Source: Bdellovibrionales bacterium
GTDB lineage: Bacteria; Bdellovibrionota; Bdellovibrionia; Bdellovibrionales; UBA1609
Direction: 5' to 3'
Assembly: GCA_965219095.1 (NCBI GenBank)
Contig: OZ244719.1
Coordinates: forward strand, 637,327 to 701,326
Length of the DNA: 64,000 nucleotides
Part shown: one piece after another, positions 1 through 64,000 of the stretch
How positions within the stretch are numbered: position 1 is the first letter of the stretch
How the letters are laid out: every line of letters starts with the position of its first letter
Translations under genes and position numbers: made by a program
The notes under the pieces: generated by a model
Seen by the model: only the letters and a program-made list of their open reading frames with translations
What the model was told of the DNA's origin: nothing
The model's database searches: none

Positions 1-1
1 A

Positions 2-1054
2 AAAAAAGACAAACAAGAGGAGAAAGAAAAAGAATCTGATAAAGATGAACTTAAAAAACTCAAAAAAGAATATGACGATGCTCAAAAGTCTTTTGAAGCC
101 GCTCCCAGTAAATTTCAAAAAGAAATATCAGAAAGAATTATAAATCTTCAGAAAAAAATTAAAAACCTCGATTATAACCGTGTTTTAGGAGAAAACGTTA
201 GGCTTTTTGAAAATGAAATAGAACAAGTTCAAAACAAATATGATGAAAACTCAAAAATTTGTCAAGAAAAATCTTTAATAACCTACAATAAGTGGCGTGA
301 AAATATAGGAAAATCCCGAACAGAATCTCTTTCTAAAAACAAAAAAGAGTTTCTCCATAAGCATTATAACAATTGTATTAGAATCCATAAAGAGCAATAC
401 AAAGAAAAAATAGAAAAACTAAAAGCAAGAAAAAATACTCTTCTTATCATGAATACTGATGAAAAAGCACAAGCTCTTAAGGAAATTGAATCCCACCTAT
501 CTTCATTTGACCAGGAGTATCAAAATAAGATGAAAACCGAAGAAAAAATATTAAATAGTGCTTTTGAAAAGTATCAAAAAGAAAACTTTAAAGTTCTAGG
601 AAAAAAATTACTGGATTATAAAAAAGATTTTAAAGAGCGTGAAGAGGAAAAGCTTTCTAAACTAAACTGTAAAAGCTTAAAAGAAGAAGAAGAAAAGAAT
701 TACAAAACCCGCCTTACTAATCACTGGAAAAATCTAGAAACATCCTATATAAAAAAAACTAAAAAATGCTTTAATGAATTAAATACAATAGCAGGACGCA
801 AAGATGATGACTGCGAAAAATCGGGGACAAAAACGGAAAAAAAAGAAAATAATGATGTTCCAACAACTTTCACAAATCAAAATAAAATAGAGAAATGCAA
901 AGAAGAAACAAAGACAGCTAAAGAAGAGTTAAAAGATCTTTGTTGTGGTGGGCAATCATTAAAACATCTGAAGACAAAATGCGAAAATATTTCTAATATT
1001 ACTAATTGTGCCTCCACCACTTCTCAAACCAGAAATGGGGAAGGCCGTCAATAG
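2..1054 (+). CDS. Lys/Glu-rich coiled-coil protein, 5' end cut by window edge
   Basis: Frame 2 is open from nt 2 to the stop at 1052-1054; the track ORF 449..1054 is only the part after the first Met. K/E-rich heptad-like composition, Cys-rich C-terminal ~60 aa, no enzyme motif recognised. Confidence 0.5.
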   Translation, partial: KKDKQEEKEKESDKDELKKLKKEYDDAQKSFEAAPSKFQKEISERIINLQKKIKNLDYNRVLGENVRLFENEIEQVQNKYDENSKICQEKSLITYNKWRENIGKSRTESLSKNKKEFLHKHYNNCIRIHKEQYKEKIEKLKARKNTLLIMNTDEKAQALKEIESHLSSFDQEYQNKMKTEEKILNSAFEKYQKENFKVLGKKLLDYKKDFKEREEEKLSKLNCKSLKEEEEKNYKTRLTNHWKNLETSYIKKTKKCFNELNTIAGRKDDDCEKSGTKTEKKENNDVPTTFTNQNKIEKCKEETKTAKEELKDLCCGGQSLKHLKTKCENISNITNCASTTSQTRNGEGRQ

Positions 1055-1065
1055 CAAATCTGTAA

Positions 1066-1449
1066 CTACAAGACTTCTTTGATAAGCCTTTCAAAGACTT
1101 GTCTTTGTTCATATTTTCTTTTTTCTAAGTACTCTATGTAGATCTCAATAGTACGTCGATCTTTTTGAAGGGGAAGGAAGAATTTTAACTCGTATTTCTT
1201 ATCATAAACTTTTGTTACATGGGAGAATATAGACCTTTTAAAATCTCCCCATTGGAATAAAAGTTCTAGCTTATCCCCTGTTTTTATGGGAGGGTAAAAA
1301 GTTTCTCTTGTCAAAACACAAGAGAGGTGATCTACATAAGTTAAAAGGCCTGTTTGAAAGGATCGAGAGTAGCTTTTTTTGAATCGTATGGACTCTCTTA
1401 TGGAAAAACCTTTATTACAATTTTGTTTCATGCTCTCTTTTTCGGACAA
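1066..1449 (-). CDS. small hypothetical protein, weakly PilZ-like
   Basis: 127-aa ORF with an RESIR (RxxxR) motif near the N-terminus. The second PilZ motif (DxSxxG) is not clean, so the family call is tentative. Confidence 0.4.
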   Translation of the reverse strand: MSEKESMKQNCNKGFSIRESIRFKKSYSRSFQTGLLTYVDHLSCVLTRETFYPPIKTGDKLELLFQWGDFKRSIFSHVTKVYDKKYELKFFLPLQKDRRTIEIYIEYLEKRKYEQRQVFERLIKEVL

Positions 1450-1516
1450 AGAGCAGAAAAGTTTTAAAAAACTGGTCCTAACCTCTACTTTAGAAGGAAG
1501 AAAATGAAACTAAAGA

Positions 1517-2419
1517 CTAGCTCTTATGAGCCTGCCTTTTTTTTAAAGAGATTTTTTTATCATTTAAGAACTTCTCAATTCTTATGTTGACAAAATCAGG
1601 AAAGTCCAGTTGACAGCAGTGTGAACCGTACGGAATTAGGGTAAGCTCACTTTCAGGAATGTAACGTTTCATTTCAGTTTGATGGTGTGTGGGAGTTACT
1701 AGGTCCTTCTGCCCTCCTATTATGAGAGTAGGGACTTGAATCTCTCCTAACCAATGGGAGCCATCATAGTTCATTAAAGATTTGAGAAGACGAATTAAAG
1801 TTTCTAGTTCTATGGTGCTTAATGTTTTAGTGTAAATCTCTATATCTTTAAAATGGGTTAAATTCAGATTAAAGCCACCTGCTAAACCAAAAATAATACA
1901 TAAAAGAGGGTTTTCATCAGTCATTTTACGCCATATATAAGAGCTTGTACGAGGCAAAAGTTGATAAAGATGTTCTGCAGATGAGAACAGTTTATGAGCC
2001 AAACCATTAAACATATCTTGTATTGGATTTTTTACAAAACTGTTAAGAAAGACAATAGAGGAGAACTTTTCAGAAAAGTGCCTATAGGCTTCAATAATGA
2101 TTTGTCCTCCAAAGCTATGGGATAAAAAACAAGCTGTCTCAATCTCAAGAGTCTGAAGTAAGCACTCAAGATCTTTGGTCAAAGATTCTATATTAAGGTT
2201 GTCTTTGTTATAAGGGGTTCCAGAAAGGCAATGGCCTCTATAGTAAAAAGAAACAGCTTGATAACTTTTAGAAAAATGTTCAATTTGATGATGCCAGTGA
2301 TTTATGGGGCAAGCCACTCCTGGTAAAAAGATAAGGGGACTTCCTTCTCCAAGAACTTCGTAGTGAATTTTTGTTTTATCAAAACTTTCAAAAGATCCTA
2401 CTTTTTTTTTAACTTTCAT
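1517..2419 (-). CDS. alpha/beta-fold hydrolase
   Basis: GSFESFDKTKIHYEVLGEGSPLIFLPG N-terminus and SHSFGG nucleophile elbow (GxSxG). ATG at 2419 (MKVKKK) preferred over the track start 2464, which would run 56 nt into the upstream FHA gene. Confidence 0.8.
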   Translation of the reverse strand: MKVKKKVGSFESFDKTKIHYEVLGEGSPLIFLPGVACPINHWHHQIEHFSKSYQAVSFYYRGHCLSGTPYNKDNLNIESLTKDLECLLQTLEIETACFLSHSFGGQIIIEAYRHFSEKFSSIVFLNSFVKNPIQDMFNGLAHKLFSSAEHLYQLLPRTSSYIWRKMTDENPLLCIIFGLAGGFNLNLTHFKDIEIYTKTLSTIELETLIRLLKSLMNYDGSHWLGEIQVPTLIIGGQKDLVTPTHHQTEMKRYIPESELTLIPYGSHCCQLDFPDFVNIRIEKFLNDKKISLKKRQAHKS

Positions 2420-3083
2420 TTTCAAATTTAACCGTAATTGTTGTTCTTCCAATTCTGATGGCATCTTGAGAGCTAAGAATTTTTTCTCTCAAAGCCTTTT
2501 TATTAATAGACACCACTTCAGGCACTTGTGTCTTGTATATCACATTTTTCTTGGATGTGATAAGCCTAAAACATTCATCAGGAGCTTGTGGATCGAGGAT
2601 GGTTAGATCAAAGCTAGCTTTTCCTATGGAGCGAGGAACGTAGCCTACAAACCACCTCTCCCCTTTCTGCAAGCCTTCTGAGAAATACAAATACAAAGGA
2701 GGAGTAAGAGGGTGAAGCACTTGAGGCTTATTTTTAATTTGAGAGGACTTGAGAGCTTTCCTAAGAAAGTTATAGACAACAGTCCTCCAATTAATCCCTC
2801 TTCGTTTTACATCAAAACCAACATCTCCTATTTGAAATTTTTTCCCAGGACTTAGAGTTAATGTTTTGACTTTTTTACCTTTGTGCAGAATACCATTAGA
2901 AGAACCTAGATCAATGAGCTTGAAACGACCTTTTTGTTTTTCTACTTTGGCATGAAGCCCTGAAATTTTAGGGTCTTGTATAAGAAAGTTAGCTTTTGTA
3001 CTTCGTCCAATGACAAGACCCTCGAAGAGGACTTGGATTCTTGCGTTTTCTCCTGGCTTTTTAACTCTTAAGTACAATTTCAT
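2409..3083 (-). CDS. FHA-domain protein
   Basis: VIGRSTKANFLIQDPKISGLHAKVEKQKGRFKLIDLGSSNGILHKGKKV is a canonical FHA core (GR...S..HA...D..S.NG). C-terminal half unassigned. Confidence 0.8.
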   Translation of the reverse strand: MKLYLRVKKPGENARIQVLFEGLVIGRSTKANFLIQDPKISGLHAKVEKQKGRFKLIDLGSSNGILHKGKKVKTLTLSPGKKFQIGDVGFDVKRRGINWRTVVYNFLRKALKSSQIKNKPQVLHPLTPPLYLYFSEGLQKGERWFVGYVPRSIGKASFDLTILDPQAPDECFRLITSKKNVIYKTQVPEVVSINKKALREKILSSQDAIRIGRTTITVKFENES

Positions 3084-3198
3084 AGCTTTTTAAAGTATAG
3101 ACGAGCTTGTAAAACTTGTCTTGCTTGATTTTCTATGTTAGATGATTTAAGTAAACCTTAGCCCTTTTTATAGAGCTTTTTAACCGAAAGGAGTTTGT

Positions 3199-3666
3199 AT
3201 GCTAACACAAAAAGTCACACCAGTCCGCTTGTACGAGGGGGTTTATCTTCTCAAACCCGCCGCCTCTGAAGAAAAACAAAAAGATGTCTTTAAGAAGCTC
3301 AAGTCAGCTTTAAAGGACTTTAGGGGTACTTTTTATAAAATAGATACTTGGGGAACACGCTCCCTAGCCCAACCTGTAGATCAGTTCCAACAAGCTGTTT
3401 ATTTTCATGCTTGGTTTCAAAGCGAACCACAAGGAATTTATGAGTTAGAAAGATTAGCCCGCCTTAATCCCTTTGTTTTAAGGTTTTACCATACAAGACT
3501 TAACGACTCAAAAAGTCTTTCAGAACATGAAGAGTTTTTTAAAGACGTAATTTTAAAACAAGCACAACTTTTTTTAGAAAAAAAACAACAAGTCCAGCAA
3601 GAACAAACTTCATCCACAACAAAAGCTACAAGAAAAGATAAAGATAAAGATAAAGATAAAGTCTAA
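3199..3666 (+). CDS. rpsF: 30S ribosomal protein S6 with a (KD)n C-terminal tail
   Basis: YEGVYLL...TWGTRSLAQPV...YELERLARLNPFVLRF matches the S6 pattern. GGAG RBS upstream. Tail RKDKDKDKDKV is encoded by a GATAAA hexamer repeat at about 3640-3660. Confidence 0.85.
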   Translation: MLTQKVTPVRLYEGVYLLKPAASEEKQKDVFKKLKSALKDFRGTFYKIDTWGTRSLAQPVDQFQQAVYFHAWFQSEPQGIYELERLARLNPFVLRFYHTRLNDSKSLSEHEEFFKDVILKQAQLFLEKKQQVQQEQTSSTTKATRKDKDKDKDKV

Positions 3667-3689
3667 TTTTTTTTTCTGATTTGCAACCA

Positions 3690-4613
3690 ATGAAACTCCC
3701 ACAAAACCAAAAAACAGATAAAACCATTCTCATCTGCACATCCTTAGCTTTTATCTTAAGTTTTTTAGCTCTAGAAGCTTTTCCTCTTACCATTTTATGG
3801 GTTTATGCTTCAGCTTTTGCTTACTTTCTAAGTGTCACTATGATCTCCATAGCCTTATTTTTTCTCAAATCCTATCTTAATTTGGTTTTGTTTTTAGGCC
3901 TATCCTGCGGGATAGTTGGTTTTTCATATTTTTTAAACCAAAAATATAACCTTATCATAAGCCTTTGGCTTTCAGTAGGTTTAGCTTTTTTTGCCATGGG
4001 AGGTTGTTTTTATGTTTTTTCTTTACTCAATGCTTCAGACCTTATCTTAGAACAACTTGAAACCTTAAAAAATAAGGCCTTCTCTATAAAAGCTTTAAGC
4101 TCTTTAACTGATCAAAACAAAGAACTTCTTTCACAACAAATCCCCTCTTCTTTATTGATTTTTTTAGGCTCTTTTTTATTTTTATCAAGAGTGTTTTTAA
4201 CAAATTTGAAGGGTCTCATAAAAAAATCAACGCAGAGTGGCGATATGTCTTTGGGAGACTCTTGGCAGGATTCTTTAAAAATTCCTTTTTTCTTTATTTG
4301 GCTTTTCGCTCTCTCCCTTATAGGAACCTTTTTTATGGAGACTTTCGAAAGCTTTCACAAAATTTGTATAAATACCCTTAATCTTATTCTTTTTACCTAC
4401 TTCCTTCAAGGCTTTGCTATTTTAAAAAAGTATTTCCAAACGTTTCAAATTGGTGTAAATTGGAGGCTCCTTAGTTATGTGGCTGTTTTCACTTTTGGTT
4501 TGTTTTTACCTTTAAGCTTTATAGGCCTTGTAGAAGAGTGGGTGCCTTTTCGACAAAAATTAAATAATAGGAAGAAAAACCACAAAAAAAGAAAAAACAA
4601 GGAGTTATTATGA
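3690..4613 (+). CDS. polytopic membrane protein (YybS/DUF2232-like)
   Basis: Multiple hydrophobic helices. Position between rpsF and rplI matches the yybS position in Firmicute rpsF...rplI clusters. ATG at 3690 (the track uses TTG 3681). Confidence 0.55.
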   Translation: MKLPQNQKTDKTILICTSLAFILSFLALEAFPLTILWVYASAFAYFLSVTMISIALFFLKSYLNLVLFLGLSCGIVGFSYFLNQKYNLIISLWLSVGLAFFAMGGCFYVFSLLNASDLILEQLETLKNKAFSIKALSSLTDQNKELLSQQIPSSLLIFLGSFLFLSRVFLTNLKGLIKKSTQSGDMSLGDSWQDSLKIPFFFIWLFALSLIGTFFMETFESFHKICINTLNLILFTYFLQGFAILKKYFQTFQIGVNWRLLSYVAVFTFGLFLPLSFIGLVEEWVPFRQKLNNRKKNHKKRKNKELL

Positions 4614-5173
4614 AAGTGTTTTTAAAAGAAAATGTAAAAGACTTAGGAAAAGCAGGAGACTTAGTCTATGTAAAAGAAGGCTTTGCTCGCAATTTTCTTT
4701 TTCCTAAAAATTTAGCCTGTATGGCTACAGAAAAAAAGCTAAAAAAGTGGAAGCATCTAGAAAAAATGGCTGAAATCAAAAGAAAAAAGAATGAATCTTT
4801 GCTTAAGAAAACTCTTGAGGATCTATCCAAAATAAAACTTAACTTTCATAAAGCTACAACAGCTTCAGGGGATAAACTCTTTGGATCTGTAACGGCTGTG
4901 GATATTGCAAAAGAACTTCAAAAACAAAACTTTGAAGTCAACCGCCGAGATGTAAAAACAGAGCCCTTAAAAACTTTAGGCGAACACAAAATTCCTATTA
5001 GTTTTTCAAAGGACATGAGCGTAGACATCACACTTATCATTGAAAAGAAGGTTGAAAAAAAAGAAGAATCATCAAAAAACTCTTCAGATTCTAAGCCTTC
5101 TTCAGATTCTAAGCCTTCTTCAGATTCTAAGCCTTCTTCAGATTCTAAGCCTTCTTCAGATTCTAAGCTGTGA
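4610..5173 (+). CDS. rplI: 50S ribosomal protein L9 with a C-terminal (SSDSKP)x5 repeat tail
   Basis: MKVFLKENVKDLGKAGDLVYVKEGFARNFLFPKNLA matches the L9 N-domain. Overlaps the upstream stop (ATGA). About 40 aa longer than usual because of the repeat tail. Confidence 0.9.
   Translation: MKVFLKENVKDLGKAGDLVYVKEGFARNFLFPKNLACMATEKKLKKWKHLEKMAEIKRKKNESLLKKTLEDLSKIKLNFHKATTASGDKLFGSVTAVDIAKELQKQNFEVNRRDVKTEPLKTLGEHKIPISFSKDMSVDITLIIEKKVEKKEESSKNSSDSKPSSDSKPSSDSKPSSDSKPSSDSKL
5081..5170 (+). repeat. 18-bp tandem repeat x5 (TCTTCAGATTCTAAGCCT)
   Basis: Five head-to-tail units read directly, the last one degenerate at its 3' end. In frame inside rplI. Confidence 0.95.
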
Positions 5174-5376
5174 TAGTTGCAACTTAAATCACTTAAACTC
5201 ATAAACCTTTTTTTCTCCATCCTCTTTGTTAGTAAAACAAGACCACTACCATCATAGAACAGACCTTTTAATCTCCTTCTATTAAAACCTAGAAATAGAT
5301 AAAGATCTCCCAAGTTGATCTCACCTTTCATCTCACTTCTCACCAAATAACTCAACCTCTCAAAACTCCATCGCAT
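5170..5376 (-). pseudogene. IS66-family TnpB (Orf2) fragment
   Basis: MRWSFERLSYLVRSE...GDLYLFLGFNRRRLKGLFYDGSGLVLLTKRMEKKRF matches the conserved IS66 Orf2 core (DMRKSFDGL...FVF.NRR.d.lK.L.WDg.Gf.L..KRLE.G.F). No tnpA or tnpC adjacent; truncated at the rplI stop. Confidence 0.7.
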
Positions 5377-5394
5377 ATCTATCTTTTGAGAGCA

Positions 5395-5680
5395 GACAAA
5401 AATACGAAAGATGAATCAAGCTTGTAAATTAATTTGAACCTATAAATTAAATTGTGTAACTGATTTTTTCATTTTAAATTTTACCCTCACTTTTTCACAC
5501 TTATTTTAACCCATCAATCGATTCACACAACAAATAGATATACATGAAATAAACATATCTTATGAAAACTCAACCTTCCCTCAAAAGAACCTCCGGGAAC
5601 CCACAGATTCTTTTGAGGAGGCAAAATTTTAAATTGGAACATAAAAATGTTGAATTAATTTCTGTAATTGGTATTACATT
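5395..5680. repeat. composite IS/MITE debris
   Basis: Near-identical to 46505-46704 (TGTAAATTAAATTGTGTAACTGA... family). Contains an ISL3 inverted-repeat-derived (IR-derived) palindrome at 5578-5622 and a MITE terminus ...TTCTGTAATTGGTATTA at about 5648-5677. Confidence 0.8.
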
Positions 5681-5702
5681 TAATGAGCTTCATGAACTCA
5701 CC

Positions 5703-5942
5703 TCATGTCTTTATTTTTTTTTTAGCTTTAACGAGTTCATCTTGGATGTAATCAACTAAAATCATACGAAGTTCTTCTAACTCAAGATTTTCAGGATTTT
5801 TATGGGTGGATTTTTTAACGAACTTTGAAACATCCTCAAACCAATTGTCTTCTTTGGATTCGCACAATTTTTTAAGTTGAGCGAAAGGCCGATTTTTATA
5901 ACTCACAGGGTTATTATAGTTAGAAGAAAAAAACAAACTCAA
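5703..5942 (-). CDS. hypothetical small protein (TTG start)
   Basis: 79-aa ORF downstream of dnaB. No motif recognised; its 3' end runs into repeat debris. Confidence 0.3.
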   Translation of the reverse strand: MSLFFSSNYNNPVSYKNRPFAQLKKLCESKEDNWFEDVSKFVKKSTHKNPENLELEELRMILVDYIQDELVKAKKKIKT

Positions 5943-5987
5943 CGGATTAATGAGAAACTGGTCTTAAGACTTTAAAAAACTGCAAGA

Positions 5988-7427
5988 TCAGTCAGCAAAG
6001 TTTTTTGTTTGAGACAAGTCAGGCATTCTCTCAAGACCATGGTCTGAAGAAGGAGGACTATCTATATATGGTCTTGAATCAGGGCCTCCTATAGGAGGAG
6101 GAGACTCTTGTCCTACGTAATTACTGAACAGGCCATACTCAGGATTCCACTTGAGCTTAACCATCCCTGTAGGCCCATTTCTTTGTTTGTTCACAATCAA
6201 CTCTGCAATACCTTTGTGTTCAGAGTGACGGTTATAGTATTCATCTCGGTAAAGCATCATAATCAAGTCAGCATCTTGTTCAATAGATCCTGATTCTCTT
6301 AAGTCTGATAACTGGGGTCTTTGATCACTTCTGTTTTCTACAGCACGATTTAACTGTGCAAGAGCAATTACAGGAACCTTCAACTCTTTCGACAAAGCCT
6401 TAAGTTGTCGTGAAATCTCTGAAACCTCCCTCTCCCTACTTTCTACTTTTTTATTAAGGATCATCAGCTGCAGATAATCAATCACTATCATATCTAAGCC
6501 GTTCTTAGATTTAAGCTTACGACACTTTGAGCGAATTTCTGCAGGGCTTATAGGAGTTGTATCGTCAATAAAAAGTTTTGCCTCACTTAAAACAGAGGCT
6601 TTTTTCATAAGAATATCCCAGGACTTATCCGCTAAGTTTCCCACCCTTAAGTGACTTAAGGGAATACGAGTCATTTGGGAGAGCATTCTAATAGCCATTT
6701 GCTCTTTACTCATCTCTACAGAGAAAAAAGCTACACTTTGTTTGTTCTCTAAAAGAGCATGTAAGGTGAAATTGACTAAAAAAGCTGTTTTCCCCATAGA
6801 AGGTCTTGCCGCCACTATAATCATCTCACTTTCTTTGAATCCTGCTGTCATGTAATCAAGCTCATTAAAACCCGAAGCAATACCAATGACATCTCCCTTT
6901 TGTCCACTTAAACGATGAAGAGAGTCCATACTTAACTCCATCAGCTGACTAGCAGAGGTCATGTCCTGCAATTTTTTTTCTCCACTAATAGAGAAAATTT
7001 CCGCTTCAGTATCATTAAGAAAATCAAAAACATCTTCAAAATCTTGTTTATAAGCACGTTCTATGATTTTTTCACTTATGTGAATAACATTTCTTATCAC
7101 CTTTTTTTCGCTGACAATTTTAGCATGATAAACAATGTTGGCTGCTGAGGGAGTTTTATCTAAGAGCTCGGTTAAATAAGTCTGTCCTCCTATTTGTTCT
7201 AAAAAACCTTTCTCTTGAAGAAGGTTAATGGTTGTCACCAAGTCTGTGGCTTCATTTTTATCTTTTAAGAAGCATAGAATTTCATAAATTTTTTGATGAC
7301 TTGGTTTATAAAAGCTACTAGGCGTAAGAAGAGAGTTCACCTCATCCCAAGCTTCTGTCTCTAGAAGAAGACCTCCTAAAACAGCTTGCTCAGCCTCTAA
7401 GCTATGAGGGGGAAGTTTACCTATCAA
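5988..7427 (-). CDS. dnaB: replicative DNA helicase DnaB
   Basis: PPHSLEAEQAVLGGLLL N-terminus, Walker A ARPSMGKTAF, DYLQLM, and SGSIEQDADLIMMLYRDEYY. TTG start 3 nt from the upstream stop. Pro-rich ~45-aa C-terminal extension. Confidence 0.95.
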   Translation of the reverse strand: MIGKLPPHSLEAEQAVLGGLLLETEAWDEVNSLLTPSSFYKPSHQKIYEILCFLKDKNEATDLVTTINLLQEKGFLEQIGGQTYLTELLDKTPSAANIVYHAKIVSEKKVIRNVIHISEKIIERAYKQDFEDVFDFLNDTEAEIFSISGEKKLQDMTSASQLMELSMDSLHRLSGQKGDVIGIASGFNELDYMTAGFKESEMIIVAARPSMGKTAFLVNFTLHALLENKQSVAFFSVEMSKEQMAIRMLSQMTRIPLSHLRVGNLADKSWDILMKKASVLSEAKLFIDDTTPISPAEIRSKCRKLKSKNGLDMIVIDYLQLMILNKKVESREREVSEISRQLKALSKELKVPVIALAQLNRAVENRSDQRPQLSDLRESGSIEQDADLIMMLYRDEYYNRHSEHKGIAELIVNKQRNGPTGMVKLKWNPEYGLFSNYVGQESPPPIGGPDSRPYIDSPPSSDHGLERMPDLSQTKNFAD

Positions 7428-7429
7428 GT

Positions 7430-7741
7430 TTACAAACCTCCTTTTTTACTTTTTTTACTGCTAATCTTGAACTGATCCATTTTCCTTTTTAAAGTGTTGC
7501 GACTAATGCCTAAAGCTTTTGAAGCTTTTGTTTGATTGCTTCCGTGAGCTTTTAAAACTCTCATCAAAAGAGTCTTTTCAACAGGCCCTAAGATGTTTTC
7601 ATAAAGTCCAGATATGGGAACTTGGTTTTTTTTGCTTTCAGATAAAAAAACATCTAACTTGCTTTCTACAAGCTTCTCAAGGCTTACATTTTTAAGATTC
7701 GCTACAAAAAGATGTTCTGAATTGTGAATGTCTAGACCCAT
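7430..7741 (-). CDS. Fis-family helix-turn-helix (HTH) DNA-binding protein
   Basis: C-terminal LLMRVLKAHGSNQTKASKALGISRNTLKRKMDQFKI is a typical Fis-type HTH. Confidence 0.75.
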   Translation of the reverse strand: MGLDIHNSEHLFVANLKNVSLEKLVESKLDVFLSESKKNQVPISGLYENILGPVEKTLLMRVLKAHGSNQTKASKALGISRNTLKRKMDQFKISSKKSKKGGL

Positions 7742-7968
7742 TTTTCCTCCTTAGTTTTGTGTCTCATATGTATTTGTAAAATTCCTCACACAAAAAGCTA
7801 TATAAAAAAACTCAAAAAGACAAATCTTTTTTTTATAACGTCACATAACAACAGAAAGAAAGTCCCTTTGAAAGTAAAAGGCTTTTGAGATCAGAAAAGA
7901 TGCTCTTACAGACTAAAGTCAACCCCTCTTACTTTAAAAAGAAATTTTTATTAAAATAAAAATAAGAG

Positions 7969-10308
7969 ATGCCTAAAAGTATAAAAAAGGACTTGCTTTT
8001 TATTTTTTGGACCAGTGCTTGTGCATTTCTGTTTCTATCTCTATTGAGCTTTAGCCCTTATGACCCCTCTTTTAATTCTATAGGACAAGAATTTACAAAA
8101 ATCAAAAACTTTTGTGGCTTGTTAGGATCTTTTCTCTCCGACACACTTTATCAATTCTTCGGCATAGGAGCTTGGTTGGTGCTTATTCTTTTTTTGCGTT
8201 GCGCATGGAGGAGTTTTAACCAAGAAAAAGTCATTAAAAATAACCTCCTGCCCTCTTTTTTCATTATAAATACCTGTAGCTTGTTAAACCTTTACGGACC
8301 GCAAATCTATTTGTTTGAAAAACAAATTCCTTTAGGAGGAGTTTTGGGAGCTTTTGTTGTAAAACATTTGATACCTCTTGTAAGTTTTTACGGACTTTCT
8401 ATTATGCTGTGGGCTATTTTTATAGCTCTTATAACTTTCTATACAAAAATTTCTATTTTCCAATGGATTTTTGCAACGAAAGCCTTAACCTCTCTCAAAG
8501 AGGCTTTTAAAACTTGCTTTAAAATCCTTATCTTTTTTTGGTTTTTACTTTTTGAAAAAACTCTTAGTTTTTTCAAAACTAGTTTTCACAAATTAAAATC
8601 TATGAAACCTAGAAGAAAGAAAGTAGGAGAGATTTTAGAAGTTAATTTTTCACAAAATCAAGAAGCCCTACATCTAAAAGAAAAAAATAAACAAGAAGTG
8701 AATACAACAGAAATGAACACAGAGTTTTTGAAAGAAGAAAACCCTCAGTCAGAAAAAAATCTTCGTTTTTCTCTTTCTAAAAAAGAAACCTATCATCTTA
8801 AATCCTCTTTTCAAAAAGAACAAAAAGCCCACCTCTCATCATGGCTTCTACCTCCTCTTTCTCTTCTAGAAGCCCCATCTTCTCTGAAAAAGCCCATCCA
8901 TCAAAAAAATATAGAAAAAAAAGCTCAACTCTTAAAACACAAACTCTCTCAATTCAAAGTGGAAGGGAAAATCACGGCTGTTAAGTCAGGCCCTGCTATC
9001 ACACTGTTTGAGTTCAAGCCTAATTCTGATGTGAAAATCAGCCGTATTACCGAGTTAGCTGATGATCTTTGTTTGGCTTTAAGTTGTGAATCAGTAAGGA
9101 TTTTAGCTCCCATTCCAGGAAGAGACGTAGTGGGTATCGAAACTTCTAACGATTGCAGACAAACTGTGGGACTAAGAGAGTGTATTGAACAAGATCTTTT
9201 TTGGTCAAACGAAGTAAAGCTTCCTCTTTGTTTAGGAAAACGGGCCGAAGGAACTCCTACGATTGTAGATTTATCTAAAATCCCCCACACTCTTATAGCA
9301 GGAACAACAGGATCTGGAAAGTCTGTCTTTGTAGTTAGCTGTTTGATAAGCCTCATCTACAAACACTCACCAAAAACTTTAAAACTTATTTTAATTGATC
9401 CTAAGCAAGTGGATCTAAGTGTGTTCCAAAAGCTCCCCCATCTTTTGATGCCCGTTCTTAAAACTCCTAAAAAAGCCATTACAGCTTTAAAGTGGGCCGT
9501 TGATGAAATGAATCGACGCTATCGATCCATGGCAACGTTCGAAATGCGTGATTTAGAGAGTTTTAATAAAAAAGTAAAATCTTTATCTCCTTCTGAAAGA
9601 CAAAAACATAACAAGATCAATGAAGAGCTAAGCTCTAAAGAAAAGTATTACTTTGAACCACAGCCTTTGATTGTCATTTTAGTAGAGGAGTTCGGAGATT
9701 TAATGGCTGTAGATAAGGGTCAAGTAGAACCTTTAGTGGTAAGACTAGCTCAAATGGCTAGAGCCTGTAGCATCCACCTTATTTTAGCTATGCAAAGTCC
9801 CAGAAAAGATGTTGTAACAGGGCTTATTAAGACAAACATTCCAGGACGTATTAGTTTTAAAGTGGCAAGTAGCCTAGACTCGAGAGTGATCTTAGATGAA
9901 GGGGGAGCGGAAAGACTTCTTGCAAGAGGAGATATGCTTTATATGGCACCTAGTGTGAATCGCCCTCAAAGACATCACGGAGCTTGGGTTTCAGAAGAAG
10001 AGTTATCAGGAGTTTTAAAACATTGGTTCACTCAAGGAGAGCCTGAGTTTGTGGAAAGCTTTCCTAGTTTTCAAAAAAAATCCTCAGAAGCTTCTTATAG
10101 CTCTCAAGGGCTTTGTCTTGAAGATGATGACAAGTGTGAAGAGCTGATGGCCTTACTTGCCACAGAAAAATACATCAGTGCGTCTTTAATACAAAGACGT
10201 CTTTCTTTAGGCTACCCTAGAGCTGCAAGACTTGTTGAACTCTTAGAAGAAAAAGGACTCATAGGACCCTCTCATGGAAGTAAGCCTCGCAAAGTGTTGA
10301 ATCATTAA
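7969..10308 (+). CDS. ftsK: DNA translocase FtsK
   Basis: N-terminal transmembrane helices, linker, motor domain with Walker A GTTGSGKSV and ILVEEFGDLM, C-terminal gamma winged helix ISASLIQRRLSLGYPRAARLVELLEEKGLIGP. Confidence 0.95.
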   Translation: MPKSIKKDLLFIFWTSACAFLFLSLLSFSPYDPSFNSIGQEFTKIKNFCGLLGSFLSDTLYQFFGIGAWLVLILFLRCAWRSFNQEKVIKNNLLPSFFIINTCSLLNLYGPQIYLFEKQIPLGGVLGAFVVKHLIPLVSFYGLSIMLWAIFIALITFYTKISIFQWIFATKALTSLKEAFKTCFKILIFFWFLLFEKTLSFFKTSFHKLKSMKPRRKKVGEILEVNFSQNQEALHLKEKNKQEVNTTEMNTEFLKEENPQSEKNLRFSLSKKETYHLKSSFQKEQKAHLSSWLLPPLSLLEAPSSLKKPIHQKNIEKKAQLLKHKLSQFKVEGKITAVKSGPAITLFEFKPNSDVKISRITELADDLCLALSCESVRILAPIPGRDVVGIETSNDCRQTVGLRECIEQDLFWSNEVKLPLCLGKRAEGTPTIVDLSKIPHTLIAGTTGSGKSVFVVSCLISLIYKHSPKTLKLILIDPKQVDLSVFQKLPHLLMPVLKTPKKAITALKWAVDEMNRRYRSMATFEMRDLESFNKKVKSLSPSERQKHNKINEELSSKEKYYFEPQPLIVILVEEFGDLMAVDKGQVEPLVVRLAQMARACSIHLILAMQSPRKDVVTGLIKTNIPGRISFKVASSLDSRVILDEGGAERLLARGDMLYMAPSVNRPQRHHGAWVSEEELSGVLKHWFTQGEPEFVESFPSFQKKSSEASYSSQGLCLEDDDKCEELMALLATEKYISASLIQRRLSLGYPRAARLVELLEEKGLIGPSHGSKPRKVLNH

Positions 10309-10323
10309 AAAAGTGTTAGAGAT

Positions 10324-10482
10324 ATGAAACATACTTTATGTCAAAAAGATTTAAAAAAGATTGTTTGTTTTTTTATAGTAAGCTCTTTTATGGTTTCTTT
10401 GTTTTTTCTCTTAGGTTGTGGTGTGAAAGGAGATCCTAAACCACCCCTTTTATACCCTAACAAAAAAGAATCTGGAGAATAG
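10324..10482 (+). CDS. small lipoprotein, LptM/YifL-like
   Basis: 52-aa ORF not in the track: MKHTLCQKDLKKIVCFFIVSSFMVSLFFLLGCGVKGDPKPPLLYP. Lipobox LLGC followed by GxKGxP...P, as in YifL-type mini-lipoproteins. Confidence 0.55.
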   Translation: MKHTLCQKDLKKIVCFFIVSSFMVSLFFLLGCGVKGDPKPPLLYPNKKESGE

Positions 10483-10575
10483 TACAGTGTAACGGTTTTG
10501 TTGCACGCTGAGCCTCTGAACTTAACTAAGGTTTAGTGATTCATTGATAAACACAAGATGCTTTCCTGTAACCTA

Positions 10576-12019
10576 GTGTTCTGAGCAGTAATTTTTTTCA
10601 CAATTTTCAAGCCTTTAATCCAGGTCATTTTATTAAATTATTTTTATGTTAAAAAGAATAAAAGTGAAATGCTTAGAGCTATACCAATTCCAAAAGTTAA
10701 TTCTACATTTTCATGTATAAGTTTGGATTTTTACTTCTAGAAATTTATAACTTTTAAGTACAGGTAAAGAGTGTATCAAATTCATTGGAAAGATATGATT
10801 CTCTAATGTTTATATACAATTTAGTTTACAGGCTCTTACAGGCTCGTCTCACTTTTTATAATGGAACTTTTCTCTGGCCGATTTTCTTGAAAAATTCCAT
10901 TATATTGTCATCTTCCGTCTGTTCATAATATTCACCCAAACCTTGGTTCTTTTTCTTAAAGTTTCTATGTCAGGTATTCTTAATTTTCCTAAACATTGAC
11001 GAGAGTACATATTGATTGCAATTTCTGCTTGATTTAACCAACTTCCATGATTCGGAGTGTAATGAACCTCAAAGCGAGACCATAGATGCAAACCTCGCTC
11101 TTTTCCATAAAAATCAGTAAGACTTTTTTTTCTATGAGTGTTCAAATTATCCATAACTAGAACAATCTTCTTGGAATCAGAATAATGTCTCTCAACAGAA
11201 GATAAAAACTTAGCAAAATCCGGACCTGTCCTTCTCTCTGTTACCTTATTCATATAAAAACCTCTCTTAGGCTCCACAGCACAGAAAACATTTGCTGTAC
11301 CCTCTCTTTTATACTCATAATCTACTTTTTTTACTTCCGAGGGACGACACAACCCGATGGAGGACGAACATCATCAAGTAACTGAAGAGGCATCAATACA
11401 CACAACAGGCTTTCCTTTAATCGGAGGCTTCTCATACACTTTCAAAACATCCTCCATCCTCTCTATAAATTCATCATTAAGCTCCGGTACACATCAGCTC
11501 TTCTATTGCCAAGGTTTTAGAGCATGTTCTAAAAGAATAGTCCTAACTTTTTCTTTGCTAATAGAGTCTACAATCTTGTTTTTTTCTGCCCTCTCTTTAA
11601 TGAGCTCTAAAGTCCATCGATCAAAGCCCTCCGGAGGATCTGAGCAGACCATAGCTATAATCTTTGACTTTATACGATCATCAAACTTTGGAGGTTTTCC
11701 AGGACGAGGATCATCTTCAAGGGCTTTTTTCAAACCAAAATCCTCATAGTTTTTTTGGATGTTGAAAACAGTTCTAGGAGTTATCTCTAAGTAATCTGCT
11801 GTCTCTACGGCAGTTAATCTTTTGTTCCTTAAGTTTAGAACATTGGCTCGATATATGGCTCTTGGATTTTTAGACTTCTTTATAATTTTAAGAATTTCTC
11901 TCTTATCTTTTGGCTTTAATAAATTTAACATATGAGTATTAAAACATAAAAAAATAAATAAATAAAATGACCTGGATTAAAGGCTTGAAAATCGTGAAAA
12001 AAATTACTGGTCAGAACAC
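10576..12019 (-). mobile_element. IS630-family element (copy type 1)
   Basis: About 55-nt terminal inverted repeats GTGTTCTGAGCAGTAATTTTTTTCACAATTTTCAAGCCTTTAATCCAGGTCATTTTA. Flanked by TA at 10574-75 and 12020-21. The empty-site version ...AACCTAAGACCCTTAG is seen at about 29415. Confidence 0.85.
10900..11931 (-). pseudogene. IS630-family transposase, frameshifted
   Basis: N-terminal HTH ORF (11503..11931, ...DPRPGKPPKF...) and DDE ORF (10900..11352, DYEYKREGTANVF...MDNLNTH...WLNQAEI). The 150 nt between them needs at least two frame changes and contains stops. Confidence 0.75.
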
Positions 12020-12079
12020 TAGAGCCCTTAGAAATACAAAACAAGGATAGTTTGGGGGTTTTATAGGAAAATGTTCTAA

Positions 12080-12790
12080 AAAGATGGAAAAAATATAATA
12101 AAGAACTCGTTAAGTATGGTTCTATTACTTTTTTGTTTTCTGATTACAGCACTGTATGTCGTTGTTTAAAGGACTGCTCTATAGAACTAGGGAAAATTAA
12201 ATCAAAAGAAAAATGTATTGTGATTGATTCTACAGGCGTAAAAATTTATGGAGATGGAGAGTGGAGAGCAAAAAGTATGGTCCTTTAAAAAGAAGAAACT
12301 GGAAAAAGCTTCATCTATGTGTTGATGAAAAAAAGTGGCCAGATTGTAGCATCTACTCTAACGGACAATTTTCTGGGTGATTCGGAAATTTTTGGAGATT
12401 TATTAAGAGGTCTTGAAGATCATATTTTCAAAATCAGAGCAGTCCAGAGCTTATGATACTAAGGGTTGTTAGGATCATTAGTGAAAGAAAAAAAAATTCA
12501 AGCTGTAATTCCTCTAAGAAAGAGGGCCGGGATAAACCAACATGGAAATAATAAATCTCCACTAAAACAAAGAGATAAAGCGATCCGAGCCATATGTAAA
12601 AAAGGTAAAGAAGTTAGCAAAAAAGAAAATAACTACGCCTTGTCGTTTTATTGCTGAAACGACTATGTATCAATTCAAACAACTTCTTAGGAGCAAAACT
12701 TAATTCAAGAAATTTTATAAATCAAGCTAATGAAGCCTTCATAAAATACAAGATTCTCAATCAAATGAAAACCCCTTCAGCTATCAGACT
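12080..12790 (+). pseudogene. IS903-like transposase remnant
   Basis: Homology is readable only by switching frames. Multiple in-frame stops. Confidence 0.65.
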
Positions 12791-12866
12791 CCAAACTCAA
12801 TAGGAATGATGTCACCTCAAGTGGAAACAACTTGATCTAAAATACTTATGTACAATAAAGCCTGCT

Positions 12867-13178
12867 TTATTTACACTCTAAGTATATGTTCATACTGCAA
12901 CTTGAAGAGGCCCAGGCCCCACCTGTTTTTACTTGATCTATAATTTCCCCAGGCCTTCCTTGTAATCTATAACATTCATCTTGAGCGGCTGCTATTGCTT
13001 GGAATGACGCACAAGAACAAGTAGCTATAGTCCCTGCGCAGAAACCAGAGCCTGTTACAATTTTATTCTTACTATACCTATTGTTGTCGCCACTCATCGG
13101 TCCATTAGGGCCGACTGCATAGGAATAGGAGGGTGAAAACATAGATAAGCTTAAAATCATAAATATAATTTTTTTCAT
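12867..13178 (-). CDS. small secreted Cys-rich protein
   Basis: MKKIIFMILSLSMFSPSYSYA signal peptide after an AAAGGAGAAAAA RBS. Mature ~80 aa with six Cys. Locally GC-richer. Wedged between two IS elements. Confidence 0.6.
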   Translation of the reverse strand: MKKIIFMILSLSMFSPSYSYAVGPNGPMSGDNNRYSKNKIVTGSGFCAGTIATCSCASFQAIAAAQDECYRLQGRPGEIIDQVKTGGAWASSSCSMNIYLECK

Positions 13179-13380
13179 TTTTTCTCCTTTCTTTTTGTAT
13201 TTTGTTTCTGTCAATCAGAATAATTGAATGGAATCATTTTTAAAACAGACAGAAGTGTACAAAAGTGGACATATAAATTTTTTAAAAAGGATTGTAAAAA
13301 TAACAAAGATTATAGAAATAACAATAAATTGACATCCTCATATGGATGACCAATCAATCAAGCAAGAAAAGTAAGTCGGT

Positions 13381-13422
13381 GATCTTCCCCCAAAAAACTG
13401 TCCACTTTTTTGGGGGAAGATC
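13381..13422. repeat. solo IS3-type terminal repeat folded into a 17-bp perfect palindrome
   Basis: GATCTTCCCCCAAAAAA-ctgtccac-TTTTTTGGGGGAAGATC. The right arm plus spacer is the reverse complement of the left IR of the IS3 element at 31048 (TGATCTTCCCCCAAAAAAGTGGACAG). Confidence 0.8.
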
Positions 13423-13517
13423 GGGTAAACTGTAGAACTCTTTATAATCTCTGTTATTTTGTGAGTTGTTATTTAGAGCCTGTGAGAAAAAAGATCAAAG
13501 AGGAACTTTTTAAACTA

Positions 13518-14794
13518 GTACAGCATAACATTAAATTTTAATATTTTCATAATGCCTCTTAAACTTATTTCTAGCCTTATTATTTGTAAACTGCCAATTA
13601 ATTTTGATTCTGTCTTTGTTTCTCTTACGGGTCCAAGTTTCTACTTCTTTTTTTAGTTGTTCAAAACTTCCTATACGTCGGTTTAAACATTGCTTTGAAA
13701 GAGCCGAAAACTCGATTTCTGCCATATTTAACCAACTGGCCTTTTTAGGAGTATAAATCATCTCAAGTCTATTTTTTAACTCCAAGGCCTTTTGAGCTGG
13801 CATGTTCTCATAAAAAGAAGAGCCATTGTGAGTGTTTAAATTATCTTGTATCAATGTGATCTTGTCTACGTCCTTATAATATAAGGACATTTTTCTCATG
13901 AAAAGAGCATAATCTTTCTTTGTTTTTCTCTTTCTTACCTCTACAATTCTTCTTCCACTCAATGGCTCTATGGCTAAGAACACAACACAGGTTCCATTTC
14001 TTTTGTAATGATAATCCTCTCTTTTTTCTTTTCCAGGGCTTACAGGAACTGGCATCAAAACATCTTCTATCAATTGACAAGGACGCTCATCAAAACAAAG
14101 AACAGGACGATTAGAATCTAGCTTTCTTTCATAAACTTCTAAAACAGACTCCATTTGGCAAATAAAATGAGAATCGATCTTGCTTAAACACCACTGTCTT
14201 TTTAAATGAGGTTTGACTTCGTTTTTTTTAATATACGACCCACATGGGTGTGAGAAATAGAGTCTACAACATTTAACTCAACCAACTTATCAGATAGCAT
14301 CTGTAAACTCCATCGACCATAACCTTCAGGAGCTTTCGTACAAGCTAAACTCGTAATCTTCGTCCTTTGCTTCCCTGTAAACTTAGGAGGCTTTCCAGGA
14401 CGAGGAGCATCATAAAGTGCTCTCCCTAATCCTCCCTTCAAGTACCCTTCTTTGATATTTTGAATAGTCCCTAAAGTTCTCACTCCAAGAATCTCACAAA
14501 CCTCTGTGGAACCCTTCCCTTGATGGCTTAAAAGTAAAACCCTGGCTCGTGTTAAAACTCGAGACTGATTCACTCCCTTCTTCAACATCTTCTCTAATTT
14601 TGTCTTCTCTGAACTCTTTAACTTTATCCTTACTTTTGGCTTTCTTTTTGCTTTTGGATTTGCTCTTGCCTTTGTTTTTAATTTCATCTTTGATCTCATA
14701 TCCCCTCCTTGGACTTTTTATTAAACTACAACAAATATTATAGGAACAACAAAAATACAAGTCAAATATATTGAAATTTAAGGTTATGCTGTAC
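13518..14794 (-). mobile_element. IS630-family element (copy type 2)
   Basis: Inverted repeats GTACAGCATAAC(A/C)TTAAATTT at both ends, flanked by TA at 13516-17 and 14795-96. Confidence 0.85.
13531..14699 (-). CDS. IS630-family transposase in two ORFs, possibly joined by a -1 frameshift at an A8 run
   Basis: ORF1 (14202..14699) has an HTH and DAPRPGKPPKF. ORF2 (13531..14154) has DYHYKRNGT...QDNLNTH...WLNMAEIEF (DDE). Reading -1 from A AAA AAA (T8 on the + strand, 14222-14229) gives KKNEVKPHLKRQWCLSKID..., which joins the two. Confidence 0.7.
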
Positions 14795-15044
14795 TAGACA
14801 AAACGATTCATAGTGAATACTTGTTGTGAGGCCTGGAATGCTTTTTGCGATCAAGAGGGCAGGATTAAAAAATTATGCACTTGATCTTGGGGAAACCAAC
14901 AAGATGAACCAAGCTTGTAAATTAATTTTAACAGTGCTTTACCTTTTTAGGAATGTCGAAAACACACGCTGTTGTAAGATGAAAAATCAACAAAAAGGCT
15001 AACTTTACAAAAAATTATGAATTGTACAACAAAGCCGATTGAAG

Positions 15045-15119
15045 TGGCGTTCCCTACGGGACTCGAACCCGTGTCTTCACCGTGAAAGGGTGGTATCCTA
15101 ACCGCTAGACGAAGGGAAC
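15045..15119 (-). tRNA. tRNA-Glu (anticodon UUC)
   Basis: Reverse complement GTTCCCTTCGTCTAGCGGTTAGGATACCACCCTTTCACGGTGAAGACACGGGTTCGAGTCCCGTAGGGAACGCCA. Cloverleaf, CTTTCAC anticodon loop, encoded CCA. Confidence 0.9.
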
Positions 15120-15586
15120 TCCAGAAAAACTCTCTCATGAACTAAGCTTATGGTCAAGATTCATTGGCTGCTTCGCCCTAAGATAGTAGACCTTAACCCT
15201 TTAATAATTGGAAGAGAGGTCAAGTTGCAGTAGTGGAGATCAAAAGCTTGAACTTGAAGAACTGGTAATTTTGCAAATAAGTCAGAATTCTTTTTGGTGA
15301 TTTGCTAAACTCTTTATTGAGCTTAGCTATCAAATAGAAACAAGAGGCAAGGCTATGTTTTAATACCAAAGATAGTGGGATCTATTATGAGTTTCTTTTA
15401 ATCTATACTTTCGTAGAGAGGCTTGATTTCCTATGAAAATGATTATTATGAAGATTTATAATAATACGATCAGGAATTATAGAAGTTCAATTATTAAAGT
15501 CAATTAGAAAGCTTTTTTCTCATAGGGATGACCAGTCTTTTTGAAAGGCTTGTCATTCATATTTTCTTTTTTTCATAGATAATTTC

Positions 15587-15662
15587 TGGTGACCCGCCTA
15601 GGATTCGAACCTAGGACCCTCTCCTTAAAAGGGAGATGCTCTACCAACTGAGCTAGCGGATC
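15587..15662 (-). tRNA. tRNA-Lys (anticodon UUU)
   Basis: Reverse complement GATCCGCTAGCTCAGTTGGTAGAGCATCTCCCTTTTAAGGAGAGGGTCCTAGGTTCGAATCCTAGGCGGGTCACCA. 7-bp acceptor stem, CTTTTAA anticodon loop, encoded CCA. Confidence 0.9.
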
Positions 15663-15774
15663 TCACCCAATTTACAAACTACAAGAGTTTTCGTCAATAA
15701 AAACCAGTCTAAACAAGTGAATTTTTTAATAAAATCCCTTTTCTACAAAAACCTTTTCTTATAAAATAAAACAT

Positions 15775-16542
15775 ATGAAAGAGATAAAGAGTGTTTTTTC
15801 CTATTTGCTTATCATTGCACTGTGTATGAGCAGTCTTTTTTTGTTGAAAAAAAATGAAAAACCTTTTGAGAGAAAAGAAGCCGAAACTTATATTTATCCT
15901 CCTGAGTCTATTGAACATATGGTTTTAGGTTACAATGAGGTCTTAGCTGACAGTCTTTGGCTAAGGTGGATTCAAAGTATCGATCTTTGTGGTAAAAACA
16001 CCATAACAAGACAAGATTATGAAAAAAAATTAATCGAAATGAGTCCCTCTGCCGAGGAATTCAAAAAAGCTAAAGACCTTGTCGTTTTAAAAGGTCATTT
16101 TGAAAACAAAAAACCTGTATGTAACAAAGGCTGGTCTTTTAAAATTTTAAAAGCTATCACTTATTTAGCACCCAAGTTCATTTTACCTTATACAGCAGGA
16201 GCTAGTGCTTTAAGTGTTATCACTGAAGACCATTTAGGGGCTAAGAGCCTTTTCGATAGAGGAAATCAACTTCATCCTGACAACTGGAGGATTTCCTTTT
16301 ATGGTGCTTACCATTATTTGTATGAACTCTATAATGTGAAGAAGGCTGCTGACCTTATGTTACAATCAGCTAGAACAGGGGGACAATCTTGGTTTTATCA
16401 TTTAGCTTCCAGTCTTTACACACAATCCGGTCAAGCTCAATTAGGCCTTTCTATCTTGAAAACACAACTCAAAAATACTAGGGACAAAAAAGATCGAAAA
16501 AAAATTTTAGAAAAGATAGAAAAGCTGAAGAAATCACTTTAG
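15775..16542 (+). CDS. membrane-anchored hypothetical protein
   Basis: N-terminal transmembrane segment or signal (VFSYLLIIALCMSSLFLL); the rest is helical-repeat-like. No motif recognised. Confidence 0.55.
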   Translation: MKEIKSVFSYLLIIALCMSSLFLLKKNEKPFERKEAETYIYPPESIEHMVLGYNEVLADSLWLRWIQSIDLCGKNTITRQDYEKKLIEMSPSAEEFKKAKDLVVLKGHFENKKPVCNKGWSFKILKAITYLAPKFILPYTAGASALSVITEDHLGAKSLFDRGNQLHPDNWRISFYGAYHYLYELYNVKKAADLMLQSARTGGQSWFYHLASSLYTQSGQAQLGLSILKTQLKNTRDKKDRKKILEKIEKLKKSL

Positions 16543-16611
16543 AAAGCTTAAAAAATTTCACAGAGTGTTTTTTTAACTTGACTCTTTTGGTTCTCAATAC
16601 ATATTAAGTCT

Positions 16612-17691
16612 ATGGTTTCACGAAATTATTACGAAGTTTTAGGAGTGAATCGAGGTGATGATGAAAAAACTATTAAAGCTGCTTATCGTAAAATGGCTTT
16701 GAAGTATCACCCTGATCGAAATCTAGGCGATAAACAGGCTGAAGAGAAATTCAAAGAAGCGGCCAACGCCTATAGCGTTTTAAGTGATCCTGAAAAAAAA
16801 ACTCGTTATGATCAATTCGGCCATTCAGGTGTGGAAGGACCTGGGGAAGCTAGTGGATTTCACAATGTAAGTGACATTTTTGATAGTTTTGGGGATATCT
16901 TTTCTAGCTTTTTTGATGGCACAGCAGGAGGAGGATTTGGAAGAGGTTTCAGACAAAGACAAAGGGGTCAGGACTTTCGTTATCATTTAGAGGTGGGCTT
17001 AGAAACTATTTTAGAAGATTCCGAACAAGTGATTCAATTTGGCTTTGAAGATGTCTGTAAGAAATGTAAGGGTACAGGAGCTTATGAAGGTAGAGCTCTA
17101 AAAACCTGCTCCTATTGTGGTGGACAGGGTCAAGTTCACCAAAAACAAGGGTTCTTTTTTATGTCTACAACTTGCAAGGTGTGTCATGGCTTAGGGCAAC
17201 AGATTGAAAAGAAATGTAAAAACTGTCGTGGAACAGGCCAATCAGAAGCTCATAGAAAAATTAAAGTCAAAATTCCTAAAGGAATCTCTTCTGGAACACA
17301 ATTGCGTTTAGCAGGAGAAGGGGGAAGTGGGCAAAAAGGAGCCCCCTCAGGGGATCTTTATGTAGAAATTTTTGTGAAACATCATAAAAAATTTGAAAGA
17401 AGGGGAGAGCATCTTATAGCAAGATTAAAGATCTCTTACCTTCAAGCTCTTTTAGGGGCTAAAATTAAGGTAAAAAATTTACGTGGCCAAACAAAAGAAC
17501 TGACCCTTCCTAAAGGGACAAAGCACAATGACACCTTGAGACTTCGAGGCGAAGGGCTTTATTCAAGAGGCTTTTCTAAAGGAGACTTATTGTTTCATGT
17601 AGCTGTTGAGTGGCCTGAGAAGTTAAATAAAAAAGAAGAAAAATTGTTGCGTGAAATCGCTGATATAAAAAGAGAAAATGTTTCAAAATGA
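16612..17691 (+). CDS. dnaJ: chaperone DnaJ
   Basis: J domain YYEVLGV...KAAYRKMALKYHPDRN, G/F region, four CxxCxGxG zinc-finger motifs. Confidence 0.95.
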   Translation: MVSRNYYEVLGVNRGDDEKTIKAAYRKMALKYHPDRNLGDKQAEEKFKEAANAYSVLSDPEKKTRYDQFGHSGVEGPGEASGFHNVSDIFDSFGDIFSSFFDGTAGGGFGRGFRQRQRGQDFRYHLEVGLETILEDSEQVIQFGFEDVCKKCKGTGAYEGRALKTCSYCGGQGQVHQKQGFFFMSTTCKVCHGLGQQIEKKCKNCRGTGQSEAHRKIKVKIPKGISSGTQLRLAGEGGSGQKGAPSGDLYVEIFVKHHKKFERRGEHLIARLKISYLQALLGAKIKVKNLRGQTKELTLPKGTKHNDTLRLRGEGLYSRGFSKGDLLFHVAVEWPEKLNKKEEKLLREIADIKRENVSK

Positions 17692-17760
17692 GTCTATATC
17701 TTGACATCTTTTAGAAAAGACTCATTTTGAAATAAAAGAAAATGAAAGGAGATTAAAATT

Positions 17761-19704
17761 ATGAGTGAAAGAATTATAGGGATTGATTTAGGAACAACAA
17801 ACTCATGTGTTGCTATTGTTGAGGCTCAGGGCAAGGGAGCAAAGGTTCTTTTCAATGAAGAGGGAGAAAGGACAACGCCTTCCGTTGTATCATGGACAAA
17901 AGAAGGAGAAAAAACAGTAGGTCACTTAGCCAAAAGACAAGCCATAACTAACCCTGAGAATACTATTTTTTCCTCAAAAAGATTTATTGGGAATAAATTT
18001 GAAGAAGTAGAAGGAGAGATCAAAAGGGTTCCTTATAAAATTGTTAAAAAAGAAAATGGAGATTGTGCTGTTGAACTATCCTCTGGAAAAAAAATGTCTC
18101 CAGAAGAAATAGGGGCTTCTGTTTTAGCAAAACTTAAAAAAGTTGCAGAAGATTATCTAGGGGAACCAATCACAAAGGCTGTGATAACAGTTCCTGCTTA
18201 CTTTAACGATGCTCAAAGACAAGCCACCAAAGATGCAGGAAAAATTGCAGGCCTTCAGGTAGAACGTATTATTAATGAGCCTACAGCAGCAGCTCTTGCT
18301 TACGGATTGGATAAAAAAACAAATGAAAAAGTTGCTGTTTTTGATTTTGGTGGAGGAACTTTTGATATTTCCATACTAGATATAGGAGATAATCTTGTTG
18401 AAGTGAAATCTACAAATGGTGATAGCCACCTTGGAGGAGATAACTTTGATAATATGATTTTAGATTGGCTTGTAGAAAATTTTAAAAAAGATACAGGAAT
18501 TGATCTTTTAAAAGATACTATGGCTTTACAAAGACTTAAAGACGCTGCTGAAAAAGCAAAAATTGAATTGAGTACGATTCAAGAAACAGAGATCAATTTA
18601 CCCTTCATTACAGCGATTTCTTCTGAACCCAAACATTTAACAGCTAAGCTTTCTCGGGCTAAATTTGAACAGATGACAGAGAGTTTAATTCAAAGATCTA
18701 TTAAGCTTTGTAAATTGGCTCTTCAAGATGCTAAAATGTCTCCTAAAGACATCAACGAAGTCATTCTTGTGGGAGGAACAACAAGAATTCCAAGTGTACA
18801 AACTGCCATAAAACAACTTTTCGAAAAAGAACCTAACAAATCAGTTAATCCTGATGAAGTAGTAGCCATGGGAGCTGCAATTCAAGGAGGTGTTTTAAGC
18901 GGTGATATTAAAGAGGTTTTGCTTTTAGATGTAACTCCCCTTTCTTTAGGTATTGAAACCTTAGGAGGAGTGATGACAAAGCTTATTGATAGAAACACCA
19001 CTTTACCAACTCGCAAGTCACAAGTTTTTTCAACAGCAGCAGATAATCAACAAACAGTTGATGTAGTTGTTCTGCAAGGTGAACGTGAAATGGCACAAGA
19101 TAATAAACTTTTAGGAAGATTTGAATTAGGAGGCATCCCCTTAGCTCCTAGAGGAGTTCCTCAGATTGAAGTAGCCTTTGACATTGATACAAATGGAATT
19201 ATTAACGTATCAGCAAAAGATCTAAAAACAGGTAAAGCTCAAAAAATCGAAATTAAAACTAAAACAGGTCTAAGCGAAAAAGAAGTTGAAGAAATGGTCA
19301 AAGAAGCAGAACTTTATGCAGAAGAGGATAAAAGAAAAAAAGACCTTGTTTTTGCACGAAACGATTTAGACAACTTGATCTATCAATCAGAAAAAATGCT
19401 CACAGAACAAGGTAAAGATGCTGACAGTAACCTTAAAAAAGATATGACAGAGGTCATTAAGAAAGCTAAAGGTGTCATCGGAGACTCTAGTGACATTAGT
19501 GCTCTTCGTGCACAATATGATGATTTATCAAAAGTTAGTCAGTCTTTCTCTCAAGCTCTCTACGATAAAAAAACCACAACAGAGGAAAAAGATGGAAATT
19601 CAACAAGCGGAAATTCAACTGAGGCTGAGAGTCAGGATCATTCTAACGAAAAGATTATTGATGCCGAATACAAAGATGTTAATGATAACACATCATCAAA
19701 GTAA
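17761..19704 (+). CDS. dnaK: chaperone DnaK (Hsp70)
   Basis: [44 protein letters not shown]. Confidence 0.97.
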
Positions 19705-19707
19705 ATT

Positions 19708-19771
19708 AAAAAAGCTCATCTTACTAAAAAAGCACCTTTTAAGGTGCTTTTTTAGTAAGATGAGCTTTTTT
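19708..19771. terminator. long perfect hairpin, likely bidirectional terminator between dnaK and tig
   Basis: AAAAAAGCTCATCTTACTAAAAAAGCACCTT-ttaa-AAGGTGCTTTTTTAGTAAGATGAGCTTTTTT; flanked by an A-run on one side and a T-run on the other. Confidence 0.8.
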
Positions 19772-19908
19772 AAAGCAAGGTTTTTGTAATAAAAAATGCC
19801 TTATTTTGAGTAATACGTCTCGTCTGCACCTTGCCTCACTAACAGGTGTATTTGGTTTAATTGGTTTAAAAGGTAAAATTTTCTAAAATGATAAGGAAAA
19901 AAACAGCC

Positions 19909-21327
19909 TTAAAGGTTAATCTCCTTAGAACTTCTTTTATAAAGATTTATTATCTTTCTGTAAGTATTTTTGATAGGAGAAACACTTATACGAAAGAGTC
20001 GTTTGATAAATTGAAGACAATTGAAATATCGTGATTTAAATGATGAAATTTTTTGTAAAGAATCGAGGTCAATGTGATTTTCCCTCAAAACAATATCTAC
20101 AATTGCATCCTTGAACATCTTTTCTCTTATGTCATCCTTGATTTGTATAATTTTACTCTCTTCGAAGGATTCATCAGGAAATATCCTTAAAAACTCTTCT
20201 TCAACATCGATAAATATATTTTCTTGTCTTGCCAAATCAGCTAACAATTTCTGAGAGTGAAGAACTTCTTTAGCTTCTTGTTCGAAATGATCCTCGCGTT
20301 GCTCTATATATTCCTCAATATATGCTTTATTTGCTCCTCTTTTTTTCAGAAAATGAGTAACGTCATCATATATCATTTGAATTTTGGTTTTTAAAAAATT
20401 AGGGGGGAAGCTTTCAATTTTATTTTTGTCCCTTAAAGCCTTTAAAATATTTTCCATGAGATTCTCTTTTGCTTGCTTTTCTTTTTCTTGAAGAATAGCT
20501 TCTTTAATATCTTGTTTTAATTCTTCTGGAGTGTTCAAAGAAGAATTAATTTTTTGAATAAATTCCTTATTTACCTCTGGTAAAACTTTTTTAAAAATCC
20601 TCCTTACTTTAACTGTAAAAATAGCTGTTCGGCCAGCAAGAAATAATTCTTGGTAGTGTTTAGGAAATCTCACAAGAAACGTTTTTTCTTCTCCCATCTT
20701 CATCCCTGTAATCCCTTCTTCAAAGTCTTTTAACAACTTTATTATTGGACTTCCGATTTCTAGACGGATGTTTTGAACTTTGCTTCCTTTAAAGGGTTTC
20801 CCATCAACAGTTGCTGAATAATCAATTGAAAGAGCATCTTTATCTTGGGAGGGGCGATCCTCTAAAATAAGAATATAAGAGGCTTCTTGTTCACGAAGTT
20901 CTTCAAGGCGCTTTTCGCATTCTTCTTCACTGACTTTGAAATCTCCAATATTTATATCAAGAGATTTTATTTGAACCTTGTTTTGAGGCCAGACCTCAAT
21001 TTTTGCTTGAAATTCAAAATCTTTTCCCATTTCAATTTCACTAAAATCAATTTTTGGAAGACCAATAGGAATTACATTGTGGCTCATTACAGCTTCTTCA
21101 AAAGAACGGTTAATGATTTCTTGCAACACATCGTTATAAACATGGTGCTTATAATTTTTACAGATCAGATGAAAAGGGGCTTTCCCTTTACGAAAACCAT
21201 GTATTTTTGCCTTTTTCTGTATAGAATGATATTTTTTTTCAAAAACCGAGTCCACCTTTTTTTGAGAAACAAAAACGTTAAATTGTTTTCTTGATTTATC
21301 TAAATTTTTTATTGTACTGTTTATCAT
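19909..21327 (-). CDS. tig: trigger factor
   Basis: N-terminal ribosome-binding motif HGFRKGKAP, central FKBP-like region, long helical C-terminus. Confidence 0.85.
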   Translation of the reverse strand: MINSTIKNLDKSRKQFNVFVSQKKVDSVFEKKYHSIQKKAKIHGFRKGKAPFHLICKNYKHHVYNDVLQEIINRSFEEAVMSHNVIPIGLPKIDFSEIEMGKDFEFQAKIEVWPQNKVQIKSLDINIGDFKVSEEECEKRLEELREQEASYILILEDRPSQDKDALSIDYSATVDGKPFKGSKVQNIRLEIGSPIIKLLKDFEEGITGMKMGEEKTFLVRFPKHYQELFLAGRTAIFTVKVRRIFKKVLPEVNKEFIQKINSSLNTPEELKQDIKEAILQEKEKQAKENLMENILKALRDKNKIESFPPNFLKTKIQMIYDDVTHFLKKRGANKAYIEEYIEQREDHFEQEAKEVLHSQKLLADLARQENIFIDVEEEFLRIFPDESFEESKIIQIKDDIREKMFKDAIVDIVLRENHIDLDSLQKISSFKSRYFNCLQFIKRLFRISVSPIKNTYRKIINLYKRSSKEINL

Positions 21328-21527
21328 AAAAGACCTCCTTCTTGTACCACTTAAAGAAATTTTGATAGCACTGCCTTAATCTTGCCTTGCAAAAAACCTT
21401 GGACTAAAAGCAACTACTTTAAAGATTAGATTCAAATAGCCTTAAAAACAAGAATGACGCAAGGCAATTTTTTTTATCTTTTAGCACTTAAAATGGTTAA
21501 ACTTAAAGAACTATAAAGAATCAAAGA

Positions 21528-22325
21528 ATTAAAGTTTTTTTTGTAACAGGTAAAGGAGGGGTGGGAAAGACTTTTATCTCCTTAGCCCTTACAAAGGCTT
21601 TTATAAAATGCGGTTTAAAAACTAAATGTGTTGCTTTCAATGCTCCGGATGATTCTTTAGAGGGTTTTTCTGTGGAACATTATTCTGTGACAGAGTGTCT
21701 TACAGAGTACTTAAGCCACTTTATTCCAGCAAAAAAAATCATTCATAAAGCCTTGTCTAATAAACTTTCTTCAGTTGTATTAAATGTAACTCCAGGCCTC
21801 ACAGACATGGCACGTTTAGGTAAAATTACAAGTGGTCCAAGAGGTTTTGGAGTTCCCATTAAAGAAGATATTATTGTTGTTGATTCTTATTCAACAGGGT
21901 ATTTTCAAACCCTTTTGAAAGCACCACAGTCATTTTATGATATTGTGCCTTTAGGTTATATAAAAAAAATATGTCAAGAAATCAAAGAAGTCCTCAAAGA
22001 ATCTCATTTTATAGTGACATCTTTACCTGAAGCTTGGTCTTTGATGGAAACTGAAGATACGTTTAACTTTCTTAACAGATGGGGGGCAAAACATGTGTAT
22101 CACTTCACAAATCGTATTTTCAAAGAGGATTTAACTGATGAACTGCAACAATGGCTTAAGAAACCTAAGCTTATGTCTTTTTATGAGAAAAAATACTTAG
22201 ATCAAACAAAAATTCTTAAAAATATCAAAAGAGATGTAGATTTATCTCAGATCGATAAAACATCTCATTTAGAGGTGATAGAGAGTTTGTCTAAGGAGTT
22301 GGAGGTCTTTTGCAAAACCTTTTAA
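21528..22325 (+). CDS. ArsA/ParA-superfamily P-loop ATPase (paralogue 1), non-canonical start
   Basis: The deviant Walker A GKGGVGKT begins upstream of the track's GTG start (21561). The frame is open only back to 21507 and contains no ATG/GTG/TTG; ATT at 21528 gives (M)KVFFVTGKGGVGKT. Confidence 0.6.
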   Translation: MKVFFVTGKGGVGKTFISLALTKAFIKCGLKTKCVAFNAPDDSLEGFSVEHYSVTECLTEYLSHFIPAKKIIHKALSNKLSSVVLNVTPGLTDMARLGKITSGPRGFGVPIKEDIIVVDSYSTGYFQTLLKAPQSFYDIVPLGYIKKICQEIKEVLKESHFIVTSLPEAWSLMETEDTFNFLNRWGAKHVYHFTNRIFKEDLTDELQQWLKKPKLMSFYEKKYLDQTKILKNIKRDVDLSQIDKTSHLEVIESLSKELEVFCKTF

Positions 22326-23344
22326 AGAGAAAGAAAATTATCATTTGTGCAGGTTCTGGAGGTGTAGGAAAAACCACTATAGCGGCTTCTATAGCTTGCT
22401 TTTCGGCCTCGAAAGGCTATAGAACCTTTGTTTTGACTATAGACCCTTCTTACCGGTTAAAAACAGCCCTAGGTTTTGATGAAAATTCTCATAAAAAACA
22501 AATTCATCATATAAAAACAAAAGCCCCTCTTTTTGTGTCGGTTTTACAACCTCAAGCTGTTTTCGATCATTTTATAAAACGTCATTGCAAAACAGAAGAG
22601 TCATTTAGGAAACTTAAAAATAACATTATCTATAAAGAACTTAGCACTCGTTTAGGTTTTTATCAGGAATTTACTGCACTTTTAGAAGTTTATGAAGCCT
22701 TTCATTCTGAAGAGTTTGATAAAATCATTTTAGACACCCCTCCTGGGCCACAGTTTATGAATTTTTTAAAAGGCAGTGAAATTATGAGTCCTTTGTTTGA
22801 AAAAAGACTTATCAAATGGCTTACTCAAGCCTCTTATCAGCAAAGTTTTTTTTCAAAACTTTTTTTCCAAGGGCCAATTCTTTTTATGAATCTTGTAAAA
22901 AGATTTGCAGGCCATCCTTTTGTAGAAAGCTTGTATGAATTTATGACAGAGTTGAGTGAGATTAAAGAGCCTATTTTATCCTGCCTGTCTCATATAGAGA
23001 CACTTCTTTTATCTTCTCATACAGCCTACGTAGGTGTTGTGGGAGAAGAAGGCCGGCTCTTTGATATCAAAAGAGCTTACGATGTTTTGATTTTGAACCG
23101 CCTAGCTCCTTTTGAGCTCGATCTTTCGTTAGATCGGGTGTGTGAACAGATTGAGGCCTTAAAGCCTCCTCTTTCTCAAAAGCTTAAAAGCTTTTTTCTT
23201 CAAAAAGCAAGATGTCTTTACCAAAAAAGAGATAAGTATGCTAAGATTTTCAAAGGAAAGGTATATTGGGTCTTTGATGAAGAGCAGGAAAAAAGACCAG
23301 AAGATTTTTTAAAAAAAATAATGCTTCAATGGGAGGAGCTATGA
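22310..23344 (+). CDS. ArsA/GET3-like anion-transporting ATPase family protein (paralogue 2)
   Basis: KKIIICAGSGGVGKTTIAASIA Walker A, LTIDPS, ILDTPPG. Confidence 0.75.
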   Translation: MQNLLKRKKIIICAGSGGVGKTTIAASIACFSASKGYRTFVLTIDPSYRLKTALGFDENSHKKQIHHIKTKAPLFVSVLQPQAVFDHFIKRHCKTEESFRKLKNNIIYKELSTRLGFYQEFTALLEVYEAFHSEEFDKIILDTPPGPQFMNFLKGSEIMSPLFEKRLIKWLTQASYQQSFFSKLFFQGPILFMNLVKRFAGHPFVESLYEFMTELSEIKEPILSCLSHIETLLLSSHTAYVGVVGEEGRLFDIKRAYDVLILNRLAPFELDLSLDRVCEQIEALKPPLSQKLKSFFLQKARCLYQKRDKYAKIFKGKVYWVFDEEQEKRPEDFLKKIMLQWEEL

Positions 23345-24300
23345 AGTTTATATTTATTATGATTTTCTCTGTTTTTTTCCTATCTTGTTCTCATCAACCG
23401 AAAGTTTCAAAAGAAACCGTTCAAGAAGCCCATAAGTCCTTTCAGATCCAATTGGATCAAGCACTAAACTTGATGAATGTAGATCAAGATAACGCTGCTT
23501 TACGCATTTTAAAAAATTTATTTAAAAAAACAAAGATCTCTCAATTAAAATCCGTAGTTTTATACAACATAGGTCTTCTTTTGGAAAAGAAAAAAAAATG
23601 TTCTAGTGCAAAGATAGTTTATAACAAAGCTATTTCTATGAATGAGCTTCAAGATAGTGTTATAGAAGCACAAGCTCTATGGAGGTTAAGTTTTGTAAAA
23701 GAGTGCTTAAAAGATTACCACGGTATGTTAGCTGTTTTAAAGGATGTGCAGTCACGAACTCACCTTCTTCCTCCTGAAACAGCTTTTGTTGAATTAAATT
23801 CAAAGATGGCTTTAGCTTATAAAAAACTTGAAAAACCCAAACTCTACGAAGATTACTGGCTTAAAGCTAGGAAAGGACTTAGAGTTTTAAATGAAAGAAT
23901 ATCTAGTATAAATCATAAAAAGGCATCTTTTTCCAGACTGTTTTATAACTTAGGTAATTTTGGTTCTGGAGTATTAGATGATAAAGCAAGCCTTTCATAT
24001 CTAAAAAGACAAAGAGATTTACAAAAATACTTTCTTCGTTCTGTAGAGCTAACTCAGAAGCCTTGGTCTTACAGATCTGCCAAAAAAATTATAGAGGATT
24101 ATAAGAACTTTGTTCATCTCATGAAGAAAACAAACTCTAAGATCATAGCCAAAGAAATTTTAAAAAATATAAAATCCTTGAAATCTCAAAGATTTCCTGA
24201 CCCCAAGGAAAGCCCTCTTGTAAAAAAACTGTTCAAAATAATAGATGTTCAATACAAAAAAGTGAAAAACTATATTCATGATTCTGAAAAGAATTCATAA
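23341..24300 (+). CDS. lipoprotein with TPR-like helical repeats
   Basis: MKFIFIMIFSVFFLSCS lipobox after a GGGAGGAG RBS. ATGA overlap with the upstream gene. Confidence 0.65.
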   Translation: MKFIFIMIFSVFFLSCSHQPKVSKETVQEAHKSFQIQLDQALNLMNVDQDNAALRILKNLFKKTKISQLKSVVLYNIGLLLEKKKKCSSAKIVYNKAISMNELQDSVIEAQALWRLSFVKECLKDYHGMLAVLKDVQSRTHLLPPETAFVELNSKMALAYKKLEKPKLYEDYWLKARKGLRVLNERISSINHKKASFSRLFYNLGNFGSGVLDDKASLSYLKRQRDLQKYFLRSVELTQKPWSYRSAKKIIEDYKNFVHLMKKTNSKIIAKEILKNIKSLKSQRFPDPKESPLVKKLFKIIDVQYKKVKNYIHDSEKNS

Positions 24301-25474
24301 TCGCTTAATAGAAAAAAGAGATAGGATTGAATCTTGGTTTTTTGATAAAACACAAGACTTTCAGTTTCCTATTTATTCAAGTTTTGATATGAGAAATTCA
24401 TCTTTTAAAATTGCACCTGTGGATGCTAATTTGTTTCCAGCGGGGTTTAACAATATTTGTGAAAAAGATAAGGAGTTTTCTCAGAAAGCAATCCAAGAGT
24501 ATTTAAAAGAAAGATACCCCGAAGTAGATAGAATCACCTTGATTTCAGAAAACCATACAAAAAACATTTATTATTGGGATAATGTTCAAACACTTGAAGC
24601 TATTTTCTCTTCGGCAATTAAAAAAGTATCTTTAGCCTTTTTAAAACGAGGTTCTATGCCGGAAGTTTTAGAAGTGGAAAACTCTAGAGGAGAAGTGTTT
24701 AAAGTGGAATCTTTTTCAAGAGATAGGTTAGGAAAAAATCATCATCTTATAATAAGCAACAATGATTTTTCAACACCTTATCCTGATTTAAAAAACATTA
24801 ACATGGAGCCGTCCTACCAGATGGGCTGGCATAGAAGAAAAAAAAATGTGTTTTTTTCTTTTTATAATAAATTTATAAGAGAATTTTCAAGTCTTTTAGA
24901 TCTTCCAAAAGATCTCTTAACCATATCTTGCGAGGTATTTGAGCCCTTTAATGTCAGTGATCGGAATCATTTAAAAGAACTTGCCTCAAAAGTGGATGAA
25001 TTCATTAATGCAAGAAAGAAAGAATACAAAGATTTGAACTTCAAGGATTCGCCCTTTGTTTTTATAAAAAATATATCTGGAACTTATGGTTTAGGTGTGA
25101 CTCCTGTGAGTTCTGGACATGAAGTTCTAACATGGAACAATCGTGTAAGGACAAAACTCAAAGCAAGTAAAGAAAAGGCAAAAGTCACTGGAATTTTGAT
25201 TCAAGAAGCCATCCCTAGTATAGACTCCATAGGAGGCTCTACAGCAGAGCCGGTTATCTATAGTGTAGGCTCAGAACCTGTAGGAGGATTCTTAAGGGCT
25301 CATTCTCTTAAAAGCGATAAAGAAAATCTCAACAGTCCTGGAGCTGTTTACAAGCGTTTATGCTTGAGTGATTTAAAGATCAACCCTGAAGGAGCGATTG
25401 TTGAGAACGTTTATGGATGGTTGGCTAAAGTAGGTCTTATGAGTTTATCAGAAGAAATAAAGTGCCTTTCTTAA
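24278..25474 (+). CDS. gshA: glutamate--cysteine ligase, GshA (T. ferrooxidans-type family)
   Basis: About 400 aa; the N-terminal FPIYSSFDMRNSSFKIAPVDANLFPAGFNN matches my memory of this family's signature. Memory-based call. Confidence 0.6.
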   Translation: MILKRIHNRLIEKRDRIESWFFDKTQDFQFPIYSSFDMRNSSFKIAPVDANLFPAGFNNICEKDKEFSQKAIQEYLKERYPEVDRITLISENHTKNIYYWDNVQTLEAIFSSAIKKVSLAFLKRGSMPEVLEVENSRGEVFKVESFSRDRLGKNHHLIISNNDFSTPYPDLKNINMEPSYQMGWHRRKKNVFFSFYNKFIREFSSLLDLPKDLLTISCEVFEPFNVSDRNHLKELASKVDEFINARKKEYKDLNFKDSPFVFIKNISGTYGLGVTPVSSGHEVLTWNNRVRTKLKASKEKAKVTGILIQEAIPSIDSIGGSTAEPVIYSVGSEPVGGFLRAHSLKSDKENLNSPGAVYKRLCLSDLKINPEGAIVENVYGWLAKVGLMSLSEEIKCLS

Positions 25475-25681
25475 ATTTAGAAGAACTTCAAAGAGGTTTT
25501 TCTCAGCTTGTCATTACCTCTCGGTTATACTAGCAAGTTGATTCTGGGCTTCACTAAAAATTTAATTGTGAGATTGTGTGTGTTGGTTTTTTTCTCAAGA
25601 TGGGTTTAGATATAAAATTTGTAGCCATTAAGGTTTAGCTCTATCTTGCATTTTTCTTTAAGAGGTGATACTGTTATTTTC

Positions 25682-26542
25682 ATGATAAAGGTTTCAACGG
25701 AAAGTTATTTTACAAGCTTTGATAAAACTAAGTTGTTCTATGAAATTTTCGATAAAGTTAAAAACCCTAAGGGGGTTTTTTTAACACTCCATGGTTTAGG
25801 AGGTTATTCTGGTGTTTTTAGGGAGTTCTCTGAGAGCCTCAATGAAAATGGTTTTCAGACTATTCTTTTGAACTTAAGAGGACATGGGCTTTCTGATGGC
25901 CAAAGGGGCTTTGTAGGACAGTTCTCCCACTTCGAAAAAGATCTCTACCTTTTTATAAGGCACGTAAGAGAATCCTTGAAAATCAAAAAACCTTTGTTTC
26001 TTTTAGGACAGTCTATAGGAGGGCTTATTTGTTTTGATACTGTTATTGGCTACGGAGTACAAAATTTATCCGGCATGGTACTTACCTGTCCTGCTATAGG
26101 TGATTTTAAAAAAGAAATTCCTAAATTTAAAGAACGTATTGCTGAATGGACAGCCAAGTACTTTCCTCGCATTACAATGTTCAACGAAATTCGCTACGAA
26201 GACTTGACTCGTAATAAAAAAGCTATTGAGGCCTTTAAAAAAGACGTGTTCTTTCATAGAAGAATTAGTTCTCGTTTGTTTTTACAGATGCGGGATAAGA
26301 TGCATCAATCTTATGAACTAGCCTCAGAGATTAAAATTCCTGTTCTGTTTGTGTCTTCCCAACAAGACCCTATTTTCAAGCACAGAGAGCATAAGAAAAT
26401 TTTTGAAAAACTAGGGTCTTCTCAAAAAGATAAAAAATTTCTTGTTTATAAAAACTTAAAGCATGATTTATTTTTTGAAAAAGAAGGTGGTGGTCTTTAT
26501 AATGAAGTTATCAAATGGGCACAAGAAAGGTTGAAAATATGA
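25682..26542 (+). CDS. alpha/beta hydrolase (lysophospholipase/monoacylglycerol-lipase-like)
   Basis: HGLGGYSG oxyanion region, GQSIGG nucleophile elbow, C-terminal H in KHDLFFE. Confidence 0.8.
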   Translation: MIKVSTESYFTSFDKTKLFYEIFDKVKNPKGVFLTLHGLGGYSGVFREFSESLNENGFQTILLNLRGHGLSDGQRGFVGQFSHFEKDLYLFIRHVRESLKIKKPLFLLGQSIGGLICFDTVIGYGVQNLSGMVLTCPAIGDFKKEIPKFKERIAEWTAKYFPRITMFNEIRYEDLTRNKKAIEAFKKDVFFHRRISSRLFLQMRDKMHQSYELASEIKIPVLFVSSQQDPIFKHREHKKIFEKLGSSQKDKKFLVYKNLKHDLFFEKEGGGLYNEVIKWAQERLKI

Positions 26543-27135
26543 AGTTTATTGTTATTTTAGGAGTTATTTTAGGAGGAATAAGCTGTTCTCATCATAAGTT
26601 TCATTTAATAGAAAATAGAAAAATCAATAATAAAGAATATAGTAAGATTATAGCCTCTTATACTCGAAAAGATCGAAAGTACGAATTGCCTGATGAAATT
26701 TACACTTTTAGGGCTGTTTTTTTGAGTACTGTTGTAAGAAAGGCACAATTGGAGAAACAAAGGTTTTATTTTCAATGGGCTAATGATAAGTACAATGAAG
26801 AGCTTAAAAAACAAACTAGGAGGGTTAAAAAAAGGTCTGAATTTTTAGTGAGTCTCTACACTCCTAACAGAAATGATTCAAACCTTCAAAATCAAGTTTC
26901 ACTTTGGAATTTTTTTCTCCTTTATAAGTCAAAAAGATATAAATTTAAGATTAAAAGATACACTCGAAATTATAACGAAGCACGTTTCTTGTATCCTAAT
27001 ATGGATCGGTGGAGCAGAAAGTACATAGTGCGTGTAGATATTTCTACTGAAGAGCTAGAAAAGGAGGGGTTTTCTCTTATTTTGTCAGGAAGAGAGGGAC
27101 AAAGTATACTTGAATTTAGAGGGAGGGGTAAATAA
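26539..27135 (+). CDS. hypothetical lipoprotein
   Basis: MKFIVILGVILGGISCS lipobox. ATG at 26539 overlaps the end of the upstream gene. Confidence 0.6.
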   Translation: MKFIVILGVILGGISCSHHKFHLIENRKINNKEYSKIIASYTRKDRKYELPDEIYTFRAVFLSTVVRKAQLEKQRFYFQWANDKYNEELKKQTRRVKKRSEFLVSLYTPNRNDSNLQNQVSLWNFFLLYKSKRYKFKIKRYTRNYNEARFLYPNMDRWSRKYIVRVDISTEELEKEGFSLILSGREGQSILEFRGRGK

Positions 27136-27196
27136 ATCTTTTGAGGTCATAAGGGTTTTAATTTGACAGAATTAGAGTTTTTAGGATGAAAGTCTA

Positions 27197-27292
27197 GAAT
27201 GAGCCTGTAAATTAAATTGTGTAACTGAAGGTAATACACTGCAATAGGAATGGTGTCACCTCAAGTGGAAACGACTTAATCACAGTCCTTAT
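27197..27292. repeat. IS debris (GAGCCTGTAAATTAAATTGTGTAACTGA family plus IS903-like right-end fragment)
   Basis: 27240-27290 matches 12798-12845 (CAATAGGAATG(A/G)TGTCACCTCAAGTGGAAAC). 27200-27228 matches 46508-46536. Confidence 0.7.
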
Positions 27293-27555
27293 CAACCCAT
27301 CATGAAAGAATGAAGTTGCAGTCTGACTTGCTGCATCTAAATGTTGTAATAACTAGACAAAGTCAAGTTTTTTCGCAAAAAAGAGAAGGACAAATAAAGA
27401 ATTAAGGATAAAAATAAACCTAAACTTTTCTATAGAGCGAGGAAGAAATAGGTTGATAAAAAAGTATAACGAAAACTTAAGTTTTAAGTTATAGAACTTA
27501 AAGAAAAGAAAGGACAGATCTGAAACTATTTCATCATTTTATTTTTTTTAGTTTC

Positions 27556-28905
27556 TTGTGTTGTATCACAACATCTTGCCAAAGCGTAAACCTCAATTCT
27601 CATGGATACATTCGTGACCCTATACGTCGATCCTCTTTAGATCACCTTGAAAGTGAAAGATACAATTATGTTTCTATTGTACAGGGTTATACTAACGAAG
27701 AAAAAACCCATATCTCTATAGTCACAGGCCAAAAAAATCGTTATTTTGTTTATGAAAAAGGAAATTCTCGTACAAGAAGAGAAGTCAAGCCTTTTAAGAC
27801 AGTGACCTTTCGTAATTGGAGGATTCTAAAACTTAAAATCTCAGGATTGTCGTTAAAAAAAAGTTACATTTTAGAGGTTATTGATGAAAATCTTCAGGTT
27901 ATAGACGAAAGGGTTTTTAAAGCCCTTGATCTTTCTAAGGCTAACCCTACTATTGTTGTAGGCTCTTGTATTCATGATGGAAAGCAAGTCTTTCAACAAA
28001 AAACTCTTTGGTCGAATATTATTTATCATAAACCTGATGTTATTTTTCTTATAGGAGACAATGTATATGTAGATTCCAGTTATCGACTCAAACGTATTGC
28101 TAAAGAGGCTGTAAATCCTCAACGGATGTTTAAACGTTATATAGAAACAAGACTGCATGTTCCTTTTTACTATAGTCGTACGTTATTTCCTACTTTAGCA
28201 GTTTGGGATGATCATGATTTTGGAATTAACGATGGTGATAGTTCTTTTCGGTACGCAAAAGAAAGCAAGAGGGTTTTTGAACTTTTTTGGGCACAAAAGC
28301 CTTTAGAAAAAGGGCCTGGGGTTTCCTCTTTGTTTTCAGCTTTTGGACAAAATTTTCTCTTTTTAGATAACCGCTCTTTCAGGAGTTCTCCTGAAAATCA
28401 AATTCAATCCCATTTTGGTGAACTCCAAGAAAAATGGCTTACGAGACAATTACAAAAGCATAAAAAACCATCATGGCTTATTTCTGGAGGACAATTTTTT
28501 GGAGGCGTTTATCCGTGGGAAAGCTATGAGAGAAACCATCCTCAAGCGTTTGTAAAGTTCAAAAACAGGTTAAAGAGATTCTCTCAACCTCTTTTGTTTC
28601 TTTCCGGAGATAGACATTTTAGTGAAATCATGAGAGTTTTTAAAACAGACATAGCTCAAGAGACTTTTGAAATTACAACAAGCCCCCTACACAGCTTCCT
28701 TTATCCTAACCATTGGAAGACCTACCCTAACCCAAGACAAATAGTAGGAAAAGCCTCTATGATTAATTATACTGTTTTAAAACCTCGTGTGGAATTTATT
28801 AGAAAAGAAGATTTAGGAGGTAATATAAAAGTACAAGTTACAGTTTATGGTGTTGGTAAAAAGATTTTATTTCAAGAAAACTTGACAATTTTAGGTAAAA
28901 TTTAA
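27556..28905 (+). CDS. PhoD-like metallophosphatase
   Basis: IGDNVYVD, WDDHDFGINDGD and LSGDRHFSE motifs. The frame is open upstream to 27502, and CTG at 27520 would add a hydrophobic signal-like KLFHHFIFFSFL, so the true start is uncertain. Confidence 0.75.
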   Translation: MCCITTSCQSVNLNSHGYIRDPIRRSSLDHLESERYNYVSIVQGYTNEEKTHISIVTGQKNRYFVYEKGNSRTRREVKPFKTVTFRNWRILKLKISGLSLKKSYILEVIDENLQVIDERVFKALDLSKANPTIVVGSCIHDGKQVFQQKTLWSNIIYHKPDVIFLIGDNVYVDSSYRLKRIAKEAVNPQRMFKRYIETRLHVPFYYSRTLFPTLAVWDDHDFGINDGDSSFRYAKESKRVFELFWAQKPLEKGPGVSSLFSAFGQNFLFLDNRSFRSSPENQIQSHFGELQEKWLTRQLQKHKKPSWLISGGQFFGGVYPWESYERNHPQAFVKFKNRLKRFSQPLLFLSGDRHFSEIMRVFKTDIAQETFEITTSPLHSFLYPNHWKTYPNPRQIVGKASMINYTVLKPRVEFIRKEDLGGNIKVQVTVYGVGKKILFQENLTILGKI

Positions 28906-28906
28906 A

Positions 28907-29296
28907 ATGAGTGGCATTTTTCAAAAAATTATTGATGGCAAACTTCCTTCTTATAAGATCTTTGAAGATGAGTGGACTTATTCTTTTTTAAGCAATCGTC
29001 CTATAAAAAAAGGGCATACTCTTGTGATTCCCAAAATAGAGATGGATTATTTTCCTGATGTTCCTGAGCCTTATTACTCTAAAGTTTTTGAAAATGCTAA
29101 AATCATAGCGAAAGCTTTAAAAAAAGCCACACAGTGTAAAAGAGTATCGACAGCCATTTTAGGTTATGAGATTCCACACTTTCATTATCATCTCGTTCCT
29201 ACATGGAGTCTTTTTGACTTAGATTTTACAAAAGCTAAAGGGGATACAGAAGCCTCTTTTCTAGAGGTTCAAAAGAAAATAAAATCTTTTTTATAG
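28907..29296 (+). CDS. HIT-family hydrolase
   Basis: KGHTLVIPK and the histidine triad HFHYHLVP. Confidence 0.85.
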   Translation: MSGIFQKIIDGKLPSYKIFEDEWTYSFLSNRPIKKGHTLVIPKIEMDYFPDVPEPYYSKVFENAKIIAKALKKATQCKRVSTAILGYEIPHFHYHLVPTWSLFDLDFTKAKGDTEASFLEVQKKIKSFL

Positions 29297-29343
29297 TGTC
29301 TTTGGTTATAAATTTTAAGGTATCTATTTTTTTGTTATTCTAC

Positions 29344-29535
29344 GGCTTTGTTGCAGGCTAAGCCTCTAAGCTTAACTAAGGTCTAGCAATTCATTGATAA
29401 ACACAAGATGCTTTCCTGTAACCTAAGACCCTTAGAAATAAAAAACAAGTATGGTTTGGAGGTTTTATGGGAAAATGTCTCAAAAAGATCGATTGGAGAA
29501 AATATAAAAAGAGATCATTAAGCAACTTGGAGTGG
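29344..29535 (+). mobile_element. IS903-like left-end remnant
   Basis: GGCTTTGTTGCAGGCTAAGCC... is collinear with 10494-10575 plus 12020-12110, i.e. the un-interrupted version of that IS end. Truncated at about 29535. Confidence 0.75.
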
Positions 29536-29569
29536 TTTAAATTTATTTTTAGATAATGAGAAAATTCCT

Positions 29570-29806
29570 ATGACAAACAATGAGGCAGAAAGAACGATTC
29601 GACATTCTGTGATGGGAAGAAAGAACTTTCATGGGTCAAGGACTCAGAGAGGGTCTGAAACAGCAATAACGCTTTACATTATTGTGGAAAGTTGTAAGAA
29701 GGTGGAATTGGATCCTAAGGACTATGTTTTAATGACTGTGGAAAACTCCCTCGATAAAATACCTGTTAAAACGCCTCTTGAGTATACAAGAGAGTTTCGT
29801 TCTTAA
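29570..29806 (+). pseudogene. IS66 transposase (TnpC) C-terminal fragment
   Basis: MTNNEAERTIRHSVMGRKNFHGSRTQRGSETAITLYIIVESCKKVELDPKDYV matches the conserved IS66 TnpC C-terminus (NN.AER.iR....GRKN.lF..S..G). Confidence 0.8.
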
Positions 29807-31076
29807 AAGAATAAAACACAAAGAAAATCAAAATACAAAAAAAAACGTAACTGCTCACCCCTTTAAGTTTTTATTTAAAGCCATAGAGATGGCTTCTAAA
29901 GAAGAATACCCTCTATTTCTCATTGTTTTAACATAGCTGGTAATGCGACAAAAATATTTCGCCATTTCTTCTGTTCTGAAACACCCTGACACTTTCTTTT
30001 TCACCTTAGTCATTCTTAGATTTCTTTCAGCTCTGTTATTAGTAGGATCTACGTTCTTTCTTTTAGCAAAACACAGTATTTCTGCTTCATACTTTTTAAA
30101 TCGCAGCCAAAGGTTTTGAGCTTGTGTATGCTTTATTCGTCCTTTCTTGCCATTTTTCTTAGGAAATTCTGGAAGCTCTTTTAAGCCTTTTGTAAGAATA
30201 CTCCTATACCTTCCTGAAATCTGTTAATTTTGGTACTAGGTTTCAGGACTAAGAGCCTGTTTTTTTCAACAGAATACTCATGATAAATCATAAGAACGAG
30301 TTAATTTAGTCTCATTGAGTTTTTCTGGAGAACTTATAACACACTGTTTTTATAGGTTTTTTTAAAGCTATGTTTTTCATAGGCTCTATTTTTGGATTGA
30401 AATTTGATTCTGTCGTTAAGAGTTTTGAGCCATCAATAGGGAGTTGACAAAGCCCCTAAAACATAGTTCAAATTGAACTATGTCTTATAGGTATGAAGAG
30501 AAAAGAAATGGAAGCATCTATGTATATGAGATAAGCAGCTACTGGGACAAAGAAAAAAAACAATCTCGTCAGAGAAGAGTTTATTTGGGCAAGAAGAATC
30601 AATCTACGGGGAGGCTTGAAGCCAAGTTGAACAAACATCCTATAGGTTCTGTAGGTGTTGGGGGGGGGTGCATCTTTTGCGAGAGATCAGCAAGCAATTA
30701 AATTTAGTGAAGGTGTTAAAGAAAGTTTTTCCGAAAGAATATGAGAAGGTTCTTTATTTGTCTTTTTTTAAAGTAATTAGGGGGGAAGCTTATTATCTTT
30801 ATCCGTATTGGTGTCAAGAATCTTTTGTTTCTTCCAAGAATTGTCTTAATTCACCGGACATAAGTAATTTTCTTTTATCTATAGGTTTAGACGAGCAGAG
30901 AGTGGAGAGATTTTTTATGGAGTGGATTGGTGTACACAGAGAAAGCTCCAGAGTTTTTATGTTTGATATTACATCTATATCTTCTTATGGTGTTGAGAAT
31001 GAGTTTTTAGAAAGGGGTTATAATCGAGATGGTGAGTCTTTGGATCATGATCTTCCCCCAAAAAAGTGGACAGTTT

Positions 31077-31943
31077 TTATGTTCTTAAAGCCCTCCTTTG
31101 TTTAAATTCTTTTGGGCTCATGTATTTCAAGGAAGAATGCATTCTTACCTTGTTATACCAATCCATGTAAATTGCAATTTTTTTCTCCAACTCTTCCTTC
31201 GTTGTACAGTCTTTGTATTCCAGTTCATCCTTCAACGTATGGAAAAAGCTCTCCACAAACGCATTATCATAACAATTTCCTTTCCTAGACATAGATTGCT
31301 TGAGGCCAAAGAATTTCAATTCTTTTCTAAACCCTTCACAACAATATTGAACCCCTTGATCCGAGTGGATTATCAAGCCCTCTAAGTTCCCAGAAACAGA
31401 TTGGACTGCGGCTCTCAGAGCCTGTTTTGAATGAACCCCGTCCAAGCTCTCACAGAGCTTCCAAGACTTAATCTCTCGATTATAGACATCTAAAAATACA
31501 ACCAAATACAGAAATTTATCTCTAAAAGGAATATAGGTTAAATCCGAACACCATACCTGGTTTTCTTTTCCTGCTTGGCTCTGTCCTGTCTTAAACAACC
31601 GAGGAGACTTAATCATGAGAGGGTTATTCTTTGTTGTTCTAGGAACATAGGGTTTTTTCTGACGGGCACTGAGATTCTTTAGTTTCATAATTCGAGCTAC
31701 TTTGTTTTCTCCAGCACTCACTCCGCAACGCTTTAATTCCCTATACACCCTGGGGGAACCATAACAGCCTTTATTTTTTTTAAAAATAGATTCTATGTTT
31801 TTCTCCAGATTTTTATCCTTTTCAAGCTTTCCCCTGGTTTTTAAAAAACTATAAAAACCAGAACGAGATCCTCTTAATAATTCGCAGATGCGAAGCACTG
31901 GATGCCCTTTCTCTTTTACATAAAACATAGCCTTAAATCTCAT
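31077..31943 (-). CDS. IS3 OrfB (DDE integrase core)
   Basis: WCSDLTYI, IIHSDQGVQY and GNCYDNAFVESFFHTLKDE form the DDE triad with typical spacing. ATGA overlap with OrfA. Confidence 0.9.
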   Translation of the reverse strand: MRFKAMFYVKEKGHPVLRICELLRGSRSGFYSFLKTRGKLEKDKNLEKNIESIFKKNKGCYGSPRVYRELKRCGVSAGENKVARIMKLKNLSARQKKPYVPRTTKNNPLMIKSPRLFKTGQSQAGKENQVWCSDLTYIPFRDKFLYLVVFLDVYNREIKSWKLCESLDGVHSKQALRAAVQSVSGNLEGLIIHSDQGVQYCCEGFRKELKFFGLKQSMSRKGNCYDNAFVESFFHTLKDELEYKDCTTKEELEKKIAIYMDWYNKVRMHSSLKYMSPKEFKQRRALRT

Positions 31944-32245
31944 TTCAGGATTTCCTTTGAAAAAAAAGCCGCTGCCTCTTTCAATATACCTACACTCCGC
32001 CTCTCATAGACCAGCTCCTTTTTTAACCTCTTTATTTCCTCCAATGCCGAAGCCAAGTCATGGGAAGCTTGTCTTTCTACTTCAGGCTTTAGAAAACGCT
32101 TCCAAGAGCTTATCACTTGGAAATTTCTCAGTCCTAGCTTCTCTGAGGCTTCCTTTGCACCTATTTCCTCTGCCAATTCAATGGCTTGCTTTTTAAACTC
32201 TTCCGAGTACTGTTTTACTTTTTCCATTCTTTCTTTTACCTCCAT
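31940..32245 (-). CDS. IS3 OrfA (HTH)
   Basis: 101 aa, HTH plus leucine-zipper-like C-terminus. T-rich run GCTTTTTTTTC just before its stop could serve as the -1 slippery site giving OrfAB. Confidence 0.85.
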   Translation of the reverse strand: MEVKERMEKVKQYSEEFKKQAIELAEEIGAKEASEKLGLRNFQVISSWKRFLKPEVERQASHDLASALEEIKRLKKELVYERRSVGILKEAAAFFSKEILK

Positions 32246-34728
32246 TTTATGGAGACTTTAAGAGAAAATTGACTGTCCGCAAAAACAGGGGAAGTTCATC
32301 AAGTCAATTTAGGAGTTTTAAGTCAGAGCAAGGAAGGTTTAGGCAAAGGAAGTTCAAGCCTTCCTTTGGGTTATCGATTGTATCCGGGCAGTATTACTGA
32401 TGTTGTGTCATTAAGGAGCGTGTTACAGTTAGCCAAGGAATACGATTTAGATTTGAAGTGTTTTGTTTTAGATAAAGGGTTTTACAGCCAAGAAAACATA
32501 AAAGATTTAAACAGGGAGGCTTCATCGTACATCGTCCCTATGAGCTTTAGTACGAGTCTATCCCATGCTTTATTGGGATCTGTGAGTAAGGAGCTTGATT
32601 CAATTCCCTCTTCGTTTGTATTCCGTGGTCAAGTTTATTCTTACTGCAGACGAGAAATTAAAATTGGAAAGACTCGTTGTATGGCTCATATATATTTGGA
32701 TGAAAAGAGAAGGGTGTCTAAAAAAAATGAAATGCTATTGAAGTTGGATTATTTTGAGCGAAGATTTTCTAAGAAGAAGTTTAGGACAAAGAAAGAGTGC
32801 GATGAGTGCATAGCAGAAACCTTAAAGAGTGCCAAGAAGCGCTTTACAGTTGTCAAGAAAAAGGGAGGTTTTTTTATTTTGAGAGATTTGGATTATATTA
32901 AAAAGCAGATGCGAAAAATGGGTGTGTTGATTTTACTTACCGATTGCGATCAAAAGCTTTCAAAAGATGAGATCTTAGAGTTGTATAGAAACAAAGATAG
33001 CATTGAAAAGATTTTTTTGTCTTTCAAGCATGATATAAATGAAAAGCGAACGAGGACTCATTCGCTACAAACCATGAGAGGAAGTTTATTTATTAACTTT
33101 ATAGCTTTAATTTTAATCTCTCACATAAATAATGTGATGAAAGAAAAGAATCTGTACAAGAAATTTTCAAAAACAGAGGTCTATAAAATTTTAGATAAAT
33201 TAAAGTTCTATAAATTGGCCACAGGACAAACAAGATTAGGAGAGTTGTCCGGTAAGCAAAAGAGCCTTTATAAAGCTTTTAATGTGACTCGGGAAATCCC
33301 ACACAGCTTTAAGTTGTAAAATCCCCTCCGACTAATGCGACGCATTACGAGGGCCGAATAAAAACCTAGTACCAAAATTAACAGAATTCAGGATACCTTC
33401 TCTGAAGAGTTTCGTACTCTTTTTGAGTCAGAACTCTTGACTCTTTTTTATGAACTAACTCCACAGTCTCTTTAAGAAGTTTTTTGAGATTTGTAGCCCA
33501 TTTGAATCCATTGCTTTCTTCTATAAATTTAAGCTCTCTCAAAAGGTGAGCCACACACAAAGCATGAGTTATCTTATCATAACAAAAGTAAGGACTCCAA
33601 CAATCATGCACAAGCACTCCTCCATATCTATCCAAGAGACCAATATCTTTTATGGCTTCCCTTCCACCTGAAAGGTGGAGAAACTGCAAGACTAATTCTC
33701 CTGAACTATAAGTATGAATCCAGTAGTTTTTACCCTTAACCCTCATAGAGGTCTCATCAACATGAATGACCTCTGATTCAAGTATCTTTTCTTTCATCTG
33801 CTCTTCCCAACTTTTAAGAAACTCTCCTAATTCAGCAATGTATCTCAACATAACTGCAGGAGAAATCATTCGACCTATAAGCCCCATGTAATGTTCCCCA
33901 ACACGTTGAAAAGACAGCATCTGAACTATAATGAAATTGATGATGGAAGCTCTAATGCCTATACCATACTGAAGAGGACCACTCATACCTTTAGGGAATT
34001 GACCTTTATTTCTAGCTCCACATGAGGGACAATCCTTAACTTCAGAAGTTACAGTATGGGTCTGAATTTCATAAAAAATATCAATCTTTTTACGCTTCTC
34101 AAGGCTTTTTACCTCTGCTGTCTTTAAAAACATCCCACACTGAGAACACTCTGAGGGAGAGACAGTCTCCTCACTGTTTGTATCTTTACTGTTATCAAGT
34201 CTAGAGCCCTTTTTCTGACTCCCACTAGCTTTCTTATTACGATTCCCTTGACGACTAAAATCTTGCGAAGGAGGAAGACCGCTGTTGCTGGAATTTTTTC
34301 GAACCTGTTTTTCTAAAAGCACAGCAATCAGAATGTTCACAACCTTAAAGAGAGATTCAAAAACCACAGAAATCTCAGTAGGCACAGAACCTTTCTTTGC
34401 AAACTTATCAAAGTCACTTCTTATATTTTCAATCTCATTTCTGATGGAGGTCTTATTTATTGTCATTTGAAAAAAGTATTTAAAAGAAAATCTGTAAGAG
34501 CAAGACTTTTATCTTAAAACAGGTCTAAAGTTAGGGATAACTGAACAATGTAGGTGAGCAGTTACAAAAAAACTAGAAATCATTCACAAGAACTTCTCTA
34601 TATTTTTGTAATAGGGAAGACCTTAGGAAAATGTACAATAAGATCAATAAAAACTTCTCCTTTAAAATCTAAGAAACATCCTCCTCGTAGGAATCAAGGG
34701 CTGTTAAAAAACCGACTTACTCTTAAAA

Positions 34729-34800
34729 TACTTATTTAAAAAAGATAAAGGAGGGAAGAGATGTTTTTAAAGACTATCCTAAATAACTGATTGCATTTCA
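34729..34800 (+). mobile_element. ISL3 5'-region fragment
   Basis: CTTAAAATACTTATTTAAAAAAGATAAAGGAGGGAAGAGATGTTTTTAAAGACTATCCTAAAT matches 39628-39700, the leader and start of the ISL3 transposase. Confidence 0.65.
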
Positions 34801-34964
34801 AAACCCACACATAGAGAGGAGGGTCAGAGTTTTTGTCAAAATGTTTTGATAACATAGAGTCCTATGTAAACAATATTTTTTATGGAAGCCTTGTTATCAA
34901 AAAAAGAGCTTTGTTGCACGCTGAGCCTTCAGTAACAAGAAGAATGGGGTTAAAAACAACTCCA

Positions 34965-35783
34965 TTAAAAGAGAATTGTTTGTTTTGATTTTCTTAAATT
35001 ATAAGATAAAGTTTGAAGAGCTAGGATGATTAGGAATAAAAGGAAGGCTGGAAAAAGTATTACATAGAAAGAGCCTGTATAGAAATGACCCCAACCATCA
35101 CTCATAAGAACTCCTAAACTGGCTTCAGGAGGTTCAAATCCTAAACCTATAAAGCTTAAAAAACTTTCAAATAAAATGTGTGCTGGCAATTGAAAAATAA
35201 ACAAAGCCCATAAAAGGGATTTCAAATTAGGGGCAAGATGAAAAAAGATGATTCTAAAGTTGTTAGCCCCTAAGGCTTTAGCCGATTCTATAAAGCTCAT
35301 CTCTTTCATTTGAAGCACTTGTCCTCTCATCACTCTAGCCGTAGTCCTCCATCCTATTAAACTTAAAGTGATACAAAGAATAAAATAACTGTTTACTTGT
35401 CCTTCATACATATTTTCTAAAATCACCTTAAATAAAAGTAAAAGCACAAGAGTCGGTAGAGAAGAAAAAAACTCTACTCCTCTCATTAAAATCTCATCCC
35501 ATCTGCCCCCCATCCATCCTGAAAAAATACCATAGAAAAAACCTATCAAAACTGCTAAAAGGCTACTTATAAAGCCTAGTGAAAAAGAAAGGCGACTAGC
35601 ATAAAATGTTCTGGACAAAACATCTCTTCCTAAATCATCAGTACCCATAAGATGAAGCCAACTTGGTGCTTCTAAGACTTTATCTATATTTTGCTCATTA
35701 GAAGAATAAGGAGCCCATAGATCGACTGTTAAGCATAGAAGAAAAAAAATAACTAAAAACCAAAAACTTTTTTTATACCTCAT
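34965..35783 (-). CDS. peptide/nickel ABC transporter permease (OppC/DppC-like)
   Basis: Six transmembrane segments; EAA-like loop IESAKALGANNFRIIFFHLAPN. Confidence 0.85.
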   Translation of the reverse strand: MRYKKSFWFLVIFFLLCLTVDLWAPYSSNEQNIDKVLEAPSWLHLMGTDDLGRDVLSRTFYASRLSFSLGFISSLLAVLIGFFYGIFSGWMGGRWDEILMRGVEFFSSLPTLVLLLLFKVILENMYEGQVNSYFILCITLSLIGWRTTARVMRGQVLQMKEMSFIESAKALGANNFRIIFFHLAPNLKSLLWALFIFQLPAHILFESFLSFIGLGFEPPEASLGVLMSDGWGHFYTGSFYVILFPAFLLFLIILALQTLSYNLRKSKQTILF

Positions 35784-36693
35784 ACTTTATCCTAGGGTCT
35801 AAGAGCAAATAGGAAAGATCAATTAAGTAGTTTACAAAACAAAGTATAAAAGAAAAAATAAATACACAAGCTAAGATTAAAGGATAATCACGAGTGAAAA
35901 TACTCAAGGTCATTTGAGAGCCTAGACCAGGTATAGCAAAAATTTTTTCTACAACAAATGAGCCTGTTAAAATGCCTGAAAAAAGAGAGCCTGAGTAGCT
36001 TAAGACCGGCAAGATGGCGTTTCTAAGAATATGTTTAAAAAGAACTTGAGTCACAGAAAGACCTTTTGAAAAGGCTGTTTGAACATAAGGTTCTTTTATC
36101 TGATCCACAAAATTAAAATAAGTCAATTGAGCTATAAAAGCCATAGGTCTTAAGGACAAGCACATCACAGGTAAAATAAAATGAGAAGGTGTACCCCAAA
36201 GAGCTACAGGAAGCCATTTGAGTTGAAGGCTGAACAATAAGATAGCAAAAGCAGCCACTAAAAAGTTGGGTAAAGAAGCTCCTAGAACACAAAAAAAGAC
36301 CACAAACTTTTCAGGCCATTTGTTATGATATAAAAAACCTATAAACCCTAAAAAAATACCTAAAGAGTAACAAACCAAAAGAGTAACAAATCCTAGCTTT
36401 AAACTCTCAGTAAAAGATTCTTTTAAAATTGCACCCACGTCATAACCTTGATGGAAATAAGATTTTCCAAAATGTCCCTTCAATAAAGATAGGAAATAGT
36501 GCTGATATTGTACCCATAAAGTTTCATCCAATTGATATTGAATCTCTAATTGTTTTTTAACAACTTGATCCAAAGGCCTTTCTTCTTCAAAAGCAGATCC
36601 TGGAAGATATCTTAAAAGAAAAAAGTTGGCTGTTAAAATAAGCCAAAGAATGAAAATAAAGCTGAGGGTTCTTTTAAAAAGATAATTTAACAT
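35773..36693 (-). CDS. peptide/nickel ABC transporter permease (OppB/DppB-like)
   Basis: MLNYLFKRTL...-type N-terminus; EAA loop YVQTAFSKGLSVTQVLFKHILRNA. Confidence 0.85.
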   Translation of the reverse strand: MLNYLFKRTLSFIFILWLILTANFFLLRYLPGSAFEEERPLDQVVKKQLEIQYQLDETLWVQYQHYFLSLLKGHFGKSYFHQGYDVGAILKESFTESLKLGFVTLLVCYSLGIFLGFIGFLYHNKWPEKFVVFFCVLGASLPNFLVAAFAILLFSLQLKWLPVALWGTPSHFILPVMCLSLRPMAFIAQLTYFNFVDQIKEPYVQTAFSKGLSVTQVLFKHILRNAILPVLSYSGSLFSGILTGSFVVEKIFAIPGLGSQMTLSIFTRDYPLILACVFIFSFILCFVNYLIDLSYLLLDPRIKYEV

Positions 36694-36699
36694 TCATCA

Positions 36700-39111
36700 T
36701 CAGATAGGCTCCCAACTTTCTCTTGTAGAAGGCTTACGAATAGAAAGCTCAAGAGTTTGAGTAAGCCAATTCATTTTAAAAGAAGAACGACCATAAAGTA
36801 AACTATAAATACCATAATTACGAATGACTTTCTTCACATACCTTCTTGTTTCAAGAAAAGGTATATGCTCTATGAAGCTATCCACAGATAAGTCTCCAAA
36901 ACGATAAATCCAATTTTCTAAATTATGAGGCCCTGCGTTGTAGGATGCTACGATAAGAGGGATTTTTCTTTTAAATTTCTTCCTGAGCCTATACAAATAA
37001 TGGGAGCCTAAGTGAATATTAAAACGGGGGGAAAAAAGTTTTTCTTTAGAGAAGCTTACATGGGATAGACTTGCAATTTTTTGTCCTGTATAAGGCATAA
37101 GTTGCATTAAGCCTCTTGCTCCCACAGGAGAAACAGCATCAAAACGATAAAAAGTCTCAGCTCTCATGATACTCCATACAAGCTCTTTAGGAATAAAAAA
37201 GTATTGAGTGTATTTAACAACATACTTCTTATAAGCCTCAGGATAAGCGTGAGACCAGAGGAGGTGGCTTCCTTCGATCCCGTACTGACTACGTGTTTTT
37301 GAAAAATAAATAGCAGCAATATAAGCTGAGCGATGATAAGCTCCTAGGGCGTGGTAATTTCCCATTAAAATTCTTAATAAAGAAAGATCAGAAGTGTTGA
37401 CTTCTACTTCGTAAAAATCTTTAATTGCTAATGACTTAAACCCTAAAGTTTTTAAATTACTGGCTCTATTGAAAAAAACTTTATTTCTCTTTTTTATTTT
37501 TTTCTTCGATGGAGATGAAAAGAAAAAAAACCCATTTTTTAACTTATCTAAATCGTCCTCTTCAGAGTTTCTGGAAGGTTTGGTCTCTAGCTCTGAAAGA
37601 CTTTTTTCATAATCACCACCCTCTCCTTCATTGTCTAAAGAAGAAAGAGAACGTGCTATAATCTTCACCTTATCCTGATAATCAAGGAAATCAGAAACAG
37701 AAGCTCCTCTCATAAAAGACATTTTCACAGAGCTTTTTTTAGCAATTTCTCTTAATCGGTAATAAGAAAGAAAAGAGTAGTAAGTTAGAAGAGAGTTTTG
37801 ACTTAATTTCATGAAAATCTTTTGTGCTTTGTCATACTGTTTTAAATGATTCATAGCCATAGCTTTCCAGTAACTAACTTTTTCTATAGATGATTCATAA
37901 GCTAAAGGGGTTTTTTTGAAGATCTTAAGGAGTTTTTCAAAGTACATTAAAGAGCTTTCAAAGTTGTGATTTAGGTATTGAGTCCAGCCAAGATACCACA
38001 GAACTTTCTTACGTAAGGATTCTTTAGAGGAATGTTTTTCATAAAAAGACAGAAACTGTTTGTATGATTCCTCGTACATTTTAAACTGATAAGCTACAAA
38101 AGCTCTATCAAAAAGGGCCTCTTTCTTTTCTTTCAAAGACTTAGCTACTTGAGAGGCTCTATAAAAGGATTTGAGTGCAAGGGGAGAATCTCCTGATTTA
38201 ACAGCCACTTTTCCTACAAAAATAAGATAATCCCAGTTGCTCCATTTCTCTTTTTCGTATTTTTTTAGAATCTTAGAGGATTGATCAAGATGCCCTTCAT
38301 AAGTTAAATGATAGGCTTGCAAAAAATCTAACTCATAGTCTGTGAAACGAGTAGGTTTTTTTCTTAAAAGTTCAATTTCTTTCCAAGAGGTTTCAAAAAG
38401 ACCTGCCCACTGCAATCTTCTAATCCGTTTCATTTGATCTTTTAAAGTTGTTACACATTTAGCTTTAAAGCCCTTTAAAGTTAAGTAACCATCTTTGAAG
38501 TCAATATTTTCAAAATCAATGTATTTAGTATAAAGCTTTTGAATCCAATGGCATGTGCTGTAATGTTTTTTTCTATGATATTGAGTAATAGCTAAGCTTT
38601 CAACTACATCAGGATAAAGAGAGCTTTTTCTCCAACGTTTTTCAAGTTTTTTTAATCTTCTATAGGCACTTAGGTACTTATTTTCACTCATATCTATTTT
38701 AGCTAAGTACAAATTGATTTGTCTTTTTAAAAACCTATTGGGATTTTCTGCTAAAGACTTAAGAAAAAACCTCTTGGCTTTTTTTATTTTTTTTTCTTGA
38801 AAATTAATTTGCCCCAAATAAAAGTAAGTATAAACCGATAAGGCTTGCTCATAAAAAAAATACTGTCTAAAATGCCAAGAAGCTTTTTCTTTTTCCTTTC
38901 TTTCTAAAAAAATCTTTCCTAAAGCAAAGTGTTTGTTCCCTAAAAGAGAGTCTTCTGTTTTTATTTTCTTAAGCTGTTTGATGGCTTTATTGTAGTTTTT
39001 ACTCTCAATACTTTTTTGGATGTCTTTCCAGTCAACTTGAAAAAAAGCCCAAGAGCCTTTGGAAAAAAACAAAATGAGGACAGGCAAAAAAGCCTTCCTT
39101 AGCTTTAGCAT
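36700..39111 (-). CDS. soluble lytic murein transglycosylase (Slt70-like)
   Basis: Signal peptide, long helical-repeat N-domain, C-terminal SLT domain LVWSIMRAETFYRFDAVSPVGARGLMQLMPYTG...YNAGPHN. Confidence 0.8.
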   Translation of the reverse strand: MLKLRKAFLPVLILFFSKGSWAFFQVDWKDIQKSIESKNYNKAIKQLKKIKTEDSLLGNKHFALGKIFLERKEKEKASWHFRQYFFYEQALSVYTYFYLGQINFQEKKIKKAKRFFLKSLAENPNRFLKRQINLYLAKIDMSENKYLSAYRRLKKLEKRWRKSSLYPDVVESLAITQYHRKKHYSTCHWIQKLYTKYIDFENIDFKDGYLTLKGFKAKCVTTLKDQMKRIRRLQWAGLFETSWKEIELLRKKPTRFTDYELDFLQAYHLTYEGHLDQSSKILKKYEKEKWSNWDYLIFVGKVAVKSGDSPLALKSFYRASQVAKSLKEKKEALFDRAFVAYQFKMYEESYKQFLSFYEKHSSKESLRKKVLWYLGWTQYLNHNFESSLMYFEKLLKIFKKTPLAYESSIEKVSYWKAMAMNHLKQYDKAQKIFMKLSQNSLLTYYSFLSYYRLREIAKKSSVKMSFMRGASVSDFLDYQDKVKIIARSLSSLDNEGEGGDYEKSLSELETKPSRNSEEDDLDKLKNGFFFFSSPSKKKIKKRNKVFFNRASNLKTLGFKSLAIKDFYEVEVNTSDLSLLRILMGNYHALGAYHRSAYIAAIYFSKTRSQYGIEGSHLLWSHAYPEAYKKYVVKYTQYFFIPKELVWSIMRAETFYRFDAVSPVGARGLMQLMPYTGQKIASLSHVSFSKEKLFSPRFNIHLGSHYLYRLRKKFKRKIPLIVASYNAGPHNLENWIYRFGDLSVDSFIEHIPFLETRRYVKKVIRNYGIYSLLYGRSSFKMNWLTQTLELSIRKPSTRESWEPI

Positions 39112-39254
39112 AAAAACGTCTTCTCCTTATGATCTTAAATTCTAAGATATTTCCATTTTATCAAAAAACCCTCATCAAGACCTGATAAGACAAAATTTTC
39201 TAGTCTTTTGGTAAGACGAGGATGTCCGTAATCCCGTTAGACCTTTAAAAAAGG

Positions 39255-40929
39255 GGCCTCCTCAAAAGAATCTGTGGGTTCCCGGAGGTTCTTTTGAGGA
39301 GGCTTTTTTTTAAAATGTATAAAGGAAGAATCATTAAAAATGGAAAGGAAATACAGGAAGCTTTCTCTTAGGTGATTAGAATATTCGTGACCGTATGCAA
39401 AAAAAATTTGGCTCCTCCCGGGAATCTGTGGGTGAAAAGTAGCTAGAAATCCCCCAAAAAGGCTCATATTAATCAAAGTAAGAGTAAGAATCCTATCTTG
39501 TATTTTTGAGTTCTTTGAGGCCCTTACTGGCCTCTATCACCTCCGGTGATTGAACTCAAAAACATTCATTTTATTTGCTTTTATTTGCTGTGTTACATTA
39601 AAATTTTAAAAAAGAAGCACCTACTTCCCAGATGCCTTAAAATGTTATTCAAAAAAAAAAAAAAGGAGGGAAGAGATGCTTTTGAAGACTATACTAAATG
39701 ATTGTTTAAGATGGAAGTCTTTTGTATACGGAGACATTTATTTTTCAAAAGATAGAAAGTCAATTAATGTTCCTATTAAGGCTCGTAAAAATGGCCAAGC
39801 TTTTTGTAGTGTTTGTAAGAAGCCCTGTTCAGTGTATGACAGCAGTAAATCATCACGGGACTTTGAATCCCTTCCTATTTTAAGTTACAGGGTGTTTTTT
39901 GTTTATTTTGTAAGAAGAGTTAATTGTCCTTGCTGTGGGGTAAAAGTTGAGTATTTACCTTGGGCCGATGGTAAGAAGAGTTTAACGATCTTTTACATGA
40001 AGTATTTAGCAGACTGGTGTCGTCACCTGTCTTGGAAAGAGGTTTCTTGTAAGTTTCATGTCAGTTGGAATCAGGTCTATGCTTCGGTAGAATGGGTCGT
40101 AGAATATGGTTTAAAACAAAGGGTTTTAAAGGGAATACAAGCTATAGGTGTAGATGAAATACAATGGAAAAAGAACCATCAGTATCTCACCTTAGTCTAT
40201 GAAATAAGCAAAACCCGTGTACGCTTGTTGTGGATAGGAGAAAAAAGAACAGAAAAGAGTTTTAGAAAATTCTTTGATTTACTAGGAGAGAAGTCAAAAG
40301 ATATACGGTTTGTGTGTTCTGATATGTGGAAGCCTTATTTAAAAGTCATAAAGGAGAGGGCAAGTGGAGCTTTACACATATTAGATCGGTTTCATATCGT
40401 AGCAAGACTCAATAAGGCTTTAGACGAAGTGAGAGCTTCAGAACACAAAAAAATGAAAGAAGACGGGTATGAACCCCTTTTAACAAAAGCTAGATGGCCC
40501 TTGTTAAAAAATGCAGAAAATTTAAAATCTTATGAAAAAGTAAAATTAAGGCATTTAATACAGTACAATTTAAAAAGTATCCGCTGTTATTTTTTAAAAG
40601 AAGACTTCCGACAGTTATGGACCTATGTTTCACCAACTTGGGCTGGTAAATTTATAGACAGTTGGACGAGACGAGTCATGCTTTCAAAAATTGAACCTAT
40701 GAAAAGAAAAGCAAAAACCATACAAAGACATAAGCTACTTATTCTTAATTACTTCAAGGCTAAAAAAGCCTTCTCCTCAGGGATTGTAGAGGGTTTAAAC
40801 AACAAAGTAAAACTCACTATGAGAAAATCTTACGGCTTTAGAACCTCTAAAGCTATAAAAATCGCCTTATATCATAACCTTGGAAAACTGCCAGAACCTC
40901 CGGGAACCCACAGATTCTTTTGAGGAGGC
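39255..40929 (+). mobile_element. ISL3-family element
   Basis: About 35-nt inverted repeats GCCTCCTCAAAAGAATCTGTGGGTTCCCGGAGGTT (39255) and AACCTCCGGGAACCCACAGATTCTTTTGAGGAGGC (ends 40929). A second, degenerate IR-like copy at about 39415 leaves the true left end ambiguous. Confidence 0.75.
39676..40923 (+). CDS. ISL3-family transposase
   Basis: 415 aa. N-terminal zinc ribbon CSVCKKPC...CPCCG, IGVDEIQWKK...VYEI, CSDMWKPY, LDRFHIV. The ORF ends inside the right IR, as is usual for ISL3. Confidence 0.85.
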   Translation: MLLKTILNDCLRWKSFVYGDIYFSKDRKSINVPIKARKNGQAFCSVCKKPCSVYDSSKSSRDFESLPILSYRVFFVYFVRRVNCPCCGVKVEYLPWADGKKSLTIFYMKYLADWCRHLSWKEVSCKFHVSWNQVYASVEWVVEYGLKQRVLKGIQAIGVDEIQWKKNHQYLTLVYEISKTRVRLLWIGEKRTEKSFRKFFDLLGEKSKDIRFVCSDMWKPYLKVIKERASGALHILDRFHIVARLNKALDEVRASEHKKMKEDGYEPLLTKARWPLLKNAENLKSYEKVKLRHLIQYNLKSIRCYFLKEDFRQLWTYVSPTWAGKFIDSWTRRVMLSKIEPMKRKAKTIQRHKLLILNYFKAKKAFSSGIVEGLNNKVKLTMRKSYGFRTSKAIKIALYHNLGKLPEPPGTHRFF

Positions 40930-41065
40930 AAAAATTTTTATATTTTTTGTAAATGGAGAAGTGTTTTTTCTTGACATACTTTTTCATAGACGCATTAAGA
41001 TGACACGAAAGAGCTTTGCCCCTTAATCTTTTTTCAACGACTTTGCCATGTATGTCGTAATACCA

Positions 41066-41213
41066 TTTCCAAAAATTAATTCGACATTCTTTTAACGCAT
41101 TGCGTCCTGGCTTTTTGATAAAACTCTGTTAAATTTTTAGAGTCATGTCGAAAAAAGATTTAGTTACACAGATTCAAGGGTATGATTTTCTGTAATTGGT
41201 ATAACTCGGTTAT
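41066..41213. mobile_element. about 148-bp MITE
   Basis: Terminal inverted repeats TAATACCATTTCCAAAAATTAAT and ATTTTCTGTAATTGGTATA. The interior matches (in reverse complement) 50045-50133. Half-copies at about 5648, 49862, 50103 and 63515. Confidence 0.7.
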
Positions 41214-41544
41214 CTGACCGCCCTATCCAAGTTTAAATTTCTCTTATAAGTTTTTCTTAAGAAGGAGGATTTCATGGCGAGTGGAATTATAAAATACTAC
41301 CCCACTAAAGTGTCTAAGTTATTTTTTTAACAGTTCCTAACTGTCTTTTTCTTACTTGCAGGATTTTGTATCCGAAATAAAACAATATCTTTAAAAAGCT
41401 CGTTACATTCTTTTTGCCTTCGATCTGTTTTTACAGAGTAGTGGAAAACGTTGAAGTCGGACTCATTCTTAAGAAGAAGTTCTCTACTTTCCTTTTTGAA
41501 GAGGTAAAAATTACATCACTATAAAAAGTTTACATAGTTTTATT

Positions 41545-41617
41545 TGAGGTGTTTGTTTATATCGGCTAGCCTTTAGCCCTGAAAAAAGTCGAAACTCGTG
41601 TTAATAATACCCTGAGT
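41545..41617. repeat. IS982 end fragment
   Basis: GAGGTGTTTGTTTATATCGGCTAGCCTTTAGCCCTGAAAAAAGTCGAAACTCGTGTT matches 60309-60363. Confidence 0.7.
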
Positions 41618-41744
41618 TTAGATCAGGGGAACCTCTTCTTCAAAACCTAACGATTTTACGGACAATCTCTCTTTTTGATAGACGCTATTTGTAAAACTTT
41701 CTTTTTATTTCACAAAAACAATCTCATAAGGCTAAAGTAGGAAA

Positions 41745-43094
41745 ATGGAGAAAAGCTTACAGAAAACTATCTTTAGGTGTCAAAACTGCGGAACTCAGTA
41801 TTTAAAATGGCAGGGTCGTTGTCAAGAGTGCGATGAGTGGAACCAACTGGTAGAAGAGGTTCAAAGCCAAAATAAAACTGTTAAAAACTTAAAAAAACCT
41901 AGAGTTTTTAATGAATTTTCAAAAAATATCAAACGATACTCTACAGGTATAAAAGAACTAGATCGTGTTTTAGGAAGAGGTCTTATGCCTCAAAGTTATG
42001 TCCTTTTAGGAGGAGAACCTGGTATTGGAAAAAGCACTCTTCTCTTACAAATGGCTTGTTATCTTAATTTACCTACACTTTATATTTCAGGAGAAGAAAG
42101 TGAAGAACAGATTAGTTCACGAGCTCAAAGGATAGGTCTTAAAGGCGATAACGTGGAAGTTCTTTCCGAAAATCAAATAGAAGCCATCTCAGAAATAACA
42201 CGAAAAAAAAGACCTAAGCTACTTATCGTTGATTCCATTCAAACAGTTTATCTATCTCTTTTAAGCTCAGCTCCTGGTTCTGTTTCTCAAGTCAGAGAAT
42301 GTTCTAACCAATTGATGAACTTAGCTAAACAAGAAGGTTTTACAGTTTTTGTGATCGGTCATATCACAAAGGAAGGACACCTTGCTGGACCTAAAGTCCT
42401 AGAACACATGGTGGATACTGTTTTATTGTTTGAAGGAGATTCCTATTATCGCACTTTAAGAGCTTTAAAAAACCGTTTTGGTCCTACACATGAATTAGGT
42501 GTTTTTCAAATGAACTCTTCAGGTCTTAAAGAAGTAAAAAACCCATCTGAATTTTTCTTAGCAGAAAGAAACCAAGAAGAAGCTAACATAGGTTCAAGTA
42601 TTTTTGCTTCCTTAGAAGGAACAAGGCCTATTTTATGTGAAGTCCAAGCTCTGACAGTCACCTCTCCCTCTCAATTTCCAAGAAGAACCTCTTTAGGCTA
42701 CGATTTACAAAGAATTCATCTCTTAGCGGCTGTTTTAGAAAAATACCTCTCCCTGCCCTTATCTCAAAAGGAAATCTTTATTAATGTTGTAGGAGGGCTT
42801 AAAATTTCAGAACCTAGTGCTGATCTAGCTATCCTTTCAGCTCTTATTTCTTCAGAAAAATCTCTTAAAATTAAAACCTGTGCTTGCTTTTTAGGAGAAA
42901 TAGGACTGACCGGAGAAGTTAGACAAGTTCATATGTTGGAAAAAAGACTCAATGAAGCCAAAAAACTAGGATTTACAGACTTTATTTTACCTTCTTCGCA
43001 AATCAGCCGAGTCTCAAAGAATGATGCATTTCAATACCACTTTATAAAAAACCTACAAGAACTCCCTACAACCTTAACCCTTCTAGAACCATAA
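41745..43094 (+). CDS. radA: DNA repair protein RadA/Sms
   Basis: N-terminal zinc finger CQNCG...CQEC, Walker A GGEPGIGKSTLL, KNRFG motif, Lon-like C-terminal domain. Confidence 0.95.
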   Translation: MEKSLQKTIFRCQNCGTQYLKWQGRCQECDEWNQLVEEVQSQNKTVKNLKKPRVFNEFSKNIKRYSTGIKELDRVLGRGLMPQSYVLLGGEPGIGKSTLLLQMACYLNLPTLYISGEESEEQISSRAQRIGLKGDNVEVLSENQIEAISEITRKKRPKLLIVDSIQTVYLSLLSSAPGSVSQVRECSNQLMNLAKQEGFTVFVIGHITKEGHLAGPKVLEHMVDTVLLFEGDSYYRTLRALKNRFGPTHELGVFQMNSSGLKEVKNPSEFFLAERNQEEANIGSSIFASLEGTRPILCEVQALTVTSPSQFPRRTSLGYDLQRIHLLAAVLEKYLSLPLSQKEIFINVVGGLKISEPSADLAILSALISSEKSLKIKTCACFLGEIGLTGEVRQVHMLEKRLNEAKKLGFTDFILPSSQISRVSKNDAFQYHFIKNLQELPTTLTLLEP

Positions 43095-43270
43095 ACATAA
43101 AATTTTGATTCAAAATTATTATTAATGCTTAACACTATATGTTAGGTAATTGTAAGTTACGCATGGCTCCAACCTTCTGAAGTTAGAATAGATTTAGCAA
43201 AAAACATTAGAAATTAAAACAAAACCTATATAAAATGTAAAAAATCAAGCAATATTATAAGGGGGTATTG

Positions 43271-43978
43271 ATGAAACTCATTCATGGCAATTGCTATAAA
43301 AAATTAAAAAGAATAGAAGATGAAAGTGTTGATCTCATACTCACAGATCCACCCTACAACCTTGCTAATTATTCCACAGGGAATATCAAAGCTGATTGGA
43401 GAAAAGTCCTCAATAACGACATAGCTGTCTGGGATCAAAGTGTTCTTGATATTGCTGTTCTAAAAAAAGAGTTTTTGAGAATTATAAAACCCACAGGAAA
43501 TATTTTTATATTTACAGCTTATAATTTATTAGGAGATTGGCATAAGGCTCTTGATCCAGCATTTGATACATTTCAGGTTATGGTATGGCATAAAACGAAT
43601 CCGCCACCAAAATTAAGAAGAGCTGGTTTTTTAAACTCATGTGAATTGATTTGCTGTGTATGGAATAAAGGTCATACTTGGAACTTTACTACACAAAAAG
43701 AAATGCATAATTTTTTAGAAACTCCAATTTGTATGGGAAAAGAAAGATTAAAACACCCTACGCAAAAGCCAGTAAAAGTATTAAAACATATATTAAAAAT
43801 AGCTTCTAATGAAGGTAGTATGGTTCTCGATCCTTTTATGGGAGTAGGTTCTACAGGAGCCGCCTGCAAAGAAATGAATCGAAACTTTATAGGAATTGAA
43901 CTAGAAAAAAATTATGTAAATTTAGCAAGAAAAAGAATGGAAGAAACTGTATCTCAACTAGAAATTAATTTAAACTAA
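43271..43978 (+). CDS. beta-class DNA methyltransferase (DPPY; probably N6-adenine), no adjacent restriction gene
   Basis: Motif IV ILTDPPYN precedes motif I VLDPFMGVGSTGAAC, which is the beta-class permutation. AAGGGGG RBS before the ATG at 43271. Confidence 0.85.
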   Translation: MKLIHGNCYKKLKRIEDESVDLILTDPPYNLANYSTGNIKADWRKVLNNDIAVWDQSVLDIAVLKKEFLRIIKPTGNIFIFTAYNLLGDWHKALDPAFDTFQVMVWHKTNPPPKLRRAGFLNSCELICCVWNKGHTWNFTTQKEMHNFLETPICMGKERLKHPTQKPVKVLKHILKIASNEGSMVLDPFMGVGSTGAACKEMNRNFIGIELEKNYVNLARKRMEETVSQLEINLN

Positions 43979-44264
43979 TAATTTATTGATATCTGTACAT
44001 AAAATGAAGAACTTCAATTTAAAATGAAAAAATCAGTTACACAATTTAATTTACAGTACCCAGGAAAAGGCTTTAGAGTTTATTTACTCATTTAGTAGCT
44101 GTCTAAGAAAACGAATTAGCTAACATTGAATTTTTGATTTGCATAAAATATATGGCTCCTCAAAAGAACCTCCGGGAACCCACAGATTCTTTTGAGGAGG
44201 CAAATATATTTATCTTTAGATAACTGGATGCCGTTTTTTTCAACAACTAAGGGTTTGTTATTCT

Positions 44265-44522
44265 TTATTTTTTTACCACTATCTCAAGAACGACACTTTT
44301 ACTGCTAGGTATTCGATTAGATTCTTTACTTTCATATCTTTTAACAAAAAAAGCTTGAGAAATATCAAGTTTTAAAGGCTTTGCAAAGCTAATCACAGCT
44401 TTATTTTTCTTAACTTTAATGAAAGTAAGAAATAATCTTTCCTTCTCCTCTTTGTTATTATTCAAAAGTTTGTTTGTTAGGTTATCATTTACAATTTTAT
44501 TAGATTCAGGACTCTTACTCAT
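44265..44522 (-). CDS. hypothetical small protein
   Basis: 85 aa from MSKSPES. No motif recognised, weak RBS. Confidence 0.3.
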   Translation of the reverse strand: MSKSPESNKIVNDNLTNKLLNNNKEEKERLFLTFIKVKKNKAVISFAKPLKLDISQAFFVKRYESKESNRIPSSKSVVLEIVVKK

Positions 44523-44603
44523 AGCAACTCTTCTTCTCAATTCTATGTTAGTCGAACGTGAAAAATGCACAAACAGCTAAAAACACTTATTTTTTTGTAA
44601 TTT

Positions 44604-45400
44604 TTGCATAAAAATAATTGCAAGGAAATGGAAAAACAGATAAAAAACCTTGCAAAACAGAAAGGAAAAAAGATGACGCCAAAAGATATGTTCAGCACAC
44701 AAAAGAGAAGCCCTCTTAATTTTAGAGTAAACGACATTGCTCATAAGAAGCATCCGCTTGTCATTTTAGCTAATAAAATAGACTGGGGTCGTTTTGATAA
44801 AGTTTTTGGTTCGAAGTATGATGAAAAAAAAGGTCGTTCAGGACTTTCAACTCGTTTAATGGTGGGACTTCAATACTTGAAATACACTTATAATTTAAGT
44901 AACGAGAAGACAATAGAAATGTTCAAAGAGAATCCTCAATGGCAGTATTTTTGTGGTCAGCCTTTTTATTCTTATGAAGATCCCTGTAATAGAAGTTCAT
45001 TGACTAACTGGAGAAAGAGGATGGGGGCTGAGAAGATAGAAGTTCTCTTAGAGGAAACCATTGATTTAGCTTTGAGAGAGGGTTTTGTAAAAAAAAAAAG
45101 AGTTTGAGAATGTAGTTGTTGATACAACTGTTCAAGAGAAAGCAATAGCTTTTCCTACAGACAGCCGTCTTTATTACAAAGCTTTGAAGACTTTAGTTCA
45201 CAGGGCTAAAAAAGAGGGTTTAGTTTTACGTCAGAGCTATAAAAGAAAGTCCAAGGAGTGTTTATTTAAGAATGCTCGTTATGCTCATACAAGAAAAATA
45301 CGTTTAGCACGAAGACAGCAAAGAAAGCTTCATACTTATCTAGGTCGTGTGATAAGAGATGTTACAAGAAAAGGAGGTCCTAAGTTCAATGTCGAATTAT
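44604..45400 (+). pseudogene. IS5-family transposase (DUF772-type N-terminus), frameshifted and 3'-truncated
   Basis: LSTRLMVGLQYLKYTYNLSNEKTIEMFKENPQWQYFCG... matches the InsH-type N-domain. The frame breaks at an A11 run (about 45093-45103). Continues as AFPTDSRLYYKA... and stops abruptly near 45397, before the DDE core. Confidence 0.7.
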
Positions 45401-46191
45401 TTTTTGGAATTGGTATTACTAAAGTTTTTTTGTTTAAAGCCTTTGGGATTTATAATACTAGCACTGTTCCCTACAACTCGAATCACAAAAAGACCTTCTT
45501 TCTCAGCCTTTCTAGCTGAACTTTGATTGGATTTAAGATAAGCTACAGCACCGTAGATTTTTTTGTCTTTATATTCAGGAAACATTTTTTTAAAATCTGC
45601 TAGCTTTTTAAAAAAATGAGTTAAGTCTCTTATACGTAAGGTGGTTTTGACTTCTGTCACAACCACTTCACTGCCATTAAATGCAATAATGTCGAATTCA
45701 AAAGGTTTCCCATTCCATGTCCCAAAAGACTCTGGAAGAATTCTCTGTACTTCAATGTTTCTTTCTTGAAGAAGTTTAACTAAATCACCTTTTGCCAGAG
45801 CCTCCATAAGCTTTCCCCATTGACCTGTGAAAAGTTCGTCTAACTTTGCTATACGTTTATCAGACTTTATAAACTGACGATCGGTCTCAAGTTTTGACTC
45901 TTTTAACAAACGCTCTGTTTCTTTGTGGGCTTTTGCAGTTTCTTTTTGAGATTCTTTGAATTGGCGGTCAGTCTCTTTTTGGGCTTTAGCGATTTCTTGT
46001 TGAGATTCTTTGAGTTGGCGGTCAGTCTCTTTTTGAACTTTAGAGGTTTCTTTGAGTTGGCGGTCAGTCTCTTTTTGAGCTTTGGCATTCTCTTTTTGAG
46101 ACTTTGCCAGTTCTTGAGTTTCTTTAGCAACAGCTTGAATCGAAGCCCATACAGCTTTAGGAATTGAATGATTGGGTTTTTTTAAAGACAT
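45397..46191 (-). CDS. coiled-coil repeat protein with C-terminal PD-(D/E)XK-like nuclease fold
   Basis: N-terminal imperfect repeats (A)KAQKETDRQ(L/F)KES x4-5. C-terminus FEFDIIAFNGSEVVVTEVKTTL gives D...E-x-K with the expected beta-strand context. ATG at 46191 (MSLKKPNH). Confidence 0.6.
   Translation of the reverse strand: MSLKKPNHSIPKAVWASIQAVAKETQELAKSQKENAKAQKETDRQLKETSKVQKETDRQLKESQQEIAKAQKETDRQFKESQKETAKAHKETERLLKESKLETDRQFIKSDKRIAKLDELFTGQWGKLMEALAKGDLVKLLQERNIEVQRILPESFGTWNGKPFEFDIIAFNGSEVVVTEVKTTLRIRDLTHFFKKLADFKKMFPEYKDKKIYGAVAYLKSNQSSARKAEKEGLFVIRVVGNSASIINPKGFKQKNFSNTNSKK
45925..46120. repeat. imperfect 36-42-bp coding tandem repeats
   Basis: GGCGGTCAGTCTCTTTTTG(A/G)GCTTT... 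recurs four times. It is in frame in the gene above. Confidence 0.8.
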
Positions 46192-46436
46192 GCAGTTATA
46201 ATAATATAAAAAAACTTTCTTTTCAAGTGATTTTAAGAGAATTTCTTTCAAATGGCCTCACTGCGACATCCTTCGCTAACCTACTGTAATATAACAGAGA
46301 AATAAGAAAGTACCAGATAAAAAAGTACCAGAAAGGATGTCGCTAGAGATAATACAACAATTAAATCCTGGCTTTAAAAAGTAAGTACAAAAGCTAAGCT
46401 CTTATAAAACTACAAGTAACTTATCACATACTTAGT

Positions 46437-46704
46437 TTTTTTTCGTAATTTTGATTTTCTTTGTGCTTTATTCTTTAAGAACGAAGCTCACTTGTATACT
46501 CAAAAGGCGTTTTAATGAGCCTGTAAATTAAATTGTGTAACTGATTTTTTCATTTTAAATTTTACCCTCATTTTTTCACACTTATTTTAACCCATCAATC
46601 GATTCACACAACAAACAGATATACATGAAATAAACATATCTTATGAAAACTCACCCCTCCCCTCAAAAGAATCTGTGAATTCCCACAGATTCTTTTGAGG
46701 AGGC
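46437..46704. repeat. IS debris: inverted IS66 3' tail, TGTAAATTAAATTGTG family, ISL3-IR palindrome
   Basis: 46437-46516 is the reverse complement of 49560-49640. 46505-46657 matches 5440-5577. Palindrome at 46658-46704. Confidence 0.8.
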
Positions 46705-46818
46705 AGATTTTTTAATAGAAGGTCAATCCATAAACCAACTTAAAAATCCTTGATGAATGTTTTCATAAACCTTTGAAAAAGTAATGGGAGAGCCATGCCA
46801 ATCATCAATCAGCATATT

Positions 46819-47988
46819 TTAAAACAAGCTCCTACATGTATTGTTACGCTCTCTTTGTGATAGCGTCTTTGTTTGTTCCGATGTGTTTTGCAAGGAAGTA
46901 AATGTGTTTTTTAATTCAACAATTCTCTTCTGAAGATTACCGAGTTGAGTGCCAATTATTCCTTGCTTTTTATTTCTTTGCTTTTTATTTCTTTTTATAT
47001 CTTCTTCTATTTTCTTTTCTAGAGTTTCAACTATAATTAGCCACCCAGAATATTTCATGATCGACTTTTTTGATAAAACTTCCCCTATCAAATCATTACG
47101 AAAAGCATAAGAATCTCTTTTTTCAATCAATTCCAAAATCCAACTAGCCCATGTTAAATAGTGTATTTTGTAAAAGCTTGACAAAATTTTTATCATAGGT
47201 CTTTCAAAAACACTATAAAACCCTTCAAGCCTCAATCTATCCATTAAAACTTTCTCTATCCAAAATGCCAAAGCGGAAATACTATCTTTCTGTTTTAATT
47301 GTTCTGATAACGATGGTTTCGGGTTTTTTACAAATTCTTCTGCAAGAATTTCTGCAAGAGTAAAATGAGTATGATAGCCCTTTTTAGCATTAGTCAAAGC
47401 TTGCATTAGTCTTAACTCTTCTGATTCTTCAGGCTGTTGTTTCTGAGGAAATTTTGTCACCTCTATGTCACCTTGTGCGTTCTGCTCCTTTAATTTCCTC
47501 TTCAATGTTTGAACATCGAAAGCTCCTATTTCTATCAAATTTTTCATGGGTATATTTTTGTCCAAGTCTATTTGAAAAAGACCCTTTCTTAAGGTTTTTG
47601 ATATCCTGTTTATATGCCATATACGCCTTAGGCCAACATCTACAACTGCTAATTTTCCCATCAAAATGATTTTCGCCAACTCTTCACGTTGATAAGGTGT
47701 TATACTTTCTATCAACTCTTGTGGGAAAACCTCCCTTAAAATAACTTTAGGGTCTAGTAATAGTCTGCGCATTAATACTTGGTTGACTAGATTTGCCATA
47801 ACTCTCCTATGATTCTCTTCTTCAGTAGCTTCTTCAGTAGATGTTTGCGATAGAACTGTTTCTGAGGTGAAAGACAGGAAGCTTAGAATTAGAAATAAAG
47901 AATAAAGCGAGGACTTTAAATTTAATGTAATGTAAGGAAAGTTCTTACGAACCTCTAATGTGGATTTTAAAATTTTTTTTGTTTTCAC
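46819..47988 (-). CDS. hypothetical secreted or membrane-anchored protein
   Basis: 389 aa. Hydrophobic segment SLYSLFLILSFLSFTS near the N-terminus, helical remainder, basic C-terminus. No motif recognised. Confidence 0.5.
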   Translation of the reverse strand: MKTKKILKSTLEVRKNFPYITLNLKSSLYSLFLILSFLSFTSETVLSQTSTEEATEEENHRRVMANLVNQVLMRRLLLDPKVILREVFPQELIESITPYQREELAKIILMGKLAVVDVGLRRIWHINRISKTLRKGLFQIDLDKNIPMKNLIEIGAFDVQTLKRKLKEQNAQGDIEVTKFPQKQQPEESEELRLMQALTNAKKGYHTHFTLAEILAEEFVKNPKPSLSEQLKQKDSISALAFWIEKVLMDRLRLEGFYSVFERPMIKILSSFYKIHYLTWASWILELIEKRDSYAFRNDLIGEVLSKKSIMKYSGWLIIVETLEKKIEEDIKRNKKQRNKKQGIIGTQLGNLQKRIVELKNTFTSLQNTSEQTKTLSQRERNNTCRSLF

Positions 47989-48672
47989 TTTTTAAACCTC
48001 CTTGTTTTTCTTTTTGATAGACTTCCTTGTCTCCTTTGCTTAATACTCAATAGGGCTTTCTTTAGACTTTAGACTAGTTTATAAAAAAAGTCAAGAAAAA
48101 GATTTTGGTTTTTCATCGTTGATAAACGTTAAAATGCATGGAAGTTCTAACAAGTGGTGTGATAATTTTTGTCAGTGTATAAAGTTTATACACCTTTTTA
48201 TGATGCCTTATTTTTTATGATGCCTTATAAAGAGTGATTTTAAAAGCTTTCAAAAGGACTTTGACTGGCATAAGAGCTACCGTCTATATTTATGAAAGAC
48301 GGAGGAGGTCGAATCTGATCTGAAGAGCCTTAAAGAGCCTGTAAATTAGAAGAGCCGTCCTCTTCAAAAGCTCTCTTACAGACTGCCAGAACCTCCGGGA
48401 ACCCACAGATGTTCTTTCTCTCAGTCCAATAAAACTTTGGAGAGAGTAGAAATTTCTCAAATCGAAATAAAAGCTATTTGAGATGTTGATTCAACAAAAG
48501 ATAACGAAAAATACTATTTGAATGTGTTTTTATTTGAATTTTTTAATGCGACATGTTATTATGTTCTTTTAGCAGTTAGTTGACACAATTGATTGCACTT
48601 AGGCTGTATAGACGAGAAAATATAATAAAACTTGAAAGCCTGGGCTTTCAAAACAAAGAAGGGAGAAGTAAA

Positions 48673-49329
48673 ATGAAAAAAACAATTTTAACAACAATGG
48701 TGGTTTTCACCATGGTTTTTCAAGGAACGTTCGCTTTTTCTGCTGCTGAAACCATTTCTGAAAAAAACTTAACTGAAGAACAAAAAAATGACTTAGCTTT
48801 TGCCACTCTAAAGTTTTTAAGTGAATATCGAGATGAGATAGGAAAGAGCTCAATTTTAATAGCCTTTGTAAGTGCTGGTTATACAATACTTAAATTAGGT
48901 GAAGCTAATAGGCTTGGCCTTACCCTATCCCGTCTGGGGCTTGCGTATGTGCAAAACCCATTCCAATATACGGTGGGGGGAGGTATGTTTGCGAAAGTAA
49001 AGGCTGAGAAGAGACTAAAAGTCTTAAAAAAACGAATCCCCATATCATTCGGTATTGGATTTGGATCAATGGCTGTGAGTATACTTTTTCTCTTCACTCC
49101 TACTGAAGTTGCTGTTGGTACTATGGATGCGTATTATTTAGAAACTGAAGAAGGTCGTAAAAAGCTTGTGAACATGACAGAAGAGGAACAAAAAAGAGCC
49201 ATTAGAGATTATCCCGGGTTAGGAGAAGGACTTACCAACATAGGTCTTGAAATTCTCAATGCTGTACATGCCGCAGCATATGCTGCAGAAGAACATCCCA
49301 CTGAAAGAATGGAGTTGAAAGCTTTTTAA
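48673..49329 (+). CDS. hypothetical secreted/membrane protein
   Basis: MKKTILTTMVVFTMVFQGTFAFSAAE signal peptide after a GAAGGGAGAAG RBS. Internal hydrophobic segments. Locally GC-richer. Confidence 0.55.
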   Translation: MKKTILTTMVVFTMVFQGTFAFSAAETISEKNLTEEQKNDLAFATLKFLSEYRDEIGKSSILIAFVSAGYTILKLGEANRLGLTLSRLGLAYVQNPFQYTVGGGMFAKVKAEKRLKVLKKRIPISFGIGFGSMAVSILFLFTPTEVAVGTMDAYYLETEEGRKKLVNMTEEEQKRAIRDYPGLGEGLTNIGLEILNAVHAAAYAAEEHPTERMELKAF

Positions 49330-49365
49330 GAGGTAAAAAACTTTCCAAGATTATCACTTGACAAA

Positions 49366-49805
49366 CAATGAGGCAGAAAGAACGATTCGACATTCTGTGA
49401 TGGGAAGAAAGAACTTTCATGGATGGGTCAAGGACTTAGAGAGGGGCTGAAACAGCAGCAGTGCTTTACACTATTGTGGAAAGTTGTAAAAAGGTGGAAT
49501 TAGATCCTAAGGACTATATTTTAATGGCTGTGGGAAACTCCCTCGATAAGATACCTATTAAAACGCCTTTAGAGTATACAAATGAGCTTCGTTCTTAAGA
49601 GAATAAAACACAAAGCAAATCAAAATACGGAAAAAAACTAGGAATTATTCTAGAAGAACTTCTCTACATTTTTGTAACAGGGAAAGCCTTAGGTAAATGT
49701 TTTACAGGCTTATTTTACAACAAGATCAATAAAAACTTCTCCTTTAAAATCTAAGAAACATCCTCCGCCAGTAGGAGTCAAGGGCTGTTAAAAAACCGAC
49801 TTACG
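49366..49805 (+). mobile_element. IS66 3' remnant (uninterrupted version of 29540-34727)
   Basis: Frameshifted TnpC C-terminus plus tail ending CCGACTTAC at 49805, directly abutting an ISL3-IR fragment (49806-49821). Confidence 0.75.
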
Positions 49806-49854
49806 ATTCTTTTGAGGAGGCATATTTTAGATCATTATACAAACAATGATTTAG

Positions 49855-50133
49855 AAAAAAGTGTCGAATTAATTTTTGTAATTGGTATAAAATGAAGATT
49901 TTTGAGTTGAACCGCCAAGGGCGGAGAGGGACAGGATGTCCCGAAAACTAAAAAATGCAAAGACAGAATGTCTTATCCCTTTATACACTAAATCATCAAT
50001 TTTATGTGCTGTTTCTTAACTGCTTTCACTCACAGATTTCCGTGAGGAGCCTAAAAATTTAACAGAGTTTGATCAAAAAGCCAGGATGCTATGCGATAGA
50101 AGAATGTTGAATTAATTTTTGTAATTGGTATTA
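49855..50133. repeat. two MITE half-copies
   Basis: ...GTCGAATTAATTTTTGTAATTGGTATAA at 49862-49890 and ...GTTGAATTAATTTTTGTAATTGGTATTA at 50105-50133. Confidence 0.7.
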
Positions 50134-50450
50134 GTTGGAAGTTGCGTATGGCTCTGAAACCGCTGAAGTCAGGATAAATGATCCTGATTCTGTGACCCTA
50201 GAATCTCTTAACCTATTGTAATTATTGATTTATCGCTATGTGTTGTGTCGAAGTCAGGAAAAAGAAGAATTACAGGAGAAAGTATATTTAAATAAAGACC
50301 AGCTAAAGTGATTTAGAAATTTTGAGTTTTATATAAATAAAAAGAAATTGCATAAGGTATTGTGATTGCTTTGAACCGAATGATATGATGGTTATATGTG
50401 TGGACAAGTTCTGAATCGCACCTCCCTAGCTAATTTTTTTGGATTCTTAA

Positions 50451-51230
50451 ATGGGTGACAAAGTTGTAAGATGTAAAAAATCTAATTTGAGAGAGACATG
50501 GGCAACTCTTGAGGGGCTTCCAAATCCTGAGAAAGTTCATGTAATAGAAGAGCAAATTTCTGCTCTAACCCATCATATAAGAACAACTATTTTATCAAAA
50601 AAAGAATATGAAGATTCGCAAAGAATAATAACCTCCATTACGAGTCTGCCCAATCAAGGGGTAATGCCTTATTGGGCCAATGAATTTCGTTGGCAAAATA
50701 AGGGAGAAAAAATTTTACGAATTGGAAATAACTTCTTAGGGTTTCATACTTTACACAAAGAAGAACACAAGTATAGAACATATGCTGAAGATCTTGAACC
50801 ATTAATCAAAGAAGTTACAGAAAGAATAAATGCTGACAACGCTTTCTTAGTTAAAAGGACTATATTTCGTTATATCAATATCTTTTTTCTGGACAGAGAG
50901 GGGTTTAATTTAAATGAGTATTTTGATGTGAACTGCTCAATAAAGTTAGATAATGAACCTGTTCCTTTGTCTGGTTTTCTTGCTAACTTTAGCTTTAATG
51001 GTTTAAAAAATAATACGACACTAACTTTAGACTTTAAAGCTCAGCCGTCAAATGATAAAATATTTTTAATAATAGAAACTACTGGACATCAATCACTTGA
51101 AAAAAGTGTTACTATATCAGATCAAAAAATCTTAGAGGTTCTTCGATTATTGAAAGAGGAAACTAAATGTGCTTTTTTTAGATGTGCAAAAGAAAAAATA
51201 AAAAATATACTGGAGGTAGAATATGAGTAA
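50451..51230 (+). CDS. cassette gene A: 259-aa protein of unknown function (possibly TIGR04255-like)
   Basis: No signal peptide, transmembrane segment or catalytic motif recognised. The segment FRWQNKGEKILRIGNNFLGFHTLH..KYRTYAEDLEPLI recalls the TIGR04255 family pattern from memory only. Confidence 0.6.
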   Translation: MGDKVVRCKKSNLRETWATLEGLPNPEKVHVIEEQISALTHHIRTTILSKKEYEDSQRIITSITSLPNQGVMPYWANEFRWQNKGEKILRIGNNFLGFHTLHKEEHKYRTYAEDLEPLIKEVTERINADNAFLVKRTIFRYINIFFLDREGFNLNEYFDVNCSIKLDNEPVPLSGFLANFSFNGLKNNTTLTLDFKAQPSNDKIFLIIETTGHQSLEKSVTISDQKILEVLRLLKEETKCAFFRCAKEKIKNILEVEYE

Positions 51231-51624
51231 CAATTTTTTTAATCACTATAGCAGGAATAAAGAAGCAGTTCATAATGACTTAACTTCCGGAGATGTTTCA
51301 ACTCCGCCAATTATTATTTCTGCAAATGGCCTTCTTTGTAAATACGACAATGGAGAAAACTTTGAAGAAAATCTGCCTCTGTTATCTCACATAAGAGAAT
51401 TAAGCTCGGTTATTTTAGATAATTTCAAAGATGAGGCCATTATGGAAGATTTATATTGCGATTTAAACTATAAAAAACTATCTGGTAAAAAATTAACACA
51501 GGAAGAGAAAGTTTTAATGTCAGAAATTGATAGACAATTAAGTCAAGCTAGATCTATTTTTTCAGATGATCCAAAATATCTCAAGGCAAAAAAAGAAATG
51601 AAACAACATTCAAACGAATCTTAA
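51223..51624 (+). CDS. cassette gene B: 133-aa acidic protein, unknown function
   Basis: Its ATG overlaps the 3' end of gene A by 8 nt (GAATATGAGTAA). No motif recognised. Confidence 0.55.
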   Translation: MSNNFFNHYSRNKEAVHNDLTSGDVSTPPIIISANGLLCKYDNGENFEENLPLLSHIRELSSVILDNFKDEAIMEDLYCDLNYKKLSGKKLTQEEKVLMSEIDRQLSQARSIFSDDPKYLKAKKEMKQHSNES

Positions 51625-51636
51625 TTTCTTTGTCAA

Positions 51637-52074
51637 ATGGCTAAGATACCATACGTACGCCCCTATGAGAATTCTGGAACAAATTATAAAAGGTATAAAA
51701 AGTGGCTCGGTGAAGTTTTTTACTCAAATACCTGTGCTTTTTGTTTTCTTTCTATGACGCCTAATTCTCCAACGATTGAGCATTATTATCCAAAAGGAAA
51801 ATTTCCTTATAAAGAATCTGATCCTAAGAATTTATTACTTTCCTGTTCTGGGTGTAATAGTATAAAAAGTGATTTTTTTGACGAACAAAACCCTGGTATA
51901 ATTTTTAACTGCCGTAAAGAGAATTTATCTAAAATTCTTGATATTAACAAAACCACAGGAGAACTTAAGCCCAAAAAATCTCTGAATGATAAAAAAAAGG
52001 AAAGAGCTCTTTTTAATATAAAAAAATTTAAATTAAATCTTCCACGCCAAAAAAAGATCGAAAAGATCTTATAA
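51637..52074 (+). CDS. cassette gene C: HNH endonuclease
   Basis: CAFCFLSMTPNSPTIEHYYPKGKF...NLLLSCSGCNSIKS is CxxC...EH...N...CxxCNxxK, the beta-beta-alpha-metal (HNH) finger signature. 12 nt after gene B. Confidence 0.75.
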   Translation: MAKIPYVRPYENSGTNYKRYKKWLGEVFYSNTCAFCFLSMTPNSPTIEHYYPKGKFPYKESDPKNLLLSCSGCNSIKSDFFDEQNPGIIFNCRKENLSKILDINKTTGELKPKKSLNDKKKERALFNIKKFKLNLPRQKKIEKIL

Positions 52075-52249
52075 AGATGCTGAGCTTTTCTCAAAAATAC
52101 AAGAAAACAGATGCAATTGATGAATTTCTTTCTGATAGATACTTATTTTTTCTTATCTTAGGAATTAAAATAAAGCCATGTTCTAAAAAAAGAATTTTAA
52201 AAATTCGAAAAGAAAATATAGAGAAATATAAAAAGGGTTTATTGTAATA

Positions 52250-52362
52250 TCAATTCCAAAAGTTCATTCTACATTTTCATGTATAAGTTTGGATTTTTAC
52301 TTCTAGAAAATTTAGCCTCCTCAAAAGAATCTGTGGAAACTCACAGATTCTTTTGAGGAAGC
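52250..52362. repeat. IS630 type-1 internal fragment plus ISL3-IR mini-palindrome
   Basis: 52250-52314 matches 10683-10748. 52315-52362 is GCCTCCTCAAAAGAATCTGTGGAAACTCACAGATTCTTTTGAGGAAGC. Confidence 0.8.
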
Positions 52363-52583
52363 AAATTATTTTTTCACAAGTCCTAACCCAATTAAAGGCT
52401 TCAATATGAAGGGCTTTTACTTTCTATCTTTTCGAATGAATTGTGTAAGTCTTGAAAACAAATTCACACGAAAGCATGAGTTTGCTAAAAAAAGAAGGCC
52501 TATGTAAGCCCAGTAAGGGCCTCCTGCCAAAGTCCATGCTAGGAGAAGAAATCCCACAAGCCAGCTTAAAAACCTTTCCAATT

Positions 52584-53159
52584 TCATGGCCTGTTTAAAA
52601 TTTTTTGTAACTCTCCTGACTGGAACATGTCCATGACAATATCACAGCCACCTATGAGATTTTTGGAAACATACAATTGGGGTATCGTAGGCCAATTACC
52701 ATAAACTTTCACACCCTCTCGTATTTTATCATCATCTAAAACATTGATTGAACTAAATTCCACGTCACAGGCATTGAGAATCTCTACCACTTTAGCTGAA
52801 AAGCCGCACTGAGGTGCTTCTGGGGTTCCTTTCATAAACAAGACAATTTTTTTTTGATTCAGAACGTTTTCTATTTTAGTTTTTGTTTCTTGATTTAAGT
52901 TCATGGGGTTTTCTCCTTTGTGAGTGTTGTTAGAGGGGCTTGTTTTTAAACTCAGAGCGTGAATCTCTCCTGTTTTTAGCTCTTTTTTGAAAAGTGACTT
53001 GATTTGTCTGTGTTGTTCTATCACTTGTAAGTCTTTGAACTCAGGGGTTGAAATATGAATCTGCCAATAATTTTCAGTACCTGTAAGGTCTTTAACCAGA
53101 ACTTGACACATGGGGTAATTTTCTTTGATACGTTTTTGAATGTCTTCTTTCTTAAGCAT
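52584..53159 (-). CDS. BolA-domain / monothiol glutaredoxin (CGFS) fusion protein
   Basis: N-terminal BolA-like region (...WQIHISTPEFKDLQVIEQHRQIKSLF...IHALSLKT). C-terminal Grx4-type region (VLFMKGTPEAPQCGFS...WPTIPQLYV...IGGCDI). Confidence 0.85.
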   Translation of the reverse strand: MLKKEDIQKRIKENYPMCQVLVKDLTGTENYWQIHISTPEFKDLQVIEQHRQIKSLFKKELKTGEIHALSLKTSPSNNTHKGENPMNLNQETKTKIENVLNQKKIVLFMKGTPEAPQCGFSAKVVEILNACDVEFSSINVLDDDKIREGVKVYGNWPTIPQLYVSKNLIGGCDIVMDMFQSGELQKILNRP

Positions 53160-53224
53160 TTCTTTCTTCCTTTATATAGGATAGGTCTGGACAGTCAATA
53201 ACTCTTTGTGTTAGAAATTAGAAG

Positions 53225-53557
53225 ATGAAATGTTTTGAAAAAGCACCTCACTCTCATATTCGTATAGAAAAACAAAAAGCTCAGAAGCTAAAGAAATCGT
53301 CATGGTGGAAACAGAAGCTTTCAGAGGGGATTTGTTATTACTGTGAAAAAAAACTTCCTCAAACACAACTTACAATGGATCACAAAGTTCCTCTTTCTCG
53401 AGGAGGGCTTTCTTCACGTTCTAATGTGGTGTTAAGTTGTGTGTCTTGTAATTCAAAAAAAATGTACTGGACACCTGCGGAAATAATTTTACAATCAGAA
53501 CTGAACAAAGGAGATCTTTTTGCAAGTCAACAAAACAAAGAAGATTGTAACAAGTAG
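53225..53557 (+). CDS. small HNH endonuclease family protein
   Basis: KSSWWKQKLSEGICYYCEKKLPQTQLTMDHKVPLSRGGLSSRSNVVLSCVSCNSKK is a classic small HNH protein layout. Confidence 0.8.
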   Translation: MKCFEKAPHSHIRIEKQKAQKLKKSSWWKQKLSEGICYYCEKKLPQTQLTMDHKVPLSRGGLSSRSNVVLSCVSCNSKKMYWTPAEIILQSELNKGDLFASQQNKEDCNK

Positions 53558-55331
53558 TACGGCTGAGTATTTTGCTAAAAATTTACAGCAAGTGGGGTTT
53601 TCTTCTCCCCTAAAAGCGGTTTTGACAACATTAAAAGAGGCTGTGGATAATTCTTTGGATGCCTGCGAAGAAGCTGGTCTTTTGCCAGAGATCAAAGTCG
53701 AGGTAAAAAAAATAGGAGCCAGTTCTGTAAAAAATACTGATCTTATACAAATTGTTGTTGAAGACAACGGTCCTGGGCTTGATTTAGAGTTCTTGCCTAA
53801 AGTTTTTGGAGAGTATTTAACTTCATCGAAGTTTGGCCAAGGGCAGTGTTCTCGTGGACAACAGGGCATTGGTATTTCAGCAGCTACCACTTGGGCACAA
53901 CTGACGAATGCTAGCGGTGTTTTGGTTGTGAGTAAAACTTCTCGTATGAAAAAAGCTGTGAAGGCTTTTGTCACAGTGGACATTAAAAATAACAAAGGTG
54001 TTATCAAATCCAAAGAGACCATTGGTTGGGATAGACCCCATGGCTTAAGTGTTCATTTTAGAATTGATGGTAAAGCACAGATCAAAGGAGAGGGGGGGCT
54101 TTTAACGTACTTAGAAGGAACTACATTGGTCAATCCTCATCTTGATTTACGTTACAAACTTTTAGATTCTCAATGGATTCATATCAAGAGGGTGGCTCAA
54201 GCCATACCTCAGGTACCACCTCCTACTTTGCCTCATCCTCATACGATGAAACTAGGGGAATTTATGACCCATGCCCACCTTTTTGACAACCTGTCTTTGA
54301 ATCAATTTTTGAAAAAAGCTTTCTTTCGCATTTCTAATAAAACGATTGAAGAGTTTGTCAAAAAAGGTCTTCCTCGACAGCTTTTAAAAGCTCCTGTTTA
54401 CAAAAACAAAGAAGAGGATTTTAAAAAGATCTTCTCTGCTATACAAAAAACAGATCTTCCTCGTCCTTCCACTCAATCTGTGATGACGATAGGAGAAGAG
54501 TCCTTGTCTTCTAGTATTTTAAGGTTAGGAGAGGTGGACTTTTTTAGTGTCAACACAAGGAAGCCTAAAATTTGTGATTTTAAGCCTGTGGTTGTGGAAG
54601 TGGCTATGGCAAGGTTTTTAGATCGAGGTGCTGAGGCTGAAGAAAAGCAAGTCCAGCTTTTGAGGTTTGCTAACCGTGTTCCCTTACAATTTGATAAATC
54701 CTCTTGTGCCATTACAAAGGCTGTGGAATCCATCAATTGGAAGGCTTATGGTCTTAGTCAAGCAAGAAACTCTCTTCCCTCAGGCCCTTATGTCATCGCA
54801 GTCAGCGTAACCTCTCCGTTTATTAAATTTAAAAACGCTTCAAAAGAAACAATTGATGCAAGCCAAGAGTTAGTTGAGGAAATTCGTTTAGCTCTTATGC
54901 AGGGAGGGCAGAAATTAAGTCGCCATCTTAAAAGAGAGCATAGAGCTTTAGAACTTGAAAGAAAGATTGCCCACATTGAAAGGTTTGCTCCTATTTTTGT
55001 GGAGACTTTGTGTCGTATTGCTAAAGCGAACAACAAAAGAAAACAAAAAGCTGTTTTAGGTTTAAAAAAGATTTTAGGAAGGGACTCTAATGAGGCTGAG
55101 AAAAAGTTAGAAATGGCAGAAGAGAAGCTTGCAGGACTTAAAGGTTCAGGAAAGATCAGAAAGGAAAGTTTTGTTGAAAAAAAAGGAGAAGAAGAACAGG
55201 AAAAAGAAAAAAACTTGGGAGAAAAGAAGATAGAAAAAAAAGATGTTAAAAAAGGGAAGACTTCAAAAAATAAAATCAATAAGAGGGTAAAGATTAAAAA
55301 AAAAGAACATTATGCAAAACAAAAGAGATAA
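53520..55331 (+). CDS. top6B: type IIB DNA topoisomerase VI subunit B, with Lys/Glu-rich C-terminal tail
   Basis: Bergerat/GHKL motifs LKEAVDNSLDACEE (N box), VEDNGPGL (G1), SRGQQGIGISAA (G2), followed by a transducer region. TTG start lies 38 nt inside the HNH ORF. About 100-aa K/E-rich tail. Confidence 0.85.
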   Translation: MQVNKTKKIVTSSTAEYFAKNLQQVGFSSPLKAVLTTLKEAVDNSLDACEEAGLLPEIKVEVKKIGASSVKNTDLIQIVVEDNGPGLDLEFLPKVFGEYLTSSKFGQGQCSRGQQGIGISAATTWAQLTNASGVLVVSKTSRMKKAVKAFVTVDIKNNKGVIKSKETIGWDRPHGLSVHFRIDGKAQIKGEGGLLTYLEGTTLVNPHLDLRYKLLDSQWIHIKRVAQAIPQVPPPTLPHPHTMKLGEFMTHAHLFDNLSLNQFLKKAFFRISNKTIEEFVKKGLPRQLLKAPVYKNKEEDFKKIFSAIQKTDLPRPSTQSVMTIGEESLSSSILRLGEVDFFSVNTRKPKICDFKPVVVEVAMARFLDRGAEAEEKQVQLLRFANRVPLQFDKSSCAITKAVESINWKAYGLSQARNSLPSGPYVIAVSVTSPFIKFKNASKETIDASQELVEEIRLALMQGGQKLSRHLKREHRALELERKIAHIERFAPIFVETLCRIAKANNKRKQKAVLGLKKILGRDSNEAEKKLEMAEEKLAGLKGSGKIRKESFVEKKGEEEQEKEKNLGEKKIEKKDVKKGKTSKNKINKRVKIKKKEHYAKQKR

Positions 55332-55374
55332 AACAAAAAACAAAAAAAGAAAAAAATAAAGGGAGCTTAAGTTT

Positions 55375-56535
55375 ATGGCTTTAATGAAAATTCGTGATTT
55401 AAAAATTGATATTCCTAAAGAGGCTAAAGAGTTGTGTGATGCTATGCTGGTTGACTTAGAAAAAGGGAAAAGACCGAGTGTTAATGCAATCAAATGCCGT
55501 TTAGACAATGCCATTTATAACCCTAAACTAGGCTATTTAACTCCAGGCTCAAAAAAAGTGACAACAGAGTTGAATGTGTCGTCGATTCAAAAAATGTCTC
55601 GCACTGTGTTTATGTTAGAAATTTTGCTTAACAATTTAAAAAGTGCCCGTGTGAACACAAAAAGGGAGCTTTATTATATTTCAAAGGGTTTTGTAAGGTC
55701 AGAAACAAACTTAAAGCCTTTAGATTTTTCTGATCAGATTGAAAGTGATGCTATTATTGATTTTATCTGTGAACTTTTAGAAGTCTATAGAGAAGAGATC
55801 AATTGTTATGCTAATGATAGAGGAGGACAGACGTACTCACAGTGTTTGGTCATTACGGAAAGTTTGTCTGATGGAACTAAAGCGACTGTTGATTTAAGTT
55901 CTTTAGGAACAAGTCCTTTCCAGCCTAAGAACAGGCCTCAAAATTTAAAATTAAAAGCTAAGAAGAAAATTAAATTTTGTTTAGTTGTGGAGTCTGAAGG
56001 TACAGCGAATACACTTGTGGCTAATGGTATGACCAAAAGACAGAATTGTATTGTGATGGGAGCTCAAGGTGTTCCCAGTAATGCTGTGAGGGCTTGGTGT
56101 CAGAGCATTCAAAATCAATTGAAAGTCCCTATTTATTTTTTCGGAGATTTAGATGCCTATACTTTACAGAATATTTATAGAACTCTGAAAGCAGGCTCTG
56201 CTTCCAGTTTGATTCGTAACAAATACTTTTCTGCTCCTGATGTTAGGTTTTTAGGCGTTTTGCCAGATGATGTTAAAAAGTATGACCTGCATTGTTACAA
56301 AGTCAATGAAAAAAACTCCTCTGATGCAAGAGCTTTGAAAAAAGCAAGAGACGTTTTAAATAATGATCCTTTCTTCAAGGATTCTAAGAATAAAAAAATA
56401 GCTTCTATTTTAAAGTGGTTGATAAAGAATAAAGTGCGTTGTGAACAGCAAGCTTTCTTTGCTGTAAACCCTAAAGACCCTACAGGTTTTGAAAAGATCA
56501 TTTTAGACAAGATCAAAAGCAAATCATACATTTGA
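55375..56535 (+). CDS. top6A: type IIB DNA topoisomerase VI subunit A (Spo11 family)
   Basis: Winged-helix catalytic Tyr motif KRELYYIS. Toprim Glu in LVVESEGT and DxD in FFGDLDAYT. Confidence 0.9.
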   Translation: MALMKIRDLKIDIPKEAKELCDAMLVDLEKGKRPSVNAIKCRLDNAIYNPKLGYLTPGSKKVTTELNVSSIQKMSRTVFMLEILLNNLKSARVNTKRELYYISKGFVRSETNLKPLDFSDQIESDAIIDFICELLEVYREEINCYANDRGGQTYSQCLVITESLSDGTKATVDLSSLGTSPFQPKNRPQNLKLKAKKKIKFCLVVESEGTANTLVANGMTKRQNCIVMGAQGVPSNAVRAWCQSIQNQLKVPIYFFGDLDAYTLQNIYRTLKAGSASSLIRNKYFSAPDVRFLGVLPDDVKKYDLHCYKVNEKNSSDARALKKARDVLNNDPFFKDSKNKKIASILKWLIKNKVRCEQQAFFAVNPKDPTGFEKIILDKIKSKSYI

Positions 56536-57344
56536 TGCCTCAACTGACCCAAAAGATAGTTCTTGTAATCACTTATGACGGCACAGATTTTTGGGGATGG
56601 CAAAAACAAGCTTTGACCGAGAGGACCGTTCAAGGGGTCTTAGAGAAGGCTCTGGGTCAGTTTTTAGCAGAGCCTATTGTTACAGTAGCTGCAGGTCGAA
56701 CGGATAGAGGTGGCCATGCTTTGAATCAGGTTTTACACTTTTCAACCACTCAAGAGTTTAAAAAATATAAATATTTCACAAAGGCTCTTAATTCCTATTT
56801 GCCTCAAAGCATAGTTGTGAAAAAAGCTTTTCTGATGTCAGAGAAAAAAGATTTTCATGCTTTAAAGAGTGCAGAGTCTAAGATCTACAAGTACCGTATC
56901 AGCCAAACACCGGTTTTATGTCCTTTTGCAAGGCACTTTGTGTACTGGCTGGACCCTCAAAAATTCCAGCTTGATGTAGAAAAACTCCATAATGAGATAC
57001 AGTGTCTTGTGGGTTGTTATGACTTTAAAAGCTTTCAAAACCAAGGCACTGAGGTGTTATCAACAGTAAGGCACTTAAGCCAAGCTTCCTGGGAACTTAA
57101 AGGGGAGGTTTTTTTAGAGTTAAGCCTTTGCAGTGATGGTTTCTTGAAACAGATGGTGCGTAACATTGTTGGGGCTCAATTGGAACTTCAAAAGTCTTAT
57201 AAGAGGGACTCTCTTGGTAGCCTGAAGGAGATTTTAGAGAAAAAAACAAGGACACAAGCTTTTAAAACAGTTCCTTCAAGGGGACTATTTCTTTCTGAGG
57301 TGAAATATCCGTATCCTCTTGACAAGTGGGGAGTAGAAATCTAA
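56535..57344 (+). CDS. truA: tRNA pseudouridine(38-40) synthase TruA
   Basis: YDGTDFWGWQKQ and the catalytic Asp motif GRTDRGGHA. The ATG overlaps the top6A stop (TGATG). Confidence 0.9.
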   Translation: MPQLTQKIVLVITYDGTDFWGWQKQALTERTVQGVLEKALGQFLAEPIVTVAAGRTDRGGHALNQVLHFSTTQEFKKYKYFTKALNSYLPQSIVVKKAFLMSEKKDFHALKSAESKIYKYRISQTPVLCPFARHFVYWLDPQKFQLDVEKLHNEIQCLVGCYDFKSFQNQGTEVLSTVRHLSQASWELKGEVFLELSLCSDGFLKQMVRNIVGAQLELQKSYKRDSLGSLKEILEKKTRTQAFKTVPSRGLFLSEVKYPYPLDKWGVEI

Positions 57345-57358
57345 AACTAAAGTTCGTA

Positions 57359-57793
57359 ATGAAAACGTGGATGGCTAAAGAGACAACAAAAAAACCCTCT
57401 TGGTGGCTTGTGGATGCTTCAGGAAGGAATTTAGGGCGTTTATCTTCGCAGATTGCTATAGTTTTGCGGGGAAAACACATCCCTGAGTTTACCCCCCATG
57501 TTGACCTAGGAGATTTTGTTGTAGTGATCAACTGTGAAAAAATACTTTTGACAGGAAAGAAAGAGGACAAAAAAATCTACCAACATCATACCTCTTACAT
57601 AGGGGGACTTAAGCAGAAGTCATGGAAAGAAATGAAGAAAAAGAACGCATGCTTTCTTATAGAGCATGCTGTAAAAGGAATGCTACCTAAGAATCGTTTA
57701 GGTCGCAAAATCTTTAATAAGTTAAAAGTTTATGAAGGCCCTGAGCACCCCCATCATGCACAAAAACCCCAGGCCTATCCATTATTCAATTAA
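57359..57793 (+). CDS. rplM: 50S ribosomal protein L13
   Basis: MKTWMAKETTKKPSWWLVDASGRNLGRLSSQIAIVLRGKH aligns with the L13 N-terminus. The track start 57326 is too early. Confidence 0.93.
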   Translation: MKTWMAKETTKKPSWWLVDASGRNLGRLSSQIAIVLRGKHIPEFTPHVDLGDFVVVINCEKILLTGKKEDKKIYQHHTSYIGGLKQKSWKEMKKKNACFLIEHAVKGMLPKNRLGRKIFNKLKVYEGPEHPHHAQKPQAYPLFN

Positions 57794-57815
57794 AGGGAAG
57801 TAGGAGTGTGTCAGT

Positions 57816-58214
57816 ATGCTAGAATCTAAAGAAGTTTATTATGCCACAGGAAGAAGAAAGACCAGTTCGGCGAAAGTTTATCTAAGGCGGGGAAAAGGCT
57901 CTATTACGATCAATAAAAAAGACTATAAAAACTATTTTCCATCCTTTTATAGGCAAGCCTTTATTGAAGAACCTTTGAAAAAAACCCAAAGTAGAAAGCT
58001 TTACGATATAACAGTTTCTGTCTCAGGAGGTGGTGAAACGGGACAAATGGGTGCTATTCGACATGGCTTAAGTCGTGTTTTAACCCTTGTGGAGCTTAAA
58101 AACAGAGCTTCTTTAAAGAGTGCTGGTTTTTTGACACGTGATTCTCGCAAAGTAGAAAGGAAGAAGTATGGTAGGCACAAGGCAAGAAAAAGCACACAAT
58201 TTTCAAAAAGGTAG
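57816..58214 (+). CDS. rpsI: 30S ribosomal protein S9
   Basis: YATGRRKTSSAKVYL...GGGETGQMGAIRHGLSR...KYGRHKARKSTQFSKR. Confidence 0.95.
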   Translation: MLESKEVYYATGRRKTSSAKVYLRRGKGSITINKKDYKNYFPSFYRQAFIEEPLKKTQSRKLYDITVSVSGGGETGQMGAIRHGLSRVLTLVELKNRASLKSAGFLTRDSRKVERKKYGRHKARKSTQFSKR

Positions 58215-58256
58215 TAAGAATGAATGATATTTTTTTCATTTTATTATAAGTTTATC

Positions 58257-58285
58257 TTGACATAAGAATAATATTACATTATGTT
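58257..58285 (+). promoter_or_regulatory. candidate sigma70-type promoter of OMP paralogue 1
   Basis: TTGACA, 17-nt spacer, TATGTT. The block TTGACAT.AGAATAATATTACATTA is conserved upstream of paralogue 2 (61466). Confidence 0.35.
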
Positions 58286-58400
58286 TAAGCGTGAAATATA
58301 GAGGAAAAGAAATAGAAATAGGTGAAACTGTGTAAAAAATATAAAGAGGTAAATAAAAAAAGAAATAAACAAATAAGAACAAATAAAAGGAGGATAAAAT

Positions 58401-59102
58401 ATGCAATCAATCAAAAAAATAAGTCTCATAGTAGGAGTTTTAGCTTTTGCAAATCTAGCTTCTGCAGCTATGTCTGACTACAATATATACGTGGGAGCAG
58501 GCGTTAACATGTTCAAACCAAAAAATAAGTTCGATGATGGAAAGGAAGATGTGAAAGCTTCACAAGAGAGGATAACTTATAACAACAAAGTAGGTTTTAA
58601 TGCTGGTGCTTTAGGCTATATCAAAATGGCTGACATGATTTCACTTAGAACTGGGGTTTTCTACTCTATGAAAAATTTTCAAATGAATGATGGTGGGACT
58701 CCTGCTGGTGACAACAACGACCCTCCTGCTGGTAATTCTAAGGCGAATGAAGTCACTTTGTCTTATGTGGATGTTCCTGTGACCTTAGCTTACTCTATGA
58801 ACAAAATGGCTCATATTTATGGGGGAGCAAATGTTAGCTTTAAAGTGAACTACTCTGAGGAAACGGAATTTACTAGTGACATTGTTAAAGATGATAACCT
58901 AAAGAGCTTTCTTATTACAGGAACTATTGGTGGTCAGTTCAATGTTATGGATCGTGTAGGTGTTGATGTTTACGCTGAAATGGGCTTTGGTTCTCTTTTG
59001 GACGTTCCTGAGGCTACTGATAGTACTACAGAGGATCCTGATAACAACGATGTCGCAAAAAGCCCTCTTGGTTTCGGAGCTCGTCTTCTTTATAGATTCT
59101 AA
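58401..59102 (+). CDS. outer-membrane beta-barrel protein (OMP_b-brl/OmpA-like 8-strand type), paralogue 1
   Basis: Signal peptide ...LASA|A, alternating-hydrophobic strands, C-terminal ...GARLLYRF (terminal Phe). AAGGAGG RBS. Confidence 0.8.
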   Translation: MQSIKKISLIVGVLAFANLASAAMSDYNIYVGAGVNMFKPKNKFDDGKEDVKASQERITYNNKVGFNAGALGYIKMADMISLRTGVFYSMKNFQMNDGGTPAGDNNDPPAGNSKANEVTLSYVDVPVTLAYSMNKMAHIYGGANVSFKVNYSEETEFTSDIVKDDNLKSFLITGTIGGQFNVMDRVGVDVYAEMGFGSLLDVPEATDSTTEDPDNNDVAKSPLGFGARLLYRF

Positions 59103-59143
59103 TCTAAGTTAGAAGTAAGGCGTTCTACAAACCCTAAAAGCTT

Positions 59144-59178
59144 TTCCCGACTTTCTTACACATTTGAAAGTCGGGGAA
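59144..59178 (+). terminator. hairpin downstream of OMP paralogue 1
   Basis: TTCCCGACTTTC-ttacacatt-GAAAGTCGGGGAA. No clean T-tract follows. Confidence 0.45.
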
Positions 59179-59261
59179 ATTAAGTTCAAAATATAGTTTT
59201 TTATAGGACCTAACAAGGCTTTTTCTTTTTTTTATTAGTTGAAAATCAAGGGTTATGTTTA

Positions 59262-59321
59262 GGGTGTGTCCTCATTTACCCAGACCTTTTTCAAGACCTT
59301 AGGTGTGTTGAATATCTATAA
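59262..59321 (+). mobile_element. 5'-end remnant of an older IS427-like (IS5-family) copy
   Basis: GGGTGTGTCCTCATTTACCCAGACCTTTTTCAAGACCTTAGG... matches the reverse complement of 61290-61351. Cut by the IS982 element. Confidence 0.7.
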
Positions 59322-60363
59322 ACCCGAGTTTCGACTTTTATATATTGCTCAGAAGCCCCTGTTCTTGAGTTTTAAGTTGAATGGAAGGTTTTAGGTTTTA
59401 AGTAAGTACGAGATGAGAGTACCTAAAAGATTGATGACAAAGTTTTGTGGGCTACGATGGCAAGAATGCTCAAGATGAAACTCTCCTTTTAACACTCCAA
59501 TCACTGACCTCCATAACAGAACGTTTTTTCAACATCAACTTGTCAAATAAGGGAATCAATTTATTCTTCATATTTAATTTGACGTTTGTAATAAGCTTAA
59601 CTCCCTTTTTTAAAAGCTTTTTGAAAAGGTCTGATGAAATATAACCTTTGTCTCCAAAAAGTTTCCCCACCAGCCCTTTACTATAAATCTATAACTTAGC
59701 TTTCGATCATCTACATTTCTCGGAGTTAAGGTAAAACTTAAAAGTTCTCCGAGGTGATTGATAACAATATGGAGTTTAAATCCGAAGAACCAGCCTATGA
59801 CTTCTTTTACCTTTTTTTAGCTAACTTTTGAAACACTTTATTTCGTCCCATTCTTTTATTTTTGAAGAAAAATCGATGTGGAATCAATAAATGTATGCCT
59901 GTGGTTTTACTCATAAGGCTTGTCGAGAAAAGAAACATCAAAGGAGCCTCTTCTTTTTTTATGTTCACAAATCGGGAGTAAGACAACATTTTAGGAAAAT
60001 AAGGTTTAAGATAGACTTTTGCAAACTGGTAAAAGGCTTTAAAATTCCTAAAGCCAGAACTTTGGAAAAGTAAGATAAAGAGTGATAATTTCGCTGGGAG
60101 ACATAGCACAAGAAAAACCTCTTTTATTTTTAGCAAACTAGTTCTAGATGCTGCTGTATGAGAGGGGTTAAAAAATCATCGACAAGAACATAAATTGATA
60201 TGATATAATTAGAATTAAACATCTTAGACCTCCTTGTATGTTTTTTTATAACTCTCAAGTTGTTTTTCCTTGTAAGTTGCTTCTTCAAGAAAACCTTACA
60301 AAGGTCTGAGGTGTTTGTTGATATCAGCTAGCCTTTAGCCTTGAAAAAAGTCAAAACTCGGGT
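59322..60363 (-). mobile_element. IS982-family element, degenerate
   Basis: Terminal repeats ACCCGAGTTTCGACTTTT and AAAAGTCAAAACTCGGGT. A second copy begins at 63737. Confidence 0.8.
59400..60222 (-). pseudogene. IS982 transposase, multiple frameshifts and stops
   Basis: Fragments FQSSGFRNFKAFYQ...YFPKMLSYSRFV and GDKGYISSDLFKKLLKKGVKLIT..KLNMKN match IS982-family motifs but lie in different frames. Confidence 0.75.
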
Positions 60364-60478
60364 TAATAAAATTGATGCTCTAAAAGAGATTTTATTTCAA
60401 AAATGCTCCAAAGTTGATCGATTCTCCTAGCCTTTTATCTGGATTTTTAAAAAACTCTGACTTTTTCACGGACGACTA

Positions 60479-61351
60479 GGGCGTGTCCTCATTTGACTGG
60501 ACCTTTGCTTTGAAGTTTAAGCCAAATAAACATACACGCTATAGATAGTATAGCTTTGAAATTTCTAGCAAGCTTTTCAAATCGAGTAGCAATGCCTCTA
60601 AAATGTTTAAGACGAGCAAAAAGGTTTTCTATCTGATGTCGAGATTTATAAATATGACGATCAAAATCTTTATTTTTCTTTTTGCTATTTTTTCGTCTCG
60701 GTATTACAGGCTTTATCTTCTTACTATGAGCTTTATCTCGTATCTCATCTGAATCATAGGCCTTATCAGCAATCAAATACTCACTATGAAACTCATCAAT
60801 TAAATCACCTGCAACTTGACTGTCGTGGACTTCACCCCCAGTGATTTTAAAACAGAGCGGATTTCCATGCGCATCGGAGGCCATGTGTATTTTTGTTGTG
60901 GTTCCGCCTCTAGATTTTCCCACAGCACGACTTTCTCCACGCCGAGCTCCACTAGCATGCTGATGAACCGATACGTAACTTCCGTCGATGGACACCCACT
61001 CTGTATCAACGTCTTCTTGTAAAGTAAAAAAAAATTATTCCATAGCCCTTTTTGTGCCCATCTATTAAAGCGGTTATATGCTGTCTTCCAAGGACAGAAC
61101 TGTTCAGGAATGTCACGCCACGGACTGCCTGTACGTAATTTTCATAAAATGGCTTCCATAATATTTCTATTGTTTGCTGAATGATAACAGCCCTTCCCTC
61201 TTATAATAGCTTCCAGCTCTTTCCACATAGAATCTGTTAAAACTTTTCTTAACATAAATACCCCCTTTGTTATGAGCTTTTTACAATCTTTATAAATATT
61301 CAACAGGCCTAAGGTCTTGAAAAAGGTCTAGGCAAATGAGGACACGCCCTA
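60479..61351 (-). mobile_element. IS5-family (IS427-group-like) element
   Basis: 17-bp inverted repeats GGGCGTGTCCTCATTTG, flanked by cTA and TAg. Confidence 0.85.
60489..61256 (-). pseudogene. IS427-like transposase, single frame with one in-frame TGA
   Basis: The 255-codon frame is continuous from ATG 61256. Codon 38 is TGA (61143-61145), in MEAIL*KLRTGSPWRDIP. The track ORF 60489..60995 is the distal DDE part (IADKAYDS...). Confidence 0.8.
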
Positions 61352-61465
61352 GGTAAGAATTCTTATTTGTTTTGTCTTGTTAGAGAAGGGTCTAGGGTTG
61401 CAAGTTGTTGCTTATTAGTTATGTGTACCTTTATATTTTATCATATCATAAGCTTCTATTGACTA

Positions 61466-61494
61466 TTGACATCAGAATAATATTACATTACCTT
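61466..61494 (+). promoter_or_regulatory. candidate promoter of OMP paralogue 2
   Basis: TTGACA, 17-nt spacer, TACCTT. Conserved with 58257-58285. Confidence 0.3.
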
Positions 61495-61602
61495 TAATAT
61501 AGAGTTAGGTAGAGTTAGGTGAAACTGTGTAAAAGAGTAATATAAAAGGTAAATAAAAATAAAAAAAAGAAATAAAAATAAAAAAATAATAAGGAGGATA
61601 AA

Positions 61603-62274
61603 ATGCAATCAATCAAAAAACTAAGTCTTATAGTAGGAGTTTTAGCTTTCGCAAGCCTAGCTTCTGCAGCTATGTCTGACTACAACATTTACGTAGGAGT
61701 AGGTGTTAACATGTTCAAACCAAAAAATAAGTTCGATAACCCAAATACTGATGACGATGCAGGAAACGAGAAAGTGACTTATAACAACAAAATAGGTTTT
61801 AATGCTGGTGCCTTAGGTTATATTAAAATGGCTGACATGATTTCACTTAGAACTGGGGTTTTCTACTCTATGAAAAATTTCAAAGTGAAAGATGGCGAAA
61901 CTACACCTAAAATGAACGAAGTCAACTTGTCTTATGTGGACATTCCTGTGACCTTAGCTTACTCTATGAACAAAATGGCTCATATTTATGGGGGAGCAAA
62001 TGTTAGCTTTAAAGTGAACTACTCTGAGGATATGGAAAACAGCTTTGCTGATGGTGCAAAAATCGTCAATGATGAGAACCTAAAAAGTTTTCTTATTACA
62101 GGAACTGTTGGTGGTCAGTTTAATGTTATGGATCGTGTAGGTGTTGATGTTTACGCTGAAATGGGCTTTGGCTCTCTTTTAGACACTGGAGATGACGACG
62201 AAGCTGATGGTGATAACAACGATCTTGCAAAGAGCCCTCTTGGTTTCGGAGCTCGCCTTTTTTACAAGTTCTAA
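61603..62274 (+). CDS. outer-membrane beta-barrel protein, paralogue 2
   Basis: Signal peptide and strand segments are near-identical to paralogue 1; loops differ. Ends ...GARLFYKF. Confidence 0.8.
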   Translation: MQSIKKLSLIVGVLAFASLASAAMSDYNIYVGVGVNMFKPKNKFDNPNTDDDAGNEKVTYNNKIGFNAGALGYIKMADMISLRTGVFYSMKNFKVKDGETTPKMNEVNLSYVDIPVTLAYSMNKMAHIYGGANVSFKVNYSEDMENSFADGAKIVNDENLKSFLITGTVGGQFNVMDRVGVDVYAEMGFGSLLDTGDDDEADGDNNDLAKSPLGFGARLFYKF

Positions 62275-62294
62275 TGTTTTACAACTTTCGCAAT

Positions 62295-62327
62295 AAAAAA
62301 CTCCCCTTAATGTAGGGGGAGTTTTTT
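62295..62327 (+). terminator. rho-independent terminator
   Basis: AAAAAACTCCCC-ttaatgta-GGGGAGTTTTTT followed by A/T-rich sequence. Confidence 0.85.
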
Positions 62328-62353
62328 AAAAAAATAGGTAGGGAGGAGGTTCT

Positions 62354-62980
62354 ATGAAAAAGATTAAAAGAATTTTTATTGTATTTTTTTTCATTTGTTT
62401 TTCTCAGGTTCAAGCTGGAATGCCTGATTATGATCTTTATGTAGGTTTGGGAGTTAACTTTTTTAAACCTAAAGACAATAGTACTTCTCAAGGGAGGTTT
62501 AGCAGTAACTTTTCTTACTCTAATAAATTGGGTTTTAACGGTGGAGCTTTAGCTTATATTAAGATGGGAAATAAACTTTCCTTACGCACAGGTTTGTTAG
62601 CTTCTTTAAGAAAATTTGCATTACAACTACCTAATCAAAATATTCCAGAGCAAAATGACTATAGCTTGTCCTATGTTGATCTTCCTTTAACTCTTTCCTA
62701 TTCTATGGCAGATCAGGTCTATGTTTATGGAGGGGGTATTTTAGGCTATAGGTTTAGTTTTTCTTCCAATCAGTTAACGAGAAATTCTAATTTTGATTTT
62801 GATCAAGCCAATTTTAAAACCTATCTTTTAGGCCTCACCTTAGGGGTTCATTTCAATTTTATGGAGGCCATAGGTGTTGATGCTTATGCAGAGATGGGTT
62901 TAGGGTCTTTACTCAAGCAAAATGGTGATCAAGCTACAAACCCTATTGGTTTTGGATTACGAGCTTTGTACAAATTCTAA
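62354..62980 (+). CDS. outer-membrane beta-barrel protein, divergent paralogue 3
   Basis: Signal peptide; shared strand motifs (YDLYVGLGVNFFKPK, LGFNGGALAYIKMG, LSYVDLPLTLSYSM, GVDAYAEMGLGSLL); ends ...LRALYKF. GGGAGGAGG RBS. Confidence 0.8.
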   Translation: MKKIKRIFIVFFFICFSQVQAGMPDYDLYVGLGVNFFKPKDNSTSQGRFSSNFSYSNKLGFNGGALAYIKMGNKLSLRTGLLASLRKFALQLPNQNIPEQNDYSLSYVDLPLTLSYSMADQVYVYGGGILGYRFSFSSNQLTRNSNFDFDQANFKTYLLGLTLGVHFNFMEAIGVDAYAEMGLGSLLKQNGDQATNPIGFGLRALYKF

Positions 62981-63130
62981 GCTTCTCTCTTTTCATTGGC
63001 ATTTGTCTTACGGATTTTTGAGAAAAAACAAGAGGTTTTTTAATTTTAAAGGCCTTTTGTTTTCTCTAGGGCTTTTGCAAAGCATTAAATCAGATGAAAA
63101 AAACATTAAATTCAAGTAGAATATATATGT

Positions 63131-63439
63131 ATGGGAACAAAAACCGAGACCATTGTAAGGCCAAAAAGTCGAGAGAGGTTGAAAAAACCTAGTCAGTATA
63201 AAGTTGTTATGCTAAATGATGATTTTACGCCTGTAGATTTTGTGGTCCTTGTTTTAGAGAAAATCTTTAACAGAAGTTCTAATGAAGCTCATAGGATTAT
63301 GAAAGAGGTTCATAATAAGGGCTCAGGGGTGGCAGGTATTTTCCATTACGAATTAGCTGAAACAAAAGCTCATCAAGCTAACTCTTATTCACATTCTCAT
63401 AAATACCCTCTGCAATGTGTTTTAGAAAAAAAGAAATAA
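63131..63439 (+). CDS. clpS: ATP-dependent Clp protease adaptor ClpS
   Basis: YKVVMLNDDFTPVDFVVLVLEKIFNRSSNEAHRIMKEVHNKGSGVAG is the canonical ClpS core. Confidence 0.9.
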   Translation: MGTKTETIVRPKSRERLKKPSQYKVVMLNDDFTPVDFVVLVLEKIFNRSSNEAHRIMKEVHNKGSGVAGIFHYELAETKAHQANSYSHSHKYPLQCVLEKKK

Positions 63440-63736
63440 CTTTTTTCAAACTTCAACGGAATTTACGGACATCCTTCTAATTTTTACTTTTAATTTTTCA
63501 GTGTACTACAGATATCCTCATTAATTTTGTAATTGGTATAACAAGCTTTTAAAGATATTGTTGATTCCTGATATAAAATCTTGTGAGCAAAAGAAAGACG
63601 GTGAGGAACATAAAAAAGAGTGGACTGCACTGAAAAATAAAGCAAACTGAGGTCATTCAAAAGAAACCCTCTTAAAATCTGATTAGAAGAGTTAGACTCA
63701 TCTAAGAAGTAAGCTCATAAAAAGGAGCTTACTATT

Positions 63737-64000
63737 AACCCGAGTTTCGACTTTTATATATTGCTCAGAGGCCCCTGTTCTTGAGTTTTAAGTTGAATGG
63801 AGGGTTTTTTAGGTTTTAAACAAAGGAGATGAGAGTACCTAAAAGATTGATGACAAAGTTTTGTGGGCTACGATGGCGAGAATGCTCAAGATGAAACTCT
63901 CCTTTTAACACTCCAATCACTGTTTCCACAACAGAACGTTTTTTCAACATCAACTTGTCAAATAAGGGAATCAATTTATTCTTCATATTTAATTTGTAAT
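63737..64000 (-). mobile_element. second IS982 copy, cut by window edge
   Basis: 63737-64000 is near-identical to 59322-59590. Confidence 0.8.

Follow-up and report, generated by a model that had tools for sequence, protein, structure and literature searches.

Three genes, here called A, B and C, lie tightly packed on the forward strand of the window (the whole 64,000-nt stretch of DNA analyzed), within an IS-littered island of about 9.5 kb that reaches from the end of radA (43094) to bolA-grx (52584-53159). The mapped edges uphold the island as originally predicted, and the coordinates, lengths, strand and packing of the three ORFs agreed exactly with that prediction. The features of the locus are as follows:

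49857-49888 and 50100-50131, no strand assigned: direct-repeat pair, a dispersed IS/MITE end, just 5′ of the cassette
50360..50389, + strand: candidate sigma-70-like promoter, consensus match only
50451..51230, + strand: gene A, 259 aa, appears intact
51223..51624, + strand: gene B, 133 aa, appears intact
51637..52074, + strand: ORF C, 145 codons, HNH domain of a PtuB-like protein
52049..52055, + strand: A7 homopolymer, the frameshift site, A AAA AAG in the frame of C
52056..52247, + strand, −1 frame: C-terminal domain of the PtuB-like nuclease, putatively partner-docking, here called D
52307..52370, no strand assigned: ISL3 terminal-inverted-repeat mini-palindrome (IR-IR), terminator-like, at the downstream cassette edge

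A runs 8 nt into B (GAATATGAGTAA), B has a GGAGG 8 nt 5′ of its ATG, and B and C are separated by 12 nt. The candidate promoter, TTGTGA-18-TATGAT with an upstream TG and located about 60 nt ahead of A, is regarded as weak, since promoter-like sites in the region (16 versus 11.1 ± 3.4) do not exceed the chance level. Two of the mobile-element marks predicted to bracket the cassette are real: the 26-32 nt repeat of the MITE half-copies occurs in six copies in the window versus 0 expected, and the mini-palindrome is built from the terminal inverted repeat of an ISL3 element at 39260-40925, the 17-mer of which has eight copies versus 0.02 expected. The transposase fragments typed in the island are DUF772/IS5-like (44604-45107), and a type II methyltransferase and IS debris are found there as well.

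Sequence analysis of C bore out the HNH signature. In an 11-member alignment of the C family, residues C33xxC36, E48-H49, N65 and C70xxC73-N74xxK77 are invariant or nearly invariant, so that C retains the catalytic His and Asn residues and the two CxxC zinc pairs by which the HNH superfamily is recognized. Pfam PF01844 matched C at 17.2 bits, below its gathering score of 21.4, and TIGR02646 at 31.4 bits against a curated cut-off of 52.15. Many PADLOC PtuB models matched C, with up to 52.8 bits, the PADLOC model HNH_I-A scored 52.6 and 61.4 bits in two scans, and PtuB chains in the PDB were matched as well. With NF041761, C alone obtained 43.5 bits (E 3e-11) and the joined C+D 48.9 bits; though below the cut-off of 150 bits of this model, the homology between C and PtuB is significant (E 7e-13). 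Further, positions 31-184 of the C-family profile align to positions 40-197 of the 216 of PtuB. These profile matches indicate that C is a homologue of PtuB, the nuclease of Septu and retron I-A, over both the HNH and the C-terminal domain, and the comparison with PtuB drawn originally was right. C forms a clade of its own, with the motif CxxCNxxK.DYHP.

As sequenced, C stops five codons past a frameshift in the A7 run, which lies at the boundary between the HNH and the C-terminal domain. A −1 shift or an eighth A at this run restores a 203-aa protein; as it stands, C is not an intact single ORF that includes the C-terminal domain. The joined C+D scores above C alone, with alignments crossing residue 140; every C-family protein can be aligned with D over its C-terminal region, and by itself this fragment scored 10.7-11.5 bits against the profile built from other loci, with E 0.0045 when all ORFs of the window were searched. 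The 57-codon ORF that follows C, with its ATG at 52077, had been predicted as either a fourth component or a broken C-terminus of C. The alignment and the other-loci profile show the latter to be right: this 56/57-codon ORF is the frameshifted C-terminal docking domain of C and no separate gene.

B is the sole ORF in the window matched by the profile of B-like proteins (E 1.3e-6). Against a profile made from the 10 other B-like proteins only, it obtained 23.5 bits, compared with at most 7.5 bits for 200 shuffles, and it carries the family motif Y.L..KK[LM][ST]G..[LM][ST]..E. Its N-terminal ~45 aa look disordered and its C-terminal part is predicted to form four helices, as modelled with low confidence from the single sequence (pLDDT 55); in the B family at large, the N-terminus varies and is probably disordered, and the C-terminus is helical. 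The description of B as acidic holds mildly for the protein itself (pI 5.4) but not as a family trait (pI 4.5-9.6).

An exhaustive HMMER scan detected 80 homologues of A (about 80 representatives among 1.84 billion). These are ~260-aa single-domain proteins, and 35 of the 52 that were aligned match the TIGR04255 model (E ≤ 0.01; best E 3e-12), while one carries the TIGR04255 name in IMG. The A of the window differs in that the NCBIfam TIGR04255 model does not match it even at E ≤ 1, and it is therefore assigned to a sister clade within the superfamily rather than to the family at model level. The resemblance to TIGR04255 suggested originally thus proved right at the superfamily level, at which A is, by the matches of its homologues, a divergent relative of this uncharacterized family. 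TIGR04255 itself, the NCBIfam ‘sporadTIGR04255’, is uncharacterized and sporadically distributed; a literature search and a Foldseek search of the PDB found no function, structure or paper for it. A keeps every family-invariant residue, and an AF2 model predicts an alpha/beta protein with confidence (pLDDT 92.6, pTM 0.89), which argues that A is a real protein. Foldseek comparison of this model with the PDB returned insignificant matches only (best E 0.014, TM ≤ 0.22), and no fold was therefore assigned. Those PDB matches resemble helix-grip, Bet v 1, CYTH and TBP folds. Among viral structures, the best match is to an unnamed protein of 202 aa (E 5.5e-6, TMt 0.53), and profile-profile comparison detected no internal duplication in A.

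Relatives of A are thinly spread among the collections searched. A word-indexed protein search with A and B returned self matches only, and with the A-family profile four usable relatives. A-family proteins had no tblastn match in the plasmid and phage collections; GTDB-representative genomes searched with the A3 subfamily and with A itself yielded no related loci, and none were found by the related-locus search with the A subfamilies in the metagenome and viral collections. The nearest relative of A, P0003 (40% identity), has neither B nor C beside it, and A may therefore serve some function independent of them; this solo A is surrounded by two DUF2326/MC/CTD (ABC-3C-type) systems and AbiEi_4.

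That A-, B- and HNH-like genes co-localize in unrelated genomes had been set beforehand as one of the points on which the prediction could be refuted. We sampled 11 distinct, independent contexts of A homologues and found the order A-like, small B-like, C-family HNH in 10 of them (L001, L002-4, L005, L006, L009, L010, L011/12, L013, L014 and L015), with the genes on one strand, overlapping or ≤ 19 nt apart, as confirmed with family HMMs. These loci range in GC from 28 to 69%, and their A proteins are 19-31% identical to that of the window. In the triad, A has ~260 aa, B ~120-165 aa and an intact C 213-237 aa, the last being a basic nuclease (pI ~9.8) in which an HNH domain is followed by a helical docking domain at the C-terminus. 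The gene order and spacing of the window are the same as in the 10 other loci, which places its trio provisionally among the triads, and against profiles from other loci only A scored 160 and C+D 110.9 bits, beside the 23.5 bits of B. Conversely, when HNH loci were scanned in metagenomes, the C-family proteins scored 218-268 bits and each had B directly upstream (and A too where the contig allows), while the other 79 loci scored 26-58 bits and had neither A nor B. The three families also diverge together (r = 0.79-0.87), a value reached by 0 of 2000 permutations.

The triads lie in mobile or defence regions in several cases, such as L001 and L002, with an integrase and an excisionase-like HTH gene as neighbours, and L013, next to a ThsB-like TIR gene; at L005 a Mu-like transposon is inserted in C. 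The L011 triad directly follows a reverse transcriptase (RT), whose best scores are to generic group-II-intron-type RT and homing-endonuclease models and not to retron RT, and the L015 triad is flanked by housekeeping-like or metabolic genes. As the prediction held, the cassette matches no already named system among the PADLOC 2.0 models. The literature search on PtuB-like or HNH three-gene systems and on TIGR04255 found nothing relevant; TIGR02646 is mentioned only in passing, in two papers. A-B-C is a rare, widely conserved and apparently undescribed three-gene module around a PtuB-like HNH nuclease.

Compared with Septu and the type I-A retrons (Ec78/Eco7, Ec83/Eco4), the triad has the same nuclease, homologous over the HNH and C-terminal domains and similar in length once the frameshift of the window copy is repaired (203 aa), and its gene likewise closes a tightly packed operon found in mobile or defence contexts. 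The difference lies in the partners: a TIGR04255-like protein and a small protein of helical fold stand in place of an ABC/SMC-type ATPase, an RT or any detectable PtuA-like sequence, and C itself stays far below the curated PtuB cut-offs given above. None of Pfam, NCBIfam and PADLOC gave A or B a PtuA or ATPase match at E ≤ 1, no ATPase was found among the scanned island neighbours and no PtuA or ATPase in the related loci, and RT models matched none of the eight scanned ORFs of the 9.5-kb island or the scanned flanking genes. The PADLOC candidate PDC-M01, whose component B is an HNH protein, shares the N-terminal HNH core of C (several PDC-M01B models, up to 37.7 bits); however, the matches span only ~70 residues of the 280-300-aa models, no PDC-M01A-like partner is found here, and PtuB models score above PDC-M01B.

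In Septu and retron I-A, helical domains of the PtuA ATPase clamp the C-terminal domain of PtuB, the substrate of which is tRNA-Tyr or DNA (PMC12673091), and the nuclease stays restrained until infection. By analogy with these systems, A and B would take the place of PtuA and keep the basic nuclease inactive in a complex that engages its C-terminal domain, B being the likely helical adaptor, or possibly a neutralizer, and A a sensor or regulator partner. An invader-derived cue sensed by A would then release or activate the nuclease, which would cut DNA or tRNA and thereby lead to restriction, abortive infection or addiction. We lean towards this account, in which the cassette is a copy of a conserved three-gene operon inherited as a unit and A/B restrain the PtuB-like nuclease until a cue arrives. 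The homology and synteny described are best read as those of a Septu-like module in which the nuclease has partners other than an ATPase, most likely serving defence or addiction. ‘Defence’ is suggested by the homology of the effector and by the neighbourhood, as A and B are covered by no PADLOC 2.0, Pfam or PHROG model. Co-localization, likeness to PtuB and the kept catalytic residues partly support the sensor/adaptor plus nuclease module originally proposed, though not for the local nuclease gene, which is frameshifted.

A bolder form of this reading, which we hold tentatively and with rather less confidence, is that the triad constitutes a new ATPase-independent immune system with a PtuB nuclease, in which a TIGR04255-fold protein, without a structural relative in the PDB, would sense infection and the small helical protein would dock the nuclease. 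If true, this would be the first function for the TIGR04255 superfamily, and no fewer than three unrelated control modules would have recruited the Septu nuclease, namely the PtuA ATPase, the retron RT-msDNA and A/B. Much structural work is now devoted to PtuB nucleases as effectors under ATPase (Septu) or retron control; a conserved operon joining the same two-domain nuclease to two entirely different, uncharacterized partners would mark the effector as a portable module and indicate a new principle of sensing or regulation that works without an NTPase. To our knowledge, TIGR04255-like proteins, although named by NCBI in genomes, have been characterized by nobody.

Other readings of the triad were weighed against the restrained-nuclease account. 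C being PtuB-like and PtuB normally following PtuA, the window might be a degenerate Septu locus in which A and B, together 392 aa and thus near PtuA in size, are a decayed PtuA ATPase gene. We rejected this as effectively refuted and scarcely conceivable, since neither protein has a PtuA or ATPase match, both families keep their full length and their gene boundaries in 10 other loci, and the model of A shows a compact alpha/beta fold. A toxin-antitoxin or addiction module, in which C as the toxin is neutralized by B (and/or A) and stabilizes the carrier mobile elements, would suit the tightly coupled operon, the small middle protein, the basic nuclease and the integrases, resolvase and transposons that adjoin triads, and in the retron literature PtuAB is viewed as a toxin that an antitoxin-like partner restrains (PMC12673091). 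Yet three conserved genes including a 260-aa structured protein exceed what a type II pair needs, and B has no detectable DNA-binding fold and no conserved charge; we therefore consider a pure addiction function unlikely, although many such modules do both and the two functions are compatible. It is less plausible still, and in our view improbable, that the triad serves DNA processing or repair, or the mobility of an element, and merely travels on mobile DNA. HNH nucleases do serve homing and repair, and the metabolic surroundings of the L015 triad and the position of the L011 triad directly 3′ of a group-II-intron-type RT would fit; however, C is specifically PtuB-like over both domains rather than homing-endonuclease-like, the triad occurs sporadically at loci that differ widely in GC content, and copies are repeatedly inactivated (the frameshift here, the transposon at L005, the loss of B and C at P0003), which is typical of costly accessory conflict genes.

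With the triad read as a restrained PtuB-like nuclease module, the state of the local copy has to be weighed separately. The C of the window has D-F-F-D where the family has a nearly invariant D-Y-H-P, is without a ~10-aa insert and, with the lowest leave-one-out score, is the most divergent member of the family; together with the frameshift, this indicates an inactive copy. As sequenced, the locus would yield a nuclease domain that is cut short and lacks its tether, or no useful product. The split between C and D might be no lesion at all, if it stems from a homopolymer error of the assembly or from a slippage or −1 switch at A AAA AAG that tunes the amount of full-length nuclease: the A7 run carries this classic heptamer in the zero frame, and the 717-kb source contig fits a long-read assembly, in which homopolymer errors occur. 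This is conceivable but doubtful, because C also has the substitutions at conserved positions and the lowest score in the family, and because frameshifting is no family trait, all relatives except the transposon-disrupted L005 encoding C in one ORF. No RNA structure that could stimulate frameshifting was found downstream of the A7 run, and programmed −1 frameshifting, lacking such a structure and unconserved in relatives, was rejected as the leading reading. Unless a sequencing error or a slippage switch is at work, the cassette of the window is probably the remnant of a decaying module in an island riddled with IS elements, and this copy probably does not work. The 56/57-codon ORF should accordingly be annotated as part of the frameshifted HNH gene.

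ORF scanning of the window together with the raw sequence confirmed the three predicted same-strand ORFs (A, B and C), with an 8-nt overlap between A and B and a 12-nt gap between B and C, as well as both edges of the island in which they lie, between radA and bolA-grx. The features concerned are as follows.

39260-40925: complete ISL3-family element (transposase 39676-40923)
ending at 43094: radA, left-hand neighbour of the island
43268-43978, + strand: type II DNA methyltransferase with a DPPY motif (178 bits with PADLOC MTase_II), immediately following radA at the left edge of the island
44604-45519: transposase debris, made up of an N-terminal DUF772 fragment (IS5/IS1182-like) and, after it, another fragment ORF
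50451-51230, + strand: gene A, 259 aa
51223-51624, + strand: gene B, 133 aa
51637-52074, + strand: ORF C, 145 aa
52077-52247: D, a 56-codon ORF downstream of C in a different frame
52584-53159, minus strand: BolA-glutaredoxin fusion, right-hand neighbour of the island

Besides the cassette, which has a GC content of 29-31%, slightly lower than that of its flanks (35-39%), the island contains the methyltransferase, the DUF772 transposase fragment, an Hjc-like PD-(D/E)xK protein and two unknown proteins. No restriction endonuclease partner of the methyltransferase was identified nearby, and it may be an orphan or the remnant of an R-M system. The repeats noticed upstream of the cassette are real: a 26-32-nt repeat, found here at 49857 and at 50100, is present six times in the window, where none would be expected. 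The palindrome downstream of the cassette (52307-52370) is made of the terminal inverted repeat (IR) of the ISL3 element, which also forms IR-IR mini-palindromes at 44145-44210 and 46661-46714 and recurs at 5602-5618; the window contains eight copies of a 17-mer from this repeat, the expectation being 0.02. These mini-palindromes look like MITE-like derivatives and are possible terminators. A 45-codon ORF at 49461-49598 may resemble the C-terminal end of an IS66-type transposase; the transposase debris that could be typed is IS5-like, and the IS630 fragment first noted was not confirmed. The Hjc-like protein (45397-46251, minus strand, 284 aa; Pfam Hjc E 8e-5, PADLOC CARF_PDDEXK weak) is a tandem-repeated Lys/Glu-rich coiled-coil segment fused to the nuclease domain, with the repeats encoded by four DNA units of ~54 nt at 45898-46112.

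The cassette was originally predicted to be an undescribed defence or addiction module, and inspection of the contigs carrying eleven different A homologues found the same one-strand arrangement in ten of them (P0083, P0084, P0082, P0059, P0004, P0005, P0012, P0021, P0036 and P0057), bearing out the expected co-localisation in unrelated genomes. In this triad, an A-like gene (258-272 aa) is followed by a small protein (118-166 aa) and an HNH protein (175-237 aa), with genes overlapping or at most 19 nt apart; family HMMs found all three genes homologous in every one of the ten loci, the GC contents of which span 28% to 69%. From locus to locus, the identities between A proteins, between B proteins and between C proteins are correlated (r 0.79-0.87, reached by none of 2000 permutations); the three-gene unit is conserved and co-diverging. 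The exception is P0003, the closest A relative (40% identity), a solitary gene downstream of which no trace of B or C was detected. Reciprocally, scanning a metagenome collection with the C family recovered 80 HNH loci, one of which is a true family member (248 bits) with B directly upstream and A lost at the contig end; neither A nor B was found beside the other 79, which scored 26-58 bits. No triad was found in plasmid, phage and viral-contig collections or GTDB representative genomes at the sensitivity used.

Gene A matched nothing in Pfam, NCBIfam, PADLOC or PHROG, and a word-indexed protein search returned only itself. Exhaustive scanning of 1.84 billion representatives with HMMER yielded 80 homologues (E <= 1e-3), almost all of ~260 aa and matched end to end, the best being 40% identical. 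Since 35 of 52 aligned homologues match NCBIfam TIGR04255 (best E 3e-12) and one is named a TIGR04255-family protein by IMG, A is a divergent relative of this uncharacterised family; the TIGR04255 lead was correct at this level, A itself not matching the model. A confident AlphaFold2 model built from the 52-sequence alignment (pLDDT 92.6, pTM 0.89) shows an alpha/beta protein with two halves, each a sheet and a long helix, and no internal sequence repeat was detectable. Foldseek found no solved structure resembling the model (best E 0.014, TM <= 0.22), a search of PDB sequences with the A profile found nothing, and the closest predicted structure from viruses belongs to an unnamed 202-aa protein (E 5.5e-6). 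Polar residues conserved in the family alignment (C8, E15, R90, H99, Y108, Y141, N143 and K239) suggest a defined site.

Gene B had no match in Pfam, NCBIfam, PADLOC, PHROG or sequence searches. Nevertheless, a profile made from ten B-like proteins of other loci gives it 23.5 bits, compared with at most 7.5 for 200 shuffles, and matches no other window ORF (E 1.3e-6 for B), which indicates that B is a real family member. The N-terminal half of the family is variable, and the C-terminal half is conserved, helical and carries the motif Y.L..KK[LM][ST]G..[LM][ST]..E; a low-confidence single-sequence model of B (pLDDT 55) agrees with this layout. The acidity of B is not conserved (family pI 4.5-9.6).

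The PtuB lead for C held: C matches NF041761 (E 3e-11), PADLOC HNH_I-A (52.6 bits), many PtuB models and solved PtuB chains, the matches covering only positions ~41-160 of ~216 in PtuB. The frame of D is open from 52032, and a -1 shift within the run of seven A at 52049-52055 (A7), where A AAA AAG sits in C's frame, would join C to D into a 203-aa protein. Joining raised the scores for HNH_I-A from 52.6 to 61.4, PDLC00332 from 38.9 to 50.9 and NF041761 from 43.5 to 48.9 bits, with alignments spanning the junction at residue 140. A profile of the other loci's C-like proteins, which aligns with PtuB structures over residues 40-197 of 216, gave 110.9 bits for C+D, 98.6 for C and 10.7 for D, and recovered D by itself among all window ORFs (E 0.0045). 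D is therefore the broken C-terminus of C, one of the two possibilities first considered for it. PtuB consists of an HNH domain (1-152) and a C-terminal domain (153-216), which is gripped by PtuA's helical domains and the deletion of which weakens defence (PMC12673091); judged from this layout and the junction position, the frameshift parts the nuclease domain from the docking domain.

Programmed frameshifting at the slippery heptamer was considered and rejected as the leading explanation. No stimulatory RNA structure lies 3′ of it (MFE -5.8 kcal/mol, weaker than shuffles), C is a single ORF in all intact relatives, and the window's C has D-F-F-D in place of a nearly invariant D-Y-H-P motif, lacks a ~10-residue insert and has the lowest leave-one-out score in the family (110.9 versus 136-219 bits); those of window A (160) and B (23.5) lie inside their family ranges. 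This evidence argues for a lesion, and the window's copy is likely non-functional as sequenced, even with all core catalytic and zinc residues kept (C33, C36, H49, N65, C70, C73, N74 and K77). The predicted module is real and conserved; its local copy is probably a relic.

Inactivation has occurred repeatedly, by the frameshift here, by loss of B and C at P0003 and by a Mu-like transposon (rve/Mu-transpos_C and AAA_22 ATPase) at locus L005, whose HNH gene (3228-3755) is broken after profile position ~166, with the missing C-terminal part at 7099-7308, 3.3 kb downstream. The triads are located in accessory, mobile or defence regions: an integrase and HTH_17 adjoin them in L001 and L002, a resolvase and an RHH-type pair in L011, and a ThsB-like TIR protein in L013. 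P0003 (L007/L008, 1-12807; 1.9-Mb contig) lies in a clear defence island, with two ABC-3C-type DUF2326 ABC-ATPase/MC/CTD three-gene systems (PDC-M68B-like, 197 bits) and an AbiEi_4 gene around A.

Among known systems, the nearest to the triad is the effector pair of Septu and retron I-A, from which it differs in lacking PtuA and a reverse transcriptase, respectively, and window C scores under the curated PtuB and TIGR02646 cut-offs. A 461-aa reverse transcriptase does lie directly upstream of the L011 triad on the same strand (831-2216), but in PADLOC it matches the generic RT model (218 bits) and homing-endonuclease models best, which makes it most likely the maturase of a group II intron and not a retron enzyme. 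As anticipated, no named system in PADLOC 2.0 matches the cassette, none of its models covering A or B in any locus, and no paper on the triad was found. Judged against these two sources, we regard the triad as a nuclease module of the PtuB type whose partners are novel and are not ATPases.

The effector is a two-domain PtuB homologue with catalytic residues intact in the family, and the triad is very probably a conserved functional unit built around it. By analogy with PtuA-PtuB, A and B would stand in for the PtuA ATPase and hold the nuclease silent by its C-terminal domain until a cue comes, with the helical half of B the obvious candidate clamp and A the candidate sensor. We lean, by a modest degree, towards a conflict system (defence and/or addiction) acting by regulated nuclease release. 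The nuclease could cut DNA or tRNA, the substrates of different PtuB systems (PMC12673091).

To the right of the island, a second, unrelated small HNH protein (53225-53557, + strand, 110 aa; Pfam HNH/HNH_5 E 1e-11) scores no more than 27 bits against the C-family profile, and the 3′ end of its gene overlaps the Top6B ORF start by ~38 nt. Both topoisomerase VI subunits are encoded there (53520-56535, + strand), namely Top6B (Topo-VIb_trans and HATPase_c) and Top6A/Spo11 (TP6A_N and Toprim). Topoisomerase VI is uncommon in bacteria, and the genome otherwise has a low-GC bacterial look (radA, BolA-Grx, a truA-like gene, rplM and rpsI).

Follow-up and report, generated by a model that had tools for sequence, protein, structure and literature searches.

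We report that the top6B and top6A genes in a 64-kb stretch of DNA from a Bdellovibrionales bacterium (hereafter, the window) encode a DNA topoisomerase VI (Topo VI) that very probably is native to the lineage, old and vertically inherited, and that probably was joined once by a neighbouring gene for a small HNH endonuclease. The region comprises the following features:

52584..53159, minus strand: bolA-grx4, a single 191-aa ORF (PF01722, PF00462, TIGR00365)
53225-53557, plus strand: HNH gene, 110-aa ORF
53520-55331, plus strand: top6B, 603-aa ORF with a TTG start
54084..54095, plus strand: Top6B K189-G190-E191-G192, aligned with M. mazei KGRR(186-189) (HMMER to 2q2e_B)
55020..55328, plus strand: Top6B C-terminal extension, residues 501-603 (tail alignment, composition and AlphaFold2 model)
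55375-56535, plus strand: top6A, 386-aa ORF
56535..57344, plus strand: truA (TIGR00071, 150.6 bits against a cut-off of 142.85)
57359-57793, plus strand: rplM (PF00572, 2.5e-45)
57816-58214, plus strand: rpsI (PF00380, 5e-44)

The order and positions of the genes from the HNH gene to rpsI agree with an earlier reading made from the letters alone (the sequence-only reading), as do the 38-nt overlap between the HNH gene and top6B, the 43-nt gap between top6B and top6A, and the TGATG junction at which the truA ATG overlaps the top6A stop codon; the family-model matches listed above confirm truA-rplM-rpsI downstream. The TTG start of top6B follows an AAGGAG Shine-Dalgarno sequence at a distance of 6 nt, and the alignment of the closest relative (L016) begins at residue 1 of the window Top6B ORF. 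One contig of run X1 spans 52400-58500 with zero mismatches, and contigs of four runs (X1 and three further samples) extend over the top6A/truA junction. Upstream, bolA-grx4 is transcribed divergently from the HNH gene. In relatives belonging to the HNH-linked subclade bolA and grx are separate genes, whereas they form a single ORF in the window because the bolA stop codon has been lost. Scans for promoters and terminators gave numbers of sites not above those in shuffled sequence. The HNH gene is probably co-transcribed with top6BA in this genome. Among the ORFs of the 64-kb window there was no candidate for a type IIA topoisomerase. The largest window ORFs encode an FtsK-like protein (779 aa) and an exported protein (803 aa), and both lay outside the family-model scan.

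Top6B passes two equivalog models, NF003218 (498.3 bits, cut-off 274) and TIGR01052 (398.6 bits, cut-off 380.7), and carries PF09239 (7.3e-47). It matches 2q2e_B at 9.5e-86 in an alignment that covers residues 7-491 continuously and takes in the H2TH region, and is 34% identical to M. mazei Top6B over approximately 500 aligned columns. The best fold matches of its AlphaFold2 model are Top6B chains (Foldseek, 9o0g_B at 1e-42), and the domain order is GHKL ATPase, H2TH, transducer, stalk helix and C-terminal extension, with helices at residues 245-310 in the H2TH stretch and the stalk helix at residues 449-500 of the model. The GHKL/Bergerat boxes (E40/N44, D82-N-G-P-G and G113-Q-Q-G-I-G) align to those of M. 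mazei and S. shibatae Top6B and are invariant in 17 loci, such that the N, G1 and G2 boxes noted earlier are intact when judged against the archaeal proteins. The transducer has the switch lysine K442 and W407-K-A-Y410, both kept in all 17 loci compared.

Top6A consists of a winged-helix/5Y-CAP domain (PF04406, 3e-13) and a Toprim domain (PF21180, 1.3e-37), comfortably above both Pfam domain thresholds, and matches 1d3y_A at 1.9e-29. R97-E-L-Y-Y101 aligns with M. jannaschii R99 and Y103, which identifies Y101 as the catalytic tyrosine, and the Toprim ligands E206, D258 and D260 align with M. jannaschii E197, D249 and D251. Hence the catalytic tyrosine, the Toprim glutamate and the DxD motif that had been read from the sequence are present at the 1D3Y positions. 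All Topo VI catalytic motifs are invariant across 17 relatives, and with every motif intact both subunits look catalytically competent, as had been proposed.

One functional element departs from the archaeal enzyme. In M. mazei the KGRR loop of Top6B is a sensor of DNA crossings, and its two arginines are essential for strand passage (PMC5922973). The corresponding residues in the window read KGEG, without either arginine, and all 17 loci have [N/K/Q]-G-[D/E]-[A/G] at this position; the sensor-loop arginines are thus absent from every Bdellovibrionota-type Top6B examined. The loop is a functional element and no formal criterion of the Topo VI family. The missing arginines may mean an altered activity or a different way of sensing DNA crossings, and mechanistic conclusions drawn from the archaeal enzyme may not transfer directly.

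It could be argued from this loop that the pair is no working topoisomerase but a derivative of the Topo VI type that does something else, for instance as a Spo11/TopoVIB-like break-maker, as Topo VIII or Mini-A, or as part of a defence module. Two further observations point the same way: the best NCBIfam model for Top6A, NF003335 (383.2 bits, 1.2e-114), falls just short of its 424-bit cut-off, and PADLOC returns a very weak JetD-type Toprim match for Top6A (E 0.0026). However, the ATP-binding boxes, the switch lysine, WKxY and the H2TH region are intact and invariant, while Topo VIB-like proteins lack H2TH (PMC11302465). Moreover, the subunits are separate, unlike those of Topo VIII, Top6B passes both equivalog models and there are no defence genes in the neighbourhood. 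We therefore regard a derivative of this kind as exceedingly improbable, and a genuine Topo VI as the preferred reading.

The C-terminal extension bears out the Lys/Glu-rich tail of approximately 100 residues that was described previously: beyond residue 500 the composition is 36% K+R and 16% D+E. In the tail alignment residues ~505-543 form a conserved helical segment, while the Lys/Glu-rich part proper covers residues 544-603 (window 55149-55328) and varies in composition among relatives. The AlphaFold2 model has a helix over residues 505-564 and pLDDT values below 50 over residues 544-603, which are probably disordered according to this model. The tail most likely would raise non-specific affinity for DNA, and in its very basic form it is a subclade feature confined to part of the lineage. 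A clamp-binding-like motif was present in neither Top6B nor Top6A of the window. Such a motif was seen only in a sister clade (L007, L008, L010 and L015).

The Topo VI holoenzyme has the composition A2B2, relaxes and decatenates DNA in an ATP-dependent manner and generates breaks with a 2-nt stagger. By analogy, top6B-top6A would encode the native type IIB topoisomerase, A2B2, of a Bdellovibrionales-like predatory bacterium. ATP would make Top6B dimerise and thereby capture one DNA duplex, and Top6A would cleave a second duplex using Tyr101 and the Toprim Mg2+ site formed by E206, D258 and D260. Passage of the first duplex through the break in Top6A would then relax supercoils and decatenate daughter chromosomes. 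Judging from the published topoisomerase complement of B. bacteriovorus, Topo VI probably acts as a dedicated decatenase beside gyrase. Topo IV is missing from the Topo VI-bearing families that lie outside Pseudomonadota and Terrabacteria (PMC11302465), and a replacement of Topo IV by Topo VI here would be an extrapolation from published work on a relative.

The two genes are widespread among relatives of this bacterium. They are paired in 20 out of 20 related loci that hold both, and the pair was found in all 15 species-representative genomes, with a Top6A identity of 68-75%, and also in L016, L020, L029, L031, L042 and L047. A database search with Top6A gave 3,237 clusters at E ≤ 1e-10, and identity stays at or above 71% throughout the best 120. 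Many database relatives (Top6A identity 71-82%), from Bdellovibrionales or Pseudobdellovibrionaceae, are already named DNA topoisomerase VI. In the literature, Allen & Maxwell (2024, PMC11302465) describe Topo VI in 17 bacterial families and in Bdellovibrio bacteriovorus, and a review names B. bacteriovorus Bd2864 as Topo VI (PMC11318664). Topo VI of Bdellovibrio-like bacteria is, in other words, already published and routinely annotated. The sequence-only reading had itself conceded that its claim of novelty would fall if the genes proved common in the lineage and already described; both are the case, and the claim is therefore refuted.

With respect to origin, a recent horizontal acquisition, in which the pair would be mobile-element cargo that landed beside truA, has to be weighed against long residence in the lineage. 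The flanks of the pair differ in every relative examined, and truA-rplM-rpsI lies 3' of top6A only in the window and is absent from that place in all relatives examined. An IS-bounded island has its end approximately 1.1 kb upstream, and IS fragments are present at 59.4-61.0 kb. Bacterial Topo VI as a whole, furthermore, derives from archaeal transfers (PMC11302465). Against a recent arrival, top6B-top6A has the same G+C content as the window (0.35-0.36), none of the related genomes sampled lacks the pair, neither subunit has a PHROG match and no integrase lies beside the pair. The nearest Top6A representative outside the lineage is only 32% identical, which argues that there is no recent donor. 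The upstream neighbourhood is shared with relatives as well: bolA/grx is the upstream neighbour in part of the HNH-linked subclade (L005, L013, L016, L020, L042 and L047), and the bolA/grx-HNH block is common to relatives whose HNH proteins are down to 46% identical. Taken together, recent acquisition is very unlikely. Conservation of the pair across Bdellovibrionales-like genomes and its matching G+C content instead fit a lineage-specific, domesticated trait, one of the origins that had been put forward. As to the earlier statement that the pair occupies a core rather than an island context, the pair is indeed not on the island, but the argument from the downstream genes is weak given that truA-rplM-rpsI follows top6A only here and IS elements occur within a few kb.

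The HNH gene, previously called an unexplained partner, is explained in kind by its membership of the Gmet_0936 family. The protein matches PF01844 and PF14279 at 1e-11, and its family profile matches 4h9d_A over the full length at 5.3e-39. The zinc ligands (C37, C40, C72 and C75) and the catalytic residues (D52-H53, N67 and N76) are invariant in 19 homologues, while the last ~16 residues, which overlap the top6B start, are unconserved. On these sequence features, it is a small stand-alone HNN-type endonuclease of the Gmet_0936/PDB 4H9D family.

The HNH gene lies beside Topo VI in 11 loci, counting the window, and the nine HNH-linked loci in which both genes are complete, window included, form one clade (UFBoot 94-98). 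The synteny that was to be looked for in relatives is thus present, but in one subclade only, and most members of the HNH family reside elsewhere: Topo VI adjoins five of the best 80 metagenome HNH relatives. The remainder adjoin unrelated housekeeping genes: glmS, TPR genes and those for a DegT aminotransferase, a HAD hydrolase, a Mur-type ligase and a SAM hydroxide adenosyltransferase. Two neighbours were considered as topoisomerase-related candidates and rejected. An 815-aa gene downstream of HNH (L018 and L037), considered as a fused type IIB enzyme, gave only a weak match to a cNMP-binding domain, and a recurrent 613-aa neighbour (c21), considered as a GHKL enzyme, was identified as GlmS.

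These data bear on whether the HNH protein is a true accessory of Topo VI within the subclade, either nicking near trapped Top6A-DNA adducts so that these are freed, and thus processing stalled cleavage complexes, or being recruited to DNA by Topo VI. The adjacency has been held in the 11 loci across a deep divergence (HNH identity down to 46%) while other flanks change, the spacing is closer than is usual for chance neighbours both here (38-nt overlap) and in L016 (14-nt gap), and the Gmet_0936 study suggested that this nuclease depends on a partner to reach DNA (PMC3765158). If true, the adjacency would give a first indication of what a widespread family of small nucleases does in the cell. 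Yet the HNH gene is missing from 12 of the 21 Topo VI loci in the tree, Topo VI is not close by in 75 of the best 80 HNH relatives, and the neighbours of these show no topoisomerase theme. Within linked loci, HNH and top6B are divergent in L029, a reverse-strand FKBP gene separates them in L017, and gaps reach 110-200 nt in five loci (L020, L031, L042, L047 and L052). In addition, the published families with Topo VI do not include Geobacter, the source of the type member (PMC11302465). An accessory role is accordingly unlikely, and nothing indicates that Topo VI needs the HNH protein. The HNH protein is a neighbour inherited within one sub-lineage and no demonstrated partner of Topo VI; under the explanation that we favour, its gene would have come to lie next to top6BA a single time, in the ancestor of the subclade, and then been retained, making the linkage a single-origin trait.

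Comparison with known systems places the HNH protein close to Gmet_0936 (Gme HNHE) of Geobacter metallireducens (PDB 4H9D), a weak, non-specific, Mn2+-dependent and dimeric nickase (Xu et al. 2013, PMC3765158). Proteins of this type are stand-alone, ~92-133 aa long, and combine a D-H / N / N active site with a Cys4 zinc site (PMC3765158); the window HNH protein has the size and both sites. The two proteins are 112 aa (Gmet_0936) and 110 aa (window) long and share the zinc and active-site residues, each shifted by one residue. They differ in that the window gene adjoins Topo VI and encodes the unconserved C-terminal extension of ~16 residues overlapping top6B.

Among type IIB relatives occurring in bacteria, Topo VIII and Mini-A are found on plasmids and in viruses. 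Topo VIII is a single-chain fusion of the B and A parts and resides on mobile elements (PMC11302465). The window pair is neither fused nor A-only nor borne by a mobile element; in contrast to both, its two subunits are encoded by distinct chromosomal genes present throughout the lineage, without a PHROG match or a nearby integrase. With archaeal Topo VI (M. mazei, 2Q2E and 9O0G; S. shibatae, 2ZBK; M. jannaschii Top6A, 1D3Y) it shares the domain order and the catalytic residues. The differences are that KGRR is replaced by KGEG and that Top6B has, instead of the Ig-like C-terminal domain, a helix followed by a probably disordered Lys/Glu tail. The placement of bacterial Topo VI among archaea is taken from Allen & Maxwell 2024 (PMC11302465).

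The closest known system is that of B. bacteriovorus HD100 (Bd2864 and the adjacent Bd2865), which belongs to the same bacterial lineage and has the same B-then-A two-gene order. Relative to HD100 and to Pseudobdellovibrionaceae Topo VI, the window represents another species with other flanking genes, and its HNH neighbour and strongly basic tail characterise a subclade and not the lineage at large. The window therefore adds one intact example of an enzyme known in this lineage and leaves the picture of bacterial Topo VI unchanged.

The HNH gene and the genes for subunits B and A of DNA topoisomerase VI (Topo VI, type IIB) have the following positions in the ORF list of the window:

53225-53557, HNH gene, 110 aa
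53520-55331, top6B, 603 aa, TTG start
55375-56535, top6A, 386 aa

The gene map of the sequence-only reading was thus reproduced exactly, with truA directly after top6A (its ATG overlaps the stop of top6A by a single base, TGATG) and followed by rplM and then rpsI. The 38-nt overlap between the HNH gene and top6B is credible since AAGGAG is present 6 nt before the TTG start and Top6B of the closest relative (locus L016) aligns from residue 1 of the window ORF; the overlap exists because the window HNH protein carries a non-conserved C-terminal extension of approximately 16 residues. A single contig from sequencing run X1 covers 52400-58500 with zero mismatches, and three additional samples yielded contigs that bridge the top6A/truA junction; the assembly is sound here.

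Top6B scored above the cut-offs of two curated equivalog models (NF003218, 498 bits; TIGR01052, 398.6 bits), passed PF09239 and was matched by M. mazei Top6B unbroken over residues 7-491 (9.5e-86). The best fold matches of its AlphaFold2 model (mean pLDDT 72) were Top6B chains (E 1e-42), those to GyrB, ParE and MutL being far weaker (near 1e-10). Top6A was above threshold for both Pfam domain models, was matched by M. jannaschii Top6A (1.9e-29) and scored slightly under the cut-off of the best NCBIfam model (383 vs 424 bits). The catalytic residues are all present in Top6B (E40, N44, D82-N-G-P-G, G113-Q-Q-G-I-G, K442 and W407-K-A-Y410) and in Top6A (R97, Y101, E206, D258 and D260) and are invariant across 17 related loci, in agreement with the catalytic motifs predicted earlier for both subunits.

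When prokaryotic species were scanned with one genome each, 15 loci were found to encode a Top6A of 68-75% identity. All come from MAGs, for the most part assigned to Bdellovibrionota, Bdellovibrionales, Oligoflexales or Bacteriovoracaceae; top6B immediately precedes top6A in every one (15/15). In a large protein collection 3,237 Top6A-related clusters were found at E ≤ 1e-10, and each of the best 120 is 71% or more identical; many of them already bear the NCBI name DNA topoisomerase VI, from Bdellovibrionales or Pseudobdellovibrionaceae. Since the nearest full-length Top6A representative outside the lineage is 32% identical, the Topo VI clade of this lineage is old and well separated, without a recent donor. 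Moreover, Topo VI has been published for 17 bacterial families, Pseudobdellovibrionaceae (B. bacteriovorus) being one of them, and in those outside Pseudomonadota and Terrabacteria gyrase is present and Topo IV absent (Allen & Maxwell 2024, PMC11302465); Bd2864 was named Topo VI in a 2023 review (PMC11318664). Relatives being widespread in the lineage and Topo VI already published for B. bacteriovorus, the enzyme is common and already known here, and the suggested novelty falls. The original observation is confirmed and its interpretation in part supported.

The pair had also been assigned to a core rather than an island context. That it is not island cargo stands, because it is present lineage-wide and its G+C matches the window, but the ribosomal-protein neighbours are a weak basis for it: truA-rplM-rpsI follows top6A only in the window and in none of the relatives examined, and in L016 (82% Top6A identity) the gene downstream of top6A is not truA but one on the reverse strand. 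The B-A pair is the sole constant part of the locus, the flanks differing in nearly every relative, and DDE transposase fragments are located at 59.4-61.0 kb of the window.

The HNH gene, previously described as an unexplained partner, belongs to the Gmet_0936 family: a profile of 19 homologues matched PDB 4H9D (Gmet_0936, Geobacter metallireducens) over its full length (5.3e-39), and the retained Cys4 zinc site (C37, C40, C72, C75) and active site (D52-H53/N67/N76) correspond one-to-one to the residues described there. The Gmet_0936 protein is dimeric and nicks DNA weakly and without specificity, in an Mn2+-dependent manner; its authors regard its biological function as unknown and note that a partner may be needed (PMC3765158). 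Linkage to top6B does recur in relatives, in 11 loci counting the window (L005, L013, L016, L020, L031, L042, L047, L052, L017, with a reverse-strand FKBP gene in between, and L029). In the last, a metagenome contig (L029:1195-4482), the HNH gene and top6B-top6A are divergent with approximately 190 nt between starts; a local inversion preserved the adjacency and broke any operon. A single clade of the concatenated Top6A+Top6B maximum-likelihood tree (UFBoot 94; 98 in a smaller tree) contains every HNH-linked locus whose genes are complete, nine in total, and none of the 12 HNH-less loci; the linkage arose once and was then inherited. A metagenome scan gave at least 460 HNH relatives, and neighbours were examined for the best 80 (at least 1.5 kb of downstream sequence in 56), of which only five are adjacent to Topo VI genes; at other loci the genes found repeatedly beside HNH are glmS, DegT aminotransferase, SAM hydroxide adenosyltransferase, Mur-type ligase, HAD hydrolase and TPR genes. 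The HNH-top6B gap ranges from -38 nt to about 200 nt, tight coupling being particular to the window and L016. Given the few Topo VI-linked relatives, the single origin and the variable gaps, our reading is that the HNH gene is a syntenic neighbour of top6BA, probably co-transcribed with it in the window; a genuine partnership with Topo VI is very improbable. On two unrelated contigs (L018:6362-8809 and L037:1988-4435) a Gmet_0936-type HNH gene closely precedes a gene for an 815-aa protein (17 nt between them in L018). In this protein Pfam gave a single weak hit, to a cyclic-nucleotide-binding domain at the N-terminus, and the remainder is without a match.

Other features in the window are:

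45397-46251, (-), 284-aa ORF, C-terminal part weakly matching the archaeal Holliday-junction resolvase Hjc fold (PF01870, E 8e-5)
51637-52074, (+), second HNH gene, PtuB-like (NF041761, 3e-11), unrelated to the first and 1.1 kb upstream
52584-53159, (-), bolA-grx4 read-through ORF, 191 aa (bolA and the monothiol glutaredoxin gene grx4)
58401-59102, 61603-62274 and 62354-62980, three paralogous outer-membrane beta-barrel genes (PF13568)
59470-60995, DDE transposase fragments separating the first PF13568 gene from the other two

The bolA stop codon is lost in the window, where grx still has its AAGGAG and ATG inside the ORF; an in-frame stop keeps the genes apart in L016, and their reading frames differ in L013 and L020. 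The ORF looks like either a natural fusion of proteins known to act together or simple stop-codon loss.

The Top6B tail was first described as a Lys/Glu-rich stretch of approximately 100 aa. Its variable part, residues 544-603 in the window, carries a net +20 there and is likewise strongly basic in L016, L013 and L005. The stalk helix (449-500) is followed in all relatives by a conserved segment (consensus RK-KA--GL-K-LGRD---AEK-L), modelled by AlphaFold2 as a helix from 505 to about 543; the residues beyond have pLDDT below 50 and vary in length and composition among relatives, the L020 tail being short and many others mixed or acidic. The M. mazei-type Ig-like C-terminal domain is absent from window Top6B, matching the statement by Allen & Maxwell that bacterial Top6B lacks it (PMC11302465). 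A clamp-binding-like motif is absent from window Top6B and the HNH-linked clade. In a sister clade (L007, L008, L010 and L015) Top6B has QL[DES]L[LIT] or QMDLL near the tail end, and these motifs (QMDLL, QLELI, QLDLL, QLSLT) resemble, by sequence, a beta-clamp-binding pentapeptide.

Finally, the KGRR loop of M. mazei Topo VI is essential for strand passage as a DNA-crossing sensor, and its neutralisation or charge reversal abolishes activity (Wendorff & Berger 2018, PMC5922973). The position of KGRR(186-189) is K189-G-E-G in window Top6B (54084-54095, K189-G192) and [N/K/Q]-G-[D/E]-[A/G], in the same column, in all 17 Bdellovibrionota-type Top6B examined (L001-L020). The loss is lineage-wide and does not set the window apart: whereas the M. 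mazei loop has two arginines, both are missing from all 17, which suggests that DNA-crossing recognition in Bdellovibrionota Topo VI does not simply follow the mechanism of the archaeal model.
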